Below are positions 1 through 64,000 of a stretch of DNA of 64,000 nt, one piece after another. The notes beneath the pieces were generated by a model that was not told the DNA's origin, searched no databases, and saw only the letters and a list, made by a program, of their open reading frames with translations. The stretch's first letter is position 1, and every line of letters begins with the position of its first letter. Source of the stretch: Paenibacillaceae bacterium (lineage in GTDB: Bacteria > Bacillota > Bacilli > Paenibacillales > NBRC-103111); contig JAQSYI010000003.1 in NCBI GenBank assembly GCA_029256185.1, positions 202,409 through 266,408 on the forward strand, in the 5' to 3' direction. Made by a program: the position numbers and the translations under genes.

Positions 1-317
1 TGACGCGTCAACTTTAATTAACGTCCGGAAAGAATACCATCCAACGGCAGAATGGCCGCCTGTTTCCATGTGGCATTCATAATTGAAAGAACCTTTTGAC
101 CCTCAATTGATTGCTCATGACCGGGCTCTAAACTTCAACGCCCCTCCGTTCCAGGCAGGCTCGGATAACCCCCTCGGCCGCCATTCTGGCCATCCGGTAA
201 CCCAGCCTCAACCTCTTATCCCAAGCCTAATTCCACCAGAAGCCGCTTATTCCCTGCCTGCCCCGGAAAACAAATATAGTATGCGCAGGAACGGTCCGGC
301 TTCTTCCTCCATTACAT

Positions 318-361
318 GAGGAACAGCCCGCGCCAATGAAAAATGGCGTGGGCTGTTCCTC
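318..361. terminator. GC-rich 18-bp hairpin downstream of the kinase gene (terminator or REP-like)
   Basis: GAGGAACAGCCCGCGCCA (318-335) pairs with TGGCGTGGGCTGTTCCTC (344-361). There is no clear poly-U tail, so terminator function is uncertain. Confidence 0.45.
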
Positions 362-406
362 CGCTTATCCGCCGCGGATTCAGCGATCTGTATTTTTAGC
401 GCAATA

Positions 407-1480
407 TCATTGCGGCTCCACTTTTAACCTGACGGTGAAGGTGGACCCCTTGCCCGGTTCGCTCTTGACCGATATGGAGCCTCCTGCCAATTCAATGACG
501 CGCAGCGTAAGCGCCAGGCCAAGCCCGTTGCCCTCGCCGGAATGGGAGGTATCTCCCTGGTAGAATTTATCGAAGATATGCTTCATGGTTTCCTTGTCCA
601 TGCCGCAGCCCGTGTCGGATACGGAAACCGTCACCGAATCCTCGTCCGAGGCTTGCGTCAAGGTGATTGTTCCCCCGGGCTCCGTGAATTTCAGAGCATT
701 GGAAAGCAGGTTATGCCATACGATCTCCAGCATGCTTGCATCGGCCCGGACCATGGCGCGGTCATCCAGATCCGCCACAAACTCAATACCCTTCTGCTCC
801 CATGCATTCTCAAAAGTAAGCGCGCAGTCGCAGAGCTGGCGGCACAGATCGAAGGGCTCTGCTGCGGGACTGATCTCCTGATTGCCCAGCTTATTGAGCT
901 TTAGGATATTCGTCACCAGCGATGTGAGATTTTTGGAGGCGGTGATGATCGTATCGGCATATTCCTTGCGCTTCTCCCGGGGCAAATCCTCTTTTTGCAG
1001 CGCCGTGGCATAGCTTTGGATCACCGAAAGAGGCGTCTTGATTTCATGGGAGACATTGGCGATAAAGTCGTTTTTTAACGTTTCGATGCTGCCCAGTTCC
1101 TCTACCATCTTATTGAAGTCCTCAAACATCACATCCACATAATCCAGCTTGTCTGCGGTATGTGTTGGCTCCAGATAAACCGAGAAATCCCCCTCGGCAA
1201 CTTGCTTGGCAGCTTCGCTGAGCTTTCTCATGGGTTTGTCGAAGGCGAGGAACTTCTGGCGAGCCGTAACCATGCAGAATACGGCGGTAACAATCGCCCA
1301 ATACCCCAGCATCCCCCAGATATATTCCGGAGGCATCTGGTCAAAATCCATATATTCCGCATAAATCATACCTTGTCCGGCAGACAGCGTCAGCAGCACA
1401 AAATAAGTCAGCGCATATTCCCGCCACCGGAAATGCCTGGATTTCACCCGGAGATCCTGTTCGACCGGCTTCTTTTTCAT
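407..1480 (-). CDS. Sensor histidine kinase (2 TM + HAMP + HisKA + HATPase), intramembrane-sensing type
   Basis: H-box FIANVSHEIKTPL, N-box WHNLLSNALKFT, G1 DTGCGM, F-box IFDKFYQGD and G2 GNGLGLAL. Two N-terminal hydrophobic segments are separated by only ~12 residues. Overlaps the regulator stop by 4 nt. Confidence 0.95.
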   Translation of the reverse strand: MKKKPVEQDLRVKSRHFRWREYALTYFVLLTLSAGQGMIYAEYMDFDQMPPEYIWGMLGYWAIVTAVFCMVTARQKFLAFDKPMRKLSEAAKQVAEGDFSVYLEPTHTADKLDYVDVMFEDFNKMVEELGSIETLKNDFIANVSHEIKTPLSVIQSYATALQKEDLPREKRKEYADTIITASKNLTSLVTNILKLNKLGNQEISPAAEPFDLCRQLCDCALTFENAWEQKGIEFVADLDDRAMVRADASMLEIVWHNLLSNALKFTEPGGTITLTQASDEDSVTVSVSDTGCGMDKETMKHIFDKFYQGDTSHSGEGNGLGLALTLRVIELAGGSISVKSEPGKGSTFTVRLKVEPQ

Positions 1481-2166
1481 TCCAATACCGCCTTGTAGCC
1501 CAGGCCGTGCACGGTGACGATCTTGAAATCCTGGCAGCCGGAGAACTTATCCCGGAGCTTCGTGATATACACATCCACCGCGCGCAGGCTGGTTTCACTG
1601 CCGATGCCCCAGAACTCGTCCATGAGCTGTGCGCGGGAATGGGTGCGCTTGGGATAGGACAGCAGCTTGTAGAGGATATTGAATTCCCGTACGGTTATAG
1701 GGATTTCTTCACCGTTTACCGAAGCAGTCATGGCATCCGCGTCCATCACAAGACTTCCTACAGCCAACCGCTTTTCATTGGTGATATTCCCCCGGCGGAG
1801 CAGCGCGCCCACACGGAGCACCAATTCTTCGATATCGATGGGCTTGACCATATAATCGTCGATGCCGGCGCGGAACCCCTTCTGCTTGGACGAAATATCG
1901 TCGCGGGCGGTCATGAACAGAATAGGGATGGTCTTATTGATATCCCGCACGGTTTCGGCAAATTCAAAACCGTCAATCCCCGGCATCATAATGTCCGAAA
2001 TGATCAGATCGTACAAATGGTTATACATCAAGCTATACGCTTCCTGCGGATTCAAACAGCCCTTCGCGGCATATCCGTTATCATTCAGATACGTGCAGAC
2101 GATTTGGTTAAGCTTCACATCATCTTCCACAACAAGTATGTTGATCATGGCAAAACCCCTGCGCAT
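1477..2166 (-). CDS. OmpR/PhoB-family response regulator
   Basis: REC domain (ILVVEDD, IISDIMMPGIDG, GIDDYMVKP) and winged-helix C-terminus (RAVDVYITKLRDK, TVHGLGYK). Confidence 0.96.
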   Translation of the reverse strand: MRRGFAMINILVVEDDVKLNQIVCTYLNDNGYAAKGCLNPQEAYSLMYNHLYDLIISDIMMPGIDGFEFAETVRDINKTIPILFMTARDDISSKQKGFRAGIDDYMVKPIDIEELVLRVGALLRRGNITNEKRLAVGSLVMDADAMTASVNGEEIPITVREFNILYKLLSYPKRTHSRAQLMDEFWGIGSETSLRAVDVYITKLRDKFSGCQDFKIVTVHGLGYKAVLE

Positions 2167-2181
2167 ATTTTATAGTTGCTA

Positions 2182-2222
2182 CGATTATAACAACCAAATA
2201 TTTGAGAAATGTTAAAGAAAAG
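2182..2222 (-). promoter_or_regulatory. Promoter of the RR-HK operon: extended -10 (TGnTATAAT) plus an 11-bp-period direct-repeat box
   Basis: Minus strand reads CTTTTCTTTAA-CATTTCTCAAA-tatttggtTGtTATAAT. The box recurs at 7064-7085. Confidence 0.6.
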
Positions 2223-2363
2223 CCGCAGGCGCAAAAAATAAGTCGGCGTTCAGGCTAAAGCTTGCGCAGTATCCATTATATGGTAAACTAATTGCAAATG
2301 TCCCAATAGCTGACTGGCCCATGTGCCTAAAGGGAGAATAAATGGCCCGGGTGTGAGCAGCCG

Positions 2364-2768
2364 CCCCCGCTCCCGGGGCAACAGCTTGCACTTTGCCAGC
2401 TGTTGCGGACTTTTCCTCCCGCCCCCGATGCAACAGCTTGCATTTTGATTGCTGTTGCAGAGCTTTGCTCCATCTCCCGGGGCGACGGCTTGCATTTTGA
2501 CAGCTGTTGCAGAGCTTTGCTCCCGCTCCCGATGCAACAGCTTGCATTTTGACAGCTGTTGCGGAGCTTTGCTCCCGCCCCCGGTGCAACAGCTTGCATT
2601 TTGACAGCTGTTGCGGAGCTTTGCTCCCGCTACCGGTGCAACAGCTTGCATTTTGACAGCTGTTGTGGACTTTTGCTCCCGCTCTCGATGCAACAGCTTG
2701 CATTCTGCTAGCTGTTGTGGAATTTAGCTCCCGCTCCCGAGACAACAGCTTGCATTCTGCTAGCTGTG
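2364..2768. repeat. Tandem array of eight 52-bp units, each with a GCAACAGC-N13-GCTGTTGC palindrome
   Basis: Unit starts at 2378, 2430, 2482, 2534, 2586, 2638, 2690 and 2742 (exact 52-bp period). The linkers are mutually similar (ggagctttgctcccgcycccgrt). Confidence 0.95.
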
Positions 2769-2957
2769 ACGTGCGGCTGATCATCGGAATTGCGTTGCAA
2801 CGATCCATCACCCTCGGCCAGTAGCTTTTCGGACCATGTTTGATTTTTGCCGCTTAGGATTGTAATTTTTCAGCATTGTGATGCAGCTTAGATCGTTCAG
2901 GAATTTAAGACAAACGACTGTCGGTGTATTTTGGCGAAGCAGCGCAATCCCCTTAGC

Positions 2958-3141
2958 TTACGGACATCAGCGCTCTTATTTGGCCAAAATCCGAGGGTTA
3001 GGAATTCTAACGGACTCAGTTGCTCTTATGTGACTCCCTTGCCCCCCATCTAGGGGGAATTCGGCATAATAAGGTTTTTCCAGTCCGTTAAACTGCACTA
3101 ACCCCTGCTTTTTCCGCAAATAACGTCCTTCAGGTCCGTCA
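2958..3141. repeat. ~185-bp composite palindromic intergenic element (2 forward + 2 inverted TAACGGAC...TATT units around a central hairpin)
   Basis: Units at 2958, 3008, 3068 and 3119, with central CCCCCATCTAGGGGG. A homologous copy lies in the opposite orientation at 24611-24791. Confidence 0.8.
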
Positions 3142-3227
3142 GCCGAGCTGGGTTGGAGTTCAAAAACCGGGAGCGATGCGAGTATCGCGATAATAGAAGC
3201 ATCCAAAACATAAGCTTGCCCTTTCAG

Positions 3228-3400
3228 CCAGGTAGGCACCTTCTCATGTATGCGCTAAGCGGTTTCCGCCGGGTAGCTCCCTCCCTTGCATGCGCTAAGC
3301 CCTTTCCGCCAGGTAGCCACCTTCTCATGTATGCGCTAAGCGCGTTTCCGCCGGGTAGCCCGCTTCTCTTGCGCTAAGCCTTTTCCGCAAAGTAACCCGC
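3228..3400. repeat. ~40-bp degenerate tandem repeat (GCGCTAAGC...TTTCCGCCrGGTAGC) with 81-bp higher-order duplication
   Basis: The GCGCTAAGC core occurs at 3252, 3292, 3333 and 3371. The segments starting at 3228 and 3309 are nearly identical. Confidence 0.85.
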
Positions 3401-3468
3401 TTCGCAAGCACAAGCTTATTATGCCCTCCAAGAGTTTTGCTTTCGGGTGCCCCGAAACTTATAAATTC

Positions 3469-4851
3469 TTACGTGCAAACAGGACTTTCCGCCTCGGCCC
3501 CACAGCCGGAACAGCGGCCTGAGCAAGCATGCAGCCTGTCTGCCACAGGGGCCCACTTCCCGGCGGTATCCCTGCATTTTGCCGCAAGGTCACGGACGTC
3601 CTCCGGGTTCTGCAGGTCGGTGGAATGGGCCCCGGAGAGCTCCACCATCCGGACAAGAGCATCGGGATTATCCAGCAGCGGACAAGGCCGCAGGTGATTG
3701 CCGTTAAACGGCTGGCCGTTCTTATAGGCCATAAACAGCGGGGACTGCAAGGCTTCCAGCAGCGTCTTGTCACGGATGTTGGAATCGGAATAATGGATGA
3801 AGGCGCATGGCTCCATATCCCCGTTGGCATTGATATGCAGATACCGTCTTCCGCCCGCAATACATCCGCCGGCATATTCCCCGTCATTCCAGAAATCCAT
3901 CGTAAACAGGGGCTTCGTCTCCCGGAAGCGGCGAATCTGGGAGTACATGAAGGCACGCTGTTCGGCAGTCGCCATCAGCTCGGGCACCGCCTCCTTGCCC
4001 ACGGGCATATAAGTAAAGAACCAGCAGAACTTGGCTCCCCATTGGATCATCTGGTCGAAATACTCCTCGGAGCCGATCATCTCCACATTCTTGCTTGTAT
4101 AGCAGCACGAGGTGCCAAAGGGCAGGCGCTTGGCTTTAAGGATCGCCATGGCCTTCTCCACCTTGTTGAAGGTGCCCCCGCCCCGGCGGAAATCCGTGTC
4201 TTCTTCCATTCCTTCCACACTGATTGCGGGAATAAAGTTCTTCACCCGCAGCATCTCATCGGCAAAGGCCTCATCAATGAGGGTGCCGTTGGTAAAGGCG
4301 GCAAACTGGCAATCGGGATGCGCCTCACAAAGGCGGATGATGTCCGCCTTGCGCACCATAGGCTCTCCGCCCGAGTACAGATAGAAATATATGCCCAGTT
4401 CTTTGCCTTGGGAAATAATCGTGTCCAGCGTCTCATAAGACATATTCAGCTTATTGCCGTATTCCGCCGCCCAACAGCCCGTGCAGTGCAGATTGCAGGC
4501 GGAGGTGGGGTCCATCAGGATGGCCCAGGGGATATTGCTGCCGTATTTCTCCCGATTGATCTCCCGTTTCGGATTTCCGATAATACTGGCATTCAGCACG
4601 AAATTGCGGAACAGGGTTTTCAGGATGTCATTGTCAATGTCCTCCCAGAGTCCCATGATATATTGATGCCAATTATTTTCCGGTTTATCCAGGATTTCAT
4701 GAAATACTTCCTTGTGAGCGGCAAAATCCTCCCCCCAGCCCATATAGTCTATCCACGCAAGGAGCTTGGGCAAATTTTTATGCGGATTGCCGGATATATA
4801 GTTCATGGCCTGCTTCAGGGCAAACGCCTGCATTTTATGCTTCGTCTTCAT
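3469..4851 (-). CDS. Radical SAM enzyme with C-terminal SPASM/twitch-like cysteine cluster, function unknown
   Basis: CxxxCxxC motif (TSACNLHCTGCW), SGGEP and TNGT motifs, C-terminal GCIAGG...EPCAF...RPCPLLD and a CSGRCSGC tail. RBS GGAGAGG lies upstream. Confidence 0.92.
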   Translation of the reverse strand: MKTKHKMQAFALKQAMNYISGNPHKNLPKLLAWIDYMGWGEDFAAHKEVFHEILDKPENNWHQYIMGLWEDIDNDILKTLFRNFVLNASIIGNPKREINREKYGSNIPWAILMDPTSACNLHCTGCWAAEYGNKLNMSYETLDTIISQGKELGIYFYLYSGGEPMVRKADIIRLCEAHPDCQFAAFTNGTLIDEAFADEMLRVKNFIPAISVEGMEEDTDFRRGGGTFNKVEKAMAILKAKRLPFGTSCCYTSKNVEMIGSEEYFDQMIQWGAKFCWFFTYMPVGKEAVPELMATAEQRAFMYSQIRRFRETKPLFTMDFWNDGEYAGGCIAGGRRYLHINANGDMEPCAFIHYSDSNIRDKTLLEALQSPLFMAYKNGQPFNGNHLRPCPLLDNPDALVRMVELSGAHSTDLQNPEDVRDLAAKCRDTAGKWAPVADRLHACSGRCSGCGAEAESPVCT

Positions 4852-4889
4852 ATTTTCCCTCTCCTTTTCCTGTTGCCTGATCCGTCCTT

Positions 4890-6392
4890 TTATTTGGTTT
4901 GCCCCGGCACTGCCAAGGGTTTGACCGGTTCATTGGCTTTGTTGCCGGGTTGCGCAATGCCCCCCTGGTTCGTCTTCTTAATGAAAAAGGACAGCGCCAG
5001 TCCGATTAATCCAAAGATGATCACGGCCAAATAAGCGTCGTTCATGCCTTCAATCGAAGCCTTCTGCAGCAGCAGCGCCTGATCGGGAATGGTTCCCGCC
5101 GCTCCCAGCTTCATGGCGTGGCTCTCTGTCCGGTTGCTCAGAATAGTCACCAGCAGCGCTGTTCCGATCGCGCCCGCCACTTGCTTGACCGTATTGGAGA
5201 TCGCGGTTCCGTGGGCATGCAGCGCCGGGGGCAGCTGGTTAAGCCCGGCCGTTGTAATGGGCATCAGGAACAGCGCCATGCCGATCCGTCTTCCGGCCGA
5301 CATGAGCATGAGGTACAGATAGCCGGTGGAGTCTGTTAAGGACATAAATCCGGCTGTCGTCACAATCGTAATGGCAATCCCGCTAATGGACAGCCATTTG
5401 GCCCCGAACCGGTCAAACAGTTTGCCGGACAGCGGCATCAGCAGGCCCATCAGCAATGCTCCGGGCAACATGAGAATTCCCGTATCAAATGCGGAATACT
5501 GTCTCATATTCTGCAGATAGATGGGCAGCAGGATCATATCCGAATACATCACTATGGTCGCCACAATATTAATGATGGTTGTCAGGCTGAACATGTTGTA
5601 CCGAAAGGACCTTAAATCCAGCAATGGATTATCGCTTCTCAGTTGGCTGACAGAGAACAGAACCAGTGCGCACACCCCCACAGCCAGGGCGACGATCACT
5701 TCTGGGCTGGACCAGCCTGCGGCCCCCGCTCTGCTGAACCCGTAGAGCAATGTGCCGAATCCAAGAGTGGATACGGCCATTCCCATGCCATCCAGCTTGG
5801 GATAAAGGCGCTTCGTCACATTTTTCAGGTAGAAGATTGAGAGAAGAGCAACCATCACGGACAAGGGAACCATCACGTAAAACAACGAGCGCCAGCTAAA
5901 ATGGTCCAGCATAAACCCGGCATAAACCGGGCCCACGGCCGGTGCCAGGACGGTGGATAACCCGATCAAGCCCATTACACCTCCCCGCTTCTGCTCGGGA
6001 ATGATCACAAGCACCACGTTCATCAGCAAGGGCATAATAATCCCAGCGCCGGCAGCCTGAATGAGCCGCCCGACCAACAGAACTTCAAACCCGGGAGCCG
6101 CGCCCGCTATCACGGATCCGGCCAGAAACGAGAGCATGGACGCGAGAAATAGCTCGCGGGTTGTAAAGCGCTGCATCAGATAGGCGGTTATGGGAATCAA
6201 TACCCCGTTCACCAGCATATATCCGGTTGTCAGCCACTGGGCCGTTGACGCTGCGATATGGAAATCCGTAATCAGCTCGGGAAGCGCCACGGTCATAATG
6301 GTTTGGTTCAGAATGGCTATGAAGGCGCCCAGGATCATAATAAAGAGAATCGGGCCTTTTTTGACAGCATGGGTTTCCAATTGTTCGTTCAT
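4890..6392 (-). CDS. DHA2 (EmrB/QacA/LmrB-like) 14-TM MFS efflux transporter
   Basis: LNQTIMTVALP, QWLTTGYML, LLVGRLIQAAGAG (motif C region), many hydrophobic helices. Confidence 0.93.
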   Translation of the reverse strand: MNEQLETHAVKKGPILFIMILGAFIAILNQTIMTVALPELITDFHIAASTAQWLTTGYMLVNGVLIPITAYLMQRFTTRELFLASMLSFLAGSVIAGAAPGFEVLLVGRLIQAAGAGIIMPLLMNVVLVIIPEQKRGGVMGLIGLSTVLAPAVGPVYAGFMLDHFSWRSLFYVMVPLSVMVALLSIFYLKNVTKRLYPKLDGMGMAVSTLGFGTLLYGFSRAGAAGWSSPEVIVALAVGVCALVLFSVSQLRSDNPLLDLRSFRYNMFSLTTIINIVATIVMYSDMILLPIYLQNMRQYSAFDTGILMLPGALLMGLLMPLSGKLFDRFGAKWLSISGIAITIVTTAGFMSLTDSTGYLYLMLMSAGRRIGMALFLMPITTAGLNQLPPALHAHGTAISNTVKQVAGAIGTALLVTILSNRTESHAMKLGAAGTIPDQALLLQKASIEGMNDAYLAVIIFGLIGLALSFFIKKTNQGGIAQPGNKANEPVKPLAVPGQTK

Positions 6393-6445
6393 GGTTTATT
6401 TATCCTTTCTGCGTCTGCGGCGCAGCAAATTGCCTTGCCAATGGC

Positions 6446-6979
6446 TTACTGGCCCAGCAGAGTGTTGGCCTTTTCGCATACCTCGTAGATTTCGTCGTGC
6501 TTTTGATCGATCAGGGGCGCAACCTTGGTTGCTCTTTTCTTATGAATCGCGTTGTAGCAGAAGTACGGAACAATCCATCCGATGAAAGCGGGGACCGCCA
6601 GAAGAATGGAAAGAGGCAGCATGTCAGCCAAATAGGCGAACACAGATCCGGCCATAAACGCCGTTCCCACAATGCCGGTGGAAAAAGCGGCAATGGCAGC
6701 CCCGCTGATTTTGGATTTCTCCAGCATTTCCATGTCGCGGATGCAAGAATCGGCCTGGCGCTGGAGTCTGGTCAGCTCAGCCTTATTGCGGATTTTGCGG
6801 TCGCGCTTGAATTTCAGCGTAACGGACGAAAAGCCCTGCAGAGGCTGGGAGGCTCCTTCCAGTGTCCAGCCGAAATTGGTATAGCAATCGGCATATAGCG
6901 ATTCCATATTGCGGCTGACGGTAATGTCCTTGTACTCATACCCCACAAAGTTGTGAGCGTTCTTCGTCATTTCGTTCAT
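6446..6979 (-). CDS. Hypothetical protein with two C-terminal TM helices
   Basis: Good RBS (AAGGAGAG) and first gene of the operon. A soluble/coiled N-terminal part is followed by hydrophobic AAIAAFSTGIVGTAFMAGSVFAYL and LSILLAVPAFIGWIVPYFCY. Confidence 0.8.
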   Translation of the reverse strand: MNEMTKNAHNFVGYEYKDITVSRNMESLYADCYTNFGWTLEGASQPLQGFSSVTLKFKRDRKIRNKAELTRLQRQADSCIRDMEMLEKSKISGAAIAAFSTGIVGTAFMAGSVFAYLADMLPLSILLAVPAFIGWIVPYFCYNAIHKKRATKVAPLIDQKHDEIYEVCEKANTLLGQ

Positions 6980-7063
6980 CGTAATCTCTCCTTGTTAATT
7001 CATATTTTCAATAGGCTGTATGATTTGATGAACTTAGCTTACCGCGGGGTTATTTACAACTTG

Positions 7064-7085
7064 CTTGCGAAATGTTTAAGAAATA
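7064..7085 (-). promoter_or_regulatory. Candidate response-regulator box upstream of the hypothetical-MFS-rSAM operon
   Basis: 7065-7083 TTGCGAAATGTTTAAGAAA vs 2202-2220 TTGAGAAATGTTAAAGAAA (17/19 identical). Confidence 0.6.
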
Positions 7086-7100
7086 TTAAATGCTCCGTGA

Positions 7101-7141
7101 GGAAAACCTGGCGGAAGAACACCGCCAGGTGCTTTTTTTAT
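7101..7141. terminator. Intrinsic terminator-like hairpin
   Basis: AAAACCTGGCGG-aagaaca-CCGCCAGGTGC followed by a T7 run on the plus strand. The minus strand also gives a short T-run. Confidence 0.6.
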
Positions 7142-7186
7142 TGCCAAGGGAGTAACGACTTACTGCAGTCCCGCCCCGCCTACTCC

Positions 7187-7380
7187 TAACGGAAATTTTT
7201 TCCGCTATTCCTGCAAATTCTTCATTTCTCTCTGATTTAGCGGAAATTTTTTCCGCTATTTCCTCCTGGACTCCCCAAAACAGGCATTTTGATCTGGTTT
7301 TGAGGAGTTAACGGAAATTTTTTCCGCTAAATCTCGGTAAATACCGAAAACTGTCCCGATAACGGAAAAAATTTCCGTTA
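7187..7380. repeat. Four copies of a 21-bp palindrome TARCGGAAA-N3-TTTCCGYTA spaced 51/71/51 bp
   Basis: Copies at 7187, 7238, 7309 and 7360 (last one inverted), with a central hairpin at ~7270-7308. Confidence 0.9.
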
Positions 7381-7460
7381 ACCTCGTCCCAAGTGCCCCT
7401 TATTTACCTTACGCCCTTTCGCGCTGTAAGGCACTTAAGCATTCTGATGTGGTAGCAAAG

Positions 7461-7490
7461 ACAAAAACCCTTCCGAAGAAGGGTTTTTGT
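7461..7490. terminator. Bidirectional rho-independent terminator
   Basis: ACAAAAACCCTTC-CGAA-GAAGGGTTTTTGT, a perfect 13-bp stem downstream of the COG0523 gene. Confidence 0.85.
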
Positions 7491-7559
7491 CCAAGCGGCA
7501 ATGATTAATGGTTTTTACCGGATTTCCCGGTGCAGCGCTGAGCATCCTGTTCAGCAGCA

Positions 7560-8786
7560 TTAGTCGCTCTGGCGGACGAGTTCAGCCGGAACAGCTTGCT
7601 CCTCCACCCATGAAGGGAAACCGTCCCTAAATTTGCTCCAGTCCGCCGTCATCTCCTTCTCGGTCAACAGGCAGGCGTCCAGTTTTCGGATAATCTCCGC
7701 TTGATCCAGCCCGATCCCGATCAAAACCAGCTCCGTCTCCCGGTCTCCCCACTCAGGGTCCCAAGCAGCCGCCAACTCCGGCTCCTCCTTCAGAATGAGA
7801 CGCTGCTCCTCCCGGGGCATGGATGCTACCCAGTATCCTGCAGGCCCGAATTGAATGGATGGCCCCGCCTGTCCAAGGGATACGGCAATGGCGTTTCTGC
7901 TGGCCAGCCACAGGATGCCCTTGGACCGGACGATTTCCTCCGGCCACGCCTCCATGAATGCGTACAAGCGCTCCGGCTGGAACGGCTTGCGGCGGCGGTA
8001 AACAAAGGAGCTGATCCCGTATTCCTCCGTTTCGGGAGTATGCTCCTCCTTGGCAAGCTCTCTCATCCATCCTGCCGATTGGCTGGCCTCATCAAAGTTG
8101 AACAAGCCGGTGTTGAGAATTTCCTCCGGATTCACCTGCCCCCGTACAGAGCGAATAAGACGGGCACGGGGCTGAAGCTTACGGAGCATGGCCTCCAGCT
8201 CCAGCAAACTCTTCTCCTCCACCATATCGCATTTGTTCAGCACCAGCACATCACAGAACTCAATCTGATCGATCAGCAGATCCACCACATCCCGTACATC
8301 CTCCGCGCCGGCGGCCTGGGAGCGTTCCAGTAGACTGTCGCCGGATGAGAAATCATGCCAGAAGCGGTAGGCGTCCACCACCGTCACCATACAATCCAGT
8401 CTGCAAACCTCAGACAGGGAGATGGAGGTGTCTTCGTCCTCATACGAGAAGGTCTGGGCGATAGGCAGGGGCTCTCCAACGCCAGTGGACTCAATCAGAA
8501 TATAATCGAAGGTTCCTGCCGAAGCCAGCTTCTGAACTTCCTTCAGCAAATCATCACGCAGGGTGCAGCAGATACAGCCGTTGGAGAGCTGAACCAGTTT
8601 CTCCTCTGTGCGGGAGAGAGTAGAACCGGACTGAATCAGAGCAGCGTCAATATTGACCTCGCTCATATCATTGACAATAACCGCCACCCGCAAGCCCTGC
8701 CGGTTATTCAACACATGGTTCAGCAGGGTCGTCTTGCCTGACCCCAGATAACCGCATAGCACCGTGACGGGAATTTTAGTCTTCAA
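7560..8786 (-). CDS. COG0523 / CobW-YciC family G3E GTPase (zinc metallochaperone)
   Basis: Walker A GYLGSGKTT, NDMSEVNIDA, metal-binding GCICCTLR, ESTG, NKCD and C-terminal CobW_C. TTG start with RBS AAGGAGG. Confidence 0.95.
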   Translation of the reverse strand: MKTKIPVTVLCGYLGSGKTTLLNHVLNNRQGLRVAVIVNDMSEVNIDAALIQSGSTLSRTEEKLVQLSNGCICCTLRDDLLKEVQKLASAGTFDYILIESTGVGEPLPIAQTFSYEDEDTSISLSEVCRLDCMVTVVDAYRFWHDFSSGDSLLERSQAAGAEDVRDVVDLLIDQIEFCDVLVLNKCDMVEEKSLLELEAMLRKLQPRARLIRSVRGQVNPEEILNTGLFNFDEASQSAGWMRELAKEEHTPETEEYGISSFVYRRRKPFQPERLYAFMEAWPEEIVRSKGILWLASRNAIAVSLGQAGPSIQFGPAGYWVASMPREEQRLILKEEPELAAAWDPEWGDRETELVLIGIGLDQAEIIRKLDACLLTEKEMTADWSKFRDGFPSWVEEQAVPAELVRQSD

Positions 8787-8804
8787 AGCAAACGCCTCCT
8801 TGTT

Positions 8805-8825
8805 TAATAGTAATTATTACTATTA
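8805..8825. promoter_or_regulatory. Zur box
   Basis: Perfect 10-1-10 palindrome TAATAGTAAT-T-ATTACTATTA. It resembles the Bacillus Zur consensus (AAATCGTAATnATTACGATTT), overlaps a minus-strand TATAAT and sits directly upstream of the COG0523 gene. Confidence 0.85.
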
Positions 8826-8963
8826 TAAAGCATATTACACATATGCTATGATCTTGTCAATGCCATCCTTATCTGTCTGTTGTTGCACTGCCCTGTTGCA
8901 CTGTCCGGTTGCGATGTCTGTTATTGCACTATCCTATCGTGCTGTCCCGATCAATAGGGAAGC

Positions 8964-9002
8964 AGCAAAAAGAGCCTATTGGCGTCTACGCCGACAGGCC
9001 CT
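8964..9002 (-). terminator. Rho-independent terminator of the GH94/sugar-acid operon
   Basis: Minus strand GGGCCTGTCGGCG-TAGA-CGCCAATAGGCTC-TTTTT. Confidence 0.75.
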
Positions 9003-9037
9003 TCATTTTGGAGTTCGAACAAGATTTTGCAGGAATG

Positions 9038-10033
9038 CTACATCGCCAATATTTGCCGCCAAATATCTTCATTGACAGGAATTCCGTTCGCCATATTATC
9101 CAGCCGGGTTTGATATTCCCGCTCATTGGGATAGAGAATTTCCTTCTCATCGTCCACCCGCACGGACTCCTTCACATTCTGGATTACCTCGTCCACCAGC
9201 CGTCCATTCTCCGGAGTAATTCTCTTCACATCCAGGGCAATAAATACCTGGGATACGGCGTATTCATCCTCTCCCAATTGGCCGACGCGATAGGTGCTGT
9301 TGCCATCGGACAGACAGGCAGCAATCAGATCCAGCAGAATGGAGAAGCCGGAGCCCTTCCAATACCCGATAGGCAGCACACGCCAGGACTTCTCAATTTC
9401 CGCCGGGTCCGTGCTCAAGTTTCCATTGGAGTCAAATCCCCCGGGAACAGGAAGCTGTCTGCCTGCAAGCTTGGCGGCTTCGATAGCTCCGTAAGAGAAT
9501 TGCGCCATGGCGCCATCCACCATCAGGTGTCCATTTTCCTTGGGCACACACATAATCAGAGGGTTATTGCCGATACGGCGGTCCGTAGCCCCCCAAGCCG
9601 GCATGTTGGGCTGGGTATTGGTCCAGCAGATGCCGATGCAGCCCGCATTGGCAGCCTGAAGGCCGTAAGCGCCGCCCCGCATCCAGTGGTTGGTGTTCCG
9701 CAGCGCTACACAGCCGATTCCGAATTGGTGCGCCAGTTCAATCGCCCGGTCCATACAGATTTTGGCGTTGGTATTGCCCATGCCCAGATTGCCGTCCCAT
9801 TTCTCCAATGCACCGAAGGACTGAATGCATTCCGGGTCATTCTCCGGCTTGATATAGGCCTTTTGCAGGTAAGAAATCACCCGGGGAAAACGGTTCACAC
9901 CGTGAGAATATATGCCATCCAGACTATTTTGAGCAAAAATTTCCGCATTTATGCGGGCTTTCTTTTCTTCAAAGCCATACTTGACCAAAACCCGGGTAAA
10001 TTCCTCAATCATTTGCGGGTAGGGGATTCTCAT
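9038..10033 (-). CDS. yiaK: 3-dehydro-L-gulonate 2-dehydrogenase / 2,3-diketo-L-gulonate reductase (Ldh_2 family)
   Basis: YiaK-typical motifs DGIYSHGVNRFPR, ALRNTNHWMRGGAYG, ICWTNT, RRIGNNPL, MAQFSYG and LPIGYWKGSG; 331 aa. Confidence 0.88.
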   Translation of the reverse strand: MRIPYPQMIEEFTRVLVKYGFEEKKARINAEIFAQNSLDGIYSHGVNRFPRVISYLQKAYIKPENDPECIQSFGALEKWDGNLGMGNTNAKICMDRAIELAHQFGIGCVALRNTNHWMRGGAYGLQAANAGCIGICWTNTQPNMPAWGATDRRIGNNPLIMCVPKENGHLMVDGAMAQFSYGAIEAAKLAGRQLPVPGGFDSNGNLSTDPAEIEKSWRVLPIGYWKGSGFSILLDLIAACLSDGNSTYRVGQLGEDEYAVSQVFIALDVKRITPENGRLVDEVIQNVKESVRVDDEKEILYPNEREYQTRLDNMANGIPVNEDIWRQILAM

Positions 10034-10079
10034 TTATATTTGCCTCCTGAGCAACTCTAATGGGTGGTGCGGGCTTTTT

Positions 10080-11093
10080 TTATAAAATCACATTGACTTT
10101 AAGGTAGCCTCCCGGGTTGCGGTCAATATCCATAATCGCAGCGGCTGCCTCCTCCATGGATACAATAGCCGTCAGAATAGCGCGCGCATCGACCTTGCCG
10201 TAATAAATCAGATCGATAGCCTCCTGAAACTCCCCGGCGCTGGTTCTGGCTCCGCGAATATCCACTTCCTTCTTGGTAATCAAGCCTGTAGGAAGCTCGG
10301 TACTCACCTTCGGCCAACCGGTCAAGACAATCCTGCCTGCATTGGATACCAATTCCAGCGTGCTTTGAATAGCAGAATTGGCTCCTGATGCTTCCATCAC
10401 TACCTCCGCCATCCGGCCGCCTGTGATTTCCCGGACTCGCTCTACCGCATTCTCCTTGGCAGGATTAACGGTGTGCACTACGCCGAGCTGTCTGGCTTTC
10501 TCCAGACGCTCATCTACGGGATCAATCATGATCGGCTTGGCCCCGTAATGCAAGGCCCCCATAGCGGCCAGCAGCCCGATGGGTCCCGCTCCGCTGATGG
10601 CAATGTGCTCGCCTTCGGTGAGCCGTCCCCGGTGCAGACCATGCAGGGCAATAGTCAAGGGCTCGGCCATCGGGATGATATCCCAAGGCATGTCGTCCGG
10701 TACCTTGTACAGCATTTCCGCAGGGTGCGTAAAATATTCCACCATGCCGCCGTCCACGTGAACGCCAAGCACCTTCAAGTCCTCACAGCAATTGGTTCTG
10801 CCTATAGAGCAAGGGTAGCAGTGCCCGCAGTACAGATACGGGTCCACGATCACCTTGTCTCCGGGCCTGATCCCTCTGCTGTTGGCAGGAATAGAGATGA
10901 CCTCTCCGGCTATTTCATGGCCGATTACCCGGGGATAGGACACGAGGGGATTGGCTCCCCGGTAAGCGCCGATATCCGAGCCGCAAATTCCGGCGGATTT
11001 TACTTTTATGAGAGCCTCGCCTGCTTGAGGCACCGGCTTGACCATTTCAATGGATTTAATATTCCAGGGTTCCTGCAAGTACATTCCCTTCAT
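10080..11093 (-). CDS. Zinc-binding MDR dehydrogenase, YjjN/L-galactonate- or L-gulonate 5-dehydrogenase-like
   Basis: GICGSD, GHE, structural Zn CGHCYPCSIGRTNCC, GVHVDGGM and Rossmann GAGPIG. Confidence 0.88.
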   Translation of the reverse strand: MKGMYLQEPWNIKSIEMVKPVPQAGEALIKVKSAGICGSDIGAYRGANPLVSYPRVIGHEIAGEVISIPANSRGIRPGDKVIVDPYLYCGHCYPCSIGRTNCCEDLKVLGVHVDGGMVEYFTHPAEMLYKVPDDMPWDIIPMAEPLTIALHGLHRGRLTEGEHIAISGAGPIGLLAAMGALHYGAKPIMIDPVDERLEKARQLGVVHTVNPAKENAVERVREITGGRMAEVVMEASGANSAIQSTLELVSNAGRIVLTGWPKVSTELPTGLITKKEVDIRGARTSAGEFQEAIDLIYYGKVDARAILTAIVSMEEAAAAIMDIDRNPGGYLKVNVIL

Positions 11094-11096
11094 TAT

Positions 11097-11582
11097 TCAA
11101 CTCACCGTCCCATCCAGCGTATTCATATTTATCTTCAGTACGACCTTGATCAACTTGCCGGGCTCGCTCACTGCGCAGCAGGGCCGGTGGATATCCCATG
11201 GGAAAAATACGGCAAAGCTGCCTCCGCCCATCTGAACAAAGCTTTCATTCTCCACGAACCTGTACTGCAGCAGATCCTTCTCTGCCAGGCTGTCCAGCCA
11301 TACGGAGTTCGGGTTTGTGACCGGGGCAAAGCCGATCTGTTCTTCACCTTTTACCGCATAATGAATATCAATAAACCGGGCATGTGTTTCGGGATATATT
11401 TCCTGCACAGGCCGGGTTTGGGTATGAACCACTTGCGCATAAATCTGGTTGCCCTTGATCGGGTATACACCCGGCTGAAGCTCCAATATAGGGTTATCGT
11501 TCAGAAATTCCAGAGCCATCTGTAAGGACAGCGGGTACATTTCCTTCGTCTTCTTATAAGTTTGCAGAGTAGAATAGATCAT
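11097..11582 (-). CDS. YhcH/YjgK/YiaL family protein (sugar-acid anomerase/isomerase-like cupin)
   Basis: ETHARFIDIHY, FAVFFPWDIHRP and IKVVLKI motifs. Confidence 0.9.
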   Translation of the reverse strand: MIYSTLQTYKKTKEMYPLSLQMALEFLNDNPILELQPGVYPIKGNQIYAQVVHTQTRPVQEIYPETHARFIDIHYAVKGEEQIGFAPVTNPNSVWLDSLAEKDLLQYRFVENESFVQMGGGSFAVFFPWDIHRPCCAVSEPGKLIKVVLKINMNTLDGTVS

Positions 11583-11604
11583 CTGAAACGCCCTTTCCGC
11601 GCTA

Positions 11605-13890
11605 TTATCCTAACAAAATGCGGACTTCATAGCTGCTCCCCGCTTCATAAGGCAGCACCTCTCCGTTATAAACCTCTCCATTGACAACAATCTGCTCGAT
11701 GGAGTTGCAGCCGCCCTCACGGGATTGCGTATAGATGATATGATAGTTGGCTCCCCGGAACTCCTTGGTGATTTCGCAGGTTTTCCAGTCAGGCGGCAGG
11801 CAAGGCTCCAGCTTGAGTCCATCCATCTGCGGCTTCAGCCCAAAGACGAACTGGACCAGCGCCTTGACGAACCAGGCTCCGCTGGCCGTTCTCCAGCTTT
11901 GTCCGGGTGTACCGTAGCGGTAACCTGTTTCTTCGGTGAAATAAGAGTTGCACATGGCATAGGGCTCGCCCTTGGTCTCGAACCACTTGTGGTTAAACGG
12001 AAGCACCTTTTCGATTCCCATCTGCACCTTGTCATTGCGCTTCAGCATGGCATCCACGGCAATCTTCCACATGCTGGGATGCAGATAGACACCGCCATTC
12101 TCATGAACACCGGCAGGCTTTTGGGTCATTTCGCCGATATTGGCCACATAATCATGATAGGCCGGCCACGATACCAGCGTACCCAGCTCTGTCTCCAGAT
12201 AGCGGTCAACAGCATCCATGGCTCTTAGCTCCTTATCTCCCTCGCCGATTCCGGAGAGCACGGACCACAGCTGGGGAATCAGGAATACCTTGCCCTCGGT
12301 GCAGCTGAGGGAGCCGATCTTCTCCTCCTGGTCGTTGAACGCATCCAGATAGAACTCGCCGTCCCAGCCGATGCTGTTGACGATGTCCCGCATTTCTGCG
12401 CCATTGCGCTCCGCCAGCCGGACATCCTCCTCCTGGTTCAAGAGCTTGGCCAATTCGATGAACTGGCTGTTGGCTCTGTACCAGGCTATGGACAGCCAGA
12501 CACTGACGCCCTTGCCTTCCAGTCCGGCCTGATTCATCAGGTCGTTCCAGTCGCCGCCCCAGATTTTGACCAGTCCATGCAGCCCCTTGAAATTCCAGAG
12601 GAAATCCACGGCCCGCTTGGCATGCTCATACACCGTTGCGGAGGTGCCGTCGTTGAAGACTACCTCTTCCTTCAGGCGGTCCGCATCCCCCAGCTCCATG
12701 ACCAGACTGTATACGGCCATGGCAATCCATACCGCATTGTCGGCGAAGCTGTTGTCACGGATCAGTCCATCCAGCCAGGTGCGTGGCGCATATCCGGTGC
12801 TGTACTGATAGGTCAACGCCCGCTTCAGACGCTCCCAGCCCAGCTCCGGATTGAAGGTGCCGACGCATTCGCTGTCACTGGTCATGTCCCGGTAGCCGTT
12901 ATGTCTTACCCTGGCCCAGCGGCTGCCCATATTGCTTTCATGCTTCAGCCAGTCGTTGAACAGATGGTTCAGCCCGGTATCCGGCGTTTGAATGCGGACA
13001 CCGTCACTTTGTTTGGCAAGACGTTCGATGGCCTGCGCGAACAGCGCGTCTACCGCTCCCTCCGCAAACAGCTCATTATGCGCCTGCAGAATTTCTTCTT
13101 CGCTGAAGGCAATTCCAGCTGCATAATCAAAGCGGGCTTCCGCTCCGGCAGCCAGCCTCACCCAATTTTCCAGAGCAAAGCAGATTTTCTCCGAATTGCA
13201 ATCGCTGTTCTGGCATCCGCCCTTACTTAATGCCAGTGGCGCCGATTCTTCTCCATATGTGCCGATAAAAGCGTTCTTGCGGGTATCATAGCCGCTGGCG
13301 TCCAGGGAGCCAGTCAGGTAGCCGTACACCTTGCGGGTATCGGCGGAACCGTACTTGCCGAAGGCCTGGCAGACGGCTGCATTGCTTTCTTCTATGAAAT
13401 AGCCAAGGTCGGTATTGTAGCCCTGCGGCCGGTACGGCCCGTCCAGATTCGTTCTGAAATACGGAATCACCTTGAGACTGCAGGGCACTTCCCGCAGATT
13501 GGTAAGGGAGACCGTCCAGATTTCGCAATTCCCCTCTGCAGGGACGAATAACCGGAACTCCGAACGGATGCCCTTGTAAGTCAGGGTTATGACGGTATAT
13601 CCGTTTCCGTGGGAGCATTGATAATCTTCATAGCTGCGCTCCACCGGCAGGGCGTTGGCCAGCCAATATTCCCCGCTTTCCATATCCAGCAGATAGATCT
13701 GGCGGCCTGCAAGCAGCTGCAGCCTCCTGCCCGTGTCATCCTGGGTGAAGCCCTCTCCGTACCCTACCTGCGATGTGAAGGTAATATAAGTATCGTTCCA
13801 CAAATAGTTGTACCAATGCCGTGGCGTGTCGGGAGTTGTAATGCAATATTCCTTCTTGTCCTCCGCAAAAAATCCGTAGTTCTGACTCAT
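11605..13890 (-). CDS. GH94 glycoside phosphorylase (specificity unknown)
   Basis: TPDTPRHWYNYLWN N-terminus, NGYRD, catalytic-region GGDWND, ENGGVYLH and WRTASGAW. 761 aa, no signal peptide. Confidence 0.9.
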   Translation of the reverse strand: MSQNYGFFAEDKKEYCITTPDTPRHWYNYLWNDTYITFTSQVGYGEGFTQDDTGRRLQLLAGRQIYLLDMESGEYWLANALPVERSYEDYQCSHGNGYTVITLTYKGIRSEFRLFVPAEGNCEIWTVSLTNLREVPCSLKVIPYFRTNLDGPYRPQGYNTDLGYFIEESNAAVCQAFGKYGSADTRKVYGYLTGSLDASGYDTRKNAFIGTYGEESAPLALSKGGCQNSDCNSEKICFALENWVRLAAGAEARFDYAAGIAFSEEEILQAHNELFAEGAVDALFAQAIERLAKQSDGVRIQTPDTGLNHLFNDWLKHESNMGSRWARVRHNGYRDMTSDSECVGTFNPELGWERLKRALTYQYSTGYAPRTWLDGLIRDNSFADNAVWIAMAVYSLVMELGDADRLKEEVVFNDGTSATVYEHAKRAVDFLWNFKGLHGLVKIWGGDWNDLMNQAGLEGKGVSVWLSIAWYRANSQFIELAKLLNQEEDVRLAERNGAEMRDIVNSIGWDGEFYLDAFNDQEEKIGSLSCTEGKVFLIPQLWSVLSGIGEGDKELRAMDAVDRYLETELGTLVSWPAYHDYVANIGEMTQKPAGVHENGGVYLHPSMWKIAVDAMLKRNDKVQMGIEKVLPFNHKWFETKGEPYAMCNSYFTEETGYRYGTPGQSWRTASGAWFVKALVQFVFGLKPQMDGLKLEPCLPPDWKTCEITKEFRGANYHIIYTQSREGGCNSIEQIVVNGEVYNGEVLPYEAGSSYEVRILLG

Positions 13891-13901
13891 ATAAGTTCCT
13901 C

Positions 13902-14768
13902 CTAGCCCTTGACTGCTCCAGATGTCAACCCTTCAATAAAGTAACGGTTCAGGAATAAATAAACGATCAGAATCGGCAGAATCGACATCACCGTGCCGGC
14001 CATCATAATATTCCATGCGGCGACGCCTTCCCCCTGGTCCTTCAGAAGCACGACGCCAACGGTCAATGTTCTGAGATCGGGCCGGGACAGAGTAAAGGCC
14101 AGGGGCATCATATAGTTGTTCCAGGCATCCCGGAAGGCCAGTATTCCCGCCGTAGCCAGAATGGGCGTAATAATCGGCATGATGATGGAGGTATAGATCT
14201 TGAAGAAGCTGGCGCCGTCGATCCGCGCGCACTCATCAATTTCCTTCGTAATGCCCTCGCAGTACCCCATAATCAGAATACAGAAGAACGGCTGGGCCGA
14301 GGCTACCTGGGCAATGACCATGCCCCACAGGCTGTTAAGCAATCCTAACTCCTTGCAGATCAGGAAAATGGGAAACAGTGTAACGGCGCCAAGCATAAAC
14401 AGCATGAAGCCAAAGGTGGACAGAATAAATTTTTTGCCCGGAAAATTGGAGCGCGACAAGGTATAGCCCGCCATAGAAGCGGTAATGACCGTTCCGATAA
14501 CCGACATGCCCGCAAAGAAAATACTGTTGAACGTATATCTGGCGAAATTAGCCTGGTTCCAGGCCTTGACATAGTTATCAAATTGGAATACCTCGGGAAA
14601 AATCCGGGTACCGCCCAGCAGAAAATCCTCTGTTGTTTTGAACGAACCGCCAACGGCATAAACAATCGGAAAAGCAATGCCAATCAGCACCAGCGTTAAT
14701 GCTGCATAAATGATGACCAAGTGTGATTTTTTCATTCCCAACTGCATAACGGACCTCCTTAACTGCAA
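13902..14768 (-). CDS. Carbohydrate ABC transporter permease (MalG-type)
   Basis: EAA motif EIDECARIDGAS and six TM segments. Confidence 0.93.
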   Translation of the reverse strand: MQLRRSVMQLGMKKSHLVIIYAALTLVLIGIAFPIVYAVGGSFKTTEDFLLGGTRIFPEVFQFDNYVKAWNQANFARYTFNSIFFAGMSVIGTVITASMAGYTLSRSNFPGKKFILSTFGFMLFMLGAVTLFPIFLICKELGLLNSLWGMVIAQVASAQPFFCILIMGYCEGITKEIDECARIDGASFFKIYTSIIMPIITPILATAGILAFRDAWNNYMMPLAFTLSRPDLRTLTVGVVLLKDQGEGVAAWNIMMAGTVMSILPILIVYLFLNRYFIEGLTSGAVKG

Positions 14769-14772
14769 ACAA

Positions 14773-15714
14773 CTAATAATTCATCTTGCGTGTAAAGAAC
14801 ATATACAAAAGCGTAATGATGCTGACCATCAGCGTGGACACGATACTCACAGCGCTGGCATATCCTTGCTGGGCATTGCCCATGGATTCGAAGAAATAGC
14901 GGAAGATGTACATGGTCATGACTTCCGTTGAGTTGCCGGGACCGCCGTTAGTCAGAGCCTTCACGGAATCGAACAGCTTCAGAGCGTTCAGAATCGAGAG
15001 GGAGGTAATAATCTGGAACATCTTCCCCATCATGGGGATGGTAATCTTGAAGAAGGTCTGAACCGAATTGGCGCCGTCAATCTTGGCGCTCTCGTAGACA
15101 TCAGCCGGAATACTCTGTATGGCCGAGAGAAACAATACCATATAGAAGCCTACGCCGCTCCAGGTGCAGAAGAGGATAATGACCACTTTTGCCATAAAAC
15201 CGCTGCCGAACCATTCAATCGGGCTGTCGATCAGATGAAGGTTCTGCAGAATGTCGTTTACAATCCCATTGTAGGAGGCGAACATGAAGAAGAAAATAAT
15301 CGCCATGATCGCTGTACTGGTAATGTTCGGCACGAATATGACGGCCCTGGAGAAATTGACTCCGGGGAATTTCTTGTTGAGCAGTACCGCCAGAAGAAGC
15401 GCAATCGGAAGTTGGACTAAGGGGATGCCAATTCCCAACTGAAGTGTATTAAGCACCGTTGTCCAGAATGAACCATCCTGAAACACACGTATATAATTGT
15501 CAAGACCGTTGAAGGTTGCTGGAGTGAAGCCGTTATATTCGGTGAAGCTGTAATAAAGAACATATAGAATCGGGAAAATCCCGAACACAACCACCATAAT
15601 GATGGTTGCCGCCATCATCGCGTATTGTGCCCGATGGTCTGCTATGCGCTTGAGCAAGGGCTTTTGCTTCTGCCTGACGGCAGCTGCATGGGGAACAGTA
15701 GGTATCATATGCAT
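14773..15714 (-). CDS. Carbohydrate ABC transporter permease (MalF-type)
   Basis: EAA motif DVYESAKIDGAN, GLDNY and six TM segments. Confidence 0.93.
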   Translation of the reverse strand: MHMIPTVPHAAAVRQKQKPLLKRIADHRAQYAMMAATIIMVVVFGIFPILYVLYYSFTEYNGFTPATFNGLDNYIRVFQDGSFWTTVLNTLQLGIGIPLVQLPIALLLAVLLNKKFPGVNFSRAVIFVPNITSTAIMAIIFFFMFASYNGIVNDILQNLHLIDSPIEWFGSGFMAKVVIILFCTWSGVGFYMVLFLSAIQSIPADVYESAKIDGANSVQTFFKITIPMMGKMFQIITSLSILNALKLFDSVKALTNGGPGNSTEVMTMYIFRYFFESMGNAQQGYASAVSIVSTLMVSIITLLYMFFTRKMNY

Positions 15715-15785
15715 AACACGCCTTCCGGTAAGCTTATTGAGATGAGGCAGAATGGATTGTCTTCTGCCTCATCCGTTTCTCTTGT

Positions 15786-17171
15786 TTATTGCGCCGGCTT
15801 TATGCTCTCCGGGCTGATGCTGCCGTTCTGCACGGCCTTCTCCAATGCTGCCGTATAGCGCTTGTTCAAATCCGCCAGAGCATTGTCCACGCTGGTGGAG
15901 AAATCCTTCTGAGTGTCGGCCACCGCAAACAGGTTGGTTAATACCTTGTTCCGGTCGTCGCCCTCCAGACTGATGAACTTGTGAGGCTCAAATACAGGGA
16001 TCTGCAGATCCGAGGTTTCCATGGAATACTTCAGACCTTGCAGGTTATACTTGGAAGTGGGCAAATTATCCGGATTGTTGGCGGTCAAATCTGTGCGGGG
16101 CACAGGCATAAACTGGTTGGCCAGCTCTTGATTGCCGAGCCACGCCGTATAAAACTTTTTGGCGGCTTCGGAGTTTTTGGAATTGGTGATCACCCAGTTC
16201 ACGCCGCCCTCTGCCCAGTATTTCCCGCTCTCGCCGTCGGCGAATACAGGAATCGGAGCGGCATCCCAGTTGGCTTTGGCCGACATTTGGGTAGCATAAC
16301 TGCCCATCATCCAGTTTCCGTCGATGTACATGCCGATTTTTCCCTGGGCAAAATTGGCCCGCAAAGGATCAATGCCCAATGTCTGGTAGCCGGGGAACAA
16401 GGAACCGTCCTTCTTCAAGTCCAGATAGTAATTGAAAAGACGCTTGTTGGATTCAAATTCGTACTTGCCGGTGCTGCTGTTGAATCCGTACCTGTCGCCA
16501 ACGCCCATGGCAATATTGATGGGGTCTATGATCCGTTCCCAAATTTGTGCTACCCCAAGCGGAAGACCGAAGCCGTAATATTCCCCTTTGCCGGCTTCTG
16601 TGATTTTGCGGGCTGCCTCCCTCATCTCTTCCAGAGTTGCGGGCGGCTTCTCCGGATCAAGTCCTGCTGCTTGGAACAGGTCCTTGTTATAAAGCAAGCG
16701 GTAGGCGCTGATGCGGACCGGAACAGAGTACAACTCGTCCTTGTAGTAAAATTCCTCGGGCTTCAAGGTGTCCGGATGAAGCTTGGCCTTCAATTCGTCG
16801 GTGACCGCATTGCCCAGGGGAATAATATTTCCCTGCTTGGCCAGACTATTGACGGTAATACCTCCGCTTGCCTCCATGATATCAGGCGGATTGCCGGCGG
16901 CAATGGCCATTTGCACAACACTGGCGTAATTCTCCCCGTAATACTCATAGGATACCTTGACCTCGTCTTGCTCCTTGTTAAACTTGTCGATAATGGCAGT
17001 GATGCCTTCGTCGGGACCGCTGGCGCGGATCCATACCTTAATATCGGTAGGGTCCTTCTTGGCTGCACCGCTTTGGGCCGATTCATCATCGCTTGCGCAT
17101 CCGACTGCGGAAGTCAGAAGTGTTGCCGCCAGCACCAGTGCACCCAGCTTGGCGAGTGGTTTTTTCCTCAT
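15786..17171 (-). CDS. Carbohydrate ABC solute-binding lipoprotein
   Basis: Lipobox AVGC after a basic/hydrophobic signal, with SBP family 1 motifs (NPPDI, LYNKDLF, PPATLEE). Confidence 0.93.
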   Translation of the reverse strand: MRKKPLAKLGALVLAATLLTSAVGCASDDESAQSGAAKKDPTDIKVWIRASGPDEGITAIIDKFNKEQDEVKVSYEYYGENYASVVQMAIAAGNPPDIMEASGGITVNSLAKQGNIIPLGNAVTDELKAKLHPDTLKPEEFYYKDELYSVPVRISAYRLLYNKDLFQAAGLDPEKPPATLEEMREAARKITEAGKGEYYGFGLPLGVAQIWERIIDPINIAMGVGDRYGFNSSTGKYEFESNKRLFNYYLDLKKDGSLFPGYQTLGIDPLRANFAQGKIGMYIDGNWMMGSYATQMSAKANWDAAPIPVFADGESGKYWAEGGVNWVITNSKNSEAAKKFYTAWLGNQELANQFMPVPRTDLTANNPDNLPTSKYNLQGLKYSMETSDLQIPVFEPHKFISLEGDDRNKVLTNLFAVADTQKDFSTSVDNALADLNKRYTAALEKAVQNGSISPESIKPAQ

Positions 17172-17295
17172 GCTTTCTTCCCCCTTGCTTCATTTTCGCT
17201 TCAATGTCATTATAGCCTTCCCCGCTTTTGCCGTGTGTCGGGATTGTTATGAAAAAGGACGGATTCGTTAGCCCGGATGCTCCGCTTAAAGTCTG

Positions 17296-18921
17296 CTATT
17301 GGGAACGGCTTTGCTTTTTACGGAAATCGAAGGGCATCTTGCCGGTATTTTTCTCGAATACCTTACTGAAGTGTTGACTGCTATTGTACCCCACTTTCTC
17401 GGCAATGATTTGGATTTTCAGATCGGTGTTCAGCAGCAACCTCCGCGCTTCCTCCATGCGCACCTCCGTCAGGTAATCCGTGAAGCCCTGCCCGGTCACA
17501 TTCTTGAACACTTGGCTTAAATAGGACGGGTTCAGATGGAAGTGCTCCGCTACCATGGATCTCGTCGCATCGGCAAATTGCTGGTTCACGTACTTCTTGA
17601 TCCGGTCCACCAGTTGCTCCTGATGGGTGACAGGCCGGTTCTTGATGCTTTCAATCCACTCATGGATCATTTTCTGCATCCAATTCTGCAATTCCTTATA
17701 AGTCTTGAGGCTCTCCATATATTCCACCTGATAGGTCCGTTCCCGCAATGCAGCGCTCCCTTCGCCAACCGATTCCAGTATCCGCTGGCGCAGGAGGATC
17801 AGGATATACTGGCATTCCGCATAAACCTGCTTCTGCGAGAGATGAAGCTCATGGATCATGCAGACAAACAAACGCTCCAGGGTAAGTGCTGCCTTCTGCG
17901 CTTCTGCCGCCTCCACTTGAAGCACCAGGTCCTCCATAAGCGCATTTTGAACGGCCGGCCTGTATTCATTGCGGGTGTTTGACGCCTCCAGCATATCGAT
18001 ATCGAAGGTATGGTTTTTTCCATGAATGAATTTCATCTCCAGCGCCTGTTGCGCCTCCCGGAAGGACTTGGGCAGCTGGTTAGCTCCCCGGTAGACCCCT
18101 CCTATGCCTACGGACAGGGTAATGCCCCATAGCATAAGTGCCGTCTCCTTCATTTCATTGACGGTGTCGTACAGCTCCTTCTTCAGATTATCCGAATTTT
18201 TTTCACAAGCAATCAAGACGGACTTCTCATCATTGTAGCTGAAGACAATCCCCATATCCGCCTTCATGGTCAGCTCCTCCAGGACATTATCCACGGCATA
18301 TTTCAGCACGAATTTGTCATTCTGGTTCGTGAAGCCACGGGCATTGAAATCATCGATTTCAAATACGGCAACGCAGATGCGGGCCGGAACCTGGCCGAAT
18401 TCGAATAAATTCCAGATGCTCTCGATATCCGACAAGGGCAGATAGTCTTTATTTACCAGCGAGCATAAATACTTGTCTTTTGCCGCACCGCGCATGCTAT
18501 AGAGGCTGATGCTGGCTTTTTGGCCTTCCTCCAGACTCTTCTTGCGCTTTAACAACTGCTCCTTAATGGCCAGAAGCTTCTGTATCAGCTCCTCCTTGCC
18601 CACCGGCTTCAACAGATAACAGTTGGCCCCCTTCTCAATCGCCTGCTGGGCGTAATCGAAATCGCTGTAGCCGCTTAGAATGACCACAGCCGCCAAGGGA
18701 AGCAGCCCTTTGACCCGGTCAATCATGTCCAGACCGTTCAGTACAGGCATGCGGATATCCGTTATGACGATATCAGGCTTGATCCGCTCCATCACTTCCA
18801 GAGCCTCTTCCCCATCGTAGGCTTCACCGGCCACTTCCATCCCCAGGCTTTCCCACGGGATCATAATTTTCAGGCCCTCAATAATGACATCCTCGTCATC
18901 CACCAGCACTACCTTTATCAT
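17296..18921 (-). CDS. YesN-family response regulator (REC + AraC HTH)
   Basis: VVLVDDE, ITDIRMP, YLLKP, and C-terminal HLNPSYLSQVFK...VGY..SQHFSKVF. Confidence 0.95.
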   Translation of the reverse strand: MIKVVLVDDEDVIIEGLKIMIPWESLGMEVAGEAYDGEEALEVMERIKPDIVITDIRMPVLNGLDMIDRVKGLLPLAAVVILSGYSDFDYAQQAIEKGANCYLLKPVGKEELIQKLLAIKEQLLKRKKSLEEGQKASISLYSMRGAAKDKYLCSLVNKDYLPLSDIESIWNLFEFGQVPARICVAVFEIDDFNARGFTNQNDKFVLKYAVDNVLEELTMKADMGIVFSYNDEKSVLIACEKNSDNLKKELYDTVNEMKETALMLWGITLSVGIGGVYRGANQLPKSFREAQQALEMKFIHGKNHTFDIDMLEASNTRNEYRPAVQNALMEDLVLQVEAAEAQKAALTLERLFVCMIHELHLSQKQVYAECQYILILLRQRILESVGEGSAALRERTYQVEYMESLKTYKELQNWMQKMIHEWIESIKNRPVTHQEQLVDRIKKYVNQQFADATRSMVAEHFHLNPSYLSQVFKNVTGQGFTDYLTEVRMEEARRLLLNTDLKIQIIAEKVGYNSSQHFSKVFEKNTGKMPFDFRKKQSRSQ

Positions 18922-18936
18922 CGTCCATCCTCCGCT

Positions 18937-20748
18937 CTATATGGCATCCAGTGATTTGTACAGTGGGAAGCATAGTGTCACCGTGGTTCCCTCGTTTCGG
19001 ATGCTGTCGATCATCAAGCCGTATTCCTCTCCGTAATATAGCTTCAGGCGGCTGTTAATATTCCTCAGCCCGATGTTGGAGCCTGTCTCCTCCGGCTCCG
19101 TCCGCAGGCCTTCATACACCAATTGCAGCTGCTCCTTCTCCATGCCGATGCCGTTATCCTTCACCATCAGCCACACCTTGTCATCTTGAATGCGGGAATC
19201 CACCGTTATCCGCCGGTCATTCTTCTTGACCTCGAGACCATGATAAACGGCATTCTCGACGATGGGTTGAAGAATGAATTTGGGCACAATCATGCTCCCC
19301 AGGTCCTCCGGCAAATCCACAGTCAGCTCAAACTTGTTGCGGAAGCGGATATTCTGCAAGGTAATGTAGCTGTTGATGTAAGCCAGTTCATGCCGCAGCG
19401 GGACAAATTCCTGACGGATATTGGTGGTGCTGCGCAGCATGAAACTCAATTGCTCAATCATAAAGGCAGTGTCATCATCCTTGTTGATCAGAGCCTTCAT
19501 GCGAATACCGTCCAGCGTATTGTATAGAAAGTGAGGGTTGATTTGGCTTTGCAGCACCATCATCTCGGCCTCCTTCTTTTTGACCTGCATTTCCGTATTC
19601 TGGGCCATCAGCACCTTCATCTTTCTCACCATATGATTGAGTCCGTCGGCGATAACGGCGAATTCATCTCTAGTGTTCACATGAATCCGCAAATTCAAAT
19701 TGCCGTCCTCCAATCTCTTGATGCCTTTCAAGATGATCCGGATGGACTTGGTAACGGCAAAAGAGTTCAGTACCAGCAGCAGCAAGGCGGCCAAGCAGCA
19801 GATAACAGCCAGGGTGTTGGTAAAGCTGTGCATTTTCTTCAGGTCCTTGAACAGCACCTCCTCCGGCACAACCAAGGCCGCATACATCCCTGTATAGGAG
19901 GAGCGGACATAGTTGACGATTTTTGAGGCCTGTCCTGCGCCCAATTCCATAGTCCCGGTTTTGGCATTGGCATCTCCGCCGAGGTGGCCGCCAATCTCCC
20001 GGTAGTCCTCGGGAGTAAGCGAGGTGCCTGCGCTGTATGCATGACGTTGTTCGCTGTCAAACAGAAGAATGCTGTTCTCCCCCAGATCATTCTTGTTGCA
20101 AATCTCATCCAGAACGCTGCTTCGCAGATCAATTTTGATCACGCCCAGGACCTGGGGATTGGAATAGGTTCTGATTTTCCGGACTCCCGAAAATACATGA
20201 TAGGTACTGAAATTATTGCGGTGGGGCGCAATAGCCAGGAACATGCTGTTCTGCTTCATAAATGCCTGATACCAGGACTCGGATGCCATATTGTACCCTT
20301 CCGGGACATAATTGTTGGGTCCGCTGGTGAAAGCAAAGCCATTTAGATTGCCGATGATAATCCGGTCAATATCCTTCCGCACGCTGAGAATGCTGTTCGC
20401 CGCTTCACTGATGAGGTTCAACTTTTGCTCATAGCCGCTGTCACCTGGGCTTTGGATTGTGGCAAGCGCATTTGCCAGCTCCTCATTGAGCAGCAGGGTC
20501 TGGGTTAGACGGTCAATCTCATCGAACGTATCATCGATGGCGGAGCTTACGTTATGAATCAGCATCTCCGAATACATCAGAGAATTCTTCTTGATCACCA
20601 TCGATGAATAAGAAAATCCAACCCACTGCAGCACCAGCACAACGGCAATGACAATCAGCGTGTAGGTGGCAATGAGCTTGATCCTTAGATTAATCGCTTT
20701 CTTTTTGTTCAATACCTTGGTTTTCTGCACCTTCATTACCTCCACCAC
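18937..20748 (-). CDS. YesM-family sensor histidine kinase
   Basis: LQSQINPHFLYNTLD, ILQPIVENAVYHG, DNGIGM and IGLRNINSRL. Start is uncertain (alternative ATG at ~20736). Confidence 0.95.
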   Translation of the reverse strand: MVEVMKVQKTKVLNKKKAINLRIKLIATYTLIVIAVVLVLQWVGFSYSSMVIKKNSLMYSEMLIHNVSSAIDDTFDEIDRLTQTLLLNEELANALATIQSPGDSGYEQKLNLISEAANSILSVRKDIDRIIIGNLNGFAFTSGPNNYVPEGYNMASESWYQAFMKQNSMFLAIAPHRNNFSTYHVFSGVRKIRTYSNPQVLGVIKIDLRSSVLDEICNKNDLGENSILLFDSEQRHAYSAGTSLTPEDYREIGGHLGGDANAKTGTMELGAGQASKIVNYVRSSYTGMYAALVVPEEVLFKDLKKMHSFTNTLAVICCLAALLLLVLNSFAVTKSIRIILKGIKRLEDGNLNLRIHVNTRDEFAVIADGLNHMVRKMKVLMAQNTEMQVKKKEAEMMVLQSQINPHFLYNTLDGIRMKALINKDDDTAFMIEQLSFMLRSTTNIRQEFVPLRHELAYINSYITLQNIRFRNKFELTVDLPEDLGSMIVPKFILQPIVENAVYHGLEVKKNDRRITVDSRIQDDKVWLMVKDNGIGMEKEQLQLVYEGLRTEPEETGSNIGLRNINSRLKLYYGEEYGLMIDSIRNEGTTVTLCFPLYKSLDAI

Positions 20749-20892
20749 ATGACATATTGCCAGTTTAACACTTTCCGGCTGTAAAGATAAGGGCAGCGGG
20801 GCCTGCCTTCTTGCGCCGCGGCAGCCGGATACAGAAGAGAAGGCGTATCATCAGCAACCAAGCAAACACCAATCCGGGATTCTTATCATAAA

Positions 20893-21711
20893 TTGGATAA
20901 AAATGAAGGACAGGTGATTATTGTGCCAATGGATGTCCATAACGTTCGTGAAAAGCGGGCCATCTTCCTGGCCGCAGTGTGCAGTCAGACATATGAGCAA
21001 TATGCCAACCAGGACGGCACCTTTATGGTTCCCTCCCATTACTCGCTCCGTCATACGATCCTGGCCCAATCCATCGGAAATAAATGGGAACGCTTCGGTT
21101 TTATTATCGAGTCCCCCAGAGAGATCGTCATTGCCTTCCGTGGAACCAGCTCCAGAAACGATTGGATCTCAGACGCCATGGCCGCCCAAATAAAGTTCAA
21201 ATATGTAAGAGGGACATGTCTTGTCCACCGCGGCTTTGCCAATATCTACGCTTCCGCAAGAAAAGGCATTCATTCCGCGCTGGCCAAACTGCCGCCGGAT
21301 AAGAGCCTGACCGTTACCGGACACAGCCTGGGAGCCGCGCTGGCTACCTTATGCGCCCTGGACCTTGCCGTGAACACCCCATCCCGTTCCCCCAAGCTGT
21401 TCACCTACGGTTCCCCGCGGGTGGGCGATCCGGCTTTTGCCAGAGTCTTCTCCCAAAATGTAAGCTCCAGTTACCGGTTCGCCAACCCCTTCGACCTTGT
21501 CACGCACGCTCCGCCTACGGTCTTAAAGCTCCCTGTCCGGGATAAAACCTACTACTACAGCCATGTCAAAAGCATGGAATCCGTTCCCTTCCAGAAAGGC
21601 TCCATCGAGCTTAACCACATCATCAGCAGCTATTTCGCCAAACTTTCCCGGTCCGAGCCGGATTATTCGAGAAAGATGTGCTCCGCCAATCCGGGCTTCT
21701 GTCCGGACTAA
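20893..21711 (+). CDS. Lipase class 3 family protein
   Basis: IVIAFRGT, VHRGF, nucleophile elbow TGHSLG, YGSPRVGD, DLVTHAP and terminal H. The true start may be a downstream GTG/ATG near 20923-20929. Confidence 0.88.
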   Translation: MDKNEGQVIIVPMDVHNVREKRAIFLAAVCSQTYEQYANQDGTFMVPSHYSLRHTILAQSIGNKWERFGFIIESPREIVIAFRGTSSRNDWISDAMAAQIKFKYVRGTCLVHRGFANIYASARKGIHSALAKLPPDKSLTVTGHSLGAALATLCALDLAVNTPSRSPKLFTYGSPRVGDPAFARVFSQNVSSSYRFANPFDLVTHAPPTVLKLPVRDKTYYYSHVKSMESVPFQKGSIELNHIISSYFAKLSRSEPDYSRKMCSANPGFCPD

Positions 21712-21966
21712 CCACAGATGGAGGAAACACAAAAACATTCCCCCAAAAGTGACGAGATGCTTCGAAGCAAAATCCGGGTACTTTTGGGGGAGCCCCCGAA
21801 TGAAAATGCCATAATCGGGCATTTTCGCACAAAAAGGCAGCATCCGAAAACCGGAATGACTGCCTTAATTCATTATGCCGCCCTGATCTTATATAAGGGC
21901 CATCTTTGCCAATTCGCTTCACGCCTTTGAGCGAGGTGCAGGCCAGCTAACCCCTTATTGCCGATT

Positions 21967-24423
21967 CTAGCCCACACGGCGGAATACGCCGTCCGTCTCT
22001 TCAATAATGACCGTATGTGTTCCCGCAGCCAACGATTGGCCGTACAAATGCCCTGTGCATCCTTCGGGAACGTGCAGTTCTAGTACGTACCGCCCCGCTT
22101 CAGTCTGCTTCAATGCCATGCGGATCTCTCCATACAGCGTCGGCAGCGAAGCTGCGATATCTGTCAGTCCGCATGGTGCCGGAGCCAACTCGAAGTGCTG
22201 GAAGCCGGGAGCCAACGGCTGCAAGCCGAAAATCCCCTCGAATACAAAGAGGATGGGCGAAGCTCCCCAGGCATGGCTGGCGCTGGAATAAGCGACTGTA
22301 CCGTCTGTCTCTTGGTGGAACACGTTCCATCGCTCCCACGTGGTGGTGGCTCCTACATCCAGCATGGCCCCGTACCGGTTCCTGATCAGCTCAAGGGCCC
22401 GGCGGGTCCGGCCGGTTCGGGACAGTGCTCTCCCGATCACCAGCATGAAATAAGGGCTGCCTCTGACAACCGGCGCTCCAGTCTGGCCGCTGAATACGCG
22501 ATGGAAGATGCGGGCAGCCCGCCCGTCTTCCGGGGCGTGAAGGTGAAGCAGGGCCAACGCGTTGGCAGGCTCGCTGATCGTGCCGCTAAGAGCGCCGCCA
22601 ACCAGACAATCCGCATACGCCCCCTCCTCCCCGCTCCACAGCCAGGTTTCCACAGCGGCCTTCAATTTGGCGCATTTGGCCGAAAACAACTGCTCGGCCT
22701 CACTCTCCTTCATCCACGCGGCAAACTCGCCTATCGTCTGCAGCCCTTCCAGATACTGCAGATTTAACGCCGTCACAATCCCGCCACGTTCCACGTCCAG
22801 GGTAGTGCCTCCCGCCCCGTCTCCCCAGTCGATAAACGGCCAGTACGGCACATTCTCCAGCAGACCGTGCTCATTCTCATAGGCTGTGAACCAACGGATG
22901 GCAAGCAATAGCTGCGGCCACCATTCATGCACCAGCCCGGTGTCCCCGGTATAGCGGACATAATCGCGGAAGGAGCAGATCCATGCCAGGCAAAAGGAAG
23001 GAATGGGCGGATAATTGTGATGGCCGTCAGGATATCTGGCCTTGGTCATGCCTGTCCAATCCTGGGATTGCCCCACTTGTCTGAGCAGCTTGCGGTGCAG
23101 ACGGCTGTCGCCGGAATAATGGTAGTTAATCACCGCCTGCCAACGGCCGTCCCCCATCCACTGCTGCTGCTCCCTGCTGGACGAATCGAGAAATCCGTCT
23201 TGCATGCACAGCCGCAGGGTGCGCGCGGAGATATCCCAGATTCCCGCCAACCGCCTGTCACTGCACTGAAGCGTTGCGGTATGCGCAAGCGGATAACGCC
23301 GCGTCCGCAGCCCCACCCGGTGAATGATAACCGGCCCCCGGTGATTGCGCACCCGAAGCTGCGCATACCGGAATGCCCGCCAGGCGAATGCAGGCTCCAG
23401 CACATTGCGCCCCTCGGCAAGAATGTAGCGTTCGACAGGGCGGTTGTTGTTCATATTCAGCAGCGCCTGCCCCTCCCACAATTCCTCGGCATAAATCACA
23501 TCCAGAATATCCCCTTTACTGCCTGTCACTTCAAGCTGCAAGTATCCCGCAGCCATCTCCGCGAAATTGAAGGTGATAACAGAAGCTTGTCCCGGCAAGG
23601 AGGTCGGTACCGTGTATTCGCCTGTTAATGTCTGACAGCAGGGGGAAGCTTCCTGCAGAATGGGCTGCTCCGCATGAATCTGATGATGAAGGCGCTCCGG
23701 AGGCTGCGGCATCTCTGTCAACACTCCCGTATTGACGATGCTCCCCGCTTGGATTTCCTCTTCCTCCAACAGCGGAATATCCCGCACTACCCAATTCCAG
23801 AACGGAGACAAGCGGCTTCCCCGCCCCTTGGCTTGCGCCCAACCCGTCTCCTCGTAATCCGCAGCCGCCCAATTTACCGGTATCAATCCCATATCCACAA
23901 TCTCTATGGGGCCCTGACACCCGTTAATTCTCGGCGCGTTCCTGAGCCATGCGTCGGCGGCAAGGCACTTCCAGCTGGAATCGCTGTGTACATAGAACGG
24001 CTCGCCTCCAGGCAAGACCATCGCCGCCTCCACGGCCAAGGCCGGAATCCGGCTGATGGACTGGCCTGTGCCGTAGCCGTAATACAAGGCCAGTACGGCA
24101 ATGACGTTATTCCCCCGTCTCATATGCGCCGTTATGTCCCATTCATCCACATATTGCTCCCGCGGGTCGCTGCGGCATGGCCCCCTGCCCGCGTAAGTGC
24201 CGTTCACAAACAGCTTGTAGCGGGAATCGGCGAACAGCAGCACCCGGGCATGGTCCGGTTGTGCATCCAGCTCGAAGGTTTTGCGGAAATAACAGAATGC
24301 GTTAACCGGCTGCTCGTAATGGTTTTCCACCTGGTCCGGATGCCAGATCAGCTGGGTTTGCTCCCGCCAGGTCATACCCCGGCTTTGCTCCCGTTTAAAT
24401 CTGGGACTGTCGGCTAGATTCAC
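21967..24423 (-). CDS. GH78-type alpha-L-rhamnosidase-like glycosidase (copy A)
   Basis: FRKTF, ADSRYKLFVNG, AWRAFRY, acid region DSSSREQQQWMGD, base region TTTWERW, SHAW and LAPGF. No signal peptide. Confidence 0.85.
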   Translation of the reverse strand: MNLADSPRFKREQSRGMTWREQTQLIWHPDQVENHYEQPVNAFCYFRKTFELDAQPDHARVLLFADSRYKLFVNGTYAGRGPCRSDPREQYVDEWDITAHMRRGNNVIAVLALYYGYGTGQSISRIPALAVEAAMVLPGGEPFYVHSDSSWKCLAADAWLRNAPRINGCQGPIEIVDMGLIPVNWAAADYEETGWAQAKGRGSRLSPFWNWVVRDIPLLEEEEIQAGSIVNTGVLTEMPQPPERLHHQIHAEQPILQEASPCCQTLTGEYTVPTSLPGQASVITFNFAEMAAGYLQLEVTGSKGDILDVIYAEELWEGQALLNMNNNRPVERYILAEGRNVLEPAFAWRAFRYAQLRVRNHRGPVIIHRVGLRTRRYPLAHTATLQCSDRRLAGIWDISARTLRLCMQDGFLDSSSREQQQWMGDGRWQAVINYHYSGDSRLHRKLLRQVGQSQDWTGMTKARYPDGHHNYPPIPSFCLAWICSFRDYVRYTGDTGLVHEWWPQLLLAIRWFTAYENEHGLLENVPYWPFIDWGDGAGGTTLDVERGGIVTALNLQYLEGLQTIGEFAAWMKESEAEQLFSAKCAKLKAAVETWLWSGEEGAYADCLVGGALSGTISEPANALALLHLHAPEDGRAARIFHRVFSGQTGAPVVRGSPYFMLVIGRALSRTGRTRRALELIRNRYGAMLDVGATTTWERWNVFHQETDGTVAYSSASHAWGASPILFVFEGIFGLQPLAPGFQHFELAPAPCGLTDIAASLPTLYGEIRMALKQTEAGRYVLELHVPEGCTGHLYGQSLAAGTHTVIIEETDGVFRRVG

Positions 24424-24472
24424 AGCTCACGTTCACTCCCAACTGATATGCTGAAAAATATTTGCTGGCTCC

Positions 24473-24530
24473 ATTGTACTTGCAGCGGTCCGCTTCACTT
24501 TATAAAATATATGGGGATCTTTATAAAATT
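24473..24530 (-). promoter_or_regulatory. Promoter of GH78 copy A: -10 TACAAT plus direct repeat TTATAAAAT-N12-TTATAAAAT
   Basis: -10 at 24473-24478 and repeats at 24500 and 24521 (21-bp period). The same motif occurs at 33134 and 42740. Confidence 0.65.
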
Positions 24531-24610
24531 TAAAGATCTTGTCATCTTCTAACTAATATAACGTCTCGTAAATTCATTCCTCATTCTTGGGGCCGGTCCT
24601 TCCCGGCTTG

Positions 24611-24791
24611 CAACGGACCTGAGAGACGCTAATCGGGGGAAAAACGGGGGTTGACGCGGCTAACGGACTGGAAAGACCTTATCCGGCCCAATATCCCTCT
24701 GGATGGGGGCAAAGTAGTCCAATAAGAGCGCTCAAGTCCGTTATAATTCCAAACCCCCGTTTTTTGACCGAATAAAGGCGCTCAGGTCCGT
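24611..24791. repeat. Second, inverted copy of the ~185-bp composite palindromic element
   Basis: Units CAACGGACCTGAGAGACGCTAAT, TAACGGACTGGAAAGACCTTATC, AATAAGAGCGCTCAAGTCCGTTA and AATAAAGGCGCTCAGGTCCGT, with central CCCTCTGGATGGGGG. The reverse complement aligns with 2958-3141. Confidence 0.8.
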
Positions 24792-24804
24792 CCCTCGGAT
24801 TTTA

Positions 24805-24967
24805 GGGGCTTGTCTGAGCACCCGCTTGAGGGCATCTTTTCACTGCCCTTTCACCACGAGCTATCGTTACTTTCGCTTGACGTACCCCGGTACGCCTGCC
24901 CGAGAGGGCCTGGTCAGCAACGACTATCTGGGAATTATCTCCTCCCCTTAGAGGTTCAGACACGCCC
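24805..24967. mobile_element. MITE-like 163-bp element with imperfect terminal inverted repeats flanked by TA
   Basis: TA-GGGGCTTGTCTGA ... TCAGACACGCCC-TA, an internal palindrome GACGTACCCCGGTACGCC, and no ORF. The ends recall IS5-family (TA-target) termini from memory, not from a search. Confidence 0.55.
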
Positions 24968-25217
24968 TAAAGCGGTGACTCTTCTTCGCCAAACTGCTCC
25001 CATAGAAGTCGCTTCCCTTTTGTGCTCACTATGTTTAGCCCGTCCGGGTTGTTCTCCTGTAGGGAACGAATTTACAATATGATGTACTAGGGCGTCCCGC
25101 CGCTGGATGAAGCGGACTCATCCTCGAAGATCACGCCGAATTCACACAGCTCCTTCACAAAAGAATGGATCGCAACCACTCTCAGAAGTGTCCAGAAAAA
25201 TGAAGCGGGCCTTCCTG

Positions 25218-25249
25218 TTGACAAAAAAGGCTTCCAAATGTAACATTTG
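25218..25249 (+). promoter_or_regulatory. SigA promoter of the MFS gene with an overlapping palindrome
   Basis: TTGACA (25218)-17 bp-TAACAT (25241). The palindrome CAAATGT-A-ACATTTG (25235-25249) overlaps the -10. Confidence 0.7.
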
Positions 25250-25327
25250 TTTTTCAGCGCATTCTAGGGCGCGTTTGCAAACACGGCCTAGCGCTGAATT
25301 GGGCTAATCCAAGCTTCGGAAGCAGAA

Positions 25328-26860
25328 ATGGAGTGCAGGGAAATGAACAAACCACAAATGATGAAACGGGAACATGTGCTGGCCGGACTGCTGCTGGCCA
25401 CTTTTTTGGCTGCTATTGAAGGGACGGTCATCGGGCCGGCCGGCCCGACCATAGTCGGAGAGTTGGGAAATGTCAGCCTGCTAAGCTGGATTTTTACCGC
25501 TTATCTGTTAACGATGGCCGTAACAACGCCCATATTCGGCAAGCTGAGCGATTTGTTTGGACGCAAGCCCGTATTTATGGCAGGCTGTGCTTTATTTGCT
25601 CTCGGCTCGCTTTTATGCATGTTTGCGAATTCCATGAGCAGCCTCATTATTTACCGCGCCATCCAAGGCATGGGTGCCGGAAGCGTGATCCCCATTACCT
25701 TTACCATTATCGGAGATATTTACAAACTGGAGGAACGGGGTAAAATCCAGGGGTTAATCAGTTCCGTGTGGGGTGTATCCTCACTAGTCGGCCCACTCTT
25801 GGGCGGATATGTGGTTTCTTATCTGGGATGGGAGTGGATTTTCGGATTTAATGTGCCGCTTACCCTGTTGGCGATGTTTTTTATTTACCGTTATCTGGAG
25901 GAGAATATCGCCAAGCGCAAGGCCAGGATCGATATTCCGGGGGCTGTTACCTTTACATTGGGTATGACAGCACTGCTGCTTGCACTAACCTTGGGCGGGC
26001 AAACGCTGGCTTGGTCATCTCCCGGCCTGCTTTTGCTTGCGGCATGCGCCGTAATTATGCTCGGACTGTTCCTGTGGATTGAGAAAAGAGCCGCCGAGCC
26101 CATTGTCCCCCTGTACTTATTCCGGATTCGCGACCTCACGGTTTCTTATATAGCGGCACTGCTGATCAGCTCACTGGTCATCGGACTGACAAGCTTTCTG
26201 CCGCTGTGGATTCAAGGGGTCCGCGGCGGCGACGCTGCCTCCTCCGGTCTGGCCCTTCTGCCCATGTCCATCGGGTGGTTTACCAGCTCCATTATCGGAG
26301 GGAGATTAATGTTTACCATCGGGTCCCGCCTGTCCACCATGATCGGACTATCCTTTATCGTGCTCGGAGGAATGGGCATGGCCTTCCTGAGCAATGCCTC
26401 GCCCTCCTGGTATTTGCCCTTGTGCACATCCTTGTACGGTCTGGGATTCGGCTTCTGTATAACCGTCTTCACCATCTTGGCCCAGTCCAGCGTCGGCTTT
26501 GAACTGCGGGGGGCATCCACTGCGCTGAGCACCTTCCTGCGGACGTTGGGCCAGACCATCGGAGCCGCGGCCTTCGGCTCATGGCTGAACCACCGGATTG
26601 CCTCCGGTGCCCGGGAATCCGATCTTTTCAGTCAGGGAGTCACCCAATCCCACATCAACTCCCTGCTTGCCCCCCACGGGCAGCAAATTGATAGCCAGAT
26701 TGCCCTGCTGCTGCGCGATCTGCTCGATAACAGTGTCCACTCGCTCTTCATCTTAATGGCAGGCATTGCCGTGATAAGCTGGTTCGCCGGACTGGGCCTG
26801 CGCAAGCATCAGGCTGCCGGCCAACCGGAAAGCCTGGTTCCTAACAGAGAAGGCGCTTGA
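25328..26860 (+). CDS. DHA2-family MFS multidrug transporter
   Basis: FLAAIEGTVIG, FGKLSDLFGRK (motif A), IYRAIQGMGAG, GDIYKLEERG and ~14 TM. The start may be the ATG at 25343. Confidence 0.93.
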   Translation: MECREMNKPQMMKREHVLAGLLLATFLAAIEGTVIGPAGPTIVGELGNVSLLSWIFTAYLLTMAVTTPIFGKLSDLFGRKPVFMAGCALFALGSLLCMFANSMSSLIIYRAIQGMGAGSVIPITFTIIGDIYKLEERGKIQGLISSVWGVSSLVGPLLGGYVVSYLGWEWIFGFNVPLTLLAMFFIYRYLEENIAKRKARIDIPGAVTFTLGMTALLLALTLGGQTLAWSSPGLLLLAACAVIMLGLFLWIEKRAAEPIVPLYLFRIRDLTVSYIAALLISSLVIGLTSFLPLWIQGVRGGDAASSGLALLPMSIGWFTSSIIGGRLMFTIGSRLSTMIGLSFIVLGGMGMAFLSNASPSWYLPLCTSLYGLGFGFCITVFTILAQSSVGFELRGASTALSTFLRTLGQTIGAAAFGSWLNHRIASGARESDLFSQGVTQSHINSLLAPHGQQIDSQIALLLRDLLDNSVHSLFILMAGIAVISWFAGLGLRKHQAAGQPESLVPNREGA

Positions 26861-26923
26861 TGATAATAAGATATTGCCAAACCACCGCCGGAAACGTTCC
26901 TTCCCGTTCTTTTTGCCACCGCA

Positions 26924-26954
26924 GAAAAAAAGCGCCCCGGAAGGCGCTTTTTTT
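26924..26954. terminator. Bidirectional rho-independent terminator between convergent genes
   Basis: AAAAAAAAGCGCC-CCGGAA-GGCGCTTTTTTT. Confidence 0.9.
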
Positions 26955-27075
26955 TCTACGACGGCAAGACTAACACACCAAAATGCCAGGAGAGGGCTGT
27001 GAGACCGGCCGTTGTGCTGAGGGCGTGAAACAACAGGCATTGCCTGAGAGGTGGCCGTCTGCGCTATCGGCAAGG

Positions 27076-27156
27076 CTATTCTATGCGAAATTTCATACAG
27101 AATGGCCCTGCCGAGGGCAGCCCTGGCCTATTCTATGCGAAATTTCATAATAGAAT
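27076..27156. repeat. Two 52-bp-spaced copies of palindromic CTATTCTATGCGAAATTTCATA
   Basis: Identical 22-mers at 27076 and 27128, with a small CTGCC-GAG-GGCAG hairpin between them. Confidence 0.85.
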
Positions 27157-27332
27157 TGGGTGACGAAGGCCCCCCTGTTGTTTGTTCATTTTGCCGCCGT
27201 AGTTTTTTTGAAGGTCTCAGAAAATATAAACGGGGAAGCGGCTCCATTTCTTGACAAACGCCGGTTGACAAAGGACGCCGTCATGCGTTTATCCTCGGAT
27301 AAGCTGTTCGGCTGTTCCTTCGCAAATCAGCT

Positions 27333-30032
27333 TCATTCCTGCCGGACAAAAGCAGCGGCGGCAGCCCGCAGCGCTCCTCCGGGAGCCAGCGGGTCCAGGT
27401 GGGACAATTTCACGTATCCCCCGGTGCCCGCCTGGAAAGAGTAAGTGCCCAAGGACACCCAGCCGGCGCTTCCCGCCGTATAATCCAACACCCGCTGGCT
27501 TACACCGGCGGTATGGTATACCTGCAGCCTGCTGGCGGGTTCGCTGTTGGAGCTGGTTACCCGGTATACAAACACCTCGTAGGTTCCCGCTTCAAGGTCC
27601 GGCGTCCAGGAGGCCGTGGCATTGCCTGCAAAGCTGTAGCGGGTAAGATTGCCGTCATGCCCCTTCAGACCGCTGTTGATCCATGATGATCCCGTCTCCC
27701 CATACCCCGCTCCCCATACAGGGACAACCAGGGCATCTTCCGGCAAAGGCGCCGTGGACCAATCCAGAATATCCGGTACGCCCGCGCCAAGGGCAAAGCT
27801 CAGCCGGTTCGCCGCAATATTGTCCACAATGCCTTGGATCAGAATGCCTGCAGTCAATTGCGGCCTGGAATCGGCAATCGTTAACCCGTCGACCTCAATA
27901 TCGTCGCTATGCTCAATGGACAGGCCCGCGAAGACGCCGTTAACCGCTTGTGTACCTGTAACTTCAATCCCGTTGTCGGTAAGTACGGCTCCCCTCACGC
28001 CGCCCAGATAGATGCCGTTGCGCACCGGATTGCGGACCAGATTACCCTCCAAGACAATATCCGTAATATTTCTGCCGTCCGCCACCGCCCGGCCGCTCTT
28101 CTGCGAGAACACGGTAATGGCTGCCGCATAAGGGTGCCTGCTGTACACATCCAGAAAATTAACATGGTCCGTTACATTGTTGAGGACATGAATATTCATG
28201 GGGGCGGGTCCGTTGGGAACGTCAGGATCATCCGTGAGCATAACGCCCGCATTACCCAGATTTTGGAACAGATTGCCCTCAATCCAGCCGTCCGTGGATT
28301 TCAGATACAGCCCATTGCGCCGGGAATCGCGGAAAATGCTGTCCGTTATGCTGAAGCCCGCTCCCACCGTACTCAAATTGTAAACCAAATCGGAGTCGGA
28401 CGGAGTGGAACCGGCATGGAGTCCGGCTACCGGCGTGTCCAGCGTAATCAGCGCCTTGGTCGCCGGAGCCAGGGCATCCGGCTGCACGGAGACAACCGTG
28501 GCCGTGCCCAGCACAACCCCGTTCACCGCGCGGAAAAATTGCAGACGGTCTCCGGCCCGGGGCACCTTCGATCCGGATATCCCCTGCACATGCAGCTCCG
28601 TCTCCGAGATGATCTGCGAGATAAGCAGCGGCCGGTTGTAGATGGCCACGATATCATCCATCACCCCTTCAAACAGGGAATCATGAACCACAGGCCCTGT
28701 TCTTGCCGATTGCACATGAACGGAATCCGCATTGGTGACGATCATCTGGTTGCTTCCGGGCTTTCGCATAATGCGCAAACAGTCGATCTCAATACCGTCG
28801 GTGTAGTAGCCCACAAGCGTGGCGCCGGAGGAGGCGTGGACCGTTACATCCGTAACGGCGACAGTATCCGACTCCTCCAAGCGGAAGATGCCGTTGCCGT
28901 GATCCCGTGTGACGATGACGAACGGATCTCCGGCCTCGATTTGTCCCGGACCCACCTGAGACGGTACAGCCGCCTGGAACCGGTACGTCATCCCGTCGGG
29001 CAGCTTCGTCCAACCGTTCACATTAATATGATCGTTGGCGCTGCTCTTCATCAGCAGGGGGTTGGCCGCATCCCGGACGGTGCCCCATATTCTGGGCAGC
29101 TCCCCAAAGCGCGGGTCCGCGAGCAAGGTGTAGCCCGGATCTGGAACAAAATCGAAGGTGGATGCCGCCGGATCGATGGAGGCAACCGTCCCCTGGATAA
29201 ACGGCGGCGTCTCGTATTCGATGGTTATTCCCTCAAACGAAAGCTCCGAGCAATCCACACAGCGGAAAAAGCCGGCAACGGGATCGGTAATCAACAGCAC
29301 CGTTTCGTCTCCAACCAGCTCAAGATTCTGCAATTCATGGAATAAAAAGCTGAAGGAGTACATGAGTTCATTGCGGACCGTACCTGCATCAAACCGGAGA
29401 TGATCCAACTCCAATACGCCGCTTGCCGGGTCATCTCCGAAACGGACGGACACCTGATGAACAGCCCCGCTCCACTGGGCATATCCGCTCAAATCGAAGA
29501 CATATTCCGTGGCCTGCGTATCGTACGGCGTCAGCGCAATGGTTGCGCTTCGCAGAGCGGTCCACGGCTGTCCCGGGGCATCCGTCCAGAAGATCGTGGC
29601 CTCCTCCGCATCCGATGCATTCTTCAGCAGCAGCTTCACTTGCTTGTATTTGCTTGCGTCCAATCCCAAATAAGCGGGCGAGGTGATGCTTAATGGTCCC
29701 GCAGCCCCTGCCGTTGCCGACAAGCTGCCTCCGCCCACCGACGAATAAGCGGCATTGGTTACTGTCCAATCCCCGTCCGTTCCACCGTTCGAGAAGCCCC
29801 ATTGCGCCTGCGGCGGAGCAATCCGGTATGTTCCCGGCGAGAGGGATACAGGCAGGCCTGCACCGGCCCCTTCCAGCATGGCTTGCCGAATCGCCCGGGT
29901 ATCATCCAGCCCGTCACCGGCCACAGCCCCGTAATGCTCGGGTCTGACAACGGCATCGGCAGAAACGGTGAAAACCGCAGCGCCGCCACCGCCAATCCCA
30001 AGGACAACCCATAACGCAAGCAGCAGCTTCAT
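27333..30032 (-). CDS. Secreted right-handed beta-helix glycosidase, GH110 (alpha-galactosidase)-like, with an inserted CBM-like module and a C-terminal golvesin/Xly-CBD-like domain
   Basis: Start re-called at ATG 30032 (RBS GGAGGG, signal peptide MKLLLALWVVLGIGGGG...ADA). Motifs: HYGAVAGDGLDDTRAI, GITIEYETPPFIQGTV, NADSVH...FEGVMDD and C-terminal ATASWTPDLEAGTYEV...GWVSLGTYSF. Confidence 0.7.
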   Translation of the reverse strand: MKLLLALWVVLGIGGGGAAVFTVSADAVVRPEHYGAVAGDGLDDTRAIRQAMLEGAGAGLPVSLSPGTYRIAPPQAQWGFSNGGTDGDWTVTNAAYSSVGGGSLSATAGAAGPLSITSPAYLGLDASKYKQVKLLLKNASDAEEATIFWTDAPGQPWTALRSATIALTPYDTQATEYVFDLSGYAQWSGAVHQVSVRFGDDPASGVLELDHLRFDAGTVRNELMYSFSFLFHELQNLELVGDETVLLITDPVAGFFRCVDCSELSFEGITIEYETPPFIQGTVASIDPAASTFDFVPDPGYTLLADPRFGELPRIWGTVRDAANPLLMKSSANDHINVNGWTKLPDGMTYRFQAAVPSQVGPGQIEAGDPFVIVTRDHGNGIFRLEESDTVAVTDVTVHASSGATLVGYYTDGIEIDCLRIMRKPGSNQMIVTNADSVHVQSARTGPVVHDSLFEGVMDDIVAIYNRPLLISQIISETELHVQGISGSKVPRAGDRLQFFRAVNGVVLGTATVVSVQPDALAPATKALITLDTPVAGLHAGSTPSDSDLVYNLSTVGAGFSITDSIFRDSRRNGLYLKSTDGWIEGNLFQNLGNAGVMLTDDPDVPNGPAPMNIHVLNNVTDHVNFLDVYSRHPYAAAITVFSQKSGRAVADGRNITDIVLEGNLVRNPVRNGIYLGGVRGAVLTDNGIEVTGTQAVNGVFAGLSIEHSDDIEVDGLTIADSRPQLTAGILIQGIVDNIAANRLSFALGAGVPDILDWSTAPLPEDALVVPVWGAGYGETGSSWINSGLKGHDGNLTRYSFAGNATASWTPDLEAGTYEVFVYRVTSSNSEPASRLQVYHTAGVSQRVLDYTAGSAGWVSLGTYSFQAGTGGYVKLSHLDPLAPGGALRAAAAAFVRQE

Positions 30033-30092
30033 CGGACAGGGAACCCTCCACCGCTTCCCAACAGTCTCTTCTTTAGAAGCAAACATCGCCGA

Positions 30093-33050
30093 TCACTCCT
30101 TTTTCTTATTCCTATCAGACAGCCCATAGCCCATGTAAACCTTGCCAAGTCCGAAGGGCTGCAGCATCAGCTCATGATGCCGCTGCTCCAGAAAAACGAT
30201 GCGGCGCAAATAAGGCATCCGTTCATCATCGGGCACATAATGGGGGCCGTACACATTTCTCAGCGTGTTGACAACATGGAAGACAAGCTCATTTTGCCCC
30301 GGCACCAGCCAGTCGGTAACATCCCAGGCCCAGGGCTCCCACACCCTTGCGGCTGCAGCATGGCCATTGATCTCCAGTACGGCTCCGGCGAATTGCGGCT
30401 CCTCACAATAAATATGCCACCGGCTGCCATGCTCCTCCCCGGCATCCCCGGTCCAGTGAAATTCCGTGCGCAGCGACAGCGAACCGCTGAAAAACGGATA
30501 CCCGCTGTTCACCAGATCCGACGGATCGCAATCCCCATTCCAGGGATGCAGCCTGAACTGCTTGGGACCGCAACGGACGACCCTGAAATTGCCGCGCAAA
30601 TACATATTTTCCAGCTCACGGCATTCGGTCCGCAGCTCGATCTCGGCATAATGGATTCCCGGGCCCAGCAGCTGTTCGGGCACTGCATATCCCTCATACT
30701 CCGGATCCACCCAGTCGGCCTCCGTGCGCTCCAGCATAACTCCGTCCCACCGCACGCTATGGCAGATGCCCGGCTCGGCGATCAGCCGCACCGGGGCAGG
30801 CAAGCCTTCCGAAGAGACAGCCACGGCGGTCCGGACCAGCCTTGTCCGCATGGAAGCGATCTCCGTATCCTGGGCGCATGCAGGCTGGTGCCAGCCTCCC
30901 CCTTCCTCGTCCCGGCATTGAAATTGATCCAGCAGCAGCAGATTATCGTCGCCGCCGGCAACGTTGAATCCGCCAATCTCTACGGTACCTCCGTATGTCC
31001 GCTCCTCATTCAAGCGTACAGCCGGGCCGGAATGGGAAGCCGCTATCCCCTCTTCCTGCCCACCGGCAGCCTCCGCATCCGCTCCTTCCTTCCATTCCAG
31101 CAGCAGGGACTGGCGCGGGCGGAAGCTCACCCGAACGGATAACGCTCCGTCTTCTCCGGCCGTTGCCGCAACCCGGCTGACCTCTCCCGTTTCCCCATCC
31201 CAACAATACAACCCGCCCCGGGCGCCCCCTGGAATGCGCAGCTCCCCCCGCACTTGGCCGCTCATGGACAAATTGCTGAGAAACAGCAGCCTTTCCCCTG
31301 CGGCCTGCCGCTCGTGCAGCCAGATGGGAGGGTCTCCCTCCTTCCCGTAAAACCTGCATAACGCCGGCTGTACAAGACGCAGCTCTTCGATATCCAGCCT
31401 GCGGGCCGCCGGAATGAGGGAAGCGGTTTCAAGCAATCCCGGAATGGTTGCGCTGGGCCATTCGTCATACCAAATCCCCCCTCCCTCCCCGTGAAACTGT
31501 CTCAGCAGTTCAAGCGTAGATGGCCTTAACCGCGTGCAGACGGGGATGACAACCCCCTTATAGGCGGCGCTGCCCACCATAAGCTGTCCCCCCTCTACAC
31601 GCCCATGCCTGGCAACAATCGCTTCATTGCCGTAGTCAAAGTCCAATTGCGCGTCCAGCAGCCTGAGGGACAGCTCCGCAAGCCGGTCGCTGAGCGCCTC
31701 CACTGCCCCGGTCTCCTGGGGCCGGTACAGCTCCCAGGCGGATTCCATGGGATGGAGGACCAACAGCGGCACCTGACGCTCTCCCTGGGACAAGGCATAA
31801 GACACTCTGGCCAGATAATCATGAAGCTGTCCTGCATGGCTCCACCAGGGCTGCTGCGGGCCGATCACAGGCGGCCAATCCCGCTTGGCCACCCCCAGCA
31901 TGGAATAGGGGAGCAGATGGGGCGTAAACATATTGACTCCCAGCACCAGATGCCAGTCGATCATCCATTTTTGCATGCGGAGATCGAACATCTGACCGGC
32001 GCCGCCAAACAATTCGGACAGCACGCGGGGCTTATTCAATTGGCGGGCTGCGCTGGTCACCTGCTTGACAGTCATGACCGTGCCTCCCGCAGCGCACAGC
32101 TCCGTATCCGATTTGTGGATTTGCCTGCCCAGATAATCCAGTCCGGGAATATGCATGTACTCATAATGGGGCATGGGATCGCCCAAATACCGCATGATTT
32201 TCGTCAAATGATCCTCGCCCATGTAATGTCCCGTGAAGGCAAGCCCCCGCGCCCCGCACCACTCGAAGATCGGCTTGCTGTAATGGTTGACCAGCAGCTC
32301 CACCATGAGCCTCCAATAATCGTATCTGATCTCCCGGTACCGCTCCCCGGCGCAATGGAACAGGGAAGCAAGATGAGGAATCAAATCATAGCCGTAGGCT
32401 TCCTGAAAGCGGGACTGGAACCCTTCCGTCCACGGGAGGGCATTGGCGGTTCCTCCCCGCTCCATCATCAGACTGGCCTCATCGCTGAATATGCCCGGAA
32501 TGGCTGTGCCGAACGCCTCCCCCACATGCTCCTCGTACACACAGTGGGTATGCCGGATAAACGCCTGCACCACATCCGGATTCATCAGATCCACCCCGGA
32601 GGCCCCCAGAAAGCGGGGATTGCCCAGCGGTGCCGTCCATTGATAATAATACCGCCCCAGCTGACCGTCATGCCAAAGCAACCGGTATGCCTCATCCGTC
32701 TCCCGGCGCTCCAGCTCCACCAGCGCCTTGGCCCGGTATGCCGCTCCCAGCCGCGGCACCTCGCCGCCCGCATAGCCGCTGGGCCAGCCGTACTCGTCGT
32801 AGGCCCAAGCCTGCATCCCGTTCCTGCGGGCTTCCTCCAGGCAAAATTGAACCATGCCGAACCACTCCTGCCGCAAATACGGGGTTTGTATCCCCGCACG
32901 CGCATGCATAAAAAAACCGCCAATTCCCGCCTCCTTCATCTGCCGGATTTGCGAGCGAAGCCGGTCGTACTCCAGCATCCCGTTCCAGGACCAGAAGATG
33001 ACCGGCCTCCACTCCCCATGCGGATGCTGAAAGTCGCTTCGCCCAATCAT
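30093..33050 (-). CDS. GH106-type alpha-L-rhamnosidase-like glycoside hydrolase
   Basis: Start re-called at ATG 33050 (RBS GAGGTGA). Motifs: FWSWNG, GIGGFFMHARAG, WAYDEYGWPSGYAGG, FSDE, PGLDYL, SELFG, LGVN...HLLPYS and NTLRN. No signal peptide. Confidence 0.8.
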   Translation of the reverse strand: MIGRSDFQHPHGEWRPVIFWSWNGMLEYDRLRSQIRQMKEAGIGGFFMHARAGIQTPYLRQEWFGMVQFCLEEARRNGMQAWAYDEYGWPSGYAGGEVPRLGAAYRAKALVELERRETDEAYRLLWHDGQLGRYYYQWTAPLGNPRFLGASGVDLMNPDVVQAFIRHTHCVYEEHVGEAFGTAIPGIFSDEASLMMERGGTANALPWTEGFQSRFQEAYGYDLIPHLASLFHCAGERYREIRYDYWRLMVELLVNHYSKPIFEWCGARGLAFTGHYMGEDHLTKIMRYLGDPMPHYEYMHIPGLDYLGRQIHKSDTELCAAGGTVMTVKQVTSAARQLNKPRVLSELFGGAGQMFDLRMQKWMIDWHLVLGVNMFTPHLLPYSMLGVAKRDWPPVIGPQQPWWSHAGQLHDYLARVSYALSQGERQVPLLVLHPMESAWELYRPQETGAVEALSDRLAELSLRLLDAQLDFDYGNEAIVARHGRVEGGQLMVGSAAYKGVVIPVCTRLRPSTLELLRQFHGEGGGIWYDEWPSATIPGLLETASLIPAARRLDIEELRLVQPALCRFYGKEGDPPIWLHERQAAGERLLFLSNLSMSGQVRGELRIPGGARGGLYCWDGETGEVSRVAATAGEDGALSVRVSFRPRQSLLLEWKEGADAEAAGGQEEGIAASHSGPAVRLNEERTYGGTVEIGGFNVAGGDDNLLLLDQFQCRDEEGGGWHQPACAQDTEIASMRTRLVRTAVAVSSEGLPAPVRLIAEPGICHSVRWDGVMLERTEADWVDPEYEGYAVPEQLLGPGIHYAEIELRTECRELENMYLRGNFRVVRCGPKQFRLHPWNGDCDPSDLVNSGYPFFSGSLSLRTEFHWTGDAGEEHGSRWHIYCEEPQFAGAVLEINGHAAAARVWEPWAWDVTDWLVPGQNELVFHVVNTLRNVYGPHYVPDDERMPYLRRIVFLEQRHHELMLQPFGLGKVYMGYGLSDRNKKKE

Positions 33051-33107
33051 GTGCCCCTCACCTCTTTCCATGCTTCTTCCCGCGAGCGTCTTGCGCTCTG
33101 TCCTCAT

Positions 33108-33164
33108 CTTATATCAGGCCGCAAAGCGGAGGCCTCTAAAATATTTGGGGATTGCTTTAATATT
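33108..33164 (-). promoter_or_regulatory. Promoter of the GH106-GH110 operon with the shared 21-bp-spaced direct repeat
   Basis: CTCTAAAAT-atttggggattg-CTTTAATAT at 33134-33163; TG-a-TATAAG -10 on the minus strand at 33108-33113. Confidence 0.6.
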
Positions 33165-33192
33165 TTAAGAATGCGGCAATCCCCGCATGGCT

Positions 33193-34869
33193 TCAGCCCA
33201 AAGGCCGCTTGCGCAGATTCCGCATGAACCTCTGCGGCGAGATCCCCGTATGCTTGCGGAACAGCGTGCAGAAGTAACGCTCGTCGGCGATGCCTGCCGC
33301 CTCGGCCAGCTCCGCATTGGTATAGTCGCGCTGCTCCATAAGCAGCTTGGCGCTGTCAATCCTCCGCCGGTTTAGGTAATCGATGAAGCCCTCGCCGGTT
33401 TCCTTCTTGAAGAAGGCGCTGAAATAGGCGGGATTCATATTGACATGCTCGGCCACCTGATGCAGCGTCAGCCGCTCTGCCAGCCGTCCGTCGATAAATT
33501 GCTTCGCCTTGCGGATTTCCGTCCGCTCCTCCGTTTGATGCAGCCGCTCCAACCAGCCGGGCAGTCCGTTCTCCAGCCAGTCCAGTAAGCCGTGGCAGCT
33601 TGCAAACCGGGGCGGATCGTTATGTCCCGGCATTTGTCCCCCCGTTTGTTCCACCGTCTGTTCCACCTTTTGTCCCCCCGGTTGCCCCGCCTCTTGCCTG
33701 CCCTGTCCGTTCCCGGGGTCCGCCGCCCGGATAAACCGCTCCGTCTCTTCCAGCACCCGCCCCGGCTGCAGCTTGCGGCTCTGGAGCAGCCGCCTGATGC
33801 GCTGGACCGCGCGCTGCCTCGCCTGCCCGTCGGCTCCGGGTGCCAGCAGCCCTTGCAGCTGCCGCAAAGCCGCAGCAAACTCGTCCGCGGCCGCAGTCTC
33901 ATACAGCAGCCGGCTGGAGGGGGTGATAACCCGGCCTTCCCCGATATAGAAGGTATCCTCCAGGGCCTGCTTGGCTTCCTGGAATGCCTGGGGCGCCGTC
34001 CCCCAGCCGGAATGCCAACCGCTGAAGGATACAGTGACCGTGAGCTTCAGATAGCCGTGAATGTGGTCCCTGATGCTTTGTCCCAGGGATTGGTTGGCTT
34101 GCAGCAAGTCCAGCTCGCTGTTCAGCTCCGCCCGGGAAACAAAACCGGCAATCAGCTCCGGCTCCAGCTCGCAGCAGAAGCCCCGTTCCGAAGCGCCCAG
34201 CAGCTCCTCGATGATATTGAGCATCCCGTACTTCAGCGCCTTCCGGTCCTTGGATTCATATTGCCGGCGGAAATCTCCCAGGTTCTCAATCCGCACGGCA
34301 AAGCAGCTGTACTTCTGCGGCTTGAACCGGATCATCAGCTCCCCGCAGCGGGCCTCCATGCCGCCCGGGCCCACCTCGCCATGAAGAAGCTCCTCCACCA
34401 CCTGCTTGCGCAGCCCGTGCAGATTGCCCCTTACCGTGGCGTTCAGCTGCCTCAGCTTCACCGCCTCCGACTCCCGGGCCTCCAGTGTCTGCTGGGCCCG
34501 CAGCAGGGCGGCGGCCACCTCCGTCTCGCTTAACGGCACCTTAAGCAAATATTGCTGCACATTCATCTCCAGGGCCCGCCGGGCATAGTCGAAATCCGTA
34601 TAGGCGCTGAGAATGACCAGAATCGCCCGGGGCAGCAGCTCCTTCAGCCGGCCGGTCAGCTCCAGCCCGTCCATTCCCGGCATCACAATATCCGTGATCA
34701 CAATGTCCGGCTTCAGGTCTGCGGCAAGCTCCAACGCCTCCGCGCCGTTCCTGGCCGTTGCCACAAGCCGGAACTGGCGGTGCTGCCGCTCTATTCCGGC
34801 AAATAAAAGGCGCAGCCGCTGCACAATCAACGCCTCGTCATCCACAACCATGCAAGTGTAGGTTCTCAC
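33193..34869 (-). CDS. YesN-family response regulator (REC + AraC HTH)
   Basis: Start re-called at GTG 34869 (RBS GGAGG). CMVVDDE, ITDIVMP, YLLKVP, and C-terminal NMNPAYFSAFFKKETG...YFCTLFRK. Confidence 0.93.
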   Translation of the reverse strand: MRTYTCMVVDDEALIVQRLRLLFAGIERQHRQFRLVATARNGAEALELAADLKPDIVITDIVMPGMDGLELTGRLKELLPRAILVILSAYTDFDYARRALEMNVQQYLLKVPLSETEVAAALLRAQQTLEARESEAVKLRQLNATVRGNLHGLRKQVVEELLHGEVGPGGMEARCGELMIRFKPQKYSCFAVRIENLGDFRRQYESKDRKALKYGMLNIIEELLGASERGFCCELEPELIAGFVSRAELNSELDLLQANQSLGQSIRDHIHGYLKLTVTVSFSGWHSGWGTAPQAFQEAKQALEDTFYIGEGRVITPSSRLLYETAAADEFAAALRQLQGLLAPGADGQARQRAVQRIRRLLQSRKLQPGRVLEETERFIRAADPGNGQGRQEAGQPGGQKVEQTVEQTGGQMPGHNDPPRFASCHGLLDWLENGLPGWLERLHQTEERTEIRKAKQFIDGRLAERLTLHQVAEHVNMNPAYFSAFFKKETGEGFIDYLNRRRIDSAKLLMEQRDYTNAELAEAAGIADERYFCTLFRKHTGISPQRFMRNLRKRPLG

Positions 34870-34882
34870 GTATGGACCTCCT

Positions 34883-36610
34883 TCATAACGGAAACGCCAG
34901 GCGAACAACTGTTCCCTCTCCCGGTTTGCTGCTGACCTCAACTCCGTAGTCCTCGCCATAATAAAGCTGAATCCGCTTATGAATGTTGTACAAGCCGATG
35001 CGCTGGCGCCGTTTCGGCCGCTCCGCTCCGTAGGAGCGCTGCAAGATCCGCCCTGCAAGCTCTTCCTCCATCCCCACGCCTTCATCCGAGACGGCAATGA
35101 TCATCCTACCCCCGTCCCGGCAGGCGGAGACCGTGATGGTTCCCTCCAGCGTTCCCCCTTGGTAGCCGTGGAAGATGCCGTTCTCCACAACGGGCTGCAG
35201 GATCATGCGCAGCACCGGCGCATCCAGCAGCTCCGCGTCCATCTGCTCCTCCAACGCAAACATCTGGTCGTAACGGATGTTCTGAATATACAGATAATCC
35301 TTCACATTGCGCAGTTCCTCCCGCAGCGTGACACGGTCGGAGGCGTCGGCAATCCCGTACTCCAGAATGGAAATAAGCGAACGGACAAGGCGGTCCACCT
35401 CCCCGGTTCTCCCCAGCGCCACCACATTGCTGATGGAGCCCAAGGCATTGTAGAGAAAATGGGGATTGATCTGCGACTGCAGCACCTGGATTTCCATATC
35501 CCGCTTCATTTGCTCACTGACGTTCAGATGGCTGATCAGATGGCGGATGCGCCCGATCATGTCATCGAAGGTGTCCGCCAGCTCCCCGAATTCATCCTGG
35601 CGGTGGTTGGAGATGACAATATCCAGATTGCCGTTGCGAACCTCCCGCATCTTGCGCTTCAAATAATACACCGGCCTGCGGATGAAGCGGGATACGAGGA
35701 AGGCTGTGACCAGGCTGAGCAGAAAACCGACAAGCCCCAGGCCCGCAGAGTAGGCGCGCAGCCGCTCCAGCGACTTCCGTAGCGGTGTTTCATCCAGCAC
35801 CGAATATACAATCCAGTTTTGCCTGGGCATCAGGAGCTTGGTAATGGTGGCCGGGGCGCCGTTGATTTGTGCCGTGAAGACATCCTTGCCTGCATTGTAA
35901 ATACTCATGAATTCAAGCGTCCCCAGCTTATATTCGCCAGCTGCGGAAACCGTCATGGCATTCAAGCTGAGGCTTTGCGCCACCGGCACGCCGGATTGAT
36001 GGAGAATGCCGATCTTATAGTCGTTGTAATCGCCGATTCTCAGCAGATGATCCTCCAGGGCCTCCAAATCCAGGTCGAACGCCAGCACCGCATTTTCGTT
36101 ATTGTAGGAAAGCAGCCGCGTTACCGTAATCGTGCGCCCCGAATACGCGGACATATACGGCTCCGTCGCCTTGATGCTCAAGGGATTGGCAAGGGCCTGC
36201 TCATACAGCCTTTGCCGCTCCGGCAGCGGCTCGTCATACGCCTTGGATATCACATTGCCGCCGATAATGGACAGGTCCTCATTGATGATATAGATATTTT
36301 TCAAGTGTCCCCCGTTGGCCAGATACAGCTGATCCAGCTGATTTTGCAAAATTTCACGGTTGTCCATGGACAGCTTGATCGTGGACAGCACCGTATAGTG
36401 GGTGTTTTCGATCATGAGGAAATACATGTCCAAATACTGCTTGACCTTCTGCAAAATTTGCCGGTTCTGCTCCACCCGGCTGTGGATCGTATCCTCCTTG
36501 ATATAGTTATAGAACAGCACACTGATCATAAGCACGGTGCTGCCTGCGAATACGAGACAAATGACAAACAGCTTGAAGGTGATTCCCTTCATCCAGGACA
36601 TCATACCCAT
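34883..36610 (-). CDS. YesM-family sensor histidine kinase
   Basis: LQSQINPHFLYNAL, ILQPVVENGIFHG, DEGVGM and IGLYNIHKRI. Confidence 0.94.
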   Translation of the reverse strand: MGMMSWMKGITFKLFVICLVFAGSTVLMISVLFYNYIKEDTIHSRVEQNRQILQKVKQYLDMYFLMIENTHYTVLSTIKLSMDNREILQNQLDQLYLANGGHLKNIYIINEDLSIIGGNVISKAYDEPLPERQRLYEQALANPLSIKATEPYMSAYSGRTITVTRLLSYNNENAVLAFDLDLEALEDHLLRIGDYNDYKIGILHQSGVPVAQSLSLNAMTVSAAGEYKLGTLEFMSIYNAGKDVFTAQINGAPATITKLLMPRQNWIVYSVLDETPLRKSLERLRAYSAGLGLVGFLLSLVTAFLVSRFIRRPVYYLKRKMREVRNGNLDIVISNHRQDEFGELADTFDDMIGRIRHLISHLNVSEQMKRDMEIQVLQSQINPHFLYNALGSISNVVALGRTGEVDRLVRSLISILEYGIADASDRVTLREELRNVKDYLYIQNIRYDQMFALEEQMDAELLDAPVLRMILQPVVENGIFHGYQGGTLEGTITVSACRDGGRMIIAVSDEGVGMEEELAGRILQRSYGAERPKRRQRIGLYNIHKRIQLYYGEDYGVEVSSKPGEGTVVRLAFPL

Positions 36611-36715
36611 CGCTTCCCTGTCTTTTTTTCTGAATGATACCGCAAGTTATATTACAGCCCTTCGCAAGACGCCAAAAAAGAAGGCGGATGCCTCCCTTTT
36701 TGCCGGTATGCAGCT

Positions 36716-38278
36716 CTACCGGAGGATACCCTCCTCCTGAAGCTGGGTGGTATAAATGCCCAGCAGTTCGCTGAGCTTGAACTTGTCCTCCAGCGTCTTC
36801 ACATAATCCCCCCACTTGGCAAGCGGCTCCTTGCCGGTGGCGAATTTCAGCATCATTTCGTTCATATACTTGAGCCTGTCGGCGGCCAGTGTGTCCTTGG
36901 AATCGCTGACCAGACGGGGCATGACGTTGTTATCCCGCAGATATTGCATATTCAGCGCATGATGATTCTTGGTCTCCGGGTTCTTGAAGGCGAAATAAGC
37001 CTCATCGTCTGCCCGGCGGACGAATGCATAATGATACTTCCAGTCATATTCCTTCTCGTTGTAGGACGTCTTATCCGTAATCTCCGCCTTGCCGTTCACT
37101 TCCTTCCAGGTTACATCCTTCACGCCGTAAGCCAGGTACGGATACGCCTCTTCATCCGTGTACAGGTATTGCAGCAATTCCATGATCCGCTTCGCCTTCA
37201 CCGGGTCCTTGGCCGCTTCCTTGGAAACCGCCCATTGGGAGTTCTGGAACACCTTCAGGTCCAGAATCTGGTCCCCGTGCGGACCCTTGGGCGGGGCAAT
37301 CAGCTTCCAGTCCGGCAAGGAACCGCCGATCTCCTGCATCTTCTGCACATGCTCCGGCTCCAGCCTGCGCCAGTCCTGAATGATAATGCCCACCTTGCCC
37401 TTGTACATTTTTTCATCCAGCTGCAGGCTGGTGGTGATGGTGAGCCAATCGGGATCAACCACCTTGGCCTCAATCATCCGGTTAATGAAGGTCAGCGCCT
37501 CTTGCATCCGCGGTTCCGTGTTATGATACACCACTTTTCCGTCCACGACATCCACATAATTGGGATTGACGCCGAACATCCAGAATATTTTTTGCCAGCC
37601 GTGAGTCAGGGTGCCGTCCTTCAGCATCCCGGCGACAAAGCCGTACGTATCGTTTTTGCCGTTGCCGTCGGGATCATTGTAGGTAAACGCTTTCATCACC
37701 TCCAGCAGCTCATCAGCCGTTTCCGGCACCTTCAGGTTCAGCTTCTTCAGCCAGTCATTGTTGATCCACCAGCCGTTAATGCCCCCTACCGACTCCACGC
37801 CCGGCACGCCGATGGTATTGCCTTTGTACCGAAGGGGCTCCCAACGCCATGCGTCAAAAGCGTCCACCAGCCGGGGCGTTCCCTTCAGCAGCTCATCCAG
37901 CTCCGCCGTTACGCCCTGATTGTAATATTTCACCGCATCCACCCGCGTCGGCAGATGAATAAGGTCCGGCGTTTGCCCGGAGGCCACCAATGTATTCAGC
38001 TTATCCAGGGCCCCATCGCCGATCACCGTCATATCCAGCTCAATATTGACGGCTTTTTCGATCATTTGCCGGATGGGATCTTTATCGATGGGCAATACAG
38101 GAACCGTAGGGCGGAACCCCGCCGTATTGAACATGGTGATCTTAATCCGGGCATTCTCCTCTCCTCCGGTCGCGGACGGCTCCCCTTCCTTCTCCGCACC
38201 TCCGCCGCAGCCTGCCAGCAGACCGCCGGCCAGCAATAGGGCTGCCATCCCCTGGAAGATTTGCTTGTTCTTTTTCAT
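36716..38278 (-). CDS. Oligosaccharide ABC solute-binding lipoprotein (LplA-like)
   Basis: Lipobox LAGC, KLNTLVASGQTPD, PETADELLEVMKAFTYNDPDGNGKNDTYG. Confidence 0.93.
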   Translation of the reverse strand: MKKNKQIFQGMAALLLAGGLLAGCGGGAEKEGEPSATGGEENARIKITMFNTAGFRPTVPVLPIDKDPIRQMIEKAVNIELDMTVIGDGALDKLNTLVASGQTPDLIHLPTRVDAVKYYNQGVTAELDELLKGTPRLVDAFDAWRWEPLRYKGNTIGVPGVESVGGINGWWINNDWLKKLNLKVPETADELLEVMKAFTYNDPDGNGKNDTYGFVAGMLKDGTLTHGWQKIFWMFGVNPNYVDVVDGKVVYHNTEPRMQEALTFINRMIEAKVVDPDWLTITTSLQLDEKMYKGKVGIIIQDWRRLEPEHVQKMQEIGGSLPDWKLIAPPKGPHGDQILDLKVFQNSQWAVSKEAAKDPVKAKRIMELLQYLYTDEEAYPYLAYGVKDVTWKEVNGKAEITDKTSYNEKEYDWKYHYAFVRRADDEAYFAFKNPETKNHHALNMQYLRDNNVMPRLVSDSKDTLAADRLKYMNEMMLKFATGKEPLAKWGDYVKTLEDKFKLSELLGIYTTQLQEEGILR

Positions 38279-38346
38279 ATGACCCTCTCCTTCAGACAGA
38301 TATATATGAAGGGATGCGTCCCTATCATATCATAACATGAAAGCCG

Positions 38347-39219
38347 TTACCCCTTTACCGAGCCCAGCAGGACCCCTTTGGCAAAATGCTTCTGGATAAA
38401 CGGATATACCAGCAGAATCGGAACCGTCGTCACGATGACCGCCGCCATCTGAATCGAGATGGGATTGACCGCATCCTGCATGTCGGGAATATTCTCGTTA
38501 TTAAGGGCTGTTGCGCCCAGCAATATATTGCGCAGCACCACCTGGAGGGGATATTTGTCCGCATCCTGAATGTACAATACGGCGTCGAAGAAGCTGTTCC
38601 AATGCCCGACGGCGTAAAACAAGCCGATGGTGGCAAGAATCGGCGCAGACAACGGCAGCACCACGCTCCACAGAATCCGCAGCTCCCCGGCTCCGTCCAT
38701 TCGCGCCGACTCGTCGATGGCCTCCGGCAGCTGCTCGAAAAAGCCTTTGACAATAAGCAGATTAAACGCGCTGATCAGGCCGGGAACCATAAGCGACCAG
38801 ACGGAATTCAGCATTCCCAGCTCCTTCACCAGCAGATATTGGGGAATCATCCCGCCGCTGAACAGCATGGTAAAGACGATGTACAGCAGGAAGAATCGGC
38901 GTCCCTTCAGGCTCTTCCGGGCAAGGGGGTAGGCGGTCAGCATGGTAAAAGCCAGGTTCAGGAGTGTTCCCGCAGCCGTTACGAACAAGGTGACGCGATA
39001 GGCGCTGTAGATCAGCTTCGTGCCCAATATTTCCTTATAGGCAGCCAACGTAATATGCTCGGGTATGATGACGATGGAACGGCGCATGGCTTCCGCCTGG
39101 GAGGTGAAGGACACCCCCAGCACATACAGGAAGGGAAACAGACAGATGGCCATAAGCGCCAGCAGGGTAAGATAAATGAGCGCATGGACGATTTTTTCGG
39201 CCGGGGTCAGCTTATACAT
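38347..39219 (-). CDS. ABC permease (LplC/YtcP-like)
   Basis: Start re-called at ATG 39219 (RBS AAGGAGG). AYPLARK, EAA motif IDESARMDGAG, YAVGHWNSFF and KHFAKGVLLGSVKG. Confidence 0.92.
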   Translation of the reverse strand: MYKLTPAEKIVHALIYLTLLALMAICLFPFLYVLGVSFTSQAEAMRRSIVIIPEHITLAAYKEILGTKLIYSAYRVTLFVTAAGTLLNLAFTMLTAYPLARKSLKGRRFFLLYIVFTMLFSGGMIPQYLLVKELGMLNSVWSLMVPGLISAFNLLIVKGFFEQLPEAIDESARMDGAGELRILWSVVLPLSAPILATIGLFYAVGHWNSFFDAVLYIQDADKYPLQVVLRNILLGATALNNENIPDMQDAVNPISIQMAAVIVTTVPILLVYPFIQKHFAKGVLLGSVKG

Positions 39220-39230
39220 GGAGTTCCTCC

Positions 39231-40184
39231 TTACCAGATTTGCCCGTCGAATTTTTTGGCTGTCTGATTCGCGGCAATTAACAGGATTAAACCGATGAAA
39301 GATTTGAACAGGCCGACAGCCGTAGCCAAGCCGTAGCGCATTTCCTGAATGCCCACGCGGTACACCCAGGTGTCCAAAATATCGGAGGCTTCCCGGTTCA
39401 TGGCGTTGCTCATCATAAATACCTGATCGAAGCCCACATCCAGAATGTGGCTTAGCCGCAAAATCAGCATCAGGATAATGACGTTCCGTATCCCCGGAAG
39501 CGTGATATGCCACAGCTGCCTGGTCTTGGAGGCCCCGTCCACCACAGCCGCCTCATACAAGCTGGGGTCCACCCCGGCAATGGCCGCCAAATAGACGATA
39601 GCTCCCCAGCCCATGGAATGCCACAGATCCGTGGACACCAGCAGGGTGCGAATCCAGCCCGGCTCCGTCAGGAAAAAGACCGGGTCCATGCCCAACTGCT
39701 TCAGAATCAGATTGAACAGTCCCTCTCCCGGGGCCATAAAGGCAATCAGCAGACCGTAAATGATAATCCACGAGATAAAATGGGGCAAATAGCTGATGGT
39801 CTGCACCAGCTTCTTGAACCAGCCGAAGCGGACCTCATTTAACATCAAGGCCAGAAGAATCGGCGCCGGAAACACGAACACCAGCTTGTAAAAGGCGATC
39901 ATGATGGTGTTGCCCAGCAGTTCGGCGAAATACACACCTTCAAAAAACATTCTGAAATTATCCCAGCCCACCCACGGGCTGCCCCACACGCCTTCGGTCA
40001 GGCGGTAATCCTTGAATGCAATCAGAATGCCCCCCATAGGCACATACTTGAACAGCGTAAAGTAAACCAGACCGGGGAGCAGCAGCACATACAGCATGGC
40101 GTTCAGGCGGAACGGACGCAGGCTCCGGTTCAAGGCCGATGCCCGCAGCCCGGCCGACAGCTTGGCAAAAGTTGCATTTATCAT
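39231..40184 (-). CDS. ABC permease (LplB/YteP-like)
   Basis: Start re-called at ATG 40184. FKYVPMGGILIAFKDY, YLPHFISW, EAA motif LYEAAVVDGAS and ATAVGLFKS. Confidence 0.92.
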   Translation of the reverse strand: MINATFAKLSAGLRASALNRSLRPFRLNAMLYVLLLPGLVYFTLFKYVPMGGILIAFKDYRLTEGVWGSPWVGWDNFRMFFEGVYFAELLGNTIMIAFYKLVFVFPAPILLALMLNEVRFGWFKKLVQTISYLPHFISWIIIYGLLIAFMAPGEGLFNLILKQLGMDPVFFLTEPGWIRTLLVSTDLWHSMGWGAIVYLAAIAGVDPSLYEAAVVDGASKTRQLWHITLPGIRNVIILMLILRLSHILDVGFDQVFMMSNAMNREASDILDTWVYRVGIQEMRYGLATAVGLFKSFIGLILLIAANQTAKKFDGQIW

Positions 40185-40209
40185 GGGCTTCACCCTCCTC
40201 TCCGCAGCA

Positions 40210-42666
40210 TCAGGACAAGCGGCGGAACCCGTCCGCCTGATTTTCGATGATGATGGTTTGTGCCCCCGCGGCCAGCGTCTGTCCATACAGCCTTCCCCAG
40301 CATCCTTCGGGAATGGCCAGCTCAAGGGCATACCGGCCTGTCCCTGCTCGCTGGAGCGCCATACGGATTTCCCCATGGGGGGTTGGCAGCGCAGCGCTGA
40401 GCTGCTCCAGCCCGCAGGGAGCCGGGGCCAGCTCGAAGCTTCGGAAGCCGGGAGCCAGGGGCCGCAGGCCGAAGATCCCCTCGAATACAAACACGATGGG
40501 CGAGGCTCCCCAGGCGTGGCTGGCGCTGGAATACGAGATTGTCCCGTCCGCCTGGCGGTGGAATACGCTCCAGCGCTCCCATGTGGTGGTGGAGCCTGCA
40601 TCCAGCATCGCCCCATAACGGCTCATGATCAGCTCAAGTGCCCGGCCGGTTCTCCCGATCCGGGATAAGGCGCGCCCGATCACCAGCATGAAGTAGGGAC
40701 TGCCGCCCACAACCGGCGCTCCTGTCCTGCCGCTGAACACACGCCGGAATATGCGGGGAACCCGCTCATCGTCCGGGTCGTGGAGATGAAGCAACGCCAA
40801 AGCATTGGTGGGTTCGCTTACAATGCCGCTAAGGGCGCCGTCAACCAGGCAATCCGCGTACGCCCCCTCCTCCCCGCTCCACAGCCAAGCGGCCACAGCA
40901 GCCTTCAGCCTGGCGCTTTTGGCGGCGAACAGCTGCTGCGCATCATTCTCGTTCATCCGTGCGGCGAACTCGGCCATCGTCAGCAGCCCTTCCAGATACT
41001 GCAGATTCAGCGCCGTCACAATCCCGCCGCGGTTTACGTCCAGGGTGGTGTTTCCCGCTCCGTCCCCCCAGTCGATGAACGGCCAATACGGCACATCTTC
41101 CAACAGACCGTGCCCATTCTCGTACGCCGTGAACCAACGGATGGCAAGCAGCAGCTGCGGCCACCACTCCTGAAGCAGCCCGGTATCCCCGGTGTAGTGG
41201 ACATAGTCACGGAAGGAACAAATCCAGGCCAGACAGAAGGAGGGAATCGGCGGATAATTATGGTGGCCGTCGGGATATCTGGCCTTGGTCATGCCCGTCC
41301 AATCCTGGGATTGCCCCACCTGCCTGAGCAGCTTGCGGTGCAGACGGCTGTCGCCCGAATAATAATAGTTGATCACCGCCTGCCAGCGGCCATCCCCCAT
41401 CCACTGCTGCTGCTCCCTGCTGGCCGAGTCGAGAAATCCGTCCTGCATGCACAGGCGCAGCGTGCGCGCGGAGATATTCCAGATTCCCGCCAGACGCTTA
41501 TCCCTGCACTGAAGCGATGCCGTATGCTCAAGGGGATAACGCCGCGTCCGCATTCCCGCCCGGTGCAAGGTGACCGGGCCCCGGTGATTGCGCACACGAA
41601 GCTGCACGTACCGGAACGCCCGCCAGGCGAACGCTGTCTCCAGCACATGGCGCCCTTCGGCCAGAATGTAACGGTCAATGGGGCGGTTGTTGTTCATGTT
41701 CAGCAGCGCCTGCCCCTCCCACAATTCCTCGGCATAGACCACATCAAGGATCTCCCCTTCGCTGCCTGTCACCTCCAGTTGCAAGTACCCCGCCGCCATC
41801 TCTCCGAAATCCAAGGTGACAACGGAAGCTTGCCCCGGCAAGGATGCGGGCACCGTGTATTCGCCTGCTAATGTCTGACGGCAGGGGGAAGCTTCCTGCA
41901 GAATGGGCTGCTCCGCATGAATCTGATGATGAAGGCGCTCCGGAGGCAGCGGCAGCTCCGCCACCACTCCCTTGTTGACAATACCGACCGCTTGGATTTG
42001 CCCTTCCTCCAGCAGCGGAATGTCACGCACCACCCAGTTCCAGAAGGGCGACAGGCGGGTCCCCCGCCCTTTGGCCTGCACCCAGCCCTTGTCTTCATAA
42101 TCCGCTTCCGTCCAATTGCCCGGCAGCAGTCCCATATCCACAATTTCCATAGGGCCCTGGCATCCGTTGATTCTCGGCGCGCTGCGGAGCCATGCGTTGG
42201 CGGTCAAGCATTTCCAAGCGGCGTCGCTGTGCACATAGAGGGGCTCCTGTCCCGGCAGGTCAATGGCCGCCTCCACGGCCAATGCCGGAATCCGGCTGAT
42301 GGATTGGCCCGTTCCGTAGCCGTAATACAACGCCAGCACCGCAAAGACATTTTTCCCCCGTCTCAGATGCGCCGTTATATCCCACTCATCCACATATTGC
42401 TCCCGCGGATCGCTGCGGCACGGTCCCCTGCCCACATACGCTCCGTTCACATACAGCATGTAGCGGGAATCGGCGAATAACAGCACCCGGGCCGCTTCGG
42501 GCTGTCCGCTCAGGCCGAAGGTTTTGCGGAAATAACAGAAGGCGTTCTCCGGCTGCTCGTAATGGGTCTCCACCTCGTCCGGATGCCAGATCAACTGCGT
42601 TTGCTCCCGCCAGGCCATCGTCCGGCCCTGCTCCCGTTTAAATCTGGGACTGCTGGCTATATTCAC
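40210..42666 (-). CDS. GH78-type alpha-L-rhamnosidase-like glycosidase (copy B)
   Basis: Same length (818 aa) and motifs as copy A (DSASREQQQWMGD, TTTWERW, SHAW). First gene of the ABC operon. Confidence 0.85.
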   Translation of the reverse strand: MNIASSPRFKREQGRTMAWREQTQLIWHPDEVETHYEQPENAFCYFRKTFGLSGQPEAARVLLFADSRYMLYVNGAYVGRGPCRSDPREQYVDEWDITAHLRRGKNVFAVLALYYGYGTGQSISRIPALAVEAAIDLPGQEPLYVHSDAAWKCLTANAWLRSAPRINGCQGPMEIVDMGLLPGNWTEADYEDKGWVQAKGRGTRLSPFWNWVVRDIPLLEEGQIQAVGIVNKGVVAELPLPPERLHHQIHAEQPILQEASPCRQTLAGEYTVPASLPGQASVVTLDFGEMAAGYLQLEVTGSEGEILDVVYAEELWEGQALLNMNNNRPIDRYILAEGRHVLETAFAWRAFRYVQLRVRNHRGPVTLHRAGMRTRRYPLEHTASLQCRDKRLAGIWNISARTLRLCMQDGFLDSASREQQQWMGDGRWQAVINYYYSGDSRLHRKLLRQVGQSQDWTGMTKARYPDGHHNYPPIPSFCLAWICSFRDYVHYTGDTGLLQEWWPQLLLAIRWFTAYENGHGLLEDVPYWPFIDWGDGAGNTTLDVNRGGIVTALNLQYLEGLLTMAEFAARMNENDAQQLFAAKSARLKAAVAAWLWSGEEGAYADCLVDGALSGIVSEPTNALALLHLHDPDDERVPRIFRRVFSGRTGAPVVGGSPYFMLVIGRALSRIGRTGRALELIMSRYGAMLDAGSTTTWERWSVFHRQADGTISYSSASHAWGASPIVFVFEGIFGLRPLAPGFRSFELAPAPCGLEQLSAALPTPHGEIRMALQRAGTGRYALELAIPEGCWGRLYGQTLAAGAQTIIIENQADGFRRLS

Positions 42667-42712
42667 GGCTTACCCACTCCCGACTTGTCATGTTAAATTG
42701 TTTTCTGAGTTC

Positions 42713-42770
42713 ATTGTACCGGGCAAGCGGCCTTCCACCTTCTAATATTTATGGGGGTCCTTCTAAAATT
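42713..42770 (-). promoter_or_regulatory. Promoter of the GH78B-ABC operon with the shared direct repeat
   Basis: -10 TACAAT at 42713-42718; TTCTAATAT-N12-TTCTAAAAT at 42740 and 42761. Confidence 0.65.
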
Positions 42771-42902
42771 TTTGGGTGCTCCCCCTCCCGGCTTCTATCC
42801 TGATAAGATTGGATGAAGGTGTTGACCGTGATCGGGTTTCTGGCATGCAAGTTATAAAAAGAAAAAACCCTTCCGAAGAAGAGTTCATTCTAGGATAAAA
42901 AT

Positions 42903-43322
42903 TTATTCTAGTTGAAAGCTTTCTGTTTTTAAGTTGCAATAATACCGTCCTTTGATAGCCTTAAACCTCAACACACAGTAGTCTGGATCGGTCACCCCTC
43001 CTTTGTAAAACATGGTATCGCCGATTCTCCAAATGTCCTGCTTGACATCCGTATCCTCCAACACATCCACGGTACCAATGAGCATAACTCCTTCATAACG
43101 AAAGCGTCCCTTGTTATAAAAATAAATGCTTGCTTTCTCATTTTCTTGGTATTGGCTTACCCGCAGGGAAGATGTATTTGTTGTAAAATAATAACAGTTT
43201 CCATCTATTTTGCGCGGCATAAGCATGGCCTTCATGTTTGGGAAGCCATCCTCATCTATCGATGCAATAAAAGCAACCTTTTGCTTCCCAATGAACTCAA
43301 TTAGTTGGTCTTTTGTTATCAT
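42903..43322 (-). CDS. Pyridoxamine 5'-phosphate oxidase-like FMN-binding protein (general stress protein 26 family)
   Basis: Start re-called at ATG 43322. ASIDEDGFPNMKAM, YFTTNTSS, ASIYF and GVTDPDYCVLRF. The DNA is AT-rich. Confidence 0.85.
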   Translation of the reverse strand: MITKDQLIEFIGKQKVAFIASIDEDGFPNMKAMLMPRKIDGNCYYFTTNTSSLRVSQYQENEKASIYFYNKGRFRYEGVMLIGTVDVLEDTDVKQDIWRIGDTMFYKGGVTDPDYCVLRFKAIKGRYYCNLKTESFQLE

Positions 43323-43416
43323 CAAGGTAAATTCCTTTCTATCCTCATACACATTTATAATTAATCTAAAATTCATGGACGCTGTTTCAATATTATTGTA
43401 AGTGTAACACAATAAA

Positions 43417-43458
43417 CAGGGCTGAGACAGATACAATTCTGCATCTGTTTCAGCCCTG
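43417..43458. terminator. Long hairpin downstream of the giant glycosidase gene
   Basis: CAGGGCTGAGACAGAT ... ATCTGTTTCAGCCCTG; the minus strand continues TTTATT. Confidence 0.55.
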
Positions 43459-43554
43459 GACAACCTTTTGATAAAATACATATAAGGACGGGACCGGGTG
43501 CTTTTGGGGGAGCTCCGAATGAGAAAGGGCTCCCCTAGGCGGGAGGCTTCTCCC

Positions 43555-46500
43555 TCATTCCTGGGACATGCTGCTCTGTGTTACCTGTACAATAACAGCT
43601 TCACTGACGGTTACTCCCGCGGCATTCTCCAGCTCGGCACGATATTCATAGCTGCCTGGAGGTTTGCCGGTGATCGTCGTGGCTGCCGCCTGGGCCTGGG
43701 GCGTGAGCTCTGCCAGCGTCTGCGTGTCCACCAGCACGCCGTTCTCATACAGACGATAGGTGGCTCCATTCGTTCCCCACCACATGTTCATCGTGACGGT
43801 ATAGCTGCCGTCGCCGTCCCAGTTATCCTGGGAGAGCACAGGCTGGGCCGGTGCCGCATCTGTAACGTTGACGCTCCATTCCTCACTTCTTGTCGTGCCG
43901 CTTTCATTGGTCAGCTCAGCATAATAACGGTATACGCCGTTATTGCGTCCCCTTATATGGGTCTGGGCAAACTGGGCCTGGGGAGTATGGGCGGTCAACT
44001 GCCGGCTGTCAATCAACTGACCGTTCTCATACAGCTTATATTCGCTGCCGTTATTGCCCCACCACATATTCATGGAAATATTATAGTCCCCGTCTTGGAG
44101 TCCGTGGTCCACTCCATTGTCATCCGACAGCACCGGCTTGCCCGGAGCCCCTTCGGAATCGGGCGCCGCCTGTCCTGCTGATTCATTCATAAAACCCCAA
44201 CGGGGAATGAAGGAGCCTCCCCGCGCCTTGCTTCCCGTACCCCAGAATGGGGCAAAGGCGTAGCTGCCCGATTCCACCTGTCCTGCCTCCCTTGTCCAGT
44301 AGGAGGTGCCCTTCCCCCCGGTTCCGGCATCCTGGATGGCGAAGGCGAAGCTGCTCTCATGCACCTGTCCCGCCTCCAGACCCAGCAAGCTGTTCTTCAG
44401 CTCCGGCACTGTATTCCAAGACAGGGCAATATCATATACGGTGGTTTTGCCCGCATCGTCGCGGCTAACCTTGATTCTCCCCTCCGAGCCCGTGGAGGCA
44501 GTGGCGTCTATGGGCCCCAGCGGAGCAGGCAGATCCGCATTGGTCGGATAATAGGTTTGCTTGTTGGTTCCCGGCGCAGCCTGCCGGTGCAGCTCGGGGA
44601 TCTCCCCTTGCGCCATTGTTCCGATAAACAGGTAATCCATGTTGGCAGAGGTGGCCTTGGCATAGTGGGAACGACCCAGCAGCAGATCATCCGGGTTGTT
44701 CGTCAGCACGTCGAAGGCCAGCTGCACGCTGTCGGCATTGAAGGGAAAGGCGTAAGGGTCCTCAGCAAAGGGTTTGTTGGACAACTGCATTTCGTCCGGC
44801 ACAACCGCCCTGAAATAGAAATTGTCTTCATCCCATGCGGTTTTTACGGTGTAAACCACATTGTCCGACTGCTGGGGATTCTCCAGAATATCACCGATCT
44901 TGCTCGGGTCCATAATCAGCTCCAGATAATCCACGCTGCCATTGCTCACCATCGTGACCGGCAGTACGCTGCTCCAGTCCTCCGCCGTATGCTCATCCAT
45001 CCGGATGGTCTTCTTGGGCGCATAAGCGACCTGCACAGTCTGCTGTCCGGAGAATGCAGAGACCGTCTGTCCCGCTGCATTCAGCCGCTCAAATATATAC
45101 CGCACCGGATAACGGTTCCATTCATTCACGGCCGTTTCACTGGCGGGGAAGATCAGCCGCCGTTTCTCTCCCGGCTGGAGCTGCCGCACCTCCATGACAG
45201 TGCCGGCCAGCTGCCAGCCCTCCGGCGCCTGTACAGCAAGCCGGCCGTCTATGGTCTCCGGGGTGACATTCTCCACCTCGAACTCCAAGGCAGCATCCGC
45301 CGCCGTAACCGGCTTAAGCAGAGATAACGGACTGACGGACACAGGCTCCGTATAATCGAACCGGGCAGTCCGCAGCCGTTCCTTCAATTCCGCAGGGGAC
45401 AGCGAGGACACCAGATAGAAGGTTTCCCACGGCTTCAACTGCAGGACGGCCTGCTCAGCGCTGCCGTCGGAAACCAGGCGGCCCAGATAATCGTAGATTT
45501 TGATCCCCGCGGCGTTCTCCAGCTTGACTGTTCCGTTATACGGCTCCTCTGCATAGAGGGCAGCCGTAGCCTGACCGTCCTGCCGTTGGAACAGGAAGCC
45601 CCAGGTGGACTTCTCGACCGGGTACAGCTCCTCCAGAAGCTTGCTGTCCTCCAGGAAATGGGTCATGGCCGAATAGGCGATCACCCCCGGCTTGGGAGCG
45701 CGGGAAGCCGTGTCATACAGATTGAAGGCATCCCCGGAATAGGTCAGGTCCGCCGATAGGGAGAACCAGAATACATGCAGTGGGGTTTCCCCGGCGGCCA
45801 GCATATTCAGCAGATAGATGGGCGCAATCGTGCGTGCCACTCCATAGGGACGCTCCTCCGCAGGAAAATGGGCAAAATCGTACGGCTCCGCCGTTCCCAG
45901 CTCGGTCTGCCACATCCCCCCTTTCCCCTGCCCCTTCGATTCTGTTTCATCCATAATTTTCTGCAGGCTGATCATGGCGAATTTCTCCGGGTCGGGCAGA
46001 CCGTATGCATGGTTCACAGAGCCGTCCACATAGCCGGTGTCCGGCGAACCCTTGGCGTAGAGAATGTCCCGGTTGTACATGGCCGAGCCTCCGCCGATCA
46101 GCATCACATCGGGATACTCGGGCTTGACCCGCTCCCAGATCAGCTTGGCCATCTCCCGGTAATCCTGAGCCTCGCCCGTCTTCCAGGTCCATCCATGAAT
46201 CCATGGCTCGTTCCAAATCTCCCAGTTCTTCACCAAATCCTGCAGCGGAGCGATAGTGTGGTACACCATCTCCGCTTGGGCAGCAAGATCAAGGGGCCTG
46301 TTCTGATGCCGGGACAGGTTGGGCATGCCGGGAACCGGCATCACGTTCCAGGCCATGTTGTAATTAATATATCCCAAGGAGCTGACGCCGTGCTCCTGCC
46401 AGTCCAGCACCTCCTGTCGGGCTGCCTGTATCTGCGCATCAGTCCAGTACTTGCCTGGCTCGGGATTGACGATGGTGGGATCAACCTTATCAATCGCTCT

Positions 46501-49500
46501 CTTCCACTTGACCCCTATTCTTTCTGCAATGGTCTGGGCCAGCTCCTCGTTGCCCACCCGCAGGTCCAGGCCGAACGGGGATTGCTCCCGGACTCCCTCG
46601 GCCGCCGGATGGAGCAGGCCAAAGGCCAGCTCCTTGCTCCCTGAGACAGAGCCGCTGCTGCCGTCGATCACTTCCACCTTCACCTTATAGTAATCGCCCT
46701 GGTCAAGCGCTTGGAGCGGTACAGTCACTCTTTGGGTTGCATTCACAGCCAGACTGAACGGGGCTGTCTGCTCCAGCACCTGCTCGGTTCCCCTGGAATA
46801 GACCGAGAGCCTCACCGTTCCTCCGGCGCTATGGGGATAGCTGTTGCGGATTTCCGCCACAACCGCCGGAGGCTGCTGCCCCTCCTGCAGCACATATAGT
46901 CCTGTAGGGTCGGACAATTCCACGCCATCCACAAGCAGCTTGTTCTGGATAACCGCTTCCCCCGGCAATTCGTAGACGGCCAGATCATCGATGGCATAAG
47001 CCTCATCCGTCCCACCCGTGTCCACCCGCACGGCAAAACGAAGCTCGATATTGCTGATATGCCGCTGTCCGCCATTGGGAATAATCTTGAACCTGAAGGA
47101 GGGGATATCCTCCTCTGTCACCGGCAGCAGAGCGCCATCCCCGCTGCGGTAGGCGGCTGTCTCCATCAGCGGCTGCTCCCCGGTGGGGAAGCGGGGGATC
47201 AGAGCATTGTCGTAATTGCCGAATTGAATGCCCGCCTTGATATCCTTGGGAACCGCCTTGCTGCTGGCGCCGGTGCGGGCCAGCTTGAAGCGGAACACAA
47301 ACTCCACCGGTGTGTCCCCTACCTGGCGGTCATAAATCCGATTAATCCGATTCAGAAGGCTGCCGCTTGTAATCCGGGCCGTAAACAAGCTGCCCAGATT
47401 GGAGCCCAAGGAAGCATCACGCAGCTCCAGCGCTGGATTGCCGTTCATCTCCACAATGGCTTGGGAGCCCCCGGTGTTGGCCTGCTGCAGCGTGAACAAT
47501 CCTGCGCCATCCCCGAAGCCGGGATCGAGCACATCGGCCAGCAGATTCACCGGCTCCTCTTCCTCCGCCTCCTCGATGGTGAGCAGATACGGATAATCCG
47601 TGGCCTGCAGGCGAAGATTCAATGTATTGCCGGTGCTGCTGTTCACCTGGACGGGTACCTCCATATTGTTAATGGGATCATAGACCGTAACTGCCGCCGC
47701 TGTTCCCTTTATACCGGATAACTGCAGCGTGTATTCCTCGGGAGCCAGATTCCGGGTCACATCACGAGTCATTACATAATAAGGAATGACGAATTTGTGG
47801 TCATTGACCTGATAGGGAAGAACAGTGAACAACTCCCGGTTATACAGCGCCGGATGCTCCACCGTGCCGTCTCCGGCAAACTGGTAGTTTCCGTGAGTAT
47901 CTGTAATGGAATCCACCTGCAAGGGGCGGGTGGCTGTCAGCTGCGGATCAAGCCCCTCTTCCATCTTGGATGCCATACGCCCAATGACAGACAGGGCGGG
48001 CGAAGTGTAGGCGGCATCATCCTGAGGGTAGGAGCTGTTGGTGCGGGAGTATTCCAGGAAGCTGTCCGACATAATGCCCAGCCACATGTCTCCTCCGGCA
48101 GCTCCGTACAGATACAGCTTCTCCACTCCTTTATTCAGGAAGAAGGGGTAGTAACGGGACGTTGTCTTCTCCTTCAGCTTCATAGCCTGGGTGTGATCTG
48201 TTATTCCCGTCTCATTGGGCGCGATGCCCACCTCGGTAATCCATACAGGCGTGGGATTACTGGCCCGCGCATAGCGTCCATGCAGCACACGGTTCACCGG
48301 TGCAGTGAACGGCCCCATGTCCCGGACCATGGTTTCTGTCTGGATGGCTGTGGCGAAATACTCAGGAAACAATTCCGTATATGCGGGAACATAGGCATCT
48401 GGCGCCCCCAGAGCATTCAGCTTGGTCCCGGCCGTCTCATTGGCCGGGAAGGTTTTCCTCCCTGAATAGGGATGCTTGTTGATCGCCCTGATCCGGTCAG
48501 GCTCCTGCGAGGAGGCGGGCCAGGGGATGGTATTGGCAAAGCCGTCGGTTATGCTTACTCCCTGGAACAAGTCGGGATGGGAAGCGGCATAATCTGCGCT
48601 GGCGCGCACCAGGTTGGCCCATATGCTCCGCTCGTCATAGGTGTATGGAGCCGGATTGTAATATTTGTTGATATACAGATAGTTGGAGCCGAAGCTCAGC
48701 TCATTCCAGATCTCCAGGTCAAACCCTCTGTCCTGGCCTTGCTCCGTCCCCAGCTCACTGCCCACAAACCTGGCGACCGTGTCCATGTAGCGGGTCCAGC
48801 CCTGCATGGTCTCCAGATATTCGGGGCTGTCGGGCACGGAGAACGGCAGATACTTCAGGGTGGCCAGGGTAACCTGCGCGCCTGCCGCCAGGGCTTGGGG
48901 CAGGGGCTTGGATAACGTCACTGTCTGCTGGTCAACCGAGGTGATCAGCGCTTCGGCCGCCCAATAACCGGTGAGATTGGACAAGCCGCTTTTGCCCGCG
49001 ACCAGGCCGGACGTATTATTAAGCTGAAGCTCACTGGCTCCCACAGCCGCGGACACCGCTACGGTCCGGGTCGTGGACAGCATGGGACCGGGAATCCCCT
49101 GATGGGCGTTAAGCAGGATCAGCGGCCGGATATTCCAAGTCTTGCATGCCTGGAGCATCGCCTGCAGCTTGGCCTTCTGACTGGGCAGCAACCGGGTTTC
49201 ATCCGCATAATCCACGCTGCTCCAGCCGATCTCAATCCGCACCGTACGAATCCCGTTCTTGGCCAGCATGCGCACGATCAGCTCCGGATTTTCCTGGTTC
49301 AGGTTAAGAACCATCCCGATCCCTTCCAGGAACTGTCCGGCCGGCACTGTCTCCAGATAGGCGCGCCAGGGCTGCAGCCAGTGGGAATGGGAGCCGAAGG
49401 GAATGCCGGTGAAATAAGCGGGATCCGTGTAGGAGCCGGCCAGCCCCTGCAATGCGGTGAGCGTCGAGCCTGCGGGAGCGTTGGCTGCCGCGGGCACAGC

Positions 49501-49662
49501 TTGGGAAGCGGCGGCGCCTGCAGCTGTGGCTGTAATATCCTGGATAAATGCTGCTGCGTCCGAAGCGGCAGGCGCAGACGCGGCGGCGATTCCGCCGAAA
49601 GCCTGGGCAAACAATAGCAACGAAACCAGCAGGACCGGCAGAAAGCGTTTACTTATTGTCAT
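43555..49662 (-). CDS. ~2035-aa secreted multimodular protein with two clan GH-A-like catalytic modules, an Ig-like module, a CBM9/DOMON-like module and two C-terminal Ig-like repeats
   Basis: Start re-called at ATG 49662 (signal peptide [28 protein letters not shown]). Module 1: LEIWNEL and VWITEVG. Module 2: WEIWNEPW and MWQTELG. Also [19 protein letters not shown] and two repeats of PVLSxDN..DGxY.(I/V).MNMWWG.NG..Y.LYENG. Confidence 0.8.
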
Positions 49663-49704
49663 AGAGTGAACTCCCTCTTCCCTTTTTGAAATAAATGCCA
49701 TTCA

Positions 49705-51522
49705 TCATAACGGTTCATCCCCGCCCGCAAGCAGACGCACCTCCACCAATGTTCCTTCGCCTGCCGCTGATGTATAATAAAGTCCGCAGTCCATTCCATA
49801 TTTCAGCTGCAAGCGCCCATTGACATTCTTGATCCCGTAGGAAGCGGTCAGCTCAGCAGAGCGCCCGCTGCGAAACAGGTCCTTGATCGCCTTCAGGCGT
49901 TCCGCCGGAATGCCTTTGCCGTTGTCGGAAACCGTCAGCACAACAACATCCCCCTCCATTCTGCCATTGATTTCGATATGTCCCTTGTTCGACATTTGCA
50001 GAATGCCGTGATGAAGCGCATTTTCCACCAGCGGCTGCAGGATCAGCTTCGGACACGTGAGCGCATGCAGGCTGTCCGGGACGGCAATTTCATAGGTAAA
50101 CCGGTCTCCATGGCGGATGCGCTCGATTGCCAGATAATGCTCAGCATGCTCAAGCTCCGCCTGCAGGGGAACCACATCCATCCCGCTGGACAGACTCAAC
50201 CGATAATATTTGCCAAGCTTGGAGATAATCTCGGTTATTTCCTCATAATCCCCGTCTTCTGCCAGCCAAATCACGGATTCCAGCGTGTTATAGAGGAAGT
50301 GCGGATTAATATTGGCCTGGAGCGCCCGCAGCTCCGCCTCCTTCTCCTTCTTGTGGCTCTCCTTCAACTGCATCAGCAGCTCGCTGATCCGGGACAGCAT
50401 GGCGTTGAAGGCATGGCTCAGCATCCCGATCTCATCCCGATTCTGCACCTCCGCCTTCACATCCAGATTGCCGGCCTTCACATCCTTCATCACCCCCGTC
50501 AGCCGCCTGATCGGCTTGGTTATGGAATACGATAATCCCCAGGTGACTCCAATGGACAGGAGAAGGATGATCACAATAAAATACCAGATTCCTTGAATGA
50601 TCCGCTCCTTGTCACGCAGCATCTCATTTACCGGCACAGCGCCGATAGTAATCCAATCCACTCCGCTTAACTCGTGAAATACGAAGAGATGAGAGCTTCC
50701 CCGGAATTCCGCAGCGAAGCTGCCCTCCCGCAGCTTTGCTGCAAGCGCCAAGGGCTCGGCATCCCCCCCTTCGTCATCCTGCAGCACGCCCGTGCCGGAT
50801 ATCATCCGATTGGCTTTATCCAGAACATAGAAGACCGTGCTGGCAGGTGTATTTATATTTTGGAAAAAATGCGAGATCTCCCGCTCACTTATGTTTATAA
50901 TCATCGTCGCCACATAGTTGATATTGGGGTCGTAGATATCTCTTACCAGCTTGATGAGGATTTCGCCGGCATGATTCTTGCTGGCATAATCCATGGAGTG
51001 GGCGGGCTCCCACATGACACCCCGGGTAAATTGTTCATCCCCATAGGAGTAATAATGCGCAATGGCGGCATCCACACCCGCCGCAAAATAGTCAAAATCC
51101 GCAGAGGGAATAAACAGCCGCTTCTGCTTGTTAACCAGCATAATGGAGACGATTCCCGGATCGGACAAAACGAACTTGTTGATCGCCGGATTGACCGTAT
51201 TCACTAAGTAGAACTCGTCGGGTGAAGCTTCAGCGGACATGCCCTCAAACAGCTTGATTATATTGGGATCGTTGAATACCAGATTGGAGGTATTCATAAT
51301 GGCGTTAATCCGCACATCGATCAGCTTGTTCGTCTGCTCCAGAATGTTGCTCATATTTTCCCTGGCCCGTTTCTCCAAGGAGTCGGAGAATACGCTCATC
51401 ATCCATTGCGCCGATATGAGCAGCGTCGTGACCATCACTGCTGCAGTCATCATAAAAATCCGGTAATAAATGCTGGTTCCCTTCAACAGAGGCAGGAAGC
51501 GCAAGCGACCCCATCGTTTCAT
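49705..51522 (-). CDS. YesM-family sensor histidine kinase
   Basis: LQANINPHFLYNTLE, ILQPLVENALHHG, DNGKGI and YGIKNVNGRL. Confidence 0.94.
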   Translation of the reverse strand: MKRWGRLRFLPLLKGTSIYYRIFMMTAAVMVTTLLISAQWMMSVFSDSLEKRARENMSNILEQTNKLIDVRINAIMNTSNLVFNDPNIIKLFEGMSAEASPDEFYLVNTVNPAINKFVLSDPGIVSIMLVNKQKRLFIPSADFDYFAAGVDAAIAHYYSYGDEQFTRGVMWEPAHSMDYASKNHAGEILIKLVRDIYDPNINYVATMIINISEREISHFFQNINTPASTVFYVLDKANRMISGTGVLQDDEGGDAEPLALAAKLREGSFAAEFRGSSHLFVFHELSGVDWITIGAVPVNEMLRDKERIIQGIWYFIVIILLLSIGVTWGLSYSITKPIRRLTGVMKDVKAGNLDVKAEVQNRDEIGMLSHAFNAMLSRISELLMQLKESHKKEKEAELRALQANINPHFLYNTLESVIWLAEDGDYEEITEIISKLGKYYRLSLSSGMDVVPLQAELEHAEHYLAIERIRHGDRFTYEIAVPDSLHALTCPKLILQPLVENALHHGILQMSNKGHIEINGRMEGDVVVLTVSDNGKGIPAERLKAIKDLFRSGRSAELTASYGIKNVNGRLQLKYGMDCGLYYTSAAGEGTLVEVRLLAGGDEPL

Positions 51523-51528
51523 GGCTCC

Positions 51529-53154
51529 CTACACCTGCTCTCTGAACTCGGTGGGATTCATACCGGTATGCTTCTTGAACAGCGTGCTGAAATAGAAGGG
51601 GTCCTTCACACCCACGGCAAATGCGACCTCTGAAACCCGCAGCGCAGTTCCGCTCAGATACTCCTTGGCCTTCTCCATGCGCACTTTCATGAGATATTCG
51701 GTAAAGGTGCTGCCGGTTTCCTGTCTGAATAATCTGCTGAAATAGGTGGGATGGACCTGCAGCTCTGCGCTTAGCACATTAATAGAAATATTCTCCATTT
51801 GATAGTGCTCATGGATGAAGGCGGCAGCAATTTCAATCAGCTTATTCTTCCTGCCGCCACGGCTGTCCAGAATATAGCGGGATATATCCGACAGCAGTGT
51901 CATCAGTCCCTGCTCTGCCTCATCCATGGTCTTGTATTGGGCGATTGCCTCGTATGGATTATAGTCCTTGCCGTACATATCCTTTAGCCGCAGGGCCGTT
52001 TGCAGGGATTGGGTGATGATGCGGGCGGTGCATTCCGTCACATAAAGCCGCATGTCGGTGATACTGAGTCCCCTTGCTTGCCGCAGCCGTTCGAAGAAAG
52101 CGTTGAGGGACTGCTTCAGCTCCGCCACTGCTCCGGAGCGGATCGCCGCTATGATCCTGTCCGGATATTCATCAGGAAATCCGGACCAGACCTGGCTTGG
52201 ATGGAGATGAATCAGGTCTACAGGAATAACCGCGTTCCTGCCGATCAGAAACCGGTATTCAATCGCCTCCCTCGCCTCCTTGTAGGATTCCGGGACGCCT
52301 GCATACCCGCTTTTCACCCCTCCCACTCCGATGCTTACCGTTACACGGCAGGCCTCCAGAATCCTCTGCCTGAGCTGATCGATACTATCGAATACCGTTT
52401 CGTCTGCGGCATGCTCCTCTGCATGCTGCAGAATCACCACAATTTGGTCATGCTCGCTGTGGAAGGACACTCCTTTGGAGGAATCGCTTACATAACGCTC
52501 CACCTCTCGCTCAATCAGTACAGACAAGAGTCCCTTGCCTACAGCAGGCTCCATCTTGCCGCCAAAGAGACTTTCCTCCGGTTGATCCGGCTCGATAATC
52601 AGTACGCAATAGCGTTCTCCGTCAAGAGGCAGCTGGAGCATCTGCAGCTTGGCAGGAACATCCCCCGCCGCCATGCGCCCGGACACCCATAGATTCAGGT
52701 AGCGCTCCCGCAGAAGAGGGAAGCTTGTTTCCAGAATGCTCATGGCCGCCTGAAGACGTCGCTCCTCCTGACGCATGGCCTCCGCCTCGTCCCTGGCCTG
52801 AAGAATGGCCTCCTCCAGCTCCCTTTTCGTGAAGGGCTTCAGCACATATTTCATCACCGACAGCTCCATGGCGCGCTTGGCGAACCGGAACTCCTCATAG
52901 CCCGACAGGAAGACGATCTTAATATGGGGATACAGCCTTCGTGCTTCCTCTGCCAGCTGAATCCCGTTCATCAGCGGCATATGAATATCCGTGATCAGGA
53001 TATCGGCGTAATCCCTGCGCAGCATCTCCAAGGCCTCAAGACCGTTCTCGGCCGAGCCTGCAAAGTCAAGCCGGAGGGACGGCCAATCCATCTTACCGGC
53101 AATTTTTTCCCGGATTATCCTTTCGTCATCAACCAGCAGCACTCGCATATTCAT
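51529..53154 (-). CDS. YesN-family response regulator
   Basis: VLLVDDE, ITDIHMP, YVLKP, VHPTYFSRLFRQETG and DPFYFSTLFKK. Confidence 0.95.
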   Translation of the reverse strand: MNMRVLLVDDERIIREKIAGKMDWPSLRLDFAGSAENGLEALEMLRRDYADILITDIHMPLMNGIQLAEEARRLYPHIKIVFLSGYEEFRFAKRAMELSVMKYVLKPFTKRELEEAILQARDEAEAMRQEERRLQAAMSILETSFPLLRERYLNLWVSGRMAAGDVPAKLQMLQLPLDGERYCVLIIEPDQPEESLFGGKMEPAVGKGLLSVLIEREVERYVSDSSKGVSFHSEHDQIVVILQHAEEHAADETVFDSIDQLRQRILEACRVTVSIGVGGVKSGYAGVPESYKEAREAIEYRFLIGRNAVIPVDLIHLHPSQVWSGFPDEYPDRIIAAIRSGAVAELKQSLNAFFERLRQARGLSITDMRLYVTECTARIITQSLQTALRLKDMYGKDYNPYEAIAQYKTMDEAEQGLMTLLSDISRYILDSRGGRKNKLIEIAAAFIHEHYQMENISINVLSAELQVHPTYFSRLFRQETGSTFTEYLMKVRMEKAKEYLSGTALRVSEVAFAVGVKDPFYFSTLFKKHTGMNPTEFREQV

Positions 53155-53185
53155 CAGGCGTCCCCCTTTTCGTTCTTACAACATT

Positions 53186-56100
53186 TTACTGTAAAAAGGG
53201 TGAGCCGTCAGCCATAATATTGGAAATTATTCTTGTCCCTCCCCTGCTCCGGTCTGTCAACAAGATCCCTCCGCCGGCTGCAGAACGAAGCTCACAATCA
53301 AAGCCCCGGCCTTGAAGCCGCCAGCCCTCCGGGCTCTTGCACACCGTCGGTCCAGGCTGCCCATCCGGTCCGTCCGCCGTCAGCAGCATGGCGAACAGCG
53401 GCTCCCCGCCCTCCGATGAACAGCGGATCTCGATTGTCCCCTGTCCGGACCGCTCCCCCTTGCTGCCCTTGGCCGGATAATCCGTACCCATGACCCTGAG
53501 CGGTCCGGGAGCCAGGATAGCCTGCAGACGCAGCCTGCAATCCTTCCCGTAGTCAGCCCGGACCTCTTGGTCCGTCCGCTCAATTGCGGTCTCCGCAAGG
53601 TGATATCTGACAGTCTGGGACAGCGGATCGGAGGCGGAATCTATAATAAGATAGGCTGCGGGAGCCAGCTGCACCACGGTGCGGTGATGGCATACGGCCG
53701 ATGGCATGGGAGCATACAAGGCATGCGCGGAGGTATGCATGATCACAGGAATGCAGGCGGTGGCGTAAGGAAACGGCCCCTGCACGTCATGGGATATTAG
53801 CCAGCCCCGGTTAAAGCTCCACAGATAATCAAGCGGCTCGTATCGGTCAAGCGTCCAGCGGCTGTGGCCGTCTGAAGTGAACTTCCTGCGCCCGGACTCC
53901 TGATCGTGGCCGAAAGCCGCATCTGCAATCAGGGATTTGCCTCTGGCAAAAAACTGGATGCTCCCATCGTCATTATGGTGATGGGCCCAGGCTCCTCCGC
54001 TGCGAAGGGCGAGCAGACATTCCTGACCATCCTCATCCACGTCCCGAAACATGAAGCCCAATCCCTGCACGTACTCATTGACCGGCTCACAGGCGATGGG
54101 CTGGACTGACGTTGGCGCCGGCGCTGCCGCAGCTGGCAGGTCAGCCCTATACGAGAGCCCATCCCCGTCCCGGGAAGCCGCAGTCGCCGGCGCATTGGGG
54201 GAGGGATCGCCGCCCATCTCCCGGTGCAGCCAGAGCAATCGGCCGGCCAGCTCCGGGTAATGGGGCTCCATCGCCTGCCCATAAGCGGCATAGAGGTACC
54301 TGTAGGTGTCCGGGTCGGCAAAATGGTCGCCAAAGGCAATCAGATGTCTTCTCCCGTGCATATGACCGGTTCGCGGAGTACGCATCTTCAAGGCAGCTCC
54401 TGCCAGTTTGGCCAACGCCGGATTGGCGAATTCGTCATCCACTCCATCCGCCCTCCGGCGAAGGAGCGTAGGCAGCACAGTATGCAGCACATGCTGGTAA
54501 TACGTATGGCTCTCCTCCCACAGACCGCTGTCCGGGTACATATGAAGCTCCAGCTGGCGGTGCCACATGCGGATAAACCATTCCTGCCACTGTCTTGCCT
54601 CCGGATGTTGGCTGAACACCTGAGCCGCCATTCCCGCAATATTGAACGCATCCGTGTAGAAGTTTTGGTTGCACATGCCGCCGTAAGCAAGACTGAGGGA
54701 ATCCGGGTTATCCGCCGGCAGCATGGACGCTTCTCCCGGATAGTAGTGAGGGGAAGCGGCCAGATGCACCAGAAAGCTGCAATGCGCTCTGATGAGGAGA
54801 AGCTGCTTCTCCGTCAGCAGATGTTGCTCCGCCAGCCATTCCAGGTAAAGCAGATTGGGGGCCGTTTCCCTGCTTACCACATAATTCGTATAGGCGCTGC
54901 CTGAGCCCTCCCAGAAGCCGTATATCCGCGCCTCCAGATAATCCGTGAGACAGCGGATGCGCTGCTGCTCCGAAGGGTTGGCCAGCCCGTTCTTCACGGC
55001 AAGGAGCAGATGCTTGTCGAGGACGAAGTGAGGGTAGCGAAAAGACGGCATCTCTCCCGCTTCAGCCCCGCCCTGCCGCTCCTGAGGCCAGTCAAACACC
55101 ATGCGGCACATATTTTGCAGCGGCATCAATCCGAACTGGGTATGCAGCTTGCGCAGCAGGACCTGCTGCCGCCTGTAGCGGCTGCGGTCCGGCCGGTACT
55201 CGAAATGGCCCAGAGCGGCGTCTTCGTCCGCCTGAAGCTGCCGGACTTGCCGAGCCTCGCGGAATTCCCGGACCTCCTGCGGCCTCCGTCCGTCCCCGCT
55301 TCCCTGAAGTCCCTCGGCTGCTCCGAATTTCCCGCCTCCTCCCGGCGGCAGCATCTTCGGCCAGTCTGCGGCAGCAAGGCCGTAGCTTCGCTCCCCTCCG
55401 CCGATCCAGCCCTCCACGCACAGATGCGGCTCGCACACCTGCCGCCCCCGCATCGGGATGCTCTCCGGCCCCGGCCTCCCATCAGCCTTCACTTCCGGCG
55501 GCACCTCCCTGCGGCTCCCCCTGTCACCCTGCGGCCACCTGCGGGTCCAAAGCTCCAGTTGATTCAGACGCGCCCCTCGCCAGCCTCCGCCCTCCAGGGC
55601 GAAGAAGCCGGCGCAATCGCCCTCCTGGAACCGGATTGCATAGCCATCCCGCAGATCGAACAGCTGAGAGTTTTGGGTCCAGCCCGCCAGGCGGGCATGT
55701 CGCTGGTCGAATTGCCGCTGCGGCCGGATCATCGTATATCCGGCTGTAGCATCCAGCATATGAAGCGACTGCGGGAACTCCGTGGGTCCGAAATCCCAAA
55801 CCAGTTGATCCCCTGGCGATGCGCTGAAGCGCTCCTTGATGCGGGCAAACGGCAGTCCCGCGTCCACGATCACATCTGCCTCATAGTAGCCGTCTGCGCC
55901 GATAAGAGCCTGGTAGCGGTAATGAATTCTCAGCGGCCCCTTTTCCAGAAGGGCGCCGGAGGTATGTCTGACAGGCTGGCGTGTATCGAAGAAGGTGCCG
56001 CCCCGCCAGCTCCCCTGAGCCGCCTTGAAGCGGAGCACCGGTCCGGGAACCGCCAGCTCCATATGCTCTCTGCAGCCCTCTGCGTATTGCCGCTGCTGCT

Positions 56101-56500
56101 GCGAGACCTGGATGCTCATAAGCCCGTTGGACAGCGTCTGCGTTTTGCCGGCCTCTTCAACAGTGCATTCCCCCGCGATTGCGCTTGGCGCCTTCCCTTC
56201 GTCAGCCTGCACCGGTGCCCCATTGGCCGCCTCGCTCTGCCTCCCGGTATCATCGGCAGTCAGGCTGAGCCGTTGGAAGGGCTCCAGCTTAACCAGCAGG
56301 AAGCCGGTGCCCGGCTTAGAGCGGGAGGACTGAAGGGGAAACTCCCCGCCCGCGCATCGGTCCTTCAGCAGCATTTGCTCCGGTGAATCCGGCGGTATTG
56401 GAACCTCAATCACTTGTATATCATGGGCCAAGCCGCAGGATTCCGTTATTTCTATAAGATAAGGGTTCATCTGAACGTGAAGCATGCTTTTAGCTATCAT
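53186..56500 (-). CDS. Large cytoplasmic protein with C-terminal heparinase II/III-like fold (putative oligosaccharide lyase)
   Basis: GLWEESHTYYQH, IAFGDH, and ALRSGGAWAHHHNDDGSIQFFARG.SLIAD. No signal peptide. Family assignment is by motif resemblance only. Confidence 0.6.
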   Translation of the reverse strand: MIAKSMLHVQMNPYLIEITESCGLAHDIQVIEVPIPPDSPEQMLLKDRCAGGEFPLQSSRSKPGTGFLLVKLEPFQRLSLTADDTGRQSEAANGAPVQADEGKAPSAIAGECTVEEAGKTQTLSNGLMSIQVSQQQRQYAEGCREHMELAVPGPVLRFKAAQGSWRGGTFFDTRQPVRHTSGALLEKGPLRIHYRYQALIGADGYYEADVIVDAGLPFARIKERFSASPGDQLVWDFGPTEFPQSLHMLDATAGYTMIRPQRQFDQRHARLAGWTQNSQLFDLRDGYAIRFQEGDCAGFFALEGGGWRGARLNQLELWTRRWPQGDRGSRREVPPEVKADGRPGPESIPMRGRQVCEPHLCVEGWIGGGERSYGLAAADWPKMLPPGGGGKFGAAEGLQGSGDGRRPQEVREFREARQVRQLQADEDAALGHFEYRPDRSRYRRQQVLLRKLHTQFGLMPLQNMCRMVFDWPQERQGGAEAGEMPSFRYPHFVLDKHLLLAVKNGLANPSEQQRIRCLTDYLEARIYGFWEGSGSAYTNYVVSRETAPNLLYLEWLAEQHLLTEKQLLLIRAHCSFLVHLAASPHYYPGEASMLPADNPDSLSLAYGGMCNQNFYTDAFNIAGMAAQVFSQHPEARQWQEWFIRMWHRQLELHMYPDSGLWEESHTYYQHVLHTVLPTLLRRRADGVDDEFANPALAKLAGAALKMRTPRTGHMHGRRHLIAFGDHFADPDTYRYLYAAYGQAMEPHYPELAGRLLWLHREMGGDPSPNAPATAASRDGDGLSYRADLPAAAAPAPTSVQPIACEPVNEYVQGLGFMFRDVDEDGQECLLALRSGGAWAHHHNDDGSIQFFARGKSLIADAAFGHDQESGRRKFTSDGHSRWTLDRYEPLDYLWSFNRGWLISHDVQGPFPYATACIPVIMHTSAHALYAPMPSAVCHHRTVVQLAPAAYLIIDSASDPLSQTVRYHLAETAIERTDQEVRADYGKDCRLRLQAILAPGPLRVMGTDYPAKGSKGERSGQGTIEIRCSSEGGEPLFAMLLTADGPDGQPGPTVCKSPEGWRLQGRGFDCELRSAAGGGILLTDRSRGGTRIISNIMADGSPFLQ

Positions 56501-56515
56501 AGTGGGCTTCTACTC

Positions 56516-57397
56516 CTACTTTTCCGCCGCCGATATGACGAAATCCTGCATCAGGAAGCGTTGCGATACGAAGTACAGGATAACCGGAATCAATGCCATG
56601 AACAAGGCGACACACATGATATACGACCACTGCACGTAGAACACCCGGTTAAAGGTGGACAGCGCGACCGACAGCGTCCGGGTAGCCGCATCGTTGCCTA
56701 CATACATGAGCGGGCCGAAGAACTCGGACCAGTGCCCGTTCACCTGCTGGATAATCACCATAATCAGCGGCGCCTTGATATTGGGCAGCACGATCCGCCA
56801 CAGGATGGTCAGAGCGCCCGCCCCGTCCATTTTGGCCGATTCGAACAAGCTGATGCTTAAGGTGAGCATAAACTGCCGCAGCAGGAAGATGGTGCCGGGG
56901 CCTCCTCCCAATGCCGGAATCAGCAAGGGAAGGTATGTCCCCGTCCAGCCCCAATCGGCGAACATGACATAATTGGGGATGAACATCACCGTGCTGGGGA
57001 TCATCATGGTGGCCAGCAGGAAGAAGAACAGCTTGTTCCGGTAAGGAAACCGGAAGAAGGAGAAGCCGTAAGCGATCAGCAAGGAAGATACAATAAAGAA
57101 GATGGTGCCGAATACGGTATAGAACACCGTATTCTTCAAGGCGGACAAAAACTGAAAATCCTGCTGGGAAAAGGCCTGCTCAAAGTTGGTCCACAGAAAT
57201 TGCCGGAACCATTGGCCTCCAAGCGTGTACGTATCACTTTGCAGCGCAGCGCTGACCATCCATAGAAAGGGAACCATAAAGACAAACGAGCATCCGGCAA
57301 TCAACACATAAATGACGGTCATTTCCAGTATGCTGCGCCTGTTCTTCCGCTTGCGTCCAATGGAAAACGCCGTTTGCACCCTGCCAGCTGTTTCCAT
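56516..57397 (-). CDS. Carbohydrate ABC permease (MalG-type)
   Basis: AYGFSFFRFPYRN, FLLRQF and EAA motif LFESAKMDGAG. Start at 57397 (RBS GAAAGGA) or 57418. Confidence 0.92.
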   Translation of the reverse strand: METAGRVQTAFSIGRKRKNRRSILEMTVIYVLIAGCSFVFMVPFLWMVSAALQSDTYTLGGQWFRQFLWTNFEQAFSQQDFQFLSALKNTVFYTVFGTIFFIVSSLLIAYGFSFFRFPYRNKLFFFLLATMMIPSTVMFIPNYVMFADWGWTGTYLPLLIPALGGGPGTIFLLRQFMLTLSISLFESAKMDGAGALTILWRIVLPNIKAPLIMVIIQQVNGHWSEFFGPLMYVGNDAATRTLSVALSTFNRVFYVQWSYIMCVALFMALIPVILYFVSQRFLMQDFVISAAEK

Positions 57398-57401
57398 AGG
57401 G

Positions 57402-58370
57402 CTATCGTCCTTTCGCATTCATATTCTCGTAATACACCCAAGCGCCGGACGAGCGGAATACAAGCGCCGCAAATCCTGCAATAATGGCAAACAGCACCCA
57501 GGAGATGGCAGCGGCATAGCCGAATTGGAAATCCACGAATGCCGCCTTGTACAGCTTCAAAAATATAAAGTAGGTGGCGCCGTTAGGGTTGCCCCAGGAC
57601 CGGATATCGTTGTTGTTGCTGGTCATCACATAAGCCTGGTCAAAAGCCTGGAGATTGGCGATAATGCTCATGATCAGATTGTACAGGATAATCGGCGAAA
57701 TCATCGGCATGGTGATACGGGTGAATCTCACCCAACGGTTGGCTCCATCTATTTCCGCCGCTTCATACAGATTGCTCGGGACCCCTTGAAGCGCCCCCAG
57801 ATAGAGAATGATTCCCGTTCCCGCCATAAAGCAGTTCATGATTACGAAGCTGGGAATAACGGTCGCTTCATTCTCCAGCCAATGAAGCGAAGGAACTCCG
57901 AATACCGACAACGCTTTGTTCAGAATGCCGCTTTCGGCAAAGATCAGTCTCCATAGCACAGCGCTGGCCACACCGGGAATTACCGCCGGCAGATAGAAGA
58001 GGGTCCTCCACAGAGGCAGTCCCTTCACCTTCTGGTTCAGCAGCACGGCAAAGAATAACGCTGTACACAAGGTTGCGGGAACGTTCAGCAGGGCATACCG
58101 GAAGGTGACCAGGATGGATTTCCAGGTCTCCGGGTCCCGCAGCAGCAGATCGGCAAAATTGCTTGTTCCCACCCACTCCGGCGCGCTCAGCACATCATAC
58201 CTGGTCAACGCGTAATACATGGACATGAAGAACGGCCGGATAAAAAACAGGGAACAGCCCACAACCCAGGGAAGAATGAACAGAATACCGGCCAGCGCTT
58301 CCTTTTGGGACATGCTCCATCTCAGTCTCCGGATTCCGGACCGGTATGTTTTATTTGCTTGCGGCATCAT
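57402..58370 (-). CDS. Carbohydrate ABC permease (MalF-type)
   Basis: FILPWVVG, RTLFYLP and EAA motif LYEAAEIDGAN. Confidence 0.92.
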   Translation of the reverse strand: MMPQANKTYRSGIRRLRWSMSQKEALAGILFILPWVVGCSLFFIRPFFMSMYYALTRYDVLSAPEWVGTSNFADLLLRDPETWKSILVTFRYALLNVPATLCTALFFAVLLNQKVKGLPLWRTLFYLPAVIPGVASAVLWRLIFAESGILNKALSVFGVPSLHWLENEATVIPSFVIMNCFMAGTGIILYLGALQGVPSNLYEAAEIDGANRWVRFTRITMPMISPIILYNLIMSIIANLQAFDQAYVMTSNNNDIRSWGNPNGATYFIFLKLYKAAFVDFQFGYAAAISWVLFAIIAGFAALVFRSSGAWVYYENMNAKGR

Positions 58371-59865
58371 ATTTGGTCCAGGCTTCCTTGTAGTCGTTAT
58401 ACTGCTGCTCGAACAGCGGCGGAATAATATCCTTGTAGTTCAGCTTGCCCTTGCGCAGGTCCGGAATCTGCGCGTTCAATTTCTCCAGCGGCTTCTGTCC
58501 TGCCGGATACTGCTTCAGCATTTCCTGCGGCGGCTGTTGAACCGGCAGAGAGCCTTCCTTGATCAGATGCTCCCCCAGCTCGATCATAATCTGCGCATTG
58601 ATCTCTCCCACCTGCTGCTTCAGCTTCGCCAGGGCTGCATTGTCGGTGAAGGAGGGCAGTGTTCCGACGGAGGACAGATCATAATTGGCACTTTCATATT
58701 CAGGTGAGTGGAGGAATTTCACGAATTCCCAAGCCGCTTTCGGATAGGGTGTTGCGGCGAAAATTTTGGGACCTTGACCGGTGAAGCCGTGAACCCTGAA
58801 TTGATCCTCCATTCCTTCCTTGTGGGGATACATGGTGAAGGCGTATTCAATTGGCTTTTTTCCCGCCTTTTCCCGCTCGGGGTTGGCCTTGGCATCGAAA
58901 TAATCGAAGGCCCACGAGCCCATGCGGCGGATGACCACCTTCTCATTCTCGATATTGATGCCGTCCGCCTTCACATCCACATCAGGATGGGGAGCCACCT
59001 TATGCACCAGCGCCAGATCGCTCATGAATTGCAGCGCTTCTATTGCCTCCGGCTTCACAAAGTTGATGCCCGGCGCCATCATTCTGCCGTTCTCGATCAG
59101 ATCGGTATAGACCCCCACCGATGCCGCCCAGTCCGTCCGTCCCCAGCCGAAATTGTCATCCGTCCCGTAAATATCCGTTTTGCCATCTCCATTGGTATCC
59201 ACAGTGGCCTTCTTCAGAAGCTCCGCGTAGTTGTTCCAAGTCCAGTTCTTGTAGCTGGGATCATCGAAGGACTTGGGGATCTGGTCGTAAATCCCGTATT
59301 TCTTGGCCAGTTCCACGTTATACCAGAGTCCGTACACAACGCTTCCCGTAGGCAAATAATAAATTTGTCCATTATAAGGAAGATATTGGAATATATCCTT
59401 CTGTGCCCAGGGCCAGTTCTTGAGCCCGTCCCGCTCAATCCAATCATTGTAGGACAAAAACACCTTCTTGTCATAAAATTGATTGTAGCCGTCACCTCCA
59501 AGATCAAGCACGGAGATGTCGGCCGTCTGCTTGGCTGCCACCTTGGACAGCATGAATTGACGCAGCTCGTTATCCTTCAGACCTACCTCCTCCACCTCTA
59601 CCTTAATGCCGAACTTCTTCTCGAATTCCTGCGCCGGTTTATCCAGAACCGACTTGGAGCCCCAGACCTTTAAGGAGGCTCCCTTCTCCACTAGCTCCTT
59701 CGCTTCCCCTGCAGCCGATGCCGCAGGAGCGCTTGCTGCAGCCGTGCCTGCCGGGCTTGGCTCACTGCCGCTCTTGTCGCTGCTGCACCCTCCCAGCACC
59801 AATCCTGAGATCAGAACAGACGCTGTCAACCATTGAACCGTTTTCATTTTTGACGGATATCGCAT
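58351..59865 (-). CDS. Carbohydrate ABC solute-binding lipoprotein
   Basis: Lipobox LGGC and Ala-rich linker; LWYNVELAKKYG, WTWNNY and KAAWEFVKFL. Confidence 0.92.
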   Translation of the reverse strand: MRYPSKMKTVQWLTASVLISGLVLGGCSSDKSGSEPSPAGTAAASAPAASAAGEAKELVEKGASLKVWGSKSVLDKPAQEFEKKFGIKVEVEEVGLKDNELRQFMLSKVAAKQTADISVLDLGGDGYNQFYDKKVFLSYNDWIERDGLKNWPWAQKDIFQYLPYNGQIYYLPTGSVVYGLWYNVELAKKYGIYDQIPKSFDDPSYKNWTWNNYAELLKKATVDTNGDGKTDIYGTDDNFGWGRTDWAASVGVYTDLIENGRMMAPGINFVKPEAIEALQFMSDLALVHKVAPHPDVDVKADGINIENEKVVIRRMGSWAFDYFDAKANPEREKAGKKPIEYAFTMYPHKEGMEDQFRVHGFTGQGPKIFAATPYPKAAWEFVKFLHSPEYESANYDLSSVGTLPSFTDNAALAKLKQQVGEINAQIMIELGEHLIKEGSLPVQQPPQEMLKQYPAGQKPLEKLNAQIPDLRKGKLNYKDIIPPLFEQQYNDYKEAWTKYDAASK

Positions 59866-60087
59866 GCTTACCCTCCTTATTGTTTCTGCTTCTATGATAC
59901 CAGCAGCGCCTTTCGGACAGAATAGAGCATTTTAGTATTTCCTTTAAGATGTTGATGTGCCGGTGAAGCTGATCTGGTCTTGCTTCAAACCGCCGCGTAC
60001 CGGAAAAAGATTCAAACTTGAGGAATGATGTTACCAATATTGTGAACACTAGGTTAATAGCTAATAATTCTACAATGAGGTGATCCC

Positions 60088-60573
60088 ATGCTACATGAAA
60101 CCCAAGCAAACCGCGAAGCGTTGGAGACGATTCGTAAGCTGATCAAGGGCATCGATACCGCCATGCTGACTACCATTACGGAAGAAGGCATTGTTTCCCG
60201 CCCGATGAAAACCCAGGATGTGGAGTTTGACGGAGATATCTGGTTTTTGACCAAGAAGGATACCAGCAAATACCATGAGGTTCTACGCAACCCGAAGGTA
60301 AACGTATCGTATGCCGACAAATCCTATATCTCTATCCGCGGTACAGCTGAAATTGTAGAGAATCGTGCCAAGGTCAAGGAATTCTGGAATACTTTTTACG
60401 AAAAAATGCTGGAAACCTCCTGGGAGGACCCCAATGTGGTGCTGATTAAGGTTTCCGCCGAAACCGCGGAATACTGGGAATCCGGTAGTCTAATCAAGCA
60501 GGCCAAATTTATGTTTGAGTGGCTGACAGGTAAGGAAACCGACTCCAATCTTAACAATACCGTGCGCTTATAA
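60088..60573 (+). CDS. General stress protein 26 / YdaG-like FMN-binding split-barrel protein
   Basis: AMLTT...SRPM..Q..EFDGDIWF, VNVSY, DPNVVLIKV..AEYW. RBS GAGGTGA. Confidence 0.9.
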   Translation: MLHETQANREALETIRKLIKGIDTAMLTTITEEGIVSRPMKTQDVEFDGDIWFLTKKDTSKYHEVLRNPKVNVSYADKSYISIRGTAEIVENRAKVKEFWNTFYEKMLETSWEDPNVVLIKVSAETAEYWESGSLIKQAKFMFEWLTGKETDSNLNNTVRL

Positions 60574-60606
60574 CCATGGCAGGATGTGGCGGAATGACTC
60601 CAGAAC

Positions 60607-60646
60607 AAGCCGCCGGCAACGAAACCGTAACCGGCGGCTTTTTTTT
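60607..60646 (+). terminator. Rho-independent terminator
   Basis: AAGCCGCCGG ... CCGGCGGC-TTTTTTT. Confidence 0.85.
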
Positions 60647-60796
60647 ACCATTACCCTATGGCTTAACTGAAATCGTATGCGCGTATGGCATCAAGCTTCT
60701 GCCAGATGCTATCACTGCCGCGGCTGACTATCGCATTCGTGAAGCTGTTCCTTATGCAGCCTTTTATTTCCCTCTCATACTTTACAATAAAAACCG

Positions 60797-61948
60797 CTAT
60801 CCCTGTTTAGCTTTGCCAGAAGTAAAAAAGTAGATAATTCCTGCCAGGATGGGTAAGAAAGCAAACAACAAATACATAGAACCGTATCCCATTGAGGATG
60901 CGACTATTCCCGCAAGGATTGCACCAAATCCTATTCCGCCATCAAATCCCGTAAAAAAGGTGGCGTTAGCCGTACCAAGTCGATCTTTGGGCGCATAGAT
61001 AACGGCCAGAGTCTGCAGGCTTGACTGTACGGCTCCAAACCCTATGCCATACAACAGAGCTACGATCAAAAAGATCAGCATTGTGGATGCCTGGGACAAC
61101 GTGGCCATCGCTATAATCAGCAAGACCAAACCCAGATACATGGGGATATTAAATCCGAAGCGATCGACTAATCGCCCAAAAAGAGGTCTGGTTACCAGCA
61201 TCGCGCCAGCGTAAATTAAAAAAAACACGCCAATATTAGAAATGCCCTTTTCCAATGCATATAACGAAAGGAAACTGACTACGGAGCCATAGGCGGCTGA
61301 AACAAAAAACATAATGACTGCGGGCCGCATAGAAGAACGTTCAAACATGGCCATTTTTTTAATTGTTTTTTGCTGCGGCTCCACTGCACGATAGCGTAAG
61401 AAAAAGGACAAGATAAAGGCTATTGCTCCAAAGCCGGCAGACACAAGCATCAGCCCCGGGGCCTTGAGCCCGGCATATAAAGTAAGACCAAGCCCTGGAG
61501 CCAGCGCCATCGCCAAACCGGATGAAAGACTGAAAAAGCCCATGGCTTCTCCAAAGCGCTCTTTTGGAATGACGTCCGTTGCTACCGTATTACTTGCGGT
61601 ACCGGCAGCACCCCATCCAAACCCATGCAGAAAACGGATTGCCAGAATAATCCCCACATATGGAAACCACCAATAGGCCAAAGTCATGGCGATGATTACC
61701 CCAACACCGGTCAGAAGTATACCTTTGCGCCCTAATTTATCAACGGCAATACCGGAAACAGGACGGATCATAATCGCCGAAATTGTGGTAAGTCCGGTAA
61801 TCCATCCAATGATTGAATCAGCGCCGCCCAGAGATTTAACGTAAATCGGCAGTGTGGGTATAAGCATTTGAAATCCAAAAAAGATCATCAGGTTAATGAT
61901 GAGGATAGCCAGAAAATCTTTTGTCCATATTTTCGTTTTATTTTCCAT
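60797..61948 (-). CDS. 12-TM MFS transporter
   Basis: Motif A GIAVDKLGRK, RFLHGFGWG, PKERFGEA and second-half GRLVDRFG. Confidence 0.92.
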   Translation of the reverse strand: MENKTKIWTKDFLAILIINLMIFFGFQMLIPTLPIYVKSLGGADSIIGWITGLTTISAIMIRPVSGIAVDKLGRKGILLTGVGVIIAMTLAYWWFPYVGIILAIRFLHGFGWGAAGTASNTVATDVIPKERFGEAMGFFSLSSGLAMALAPGLGLTLYAGLKAPGLMLVSAGFGAIAFILSFFLRYRAVEPQQKTIKKMAMFERSSMRPAVIMFFVSAAYGSVVSFLSLYALEKGISNIGVFFLIYAGAMLVTRPLFGRLVDRFGFNIPMYLGLVLLIIAMATLSQASTMLIFLIVALLYGIGFGAVQSSLQTLAVIYAPKDRLGTANATFFTGFDGGIGFGAILAGIVASSMGYGSMYLLFAFLPILAGIIYFFTSGKAKQG

Positions 61949-61949
61949 G

Positions 61950-62426
61950 TTATTTTTCCCCTTGCAGTAATTCAGATGAAATGATTGCTTCCTCGGGGAT
62001 GTCTTCGTTTTCCTCTAAGACATTATGTAATATCATTCTTAGATACTCAGTCGTTTGTTCAACTTGCAACGGTGAAAGATTTCTTGTCGTAATTCGCACA
62101 ACATCCATGAAGGTCTCTTTCATCCGCTCGGATATCTGTTGGCCTTTTTCTGTGAGGTATAAACGATCAAATCGTTTGTCTTGTACATCCTTTTCTTTTC
62201 GGATATAGCCATGATCAATAAGATTTTTTACCGCCTTGGCCGTTGTGGACTTGCTGATATATAGCCATTCGCTTAATTCTTTTTGCGTTATTCCTTCTTT
62301 TAATGAAATAACGTAGAAAAAATCGTGTTGTCCACTCCGGATCGAAATTCCCTTCAGCTTATTATTTATTATCATCTGCAAATTTCGATGAATAGCCGCA
62401 TTCAGTTTCCCTATGCTTTCATGCAT
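61950..62426 (-). CDS. MarR-family transcriptional regulator
   Basis: ITQKELS...KSTTAKAVKNL...GYI.KEKD.QDKR...LYLTEKG. ATG at 62426 with RBS GGAGGG. Confidence 0.92.
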   Translation of the reverse strand: MHESIGKLNAAIHRNLQMIINNKLKGISIRSGQHDFFYVISLKEGITQKELSEWLYISKSTTAKAVKNLIDHGYIRKEKDVQDKRFDRLYLTEKGQQISERMKETFMDVVRITTRNLSPLQVEQTTEYLRMILHNVLEENEDIPEEAIISSELLQGEK

Positions 62427-62441
62427 AATAATCACCCTCCA

Positions 62442-62489
62442 TAAATTAGTTTCTATTGAAACTAATTTGATTATAATTCAAACTAGTTT
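62442..62489. promoter_or_regulatory. MarR operator palindromes flanking a -10 TATAAT
   Basis: AAATTAGTTT-N7-AAACTAATTT (62442-62468), minus-strand TATAAT at 62470-62475, and AAACTAGTTT (62480-62489). Confidence 0.7.
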
Positions 62490-62700
62490 CCTTTGCAACT
62501 ATTTATGGACATTATGATGTTGCATCCACTGCTTTTTTCTGCTGATTTTTTATGCATCCTCTGTCAACGATTTGCCTCTGCCGCCATGCTGCCTGCTCGG
62601 CTTCCGCATGACGCTCTGCTCATTGTGACTCGGATAGAACCTCACATCGCCAATTTAGCCCTATTTACTATCTTCAGTTGCCCACTCCTTCTCCTACCGC

Positions 62701-63498
62701 TCATTTCTTATAGGTAACGACATATTTTTTCCCAGCAATTTTTCCGATTATATAGAAGAGCTGCCCGATTGGTTTTTTATAAAAAGGGACTTGGACGGCA
62801 CTGTCATATACCCCCCTCTTCCTTGACTCCTCTGCCCAATGAACGCCGTCCTGCATTTCATATTCCGTACCTTTCACATATGAAAGAGACATACCTCTGA
62901 ATAAGTTATACGGAATAAGAAGCACACAGGAAGGACTGTGCAAGGTTCGTGAAGCAATATCGCTGCAGAATTTGCTTGTAATTTTATGAAGCTTTGCCGA
63001 TACTGCTTCGGTTATCTTATAATCATTCCAGCTATAAGTGGATACACTGAATCGGTAGCAGCGGTTAAACCCAATCCCTTTCAAGAATGATGCTATACTT
63101 TTTGCTGCCGCCTTGGCTCCAACCCCTCCGGTGGTCGTAATGACAAGTGCCTTGCTTTGAAAAAAGTATGGACGATGCAGCATAAAACAAAGATGATCAA
63201 ACAGATTCTTCAGCAATGCGGTTTCTCTCCTGTTATAAGTAGCGGATGCAAAGATGACGCCATCTGCCTTTGCTATCTTTTCAATTATTGCTGTCATTAT
63301 TCCACTGTGCGGGCATTTCTCGTGACCCAAGCGGAAACAGGCGCTACAACCCCGGCAAAAAGCCAGATTCAACTCCGCAAGATGAATAACAGCGAATTCT
63401 GCAAGGTTATCTTCTTGCTGAATGCACAATTTCGCTTGTTCAACGACTTTCCATGTATTGCCCTTATGAGGGCTTCCATTAATAATCAAATAATTCAT
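62701..63498 (-). CDS. Flavodoxin-like NADPH-dependent FMN reductase family protein
   Basis: IINGSPHKGNT, Cys motif CRGCSACF...C, ADGVIFAS and LVITTTGG. Start re-called at ATG 63498. Confidence 0.88.
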   Translation of the reverse strand: MNYLIINGSPHKGNTWKVVEQAKLCIQQEDNLAEFAVIHLAELNLAFCRGCSACFRLGHEKCPHSGIMTAIIEKIAKADGVIFASATYNRRETALLKNLFDHLCFMLHRPYFFQSKALVITTTGGVGAKAAAKSIASFLKGIGFNRCYRFSVSTYSWNDYKITEAVSAKLHKITSKFCSDIASRTLHSPSCVLLIPYNLFRGMSLSYVKGTEYEMQDGVHWAEESRKRGVYDSAVQVPFYKKPIGQLFYIIGKIAGKKYVVTYKK

Positions 63499-63499
63499 T

Positions 63500-64000
63500 T
63501 CACACAAACCTTTCTGCGATATCGTTAATAAAAAGGTCACGCTGCTCTTTGTCGTAAAAGTCTATGCCTAAACTATCCTTCAAGCAATCTTTCCTCAAAA
63601 AAGCTTCCTGTAAAACAGAGGTGATCATAAAGGCTTTGATTTTGTCCTCCCGTGTCATCTGGCCCTCCGACAAGGAGGATGCAAATCCCACCACGGTTTT
63701 CATCGTATTGTCCATTGAATGAGGCTGCTTTAAGTCACCCAGGATAGACATTTTTGATATTTGTTGATTATTCATAAGGAAGTCCATTACTTGTATGGCG
63801 ACACTCTTCGTAATTTCCAATTTACTCCTGTTTTCATTCAAGGCAGGACGAAAGGCGCTAATGACTCCGCTGATGATGGTTTGAACACAATTTTCGACCA
63901 GATTTTCCTTCGAACCAAAATAATGGTTGATTAGCCCGACACCACAATGAGCCTTCTCGGCAATTTTTCGAATCGTTATATTCTCGATCATTCCATCAGA
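63500..64000 (-). CDS. TetR-family regulator (5' end beyond the window)
   Basis: ITIRKIAEKAHCGVGLINHYFGSKENL HTH. The frame is open to the window edge. Confidence 0.88.
   Translation of the reverse strand, partial: SDGMIENITIRKIAEKAHCGVGLINHYFGSKENLVENCVQTIISGVISAFRPALNENRSKLEITKSVAIQVMDFLMNNQQISKMSILGDLKQPHSMDNTMKTVVGFASSLSEGQMTREDKIKAFMITSVLQEAFLRKDCLKDSLGIDFYDKEQRDLFINDIAERFV

Follow-up and report, generated by a model that had tools for sequence, protein, structure and literature searches.

PslG of Pseudomonas aeruginosa (CAZy family GH39; PDB 5bx9, 4zn2 and 9g17) is encoded in the psl biosynthetic operon, carries an N-terminal membrane anchor and cleaves Psl, a polymer of mannose, rhamnose and glucose (PMC4928890). 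BcGH39 of Bacteroides cellulosilyticus WH2 (BACCELL_00856; PDB 5jvk) is also assigned to GH39 by CAZy. Family GH39 also holds plant-glycan enzymes such as beta-xylosidases, and its PROSITE signature reads W-x-F-E-x-W-N-E-P-[DN]. Larger designs occur among the multi-catalytic polysaccharidases of Firmicutes, for example the GH9-GH48 enzyme CelA of Caldicellulosiruptor, in which two catalytic modules and binding modules share one polypeptide.

We analyzed a gene in a 64,000-nucleotide stretch of Paenibacillaceae DNA (hereafter, the window) whose product is a secreted, non-anchored, multi-domain protein. Like the CelA-type enzymes, it combines two different catalytic modules with binding modules in one secreted chain. 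In contrast to them, each of its two modules is a GH-A barrel that is either divergent or unassigned, and the family of the first (module 1) occurs elsewhere as single-domain proteins in the biosynthesis clusters of other phyla. The second (module 2) resembles PslG in its barrel and beta-sandwich (TM 0.62–0.70, E ~1e-17) and in its N-E/E catalytic pair, but the two are only 16–18% identical; module 2 is found in catabolic ABC-importer loci whereas PslG belongs to a biosynthesis operon, and the window enzyme is ~5 times larger, with module 2 fused to Ig-like and CBM9-like domains. The module-1 family shares with PslG an exopolysaccharide-cluster niche, an extracytoplasmic location and an N-terminal anchor (PMC4928890), yet no similarity to PslG is detectable in the sequence of module 1, which also contains a 90-residue beta insert.

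Gene integrity and domain architecture

A single uninterrupted open reading frame runs from 43555 to 49701 on the minus strand, and all residue numbers (aa) below are counted from its in-frame ATG at 49701. Translation almost certainly begins at the ATG at 49662, because a GAGGGAG sequence lies 8 nt upstream, the signal peptide begins there and public gene calls agree; use of the ATG at 49701, 3 nt past the stop of the upstream kinase gene, is unlikely. The coding sequence is thus 43555–49662 (2035 aa plus stop), exactly the span given in the earlier note, and the motifs cited there lie at their given positions. Two assemblies, a JGI contig of 272 kb and a Logan assembly built from a soil metagenome, contain the gene in one piece, 100% identical and free of joints. 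A scan for promoters and terminators returned counts no higher than in shuffled sequence.

The signal peptide, read directly from the sequence (49579–49662), is followed by an Ala/Pro/Ser-rich linker (aa 42–92; 49426–49578), module 1 (aa 93–716; 47554–49425) and an accessory domain at aa 717–915 (46957–47553). The last was delimited by BLAST colinearity; it is common to the N-termini of two relatives of the enzyme (P0124 and P0126), has no Pfam match and probably binds carbohydrate. It is absent from the earlier note. An Ig-like beta domain (aa 921–1004; 46690–46941), to which the equivalent N-terminal beta domain of 5jvk aligns, marks the start of the core that the module-2 family conserves. 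Module 2 itself (aa 1005–1460; 45322–46689) is followed by a NEW3/NPCBM_assoc-like Ig domain (aa 1461–1560; 45022–45321) with a weak Pfam match; matches of this type, from sub-threshold to significant, were found in 8 of the 21 module-2 family members.

The C-terminal region had been described as Ig-like and CBM9/DOMON-like domains followed by two MNMWWG repeats. The repeats (43570–44154; MNMWWG at aa 1877 and 1971, 44073–44056 and 43791–43774) can now be assigned to the ChitinaseA_N type, with a significant Pfam match (PF08329; 41.9 bits, cut-off 21.2) in two stretches and an evident internal repeat. The CBM9-like assignment stood less firmly: the domain at aa 1561–1838 (44188–45021), which is integral to the module-2 family core, scored 17.2 bits against Pfam CBM9_1 (cut-off 23.4) and was likewise sub-threshold in 13 of 21 relatives, and its family profile matched CBM9 (1i82, E 1.6e-3) and CBM74 (7uwv, E 5e-5); we refer to it as CBM9/CBM74-like.

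Two barrels with conserved, predicted catalytic residues

The AF2 model of module 2 (pLDDT 93, pTM 0.91) is a (beta/alpha)8 barrel with a beta-sandwich, in which the WNEPW motif (aa 1163; 46215–46201) and the WQTELG motif (aa 1264; 45912–45895) place one Glu at the end of strand 4 and the other at that of strand 7, in line with the barrel and aligned Glu pair expected in the earlier note. E1165 (46209–46207) is the predicted acid/base and E1267 (45903–45901) the predicted nucleophile. Relatives were collected by exhaustive search of representatives, a word-index search having returned 3 fragments only. Among 21 members of the family, 19 contain both the N-E and the downstream E, and the other 2 have lost both together. 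The family profile searched against the PDB identified BcGH39 (5jvk_A, E 1.1e-8) as the best solved relative, the alignment extending over the beta domain at the N-terminus and the two catalytic motifs (WElWNEP with WELWNEP, WqTElG with WVTEIG), although module 2 is only 18% identical to it. Foldseek likewise found 5jvk (E 2e-19, TM 0.67) and PslG (TM 0.62–0.70); the top ten matches were mostly GH39, with xylosidases at TM 0.55–0.59, and GH5 (1nof) and GH30 (3gtn) xylanases fell within the same TM range. Module 2 shares the E-x-W-N-E-P acid/base region with the GH39 beta-xylosidases and Pfam PF01229, but scored only 13.0–15.9 bits against that model, below the cut-off of 26; 9 of the 21 family members matched it, every one sub-threshold. 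On profile and fold together, module 2 is a remote GH39 relative akin to PslG and BcGH39, which narrows its previous description as loosely GH39/GH5-like.

Module 1 gave no match to Pfam, including PF01229, NCBIfam or PDB sequences; NCBIfam was equally blank for module 2, and with module 2 sub-threshold for Pfam GH39, neither module matches an established GH HMM above threshold. The AF2 model of aa 93–654 (pLDDT 87.5, pTM 0.90) contains the eight strand/helix repeats of a (beta/alpha)8 barrel of GH-A type in its DSSP string; a C-terminal beta-sandwich completes module 1, the C-terminal part of which (aa 655–716, outside the model) was assigned from the family alignment alone. The 20-letter sequence with which the earlier note has the domain begin lies at aa 99. 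Its EIWNEL motif (aa 330–335; 48714–48697) sets Asn-Glu at the end of strand 4 (model strand 236–239, then N241-E242, equivalent to N333-E334), and its WITEVG motif (aa 487–492; 48243–48226) sets a Glu at the end of strand 7 (model E398, equivalent to E490, within strand 394–399), again in line with that note. E334 (48702–48700) is the predicted acid/base and E490 (48234–48232) the predicted nucleophile.

Across 76 homologues of module 1 (37–62% identity), E330, W332, N333, E334, H410, Y412, T489 and E490 are invariant, and R155 and N198 reach 95% conservation or more. R155, N198 and H410/Y412 match the auxiliary residues of clan GH-A, namely the strand 2 Arg, the strand 3 Asn/His and the strand 6 His and Tyr. 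The window's copy has kept every one of the 22 residues that are invariant in the family, the N-E and E pair and the strand 6 His/Tyr among them. The catalytic motifs in both modules are not chance occurrences, since they are conserved across homologues.

Between strand 3 and helix 3 of the module-1 barrel, an inserted beta-domain of ~90 residues (aa 200–292; 48826–49104; DSSP strands 115–190 of the model) is kept in 74 of 75 homologues. Because of this insert, pyruvate kinases head the Foldseek list of module 1. Their A and B domains have a beta-barrel domain in the same place, after barrel strand 3, but at TM 0.25–0.33 and 10–12% identity the likeness is topological only, and the conserved residues of module 1 are of the glycosidase, not the kinase, type. 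The best glycosidase fold match was again 5jvk (E 3e-8), at a TM of 0.40 that marks a weak global match. By sequence, family profiles searched against the PDB returned only non-significant fragments of GH1 (E 0.14) and of 5jvk (E 0.024), the latter borderline alignment including the strand-2 and nucleophile motifs; module 1 thus does not join GH39 by significant sequence similarity. A Pfam scan of 26 family members at E values up to 1 found PA14 and Calx-beta accessory domains, no GH39 and otherwise noise (Creatininase, DUF5640). Profile-profile comparison (hhalign probability 0.5%) found no kinship between modules 1 and 2. No described family corresponding to module 1 was found in the literature, GimA and GimB of Actinoplanes being ordinary GH5 enzymes, and its earlier description as unassignable to a CAZy family agrees with these Pfam, NCBIfam, PDB and literature searches.

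Module-1 homologues and the probable origin of the fusion

More than 1000 proteins in the protein database belong to the module-1 family. They are exported "hypothetical proteins" of ~660 aa bearing signal peptides, lipoboxes or membrane anchors, and they occupy 347 loci in species-representative genomes of at least eight phyla. About one third of the family loci lie within Wzx/Wzy exopolysaccharide biosynthesis clusters and fit the setting of exopolysaccharide-operon glycosidases (the class of PslG, PelA and BcsZ). Among ~75 distinct neighborhoods, GT4 occurred in 28 and one homologous Wzy_C-like cluster in 23, the Wzy_C-like gene directly adjoining the module-1 homologue on the same strand in 7 distinct loci; flippase, Bac_transf, BY-kinase and ABC exporter genes were also found nearby. 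Some Armatimonadota/Abditibacteriota copies adjoin GH2 or DUF4838 genes in a setting that looks catabolic. The window's own module 1 lies in a catabolic locus, not in an exopolysaccharide cluster. Its nearest relatives are cyanobacterial, and the neighbors of the two closest (L006 and L007) were uninformative.

The fusion of module 1 with module 2 looks unique. The closest relatives, P0124 and the syntenic Paenibacillus donghaensis gene, contain module 2 without module 1; P0124 is colinear with aa 717–2040 (61% identity), and none of 23 module-2 representatives covers aa 93–716. From these comparisons, module 1 appears to be a later addition to a pre-existing module-2 enzyme. The ancestral enzyme would correspond to the C-terminal core (aa 921–1838), whose GH39-like barrel always comes with Ig-like and CBM9-like domains; in this lineage, module 1 would have entered behind the signal peptide and ahead of the mature N-terminus. 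The earlier note is silent both on module 1 as an add-on and on the tie of its family to exopolysaccharide clusters.

Locus context and proposed function

Directly upstream of the enzyme gene, and also on the minus strand, lie genes for a sensor histidine kinase (dCache-HAMP-His_kinase) and an AraC-type response regulator (49705–53154; syntenic in P. donghaensis). Beyond them, on the same strand, are encoded a 1104-aa cytoplasmic protein, a conserved locus partner whose rare family lacks annotation (53186–56500), and an ABC sugar importer with two permeases and a solute-binding protein (56516–59865). The conserved order in Paenibacillus is solute-binding protein, two permeases, 1104-aa protein, AraC response regulator, kinase and enzyme. 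A functional tie between the enzyme and the adjacent ABC locus had been suggested from the window, and full synteny with P. donghaensis, in which the enzyme has module 2 only, supports it. The 1104-aa protein had no Pfam or PDB match, and its family profile found nothing in the PDB; one JGI name on a homologue is the sole database hint behind its "lyase" label, and it is possibly heparinase II/III-like. A BLASTP comparison with module 2, whose relatives are of similar length (~1100 aa), found no similarity that would make it a paralogue. Neither L088, the truncated gene at the start of the P0124 contig, nor a 1301-aa protein beside P0128 is homologous to the 1104-aa protein. Two cytoplasmic GH78 rhamnosidases and one of GH106 are also encoded near the enzyme gene in the window; they are placed behind other regulator/transporter sets and may be part of separate neighboring loci with their own regulators. 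A further gene in the window encodes a secreted protein of beta-helix type that faintly matches rhamnogalacturonases.

We consider it fairly likely that the enzyme works outside the cell as a depolymerase with two activities on a heteropolysaccharide, which we infer to be a microbial exopolysaccharide, and that it feeds the ABC importer and cytoplasmic enzymes. The two independent clan GH-A barrels would both be retaining hydrolases acting by Koshland double displacement, each cutting, presumably in endo fashion, a different glycosidic bond of one complex polymer, most likely of microbial and possibly of cyanobacterial origin. The CBM-like and Ig-like domains would hold the polysaccharide chain, the oligosaccharides would enter via the ABC system, with which the enzyme may be co-regulated, and cytoplasmic enzymes such as the 1104-aa protein and the GH78/GH106 rhamnosidases encoded close by would complete the breakdown.

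A more specific scenario is possible, and we offer it only tentatively. Module 1 would represent a not-yet-described clan GH-A family, distantly GH39-like and with a pyruvate-kinase-like insert, whose members are hydrolases dedicated to processing within a conserved Wzy-dependent exopolysaccharide system that cyanobacteria share with Acetobacteraceae, Solirubrobacterales and other groups. A copy of cyanobacterial type would have been acquired by a Paenibacillus living in soil and joined to its PslG-like enzyme, yielding a two-headed depolymerase that feeds on the matrix of phototrophic biofilms or soil crusts.

The same architecture and chemistry might instead be directed at a rhamnose-containing plant or algal glycan (rhamnogalacturonan, an arabinogalactan-protein or gum, or an ulvan-like polymer), with module 1 recruited for a side-chain linkage. 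We regard this as rather unlikely, if a serious contender: the window is rich in genes of plant-glycan type (the two GH78, the GH106 and the beta-helix protein), but the rhamnosidases lie behind other regulators and transporters; beta-xylosidases occur among the fold matches of module 2, but PslG and BcGH39 are structurally nearer; and the GH2/DUF4838 neighbors of some module-1 homologues are set against Wzx/Wzy biosynthesis as the dominant conserved setting of the family. It is improbable that module 1 is no hydrolase here, acting as a transglycosylase or chain-length processor, or, without catalytic activity, as a barrel that binds carbohydrate and so targets the GH39 module. The tie of its family to Wzy-like polymerases makes polymer processing conceivable, and significant sequence links to characterized hydrolases were not found; however, the full set of invariant residues is retained in the window copy, which binding alone would not have preserved, and retaining GH-A enzymes that transglycosylate still, as is generally known, hydrolyze. 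An assembly chimera of a cyanobacterial-type gene and a Paenibacillus gene, which the metagenomic source and the cyanobacterial affinity of module 1 might suggest, is highly improbable given an identical 2035-aa product in two assemblies from different assemblers (both of which may stem from one sample), one contig spanning 43000–50200 at 100% identity without joints, an even GC content of 0.58 over 44–50 kb, and a continuous frame with a natural acidic linker (EEAEEEEP) that resembles the mature N-terminus of P0124.

On the reading as an exopolysaccharide depolymerase, the fused enzyme and the poorly captured GH39-like clade of module 2 are candidate tools against recalcitrant microbial exopolysaccharides, with biofilm dispersal and the structural analysis of exopolysaccharides as candidate uses. 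The fusion would also be a clean case of cross-phylum domain capture into a conserved utilization locus. If module 1 is active, it would establish a new sequence family in clan GH-A and give a function to a family of "hypothetical proteins" that is both large and strongly conserved. Its stand-alone homologues may play the part of PslG in an exopolysaccharide pathway that is widespread but unstudied, with relevance to the biology of cyanobacterial sheaths and biofilms.

Gene and domain organization of the giant protein

The giant gene consists of a single minus-strand open reading frame (49701 to 43555), the first ATG of which (49701) lies only 3 nt past the stop codon of the upstream histidine kinase gene. 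The second ATG (49662), with GAGGGAG located 8 nt before it, opens a textbook signal peptide and is the start used in public gene calls, which yields a 2035-residue product. The coordinates in the earlier note (43555-49662) coincided exactly with the frame from this second ATG, and every motif that it had reported in the protein was found at its position. Residues are numbered here from ATG 49701; mature numbering is obtained by subtracting 13. Two metagenome contigs, one of 272 kb from JGI and one of 22 kb from a Logan assembly of soil, encode an identical protein; the Logan contig spans 43000-50200 of the window at 100% identity without joints, and the GC content of the gene is even (0.58) throughout. 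On these observations we rejected an assembly chimera, with the qualification that the JGI and Logan assemblies possibly derive from one sample.

The signal peptide (residues 14-41) and an Ala/Pro-rich linker (42-92) precede module 1 (93-716), an accessory domain without a database match (717-915), an Ig-like domain (921-1004), module 2 composed of a barrel and a beta-sandwich (1005-1460), a NEW3-like Ig domain (1461-1560), a CBM9/CBM74-like domain (1561-1838) and two ChitinaseA_N-type repeats (1850-2044). ChitinaseA_N (41.9 bits) was the only Pfam match above threshold; GH39 (13 bits), CBM9 (17 bits) and NPCBM_assoc fell below it, and the whole protein had no match in NCBIfam or among PDB sequences. 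No anchoring motif of any kind, SLH and LPXTG included, was found in the giant, so the enzyme is probably released from the cell. A small PNPOx-like flavoprotein gene (42903-43481, minus strand), with no obvious link to glycan degradation, lies 73 nt downstream and may be co-transcribed with the giant gene; the only plausible terminator (42886-42865) follows it.

The two catalytic barrels

An exhaustive HMMER search with module 2 recovered 513 relatives (25 at <1e-30). The conserved core of the family corresponds to giant residues 921-1838, so that the barrel is passed on as a single unit with the Ig-like domains and the "CBM9-like" domain. The family profile matched 5jvk, the solved GH39 enzyme BcGH39 of Bacteroides cellulosilyticus WH2, at E=1.1e-8, aligning WElWNEP on WELWNEP and WqTElG on WVTEIG. 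In the AlphaFold model (pLDDT 93, pTM 0.91), N1164-E1165 follow strand 4 of the barrel and E1267 lies at the end of strand 7. Foldseek ranked 5jvk at the top (E 2e-19, TM 0.67), then three entries of PslG, the Pseudomonas aeruginosa GH39 (TM 0.62-0.70), and thereafter a list dominated by GH39 xylosidases, in which GH5, GH30 and GH79 enzymes also occurred. The "loosely GH39/GH5-like" assignment made earlier was narrowed to a remote GH39 by profile and fold. Both catalytic positions are kept in 19 of 21 family members; P0136 and P0141 have lost the N-E and the nucleophile together (WDNP/TR and WEDP/TA), in line with functional coupling of the pair, and are likely non-catalytic pseudo-enzymes by sequence. 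The Pfam GH39 model matched 9 of the 21 members, never over threshold. On this evidence, we class module 2 as a remote GH39-like clade of the PslG/BcGH39 type, new in being missed by standard models, and predict that it works like GH39.

Module 1 retrieved 1013 proteins, the best 120 of which share 53-62% identity across the full module. Nearly all of these are ~640-750 aa long; every one bears the name "hypothetical protein", and catalytic Pfam domains are absent throughout. The earlier statement that this module could not be assigned to any CAZy family withstood Pfam, NCBIfam and PDB sequence searches, none of which gave a significant match: a Pfam scan of 26 members returned noise only, module-1 profiles found nothing significant among PDB sequences, and the top match of a broader profile, again 5jvk, was non-significant (E=0.024), with an alignment taking in the strand-2 RIEIGW and the nucleophile motif vWiTEvG. 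Profile-profile comparison detected no relationship between the module-1 and module-2 families, and by sequence module 1 matched neither GH39 nor any other family examined at a significant level.

The AlphaFold model of module 1 (pLDDT 87.5, pTM 0.90) is an eight-stranded barrel with N333-E334 directly after strand 4 and E490 within strand 7. Both modules are therefore predicted barrels with Glu pairs at strands 4 and 7, in agreement with the tandem of clan GH-A modules proposed earlier. No change occurs at E330, W332, N333, E334, H410, Y412, T489 or E490 across 76 sequences (37-62% identity), and at least 95% of them keep R155 in strand 2 and N198 in strand 3; such a set of residues is classical for clan GH-A. 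Between strand 3 and helix 3 sits a beta-domain of ~90 residues, kept in 74 of 75 homologues compared. Because of this insertion, pyruvate kinases, which combine a barrel with a B domain, ranked first in Foldseek with low TM values (0.25-0.33); among glycosidases, GH39 5jvk scored best (E 3e-8, TM 0.40). On its modelled structure and conserved residues, module 1 is predicted to work like a clan GH-A retaining glycosidase. The giant is thus a secreted multi-domain protein whose two barrels, both predicted with confidence, each hold an intact GH-A-type active-site constellation.

Module-1 neighbourhoods and the origin of the fusion

In species-representative genomes, the module-1 family occupies 347 loci in Cyanobacteria, Armatimonadota, Planctomycetota, Verrucomicrobiota, Abditibacteriota, Acetobacteraceae, Solirubrobacterales and others, with no Firmicutes among the best 80. 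Simple ORF calling in ~75 distinct loci, followed by clustering of neighbours and Pfam annotation of cluster representatives, revealed GT4 glycosyltransferases (28 loci), one homologous cluster of Wzy_C-like membrane proteins (23), an ABC exporter (12), a Polysacc_synt flippase (11), a Bac_transf priming transferase (8), Wzz/BY-kinase (6) and UbiA (6). Pre-computed annotations of individual contigs were consistent with such exopolysaccharide neighbours, and the pattern recurred in cyanobacteria, Alphaproteobacteria and Actinobacteria. There are exceptions: certain copies in Armatimonadota and Abditibacteriota adjoin GH2 or DUF4838 genes, and the neighbours of the two nearest relatives of the window's module 1 were uninformative. 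Module-1 homologues carry N-terminal membrane anchors, lipoboxes or signal peptides. Those with exopolysaccharide neighbours share the niche of PslG, a biosynthesis-cluster gene with an exported or anchored product; PslG, encoded in the psl biosynthetic operon, has an N-terminal membrane anchor and hydrolyses the Man/Rha/Glc polymer Psl (PMC4928890).

The Wzy_C-like cluster extends over cyanobacteria, Acetobacteraceae and Solirubrobacterales (loci L001, L002/L008, L009, L055, L062, L066, L069, L074 and others), and in seven distinct loci the gene immediately adjoins the module-1 homologue on the same strand. Wzy-type polymerases are normally very divergent, so this homology suggests a mobile or ancient two-gene unit. 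In Chamaesiphon (L002/L008, 10243-12135), genes for UbiA, a HAD phosphatase and a small protein resembling multidrug-resistance proteins come after the module-1 homologue, and PMT_2-type GT-C enzymes are encoded close by; L005 (1-1423, 12777-14867) holds two GT87 genes. These neighbours resemble pathways of the polyprenyl-phosphate-sugar (arabinan-like) type, which may be a hint to the chemistry of the polymer.

P0124 (1354 aa), a module-2 family representative, is 61% identical to and colinear with giant residues 717-2040, sharing the accessory domain and both terminal repeats, and carries AEEAPPEPENLLSDRFDPGF directly after its signal peptide, where the giant has module 1. None of 23 module-2 representatives compared covered residues 93-716, and among the matches listed no module-1 homologue exceeded 63% identity or 869 aa. 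From these comparisons, we regard the fusion as a lineage-specific capture. In a simple neighbour-joining tree (no bootstrap), module 1 falls inside a Gloeobacterales/Leptolyngbyaceae/Chamaesiphon group, a placement suggesting that it was acquired laterally from a cyanobacterium-like donor. Secreted polysaccharidases with catalytic modules in tandem are familiar from Firmicutes, and the chemistry of clan GH-A is textbook knowledge; this particular fusion appears unique. A literature search found no description of the module-1 family. We provisionally consider it new: it is large, strongly conserved, unannotated and of GH-A type, its inserted domain is unusual, and it is associated with biosynthesis clusters.

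The utilisation locus and candidate substrate

The giant belongs to a conserved utilisation locus, the whole of which is syntenic in Paenibacillus donghaensis: the solute-binding protein is 75% identical to the window copy, the permeases 82% and 83%, the kinase 65%, the AraC response regulator 59%, and a 1040-aa protein 53% to the window's 1104-aa partner. The gene after the P. donghaensis kinase encodes a 1148-aa module-2 enzyme with a DUF1349-like N-terminus and without module 1. The cytoplasmic 1104-aa partner (53186-56500, minus strand), beside the ABC importer in both loci, had no match in Pfam, NCBIfam or PDB. Its family is rare (13 matches); invariant motifs including WEESHTYYQHV and GHHHNDDGS, and the JGI label 'Heparinase II/III-like' on one homologue, hint at a lyase-type enzyme.

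Elsewhere in the window, two GH78 alpha-L-rhamnosidase paralogues (40210-42666 and 21967-24423, both minus strand; 818 aa each, 82% identity), neither with a signal peptide, lie in separate sub-loci. Two ABC permease ORFs (388 and 461 aa; 38347-40616, minus strand) overlap with one another and with the GH78 gene. Pfam domains begin at about residues 208 and 250 of these ORFs, and the mechanically listed first start codons are probably far upstream of the true starts. A separate utilisation locus (27333-38278, minus strand) encodes a secreted beta-helix protein of 917 aa that contains a Golvesin_C domain and may be a lyase or hydrolase, together with a GH106 rhamnosidase, a third kinase/AraC pair and a lipoprotein of 520 aa that resembles solute-binding proteins only faintly and has no Pfam match. 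At 11605-17171 (minus strand), a 761-aa glycan phosphorylase of GH94 type is encoded alongside two ABC permeases and a solute-binding protein; another kinase/AraC pair (17296-20748) follows. Unrelated to the glycan loci, a radical SAM/SPASM protein adjoins an MFS transporter at 3469-6392 (minus strand). GC falls to 0.41-0.46 at 60001-64000, which contains an MFS transporter and an FMN reductase, compared to 0.51-0.62 in the rest of the window.

A microbial exopolysaccharide is the favoured class of substrate, at a likelihood just short of even, because the nearest functional analogues of both modules are exopolysaccharide hydrolases; a plant or algal rhamnose-containing glycan is a rather improbable alternative. 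Both modules would act as retaining glycosidases, each on a different equatorial linkage within a single complex polymer whose chain would be bound by the Ig-like and CBM-like domains. Cleavage products would be imported by the ABC importer (56516-59865, minus strand) and processed in the cytoplasm by the 1104-aa partner, which has no signal peptide, and perhaps also by the neighbouring GH78 and GH106 rhamnosidases, with the kinase/AraC pair serving as the putative sensor of the oligosaccharides.
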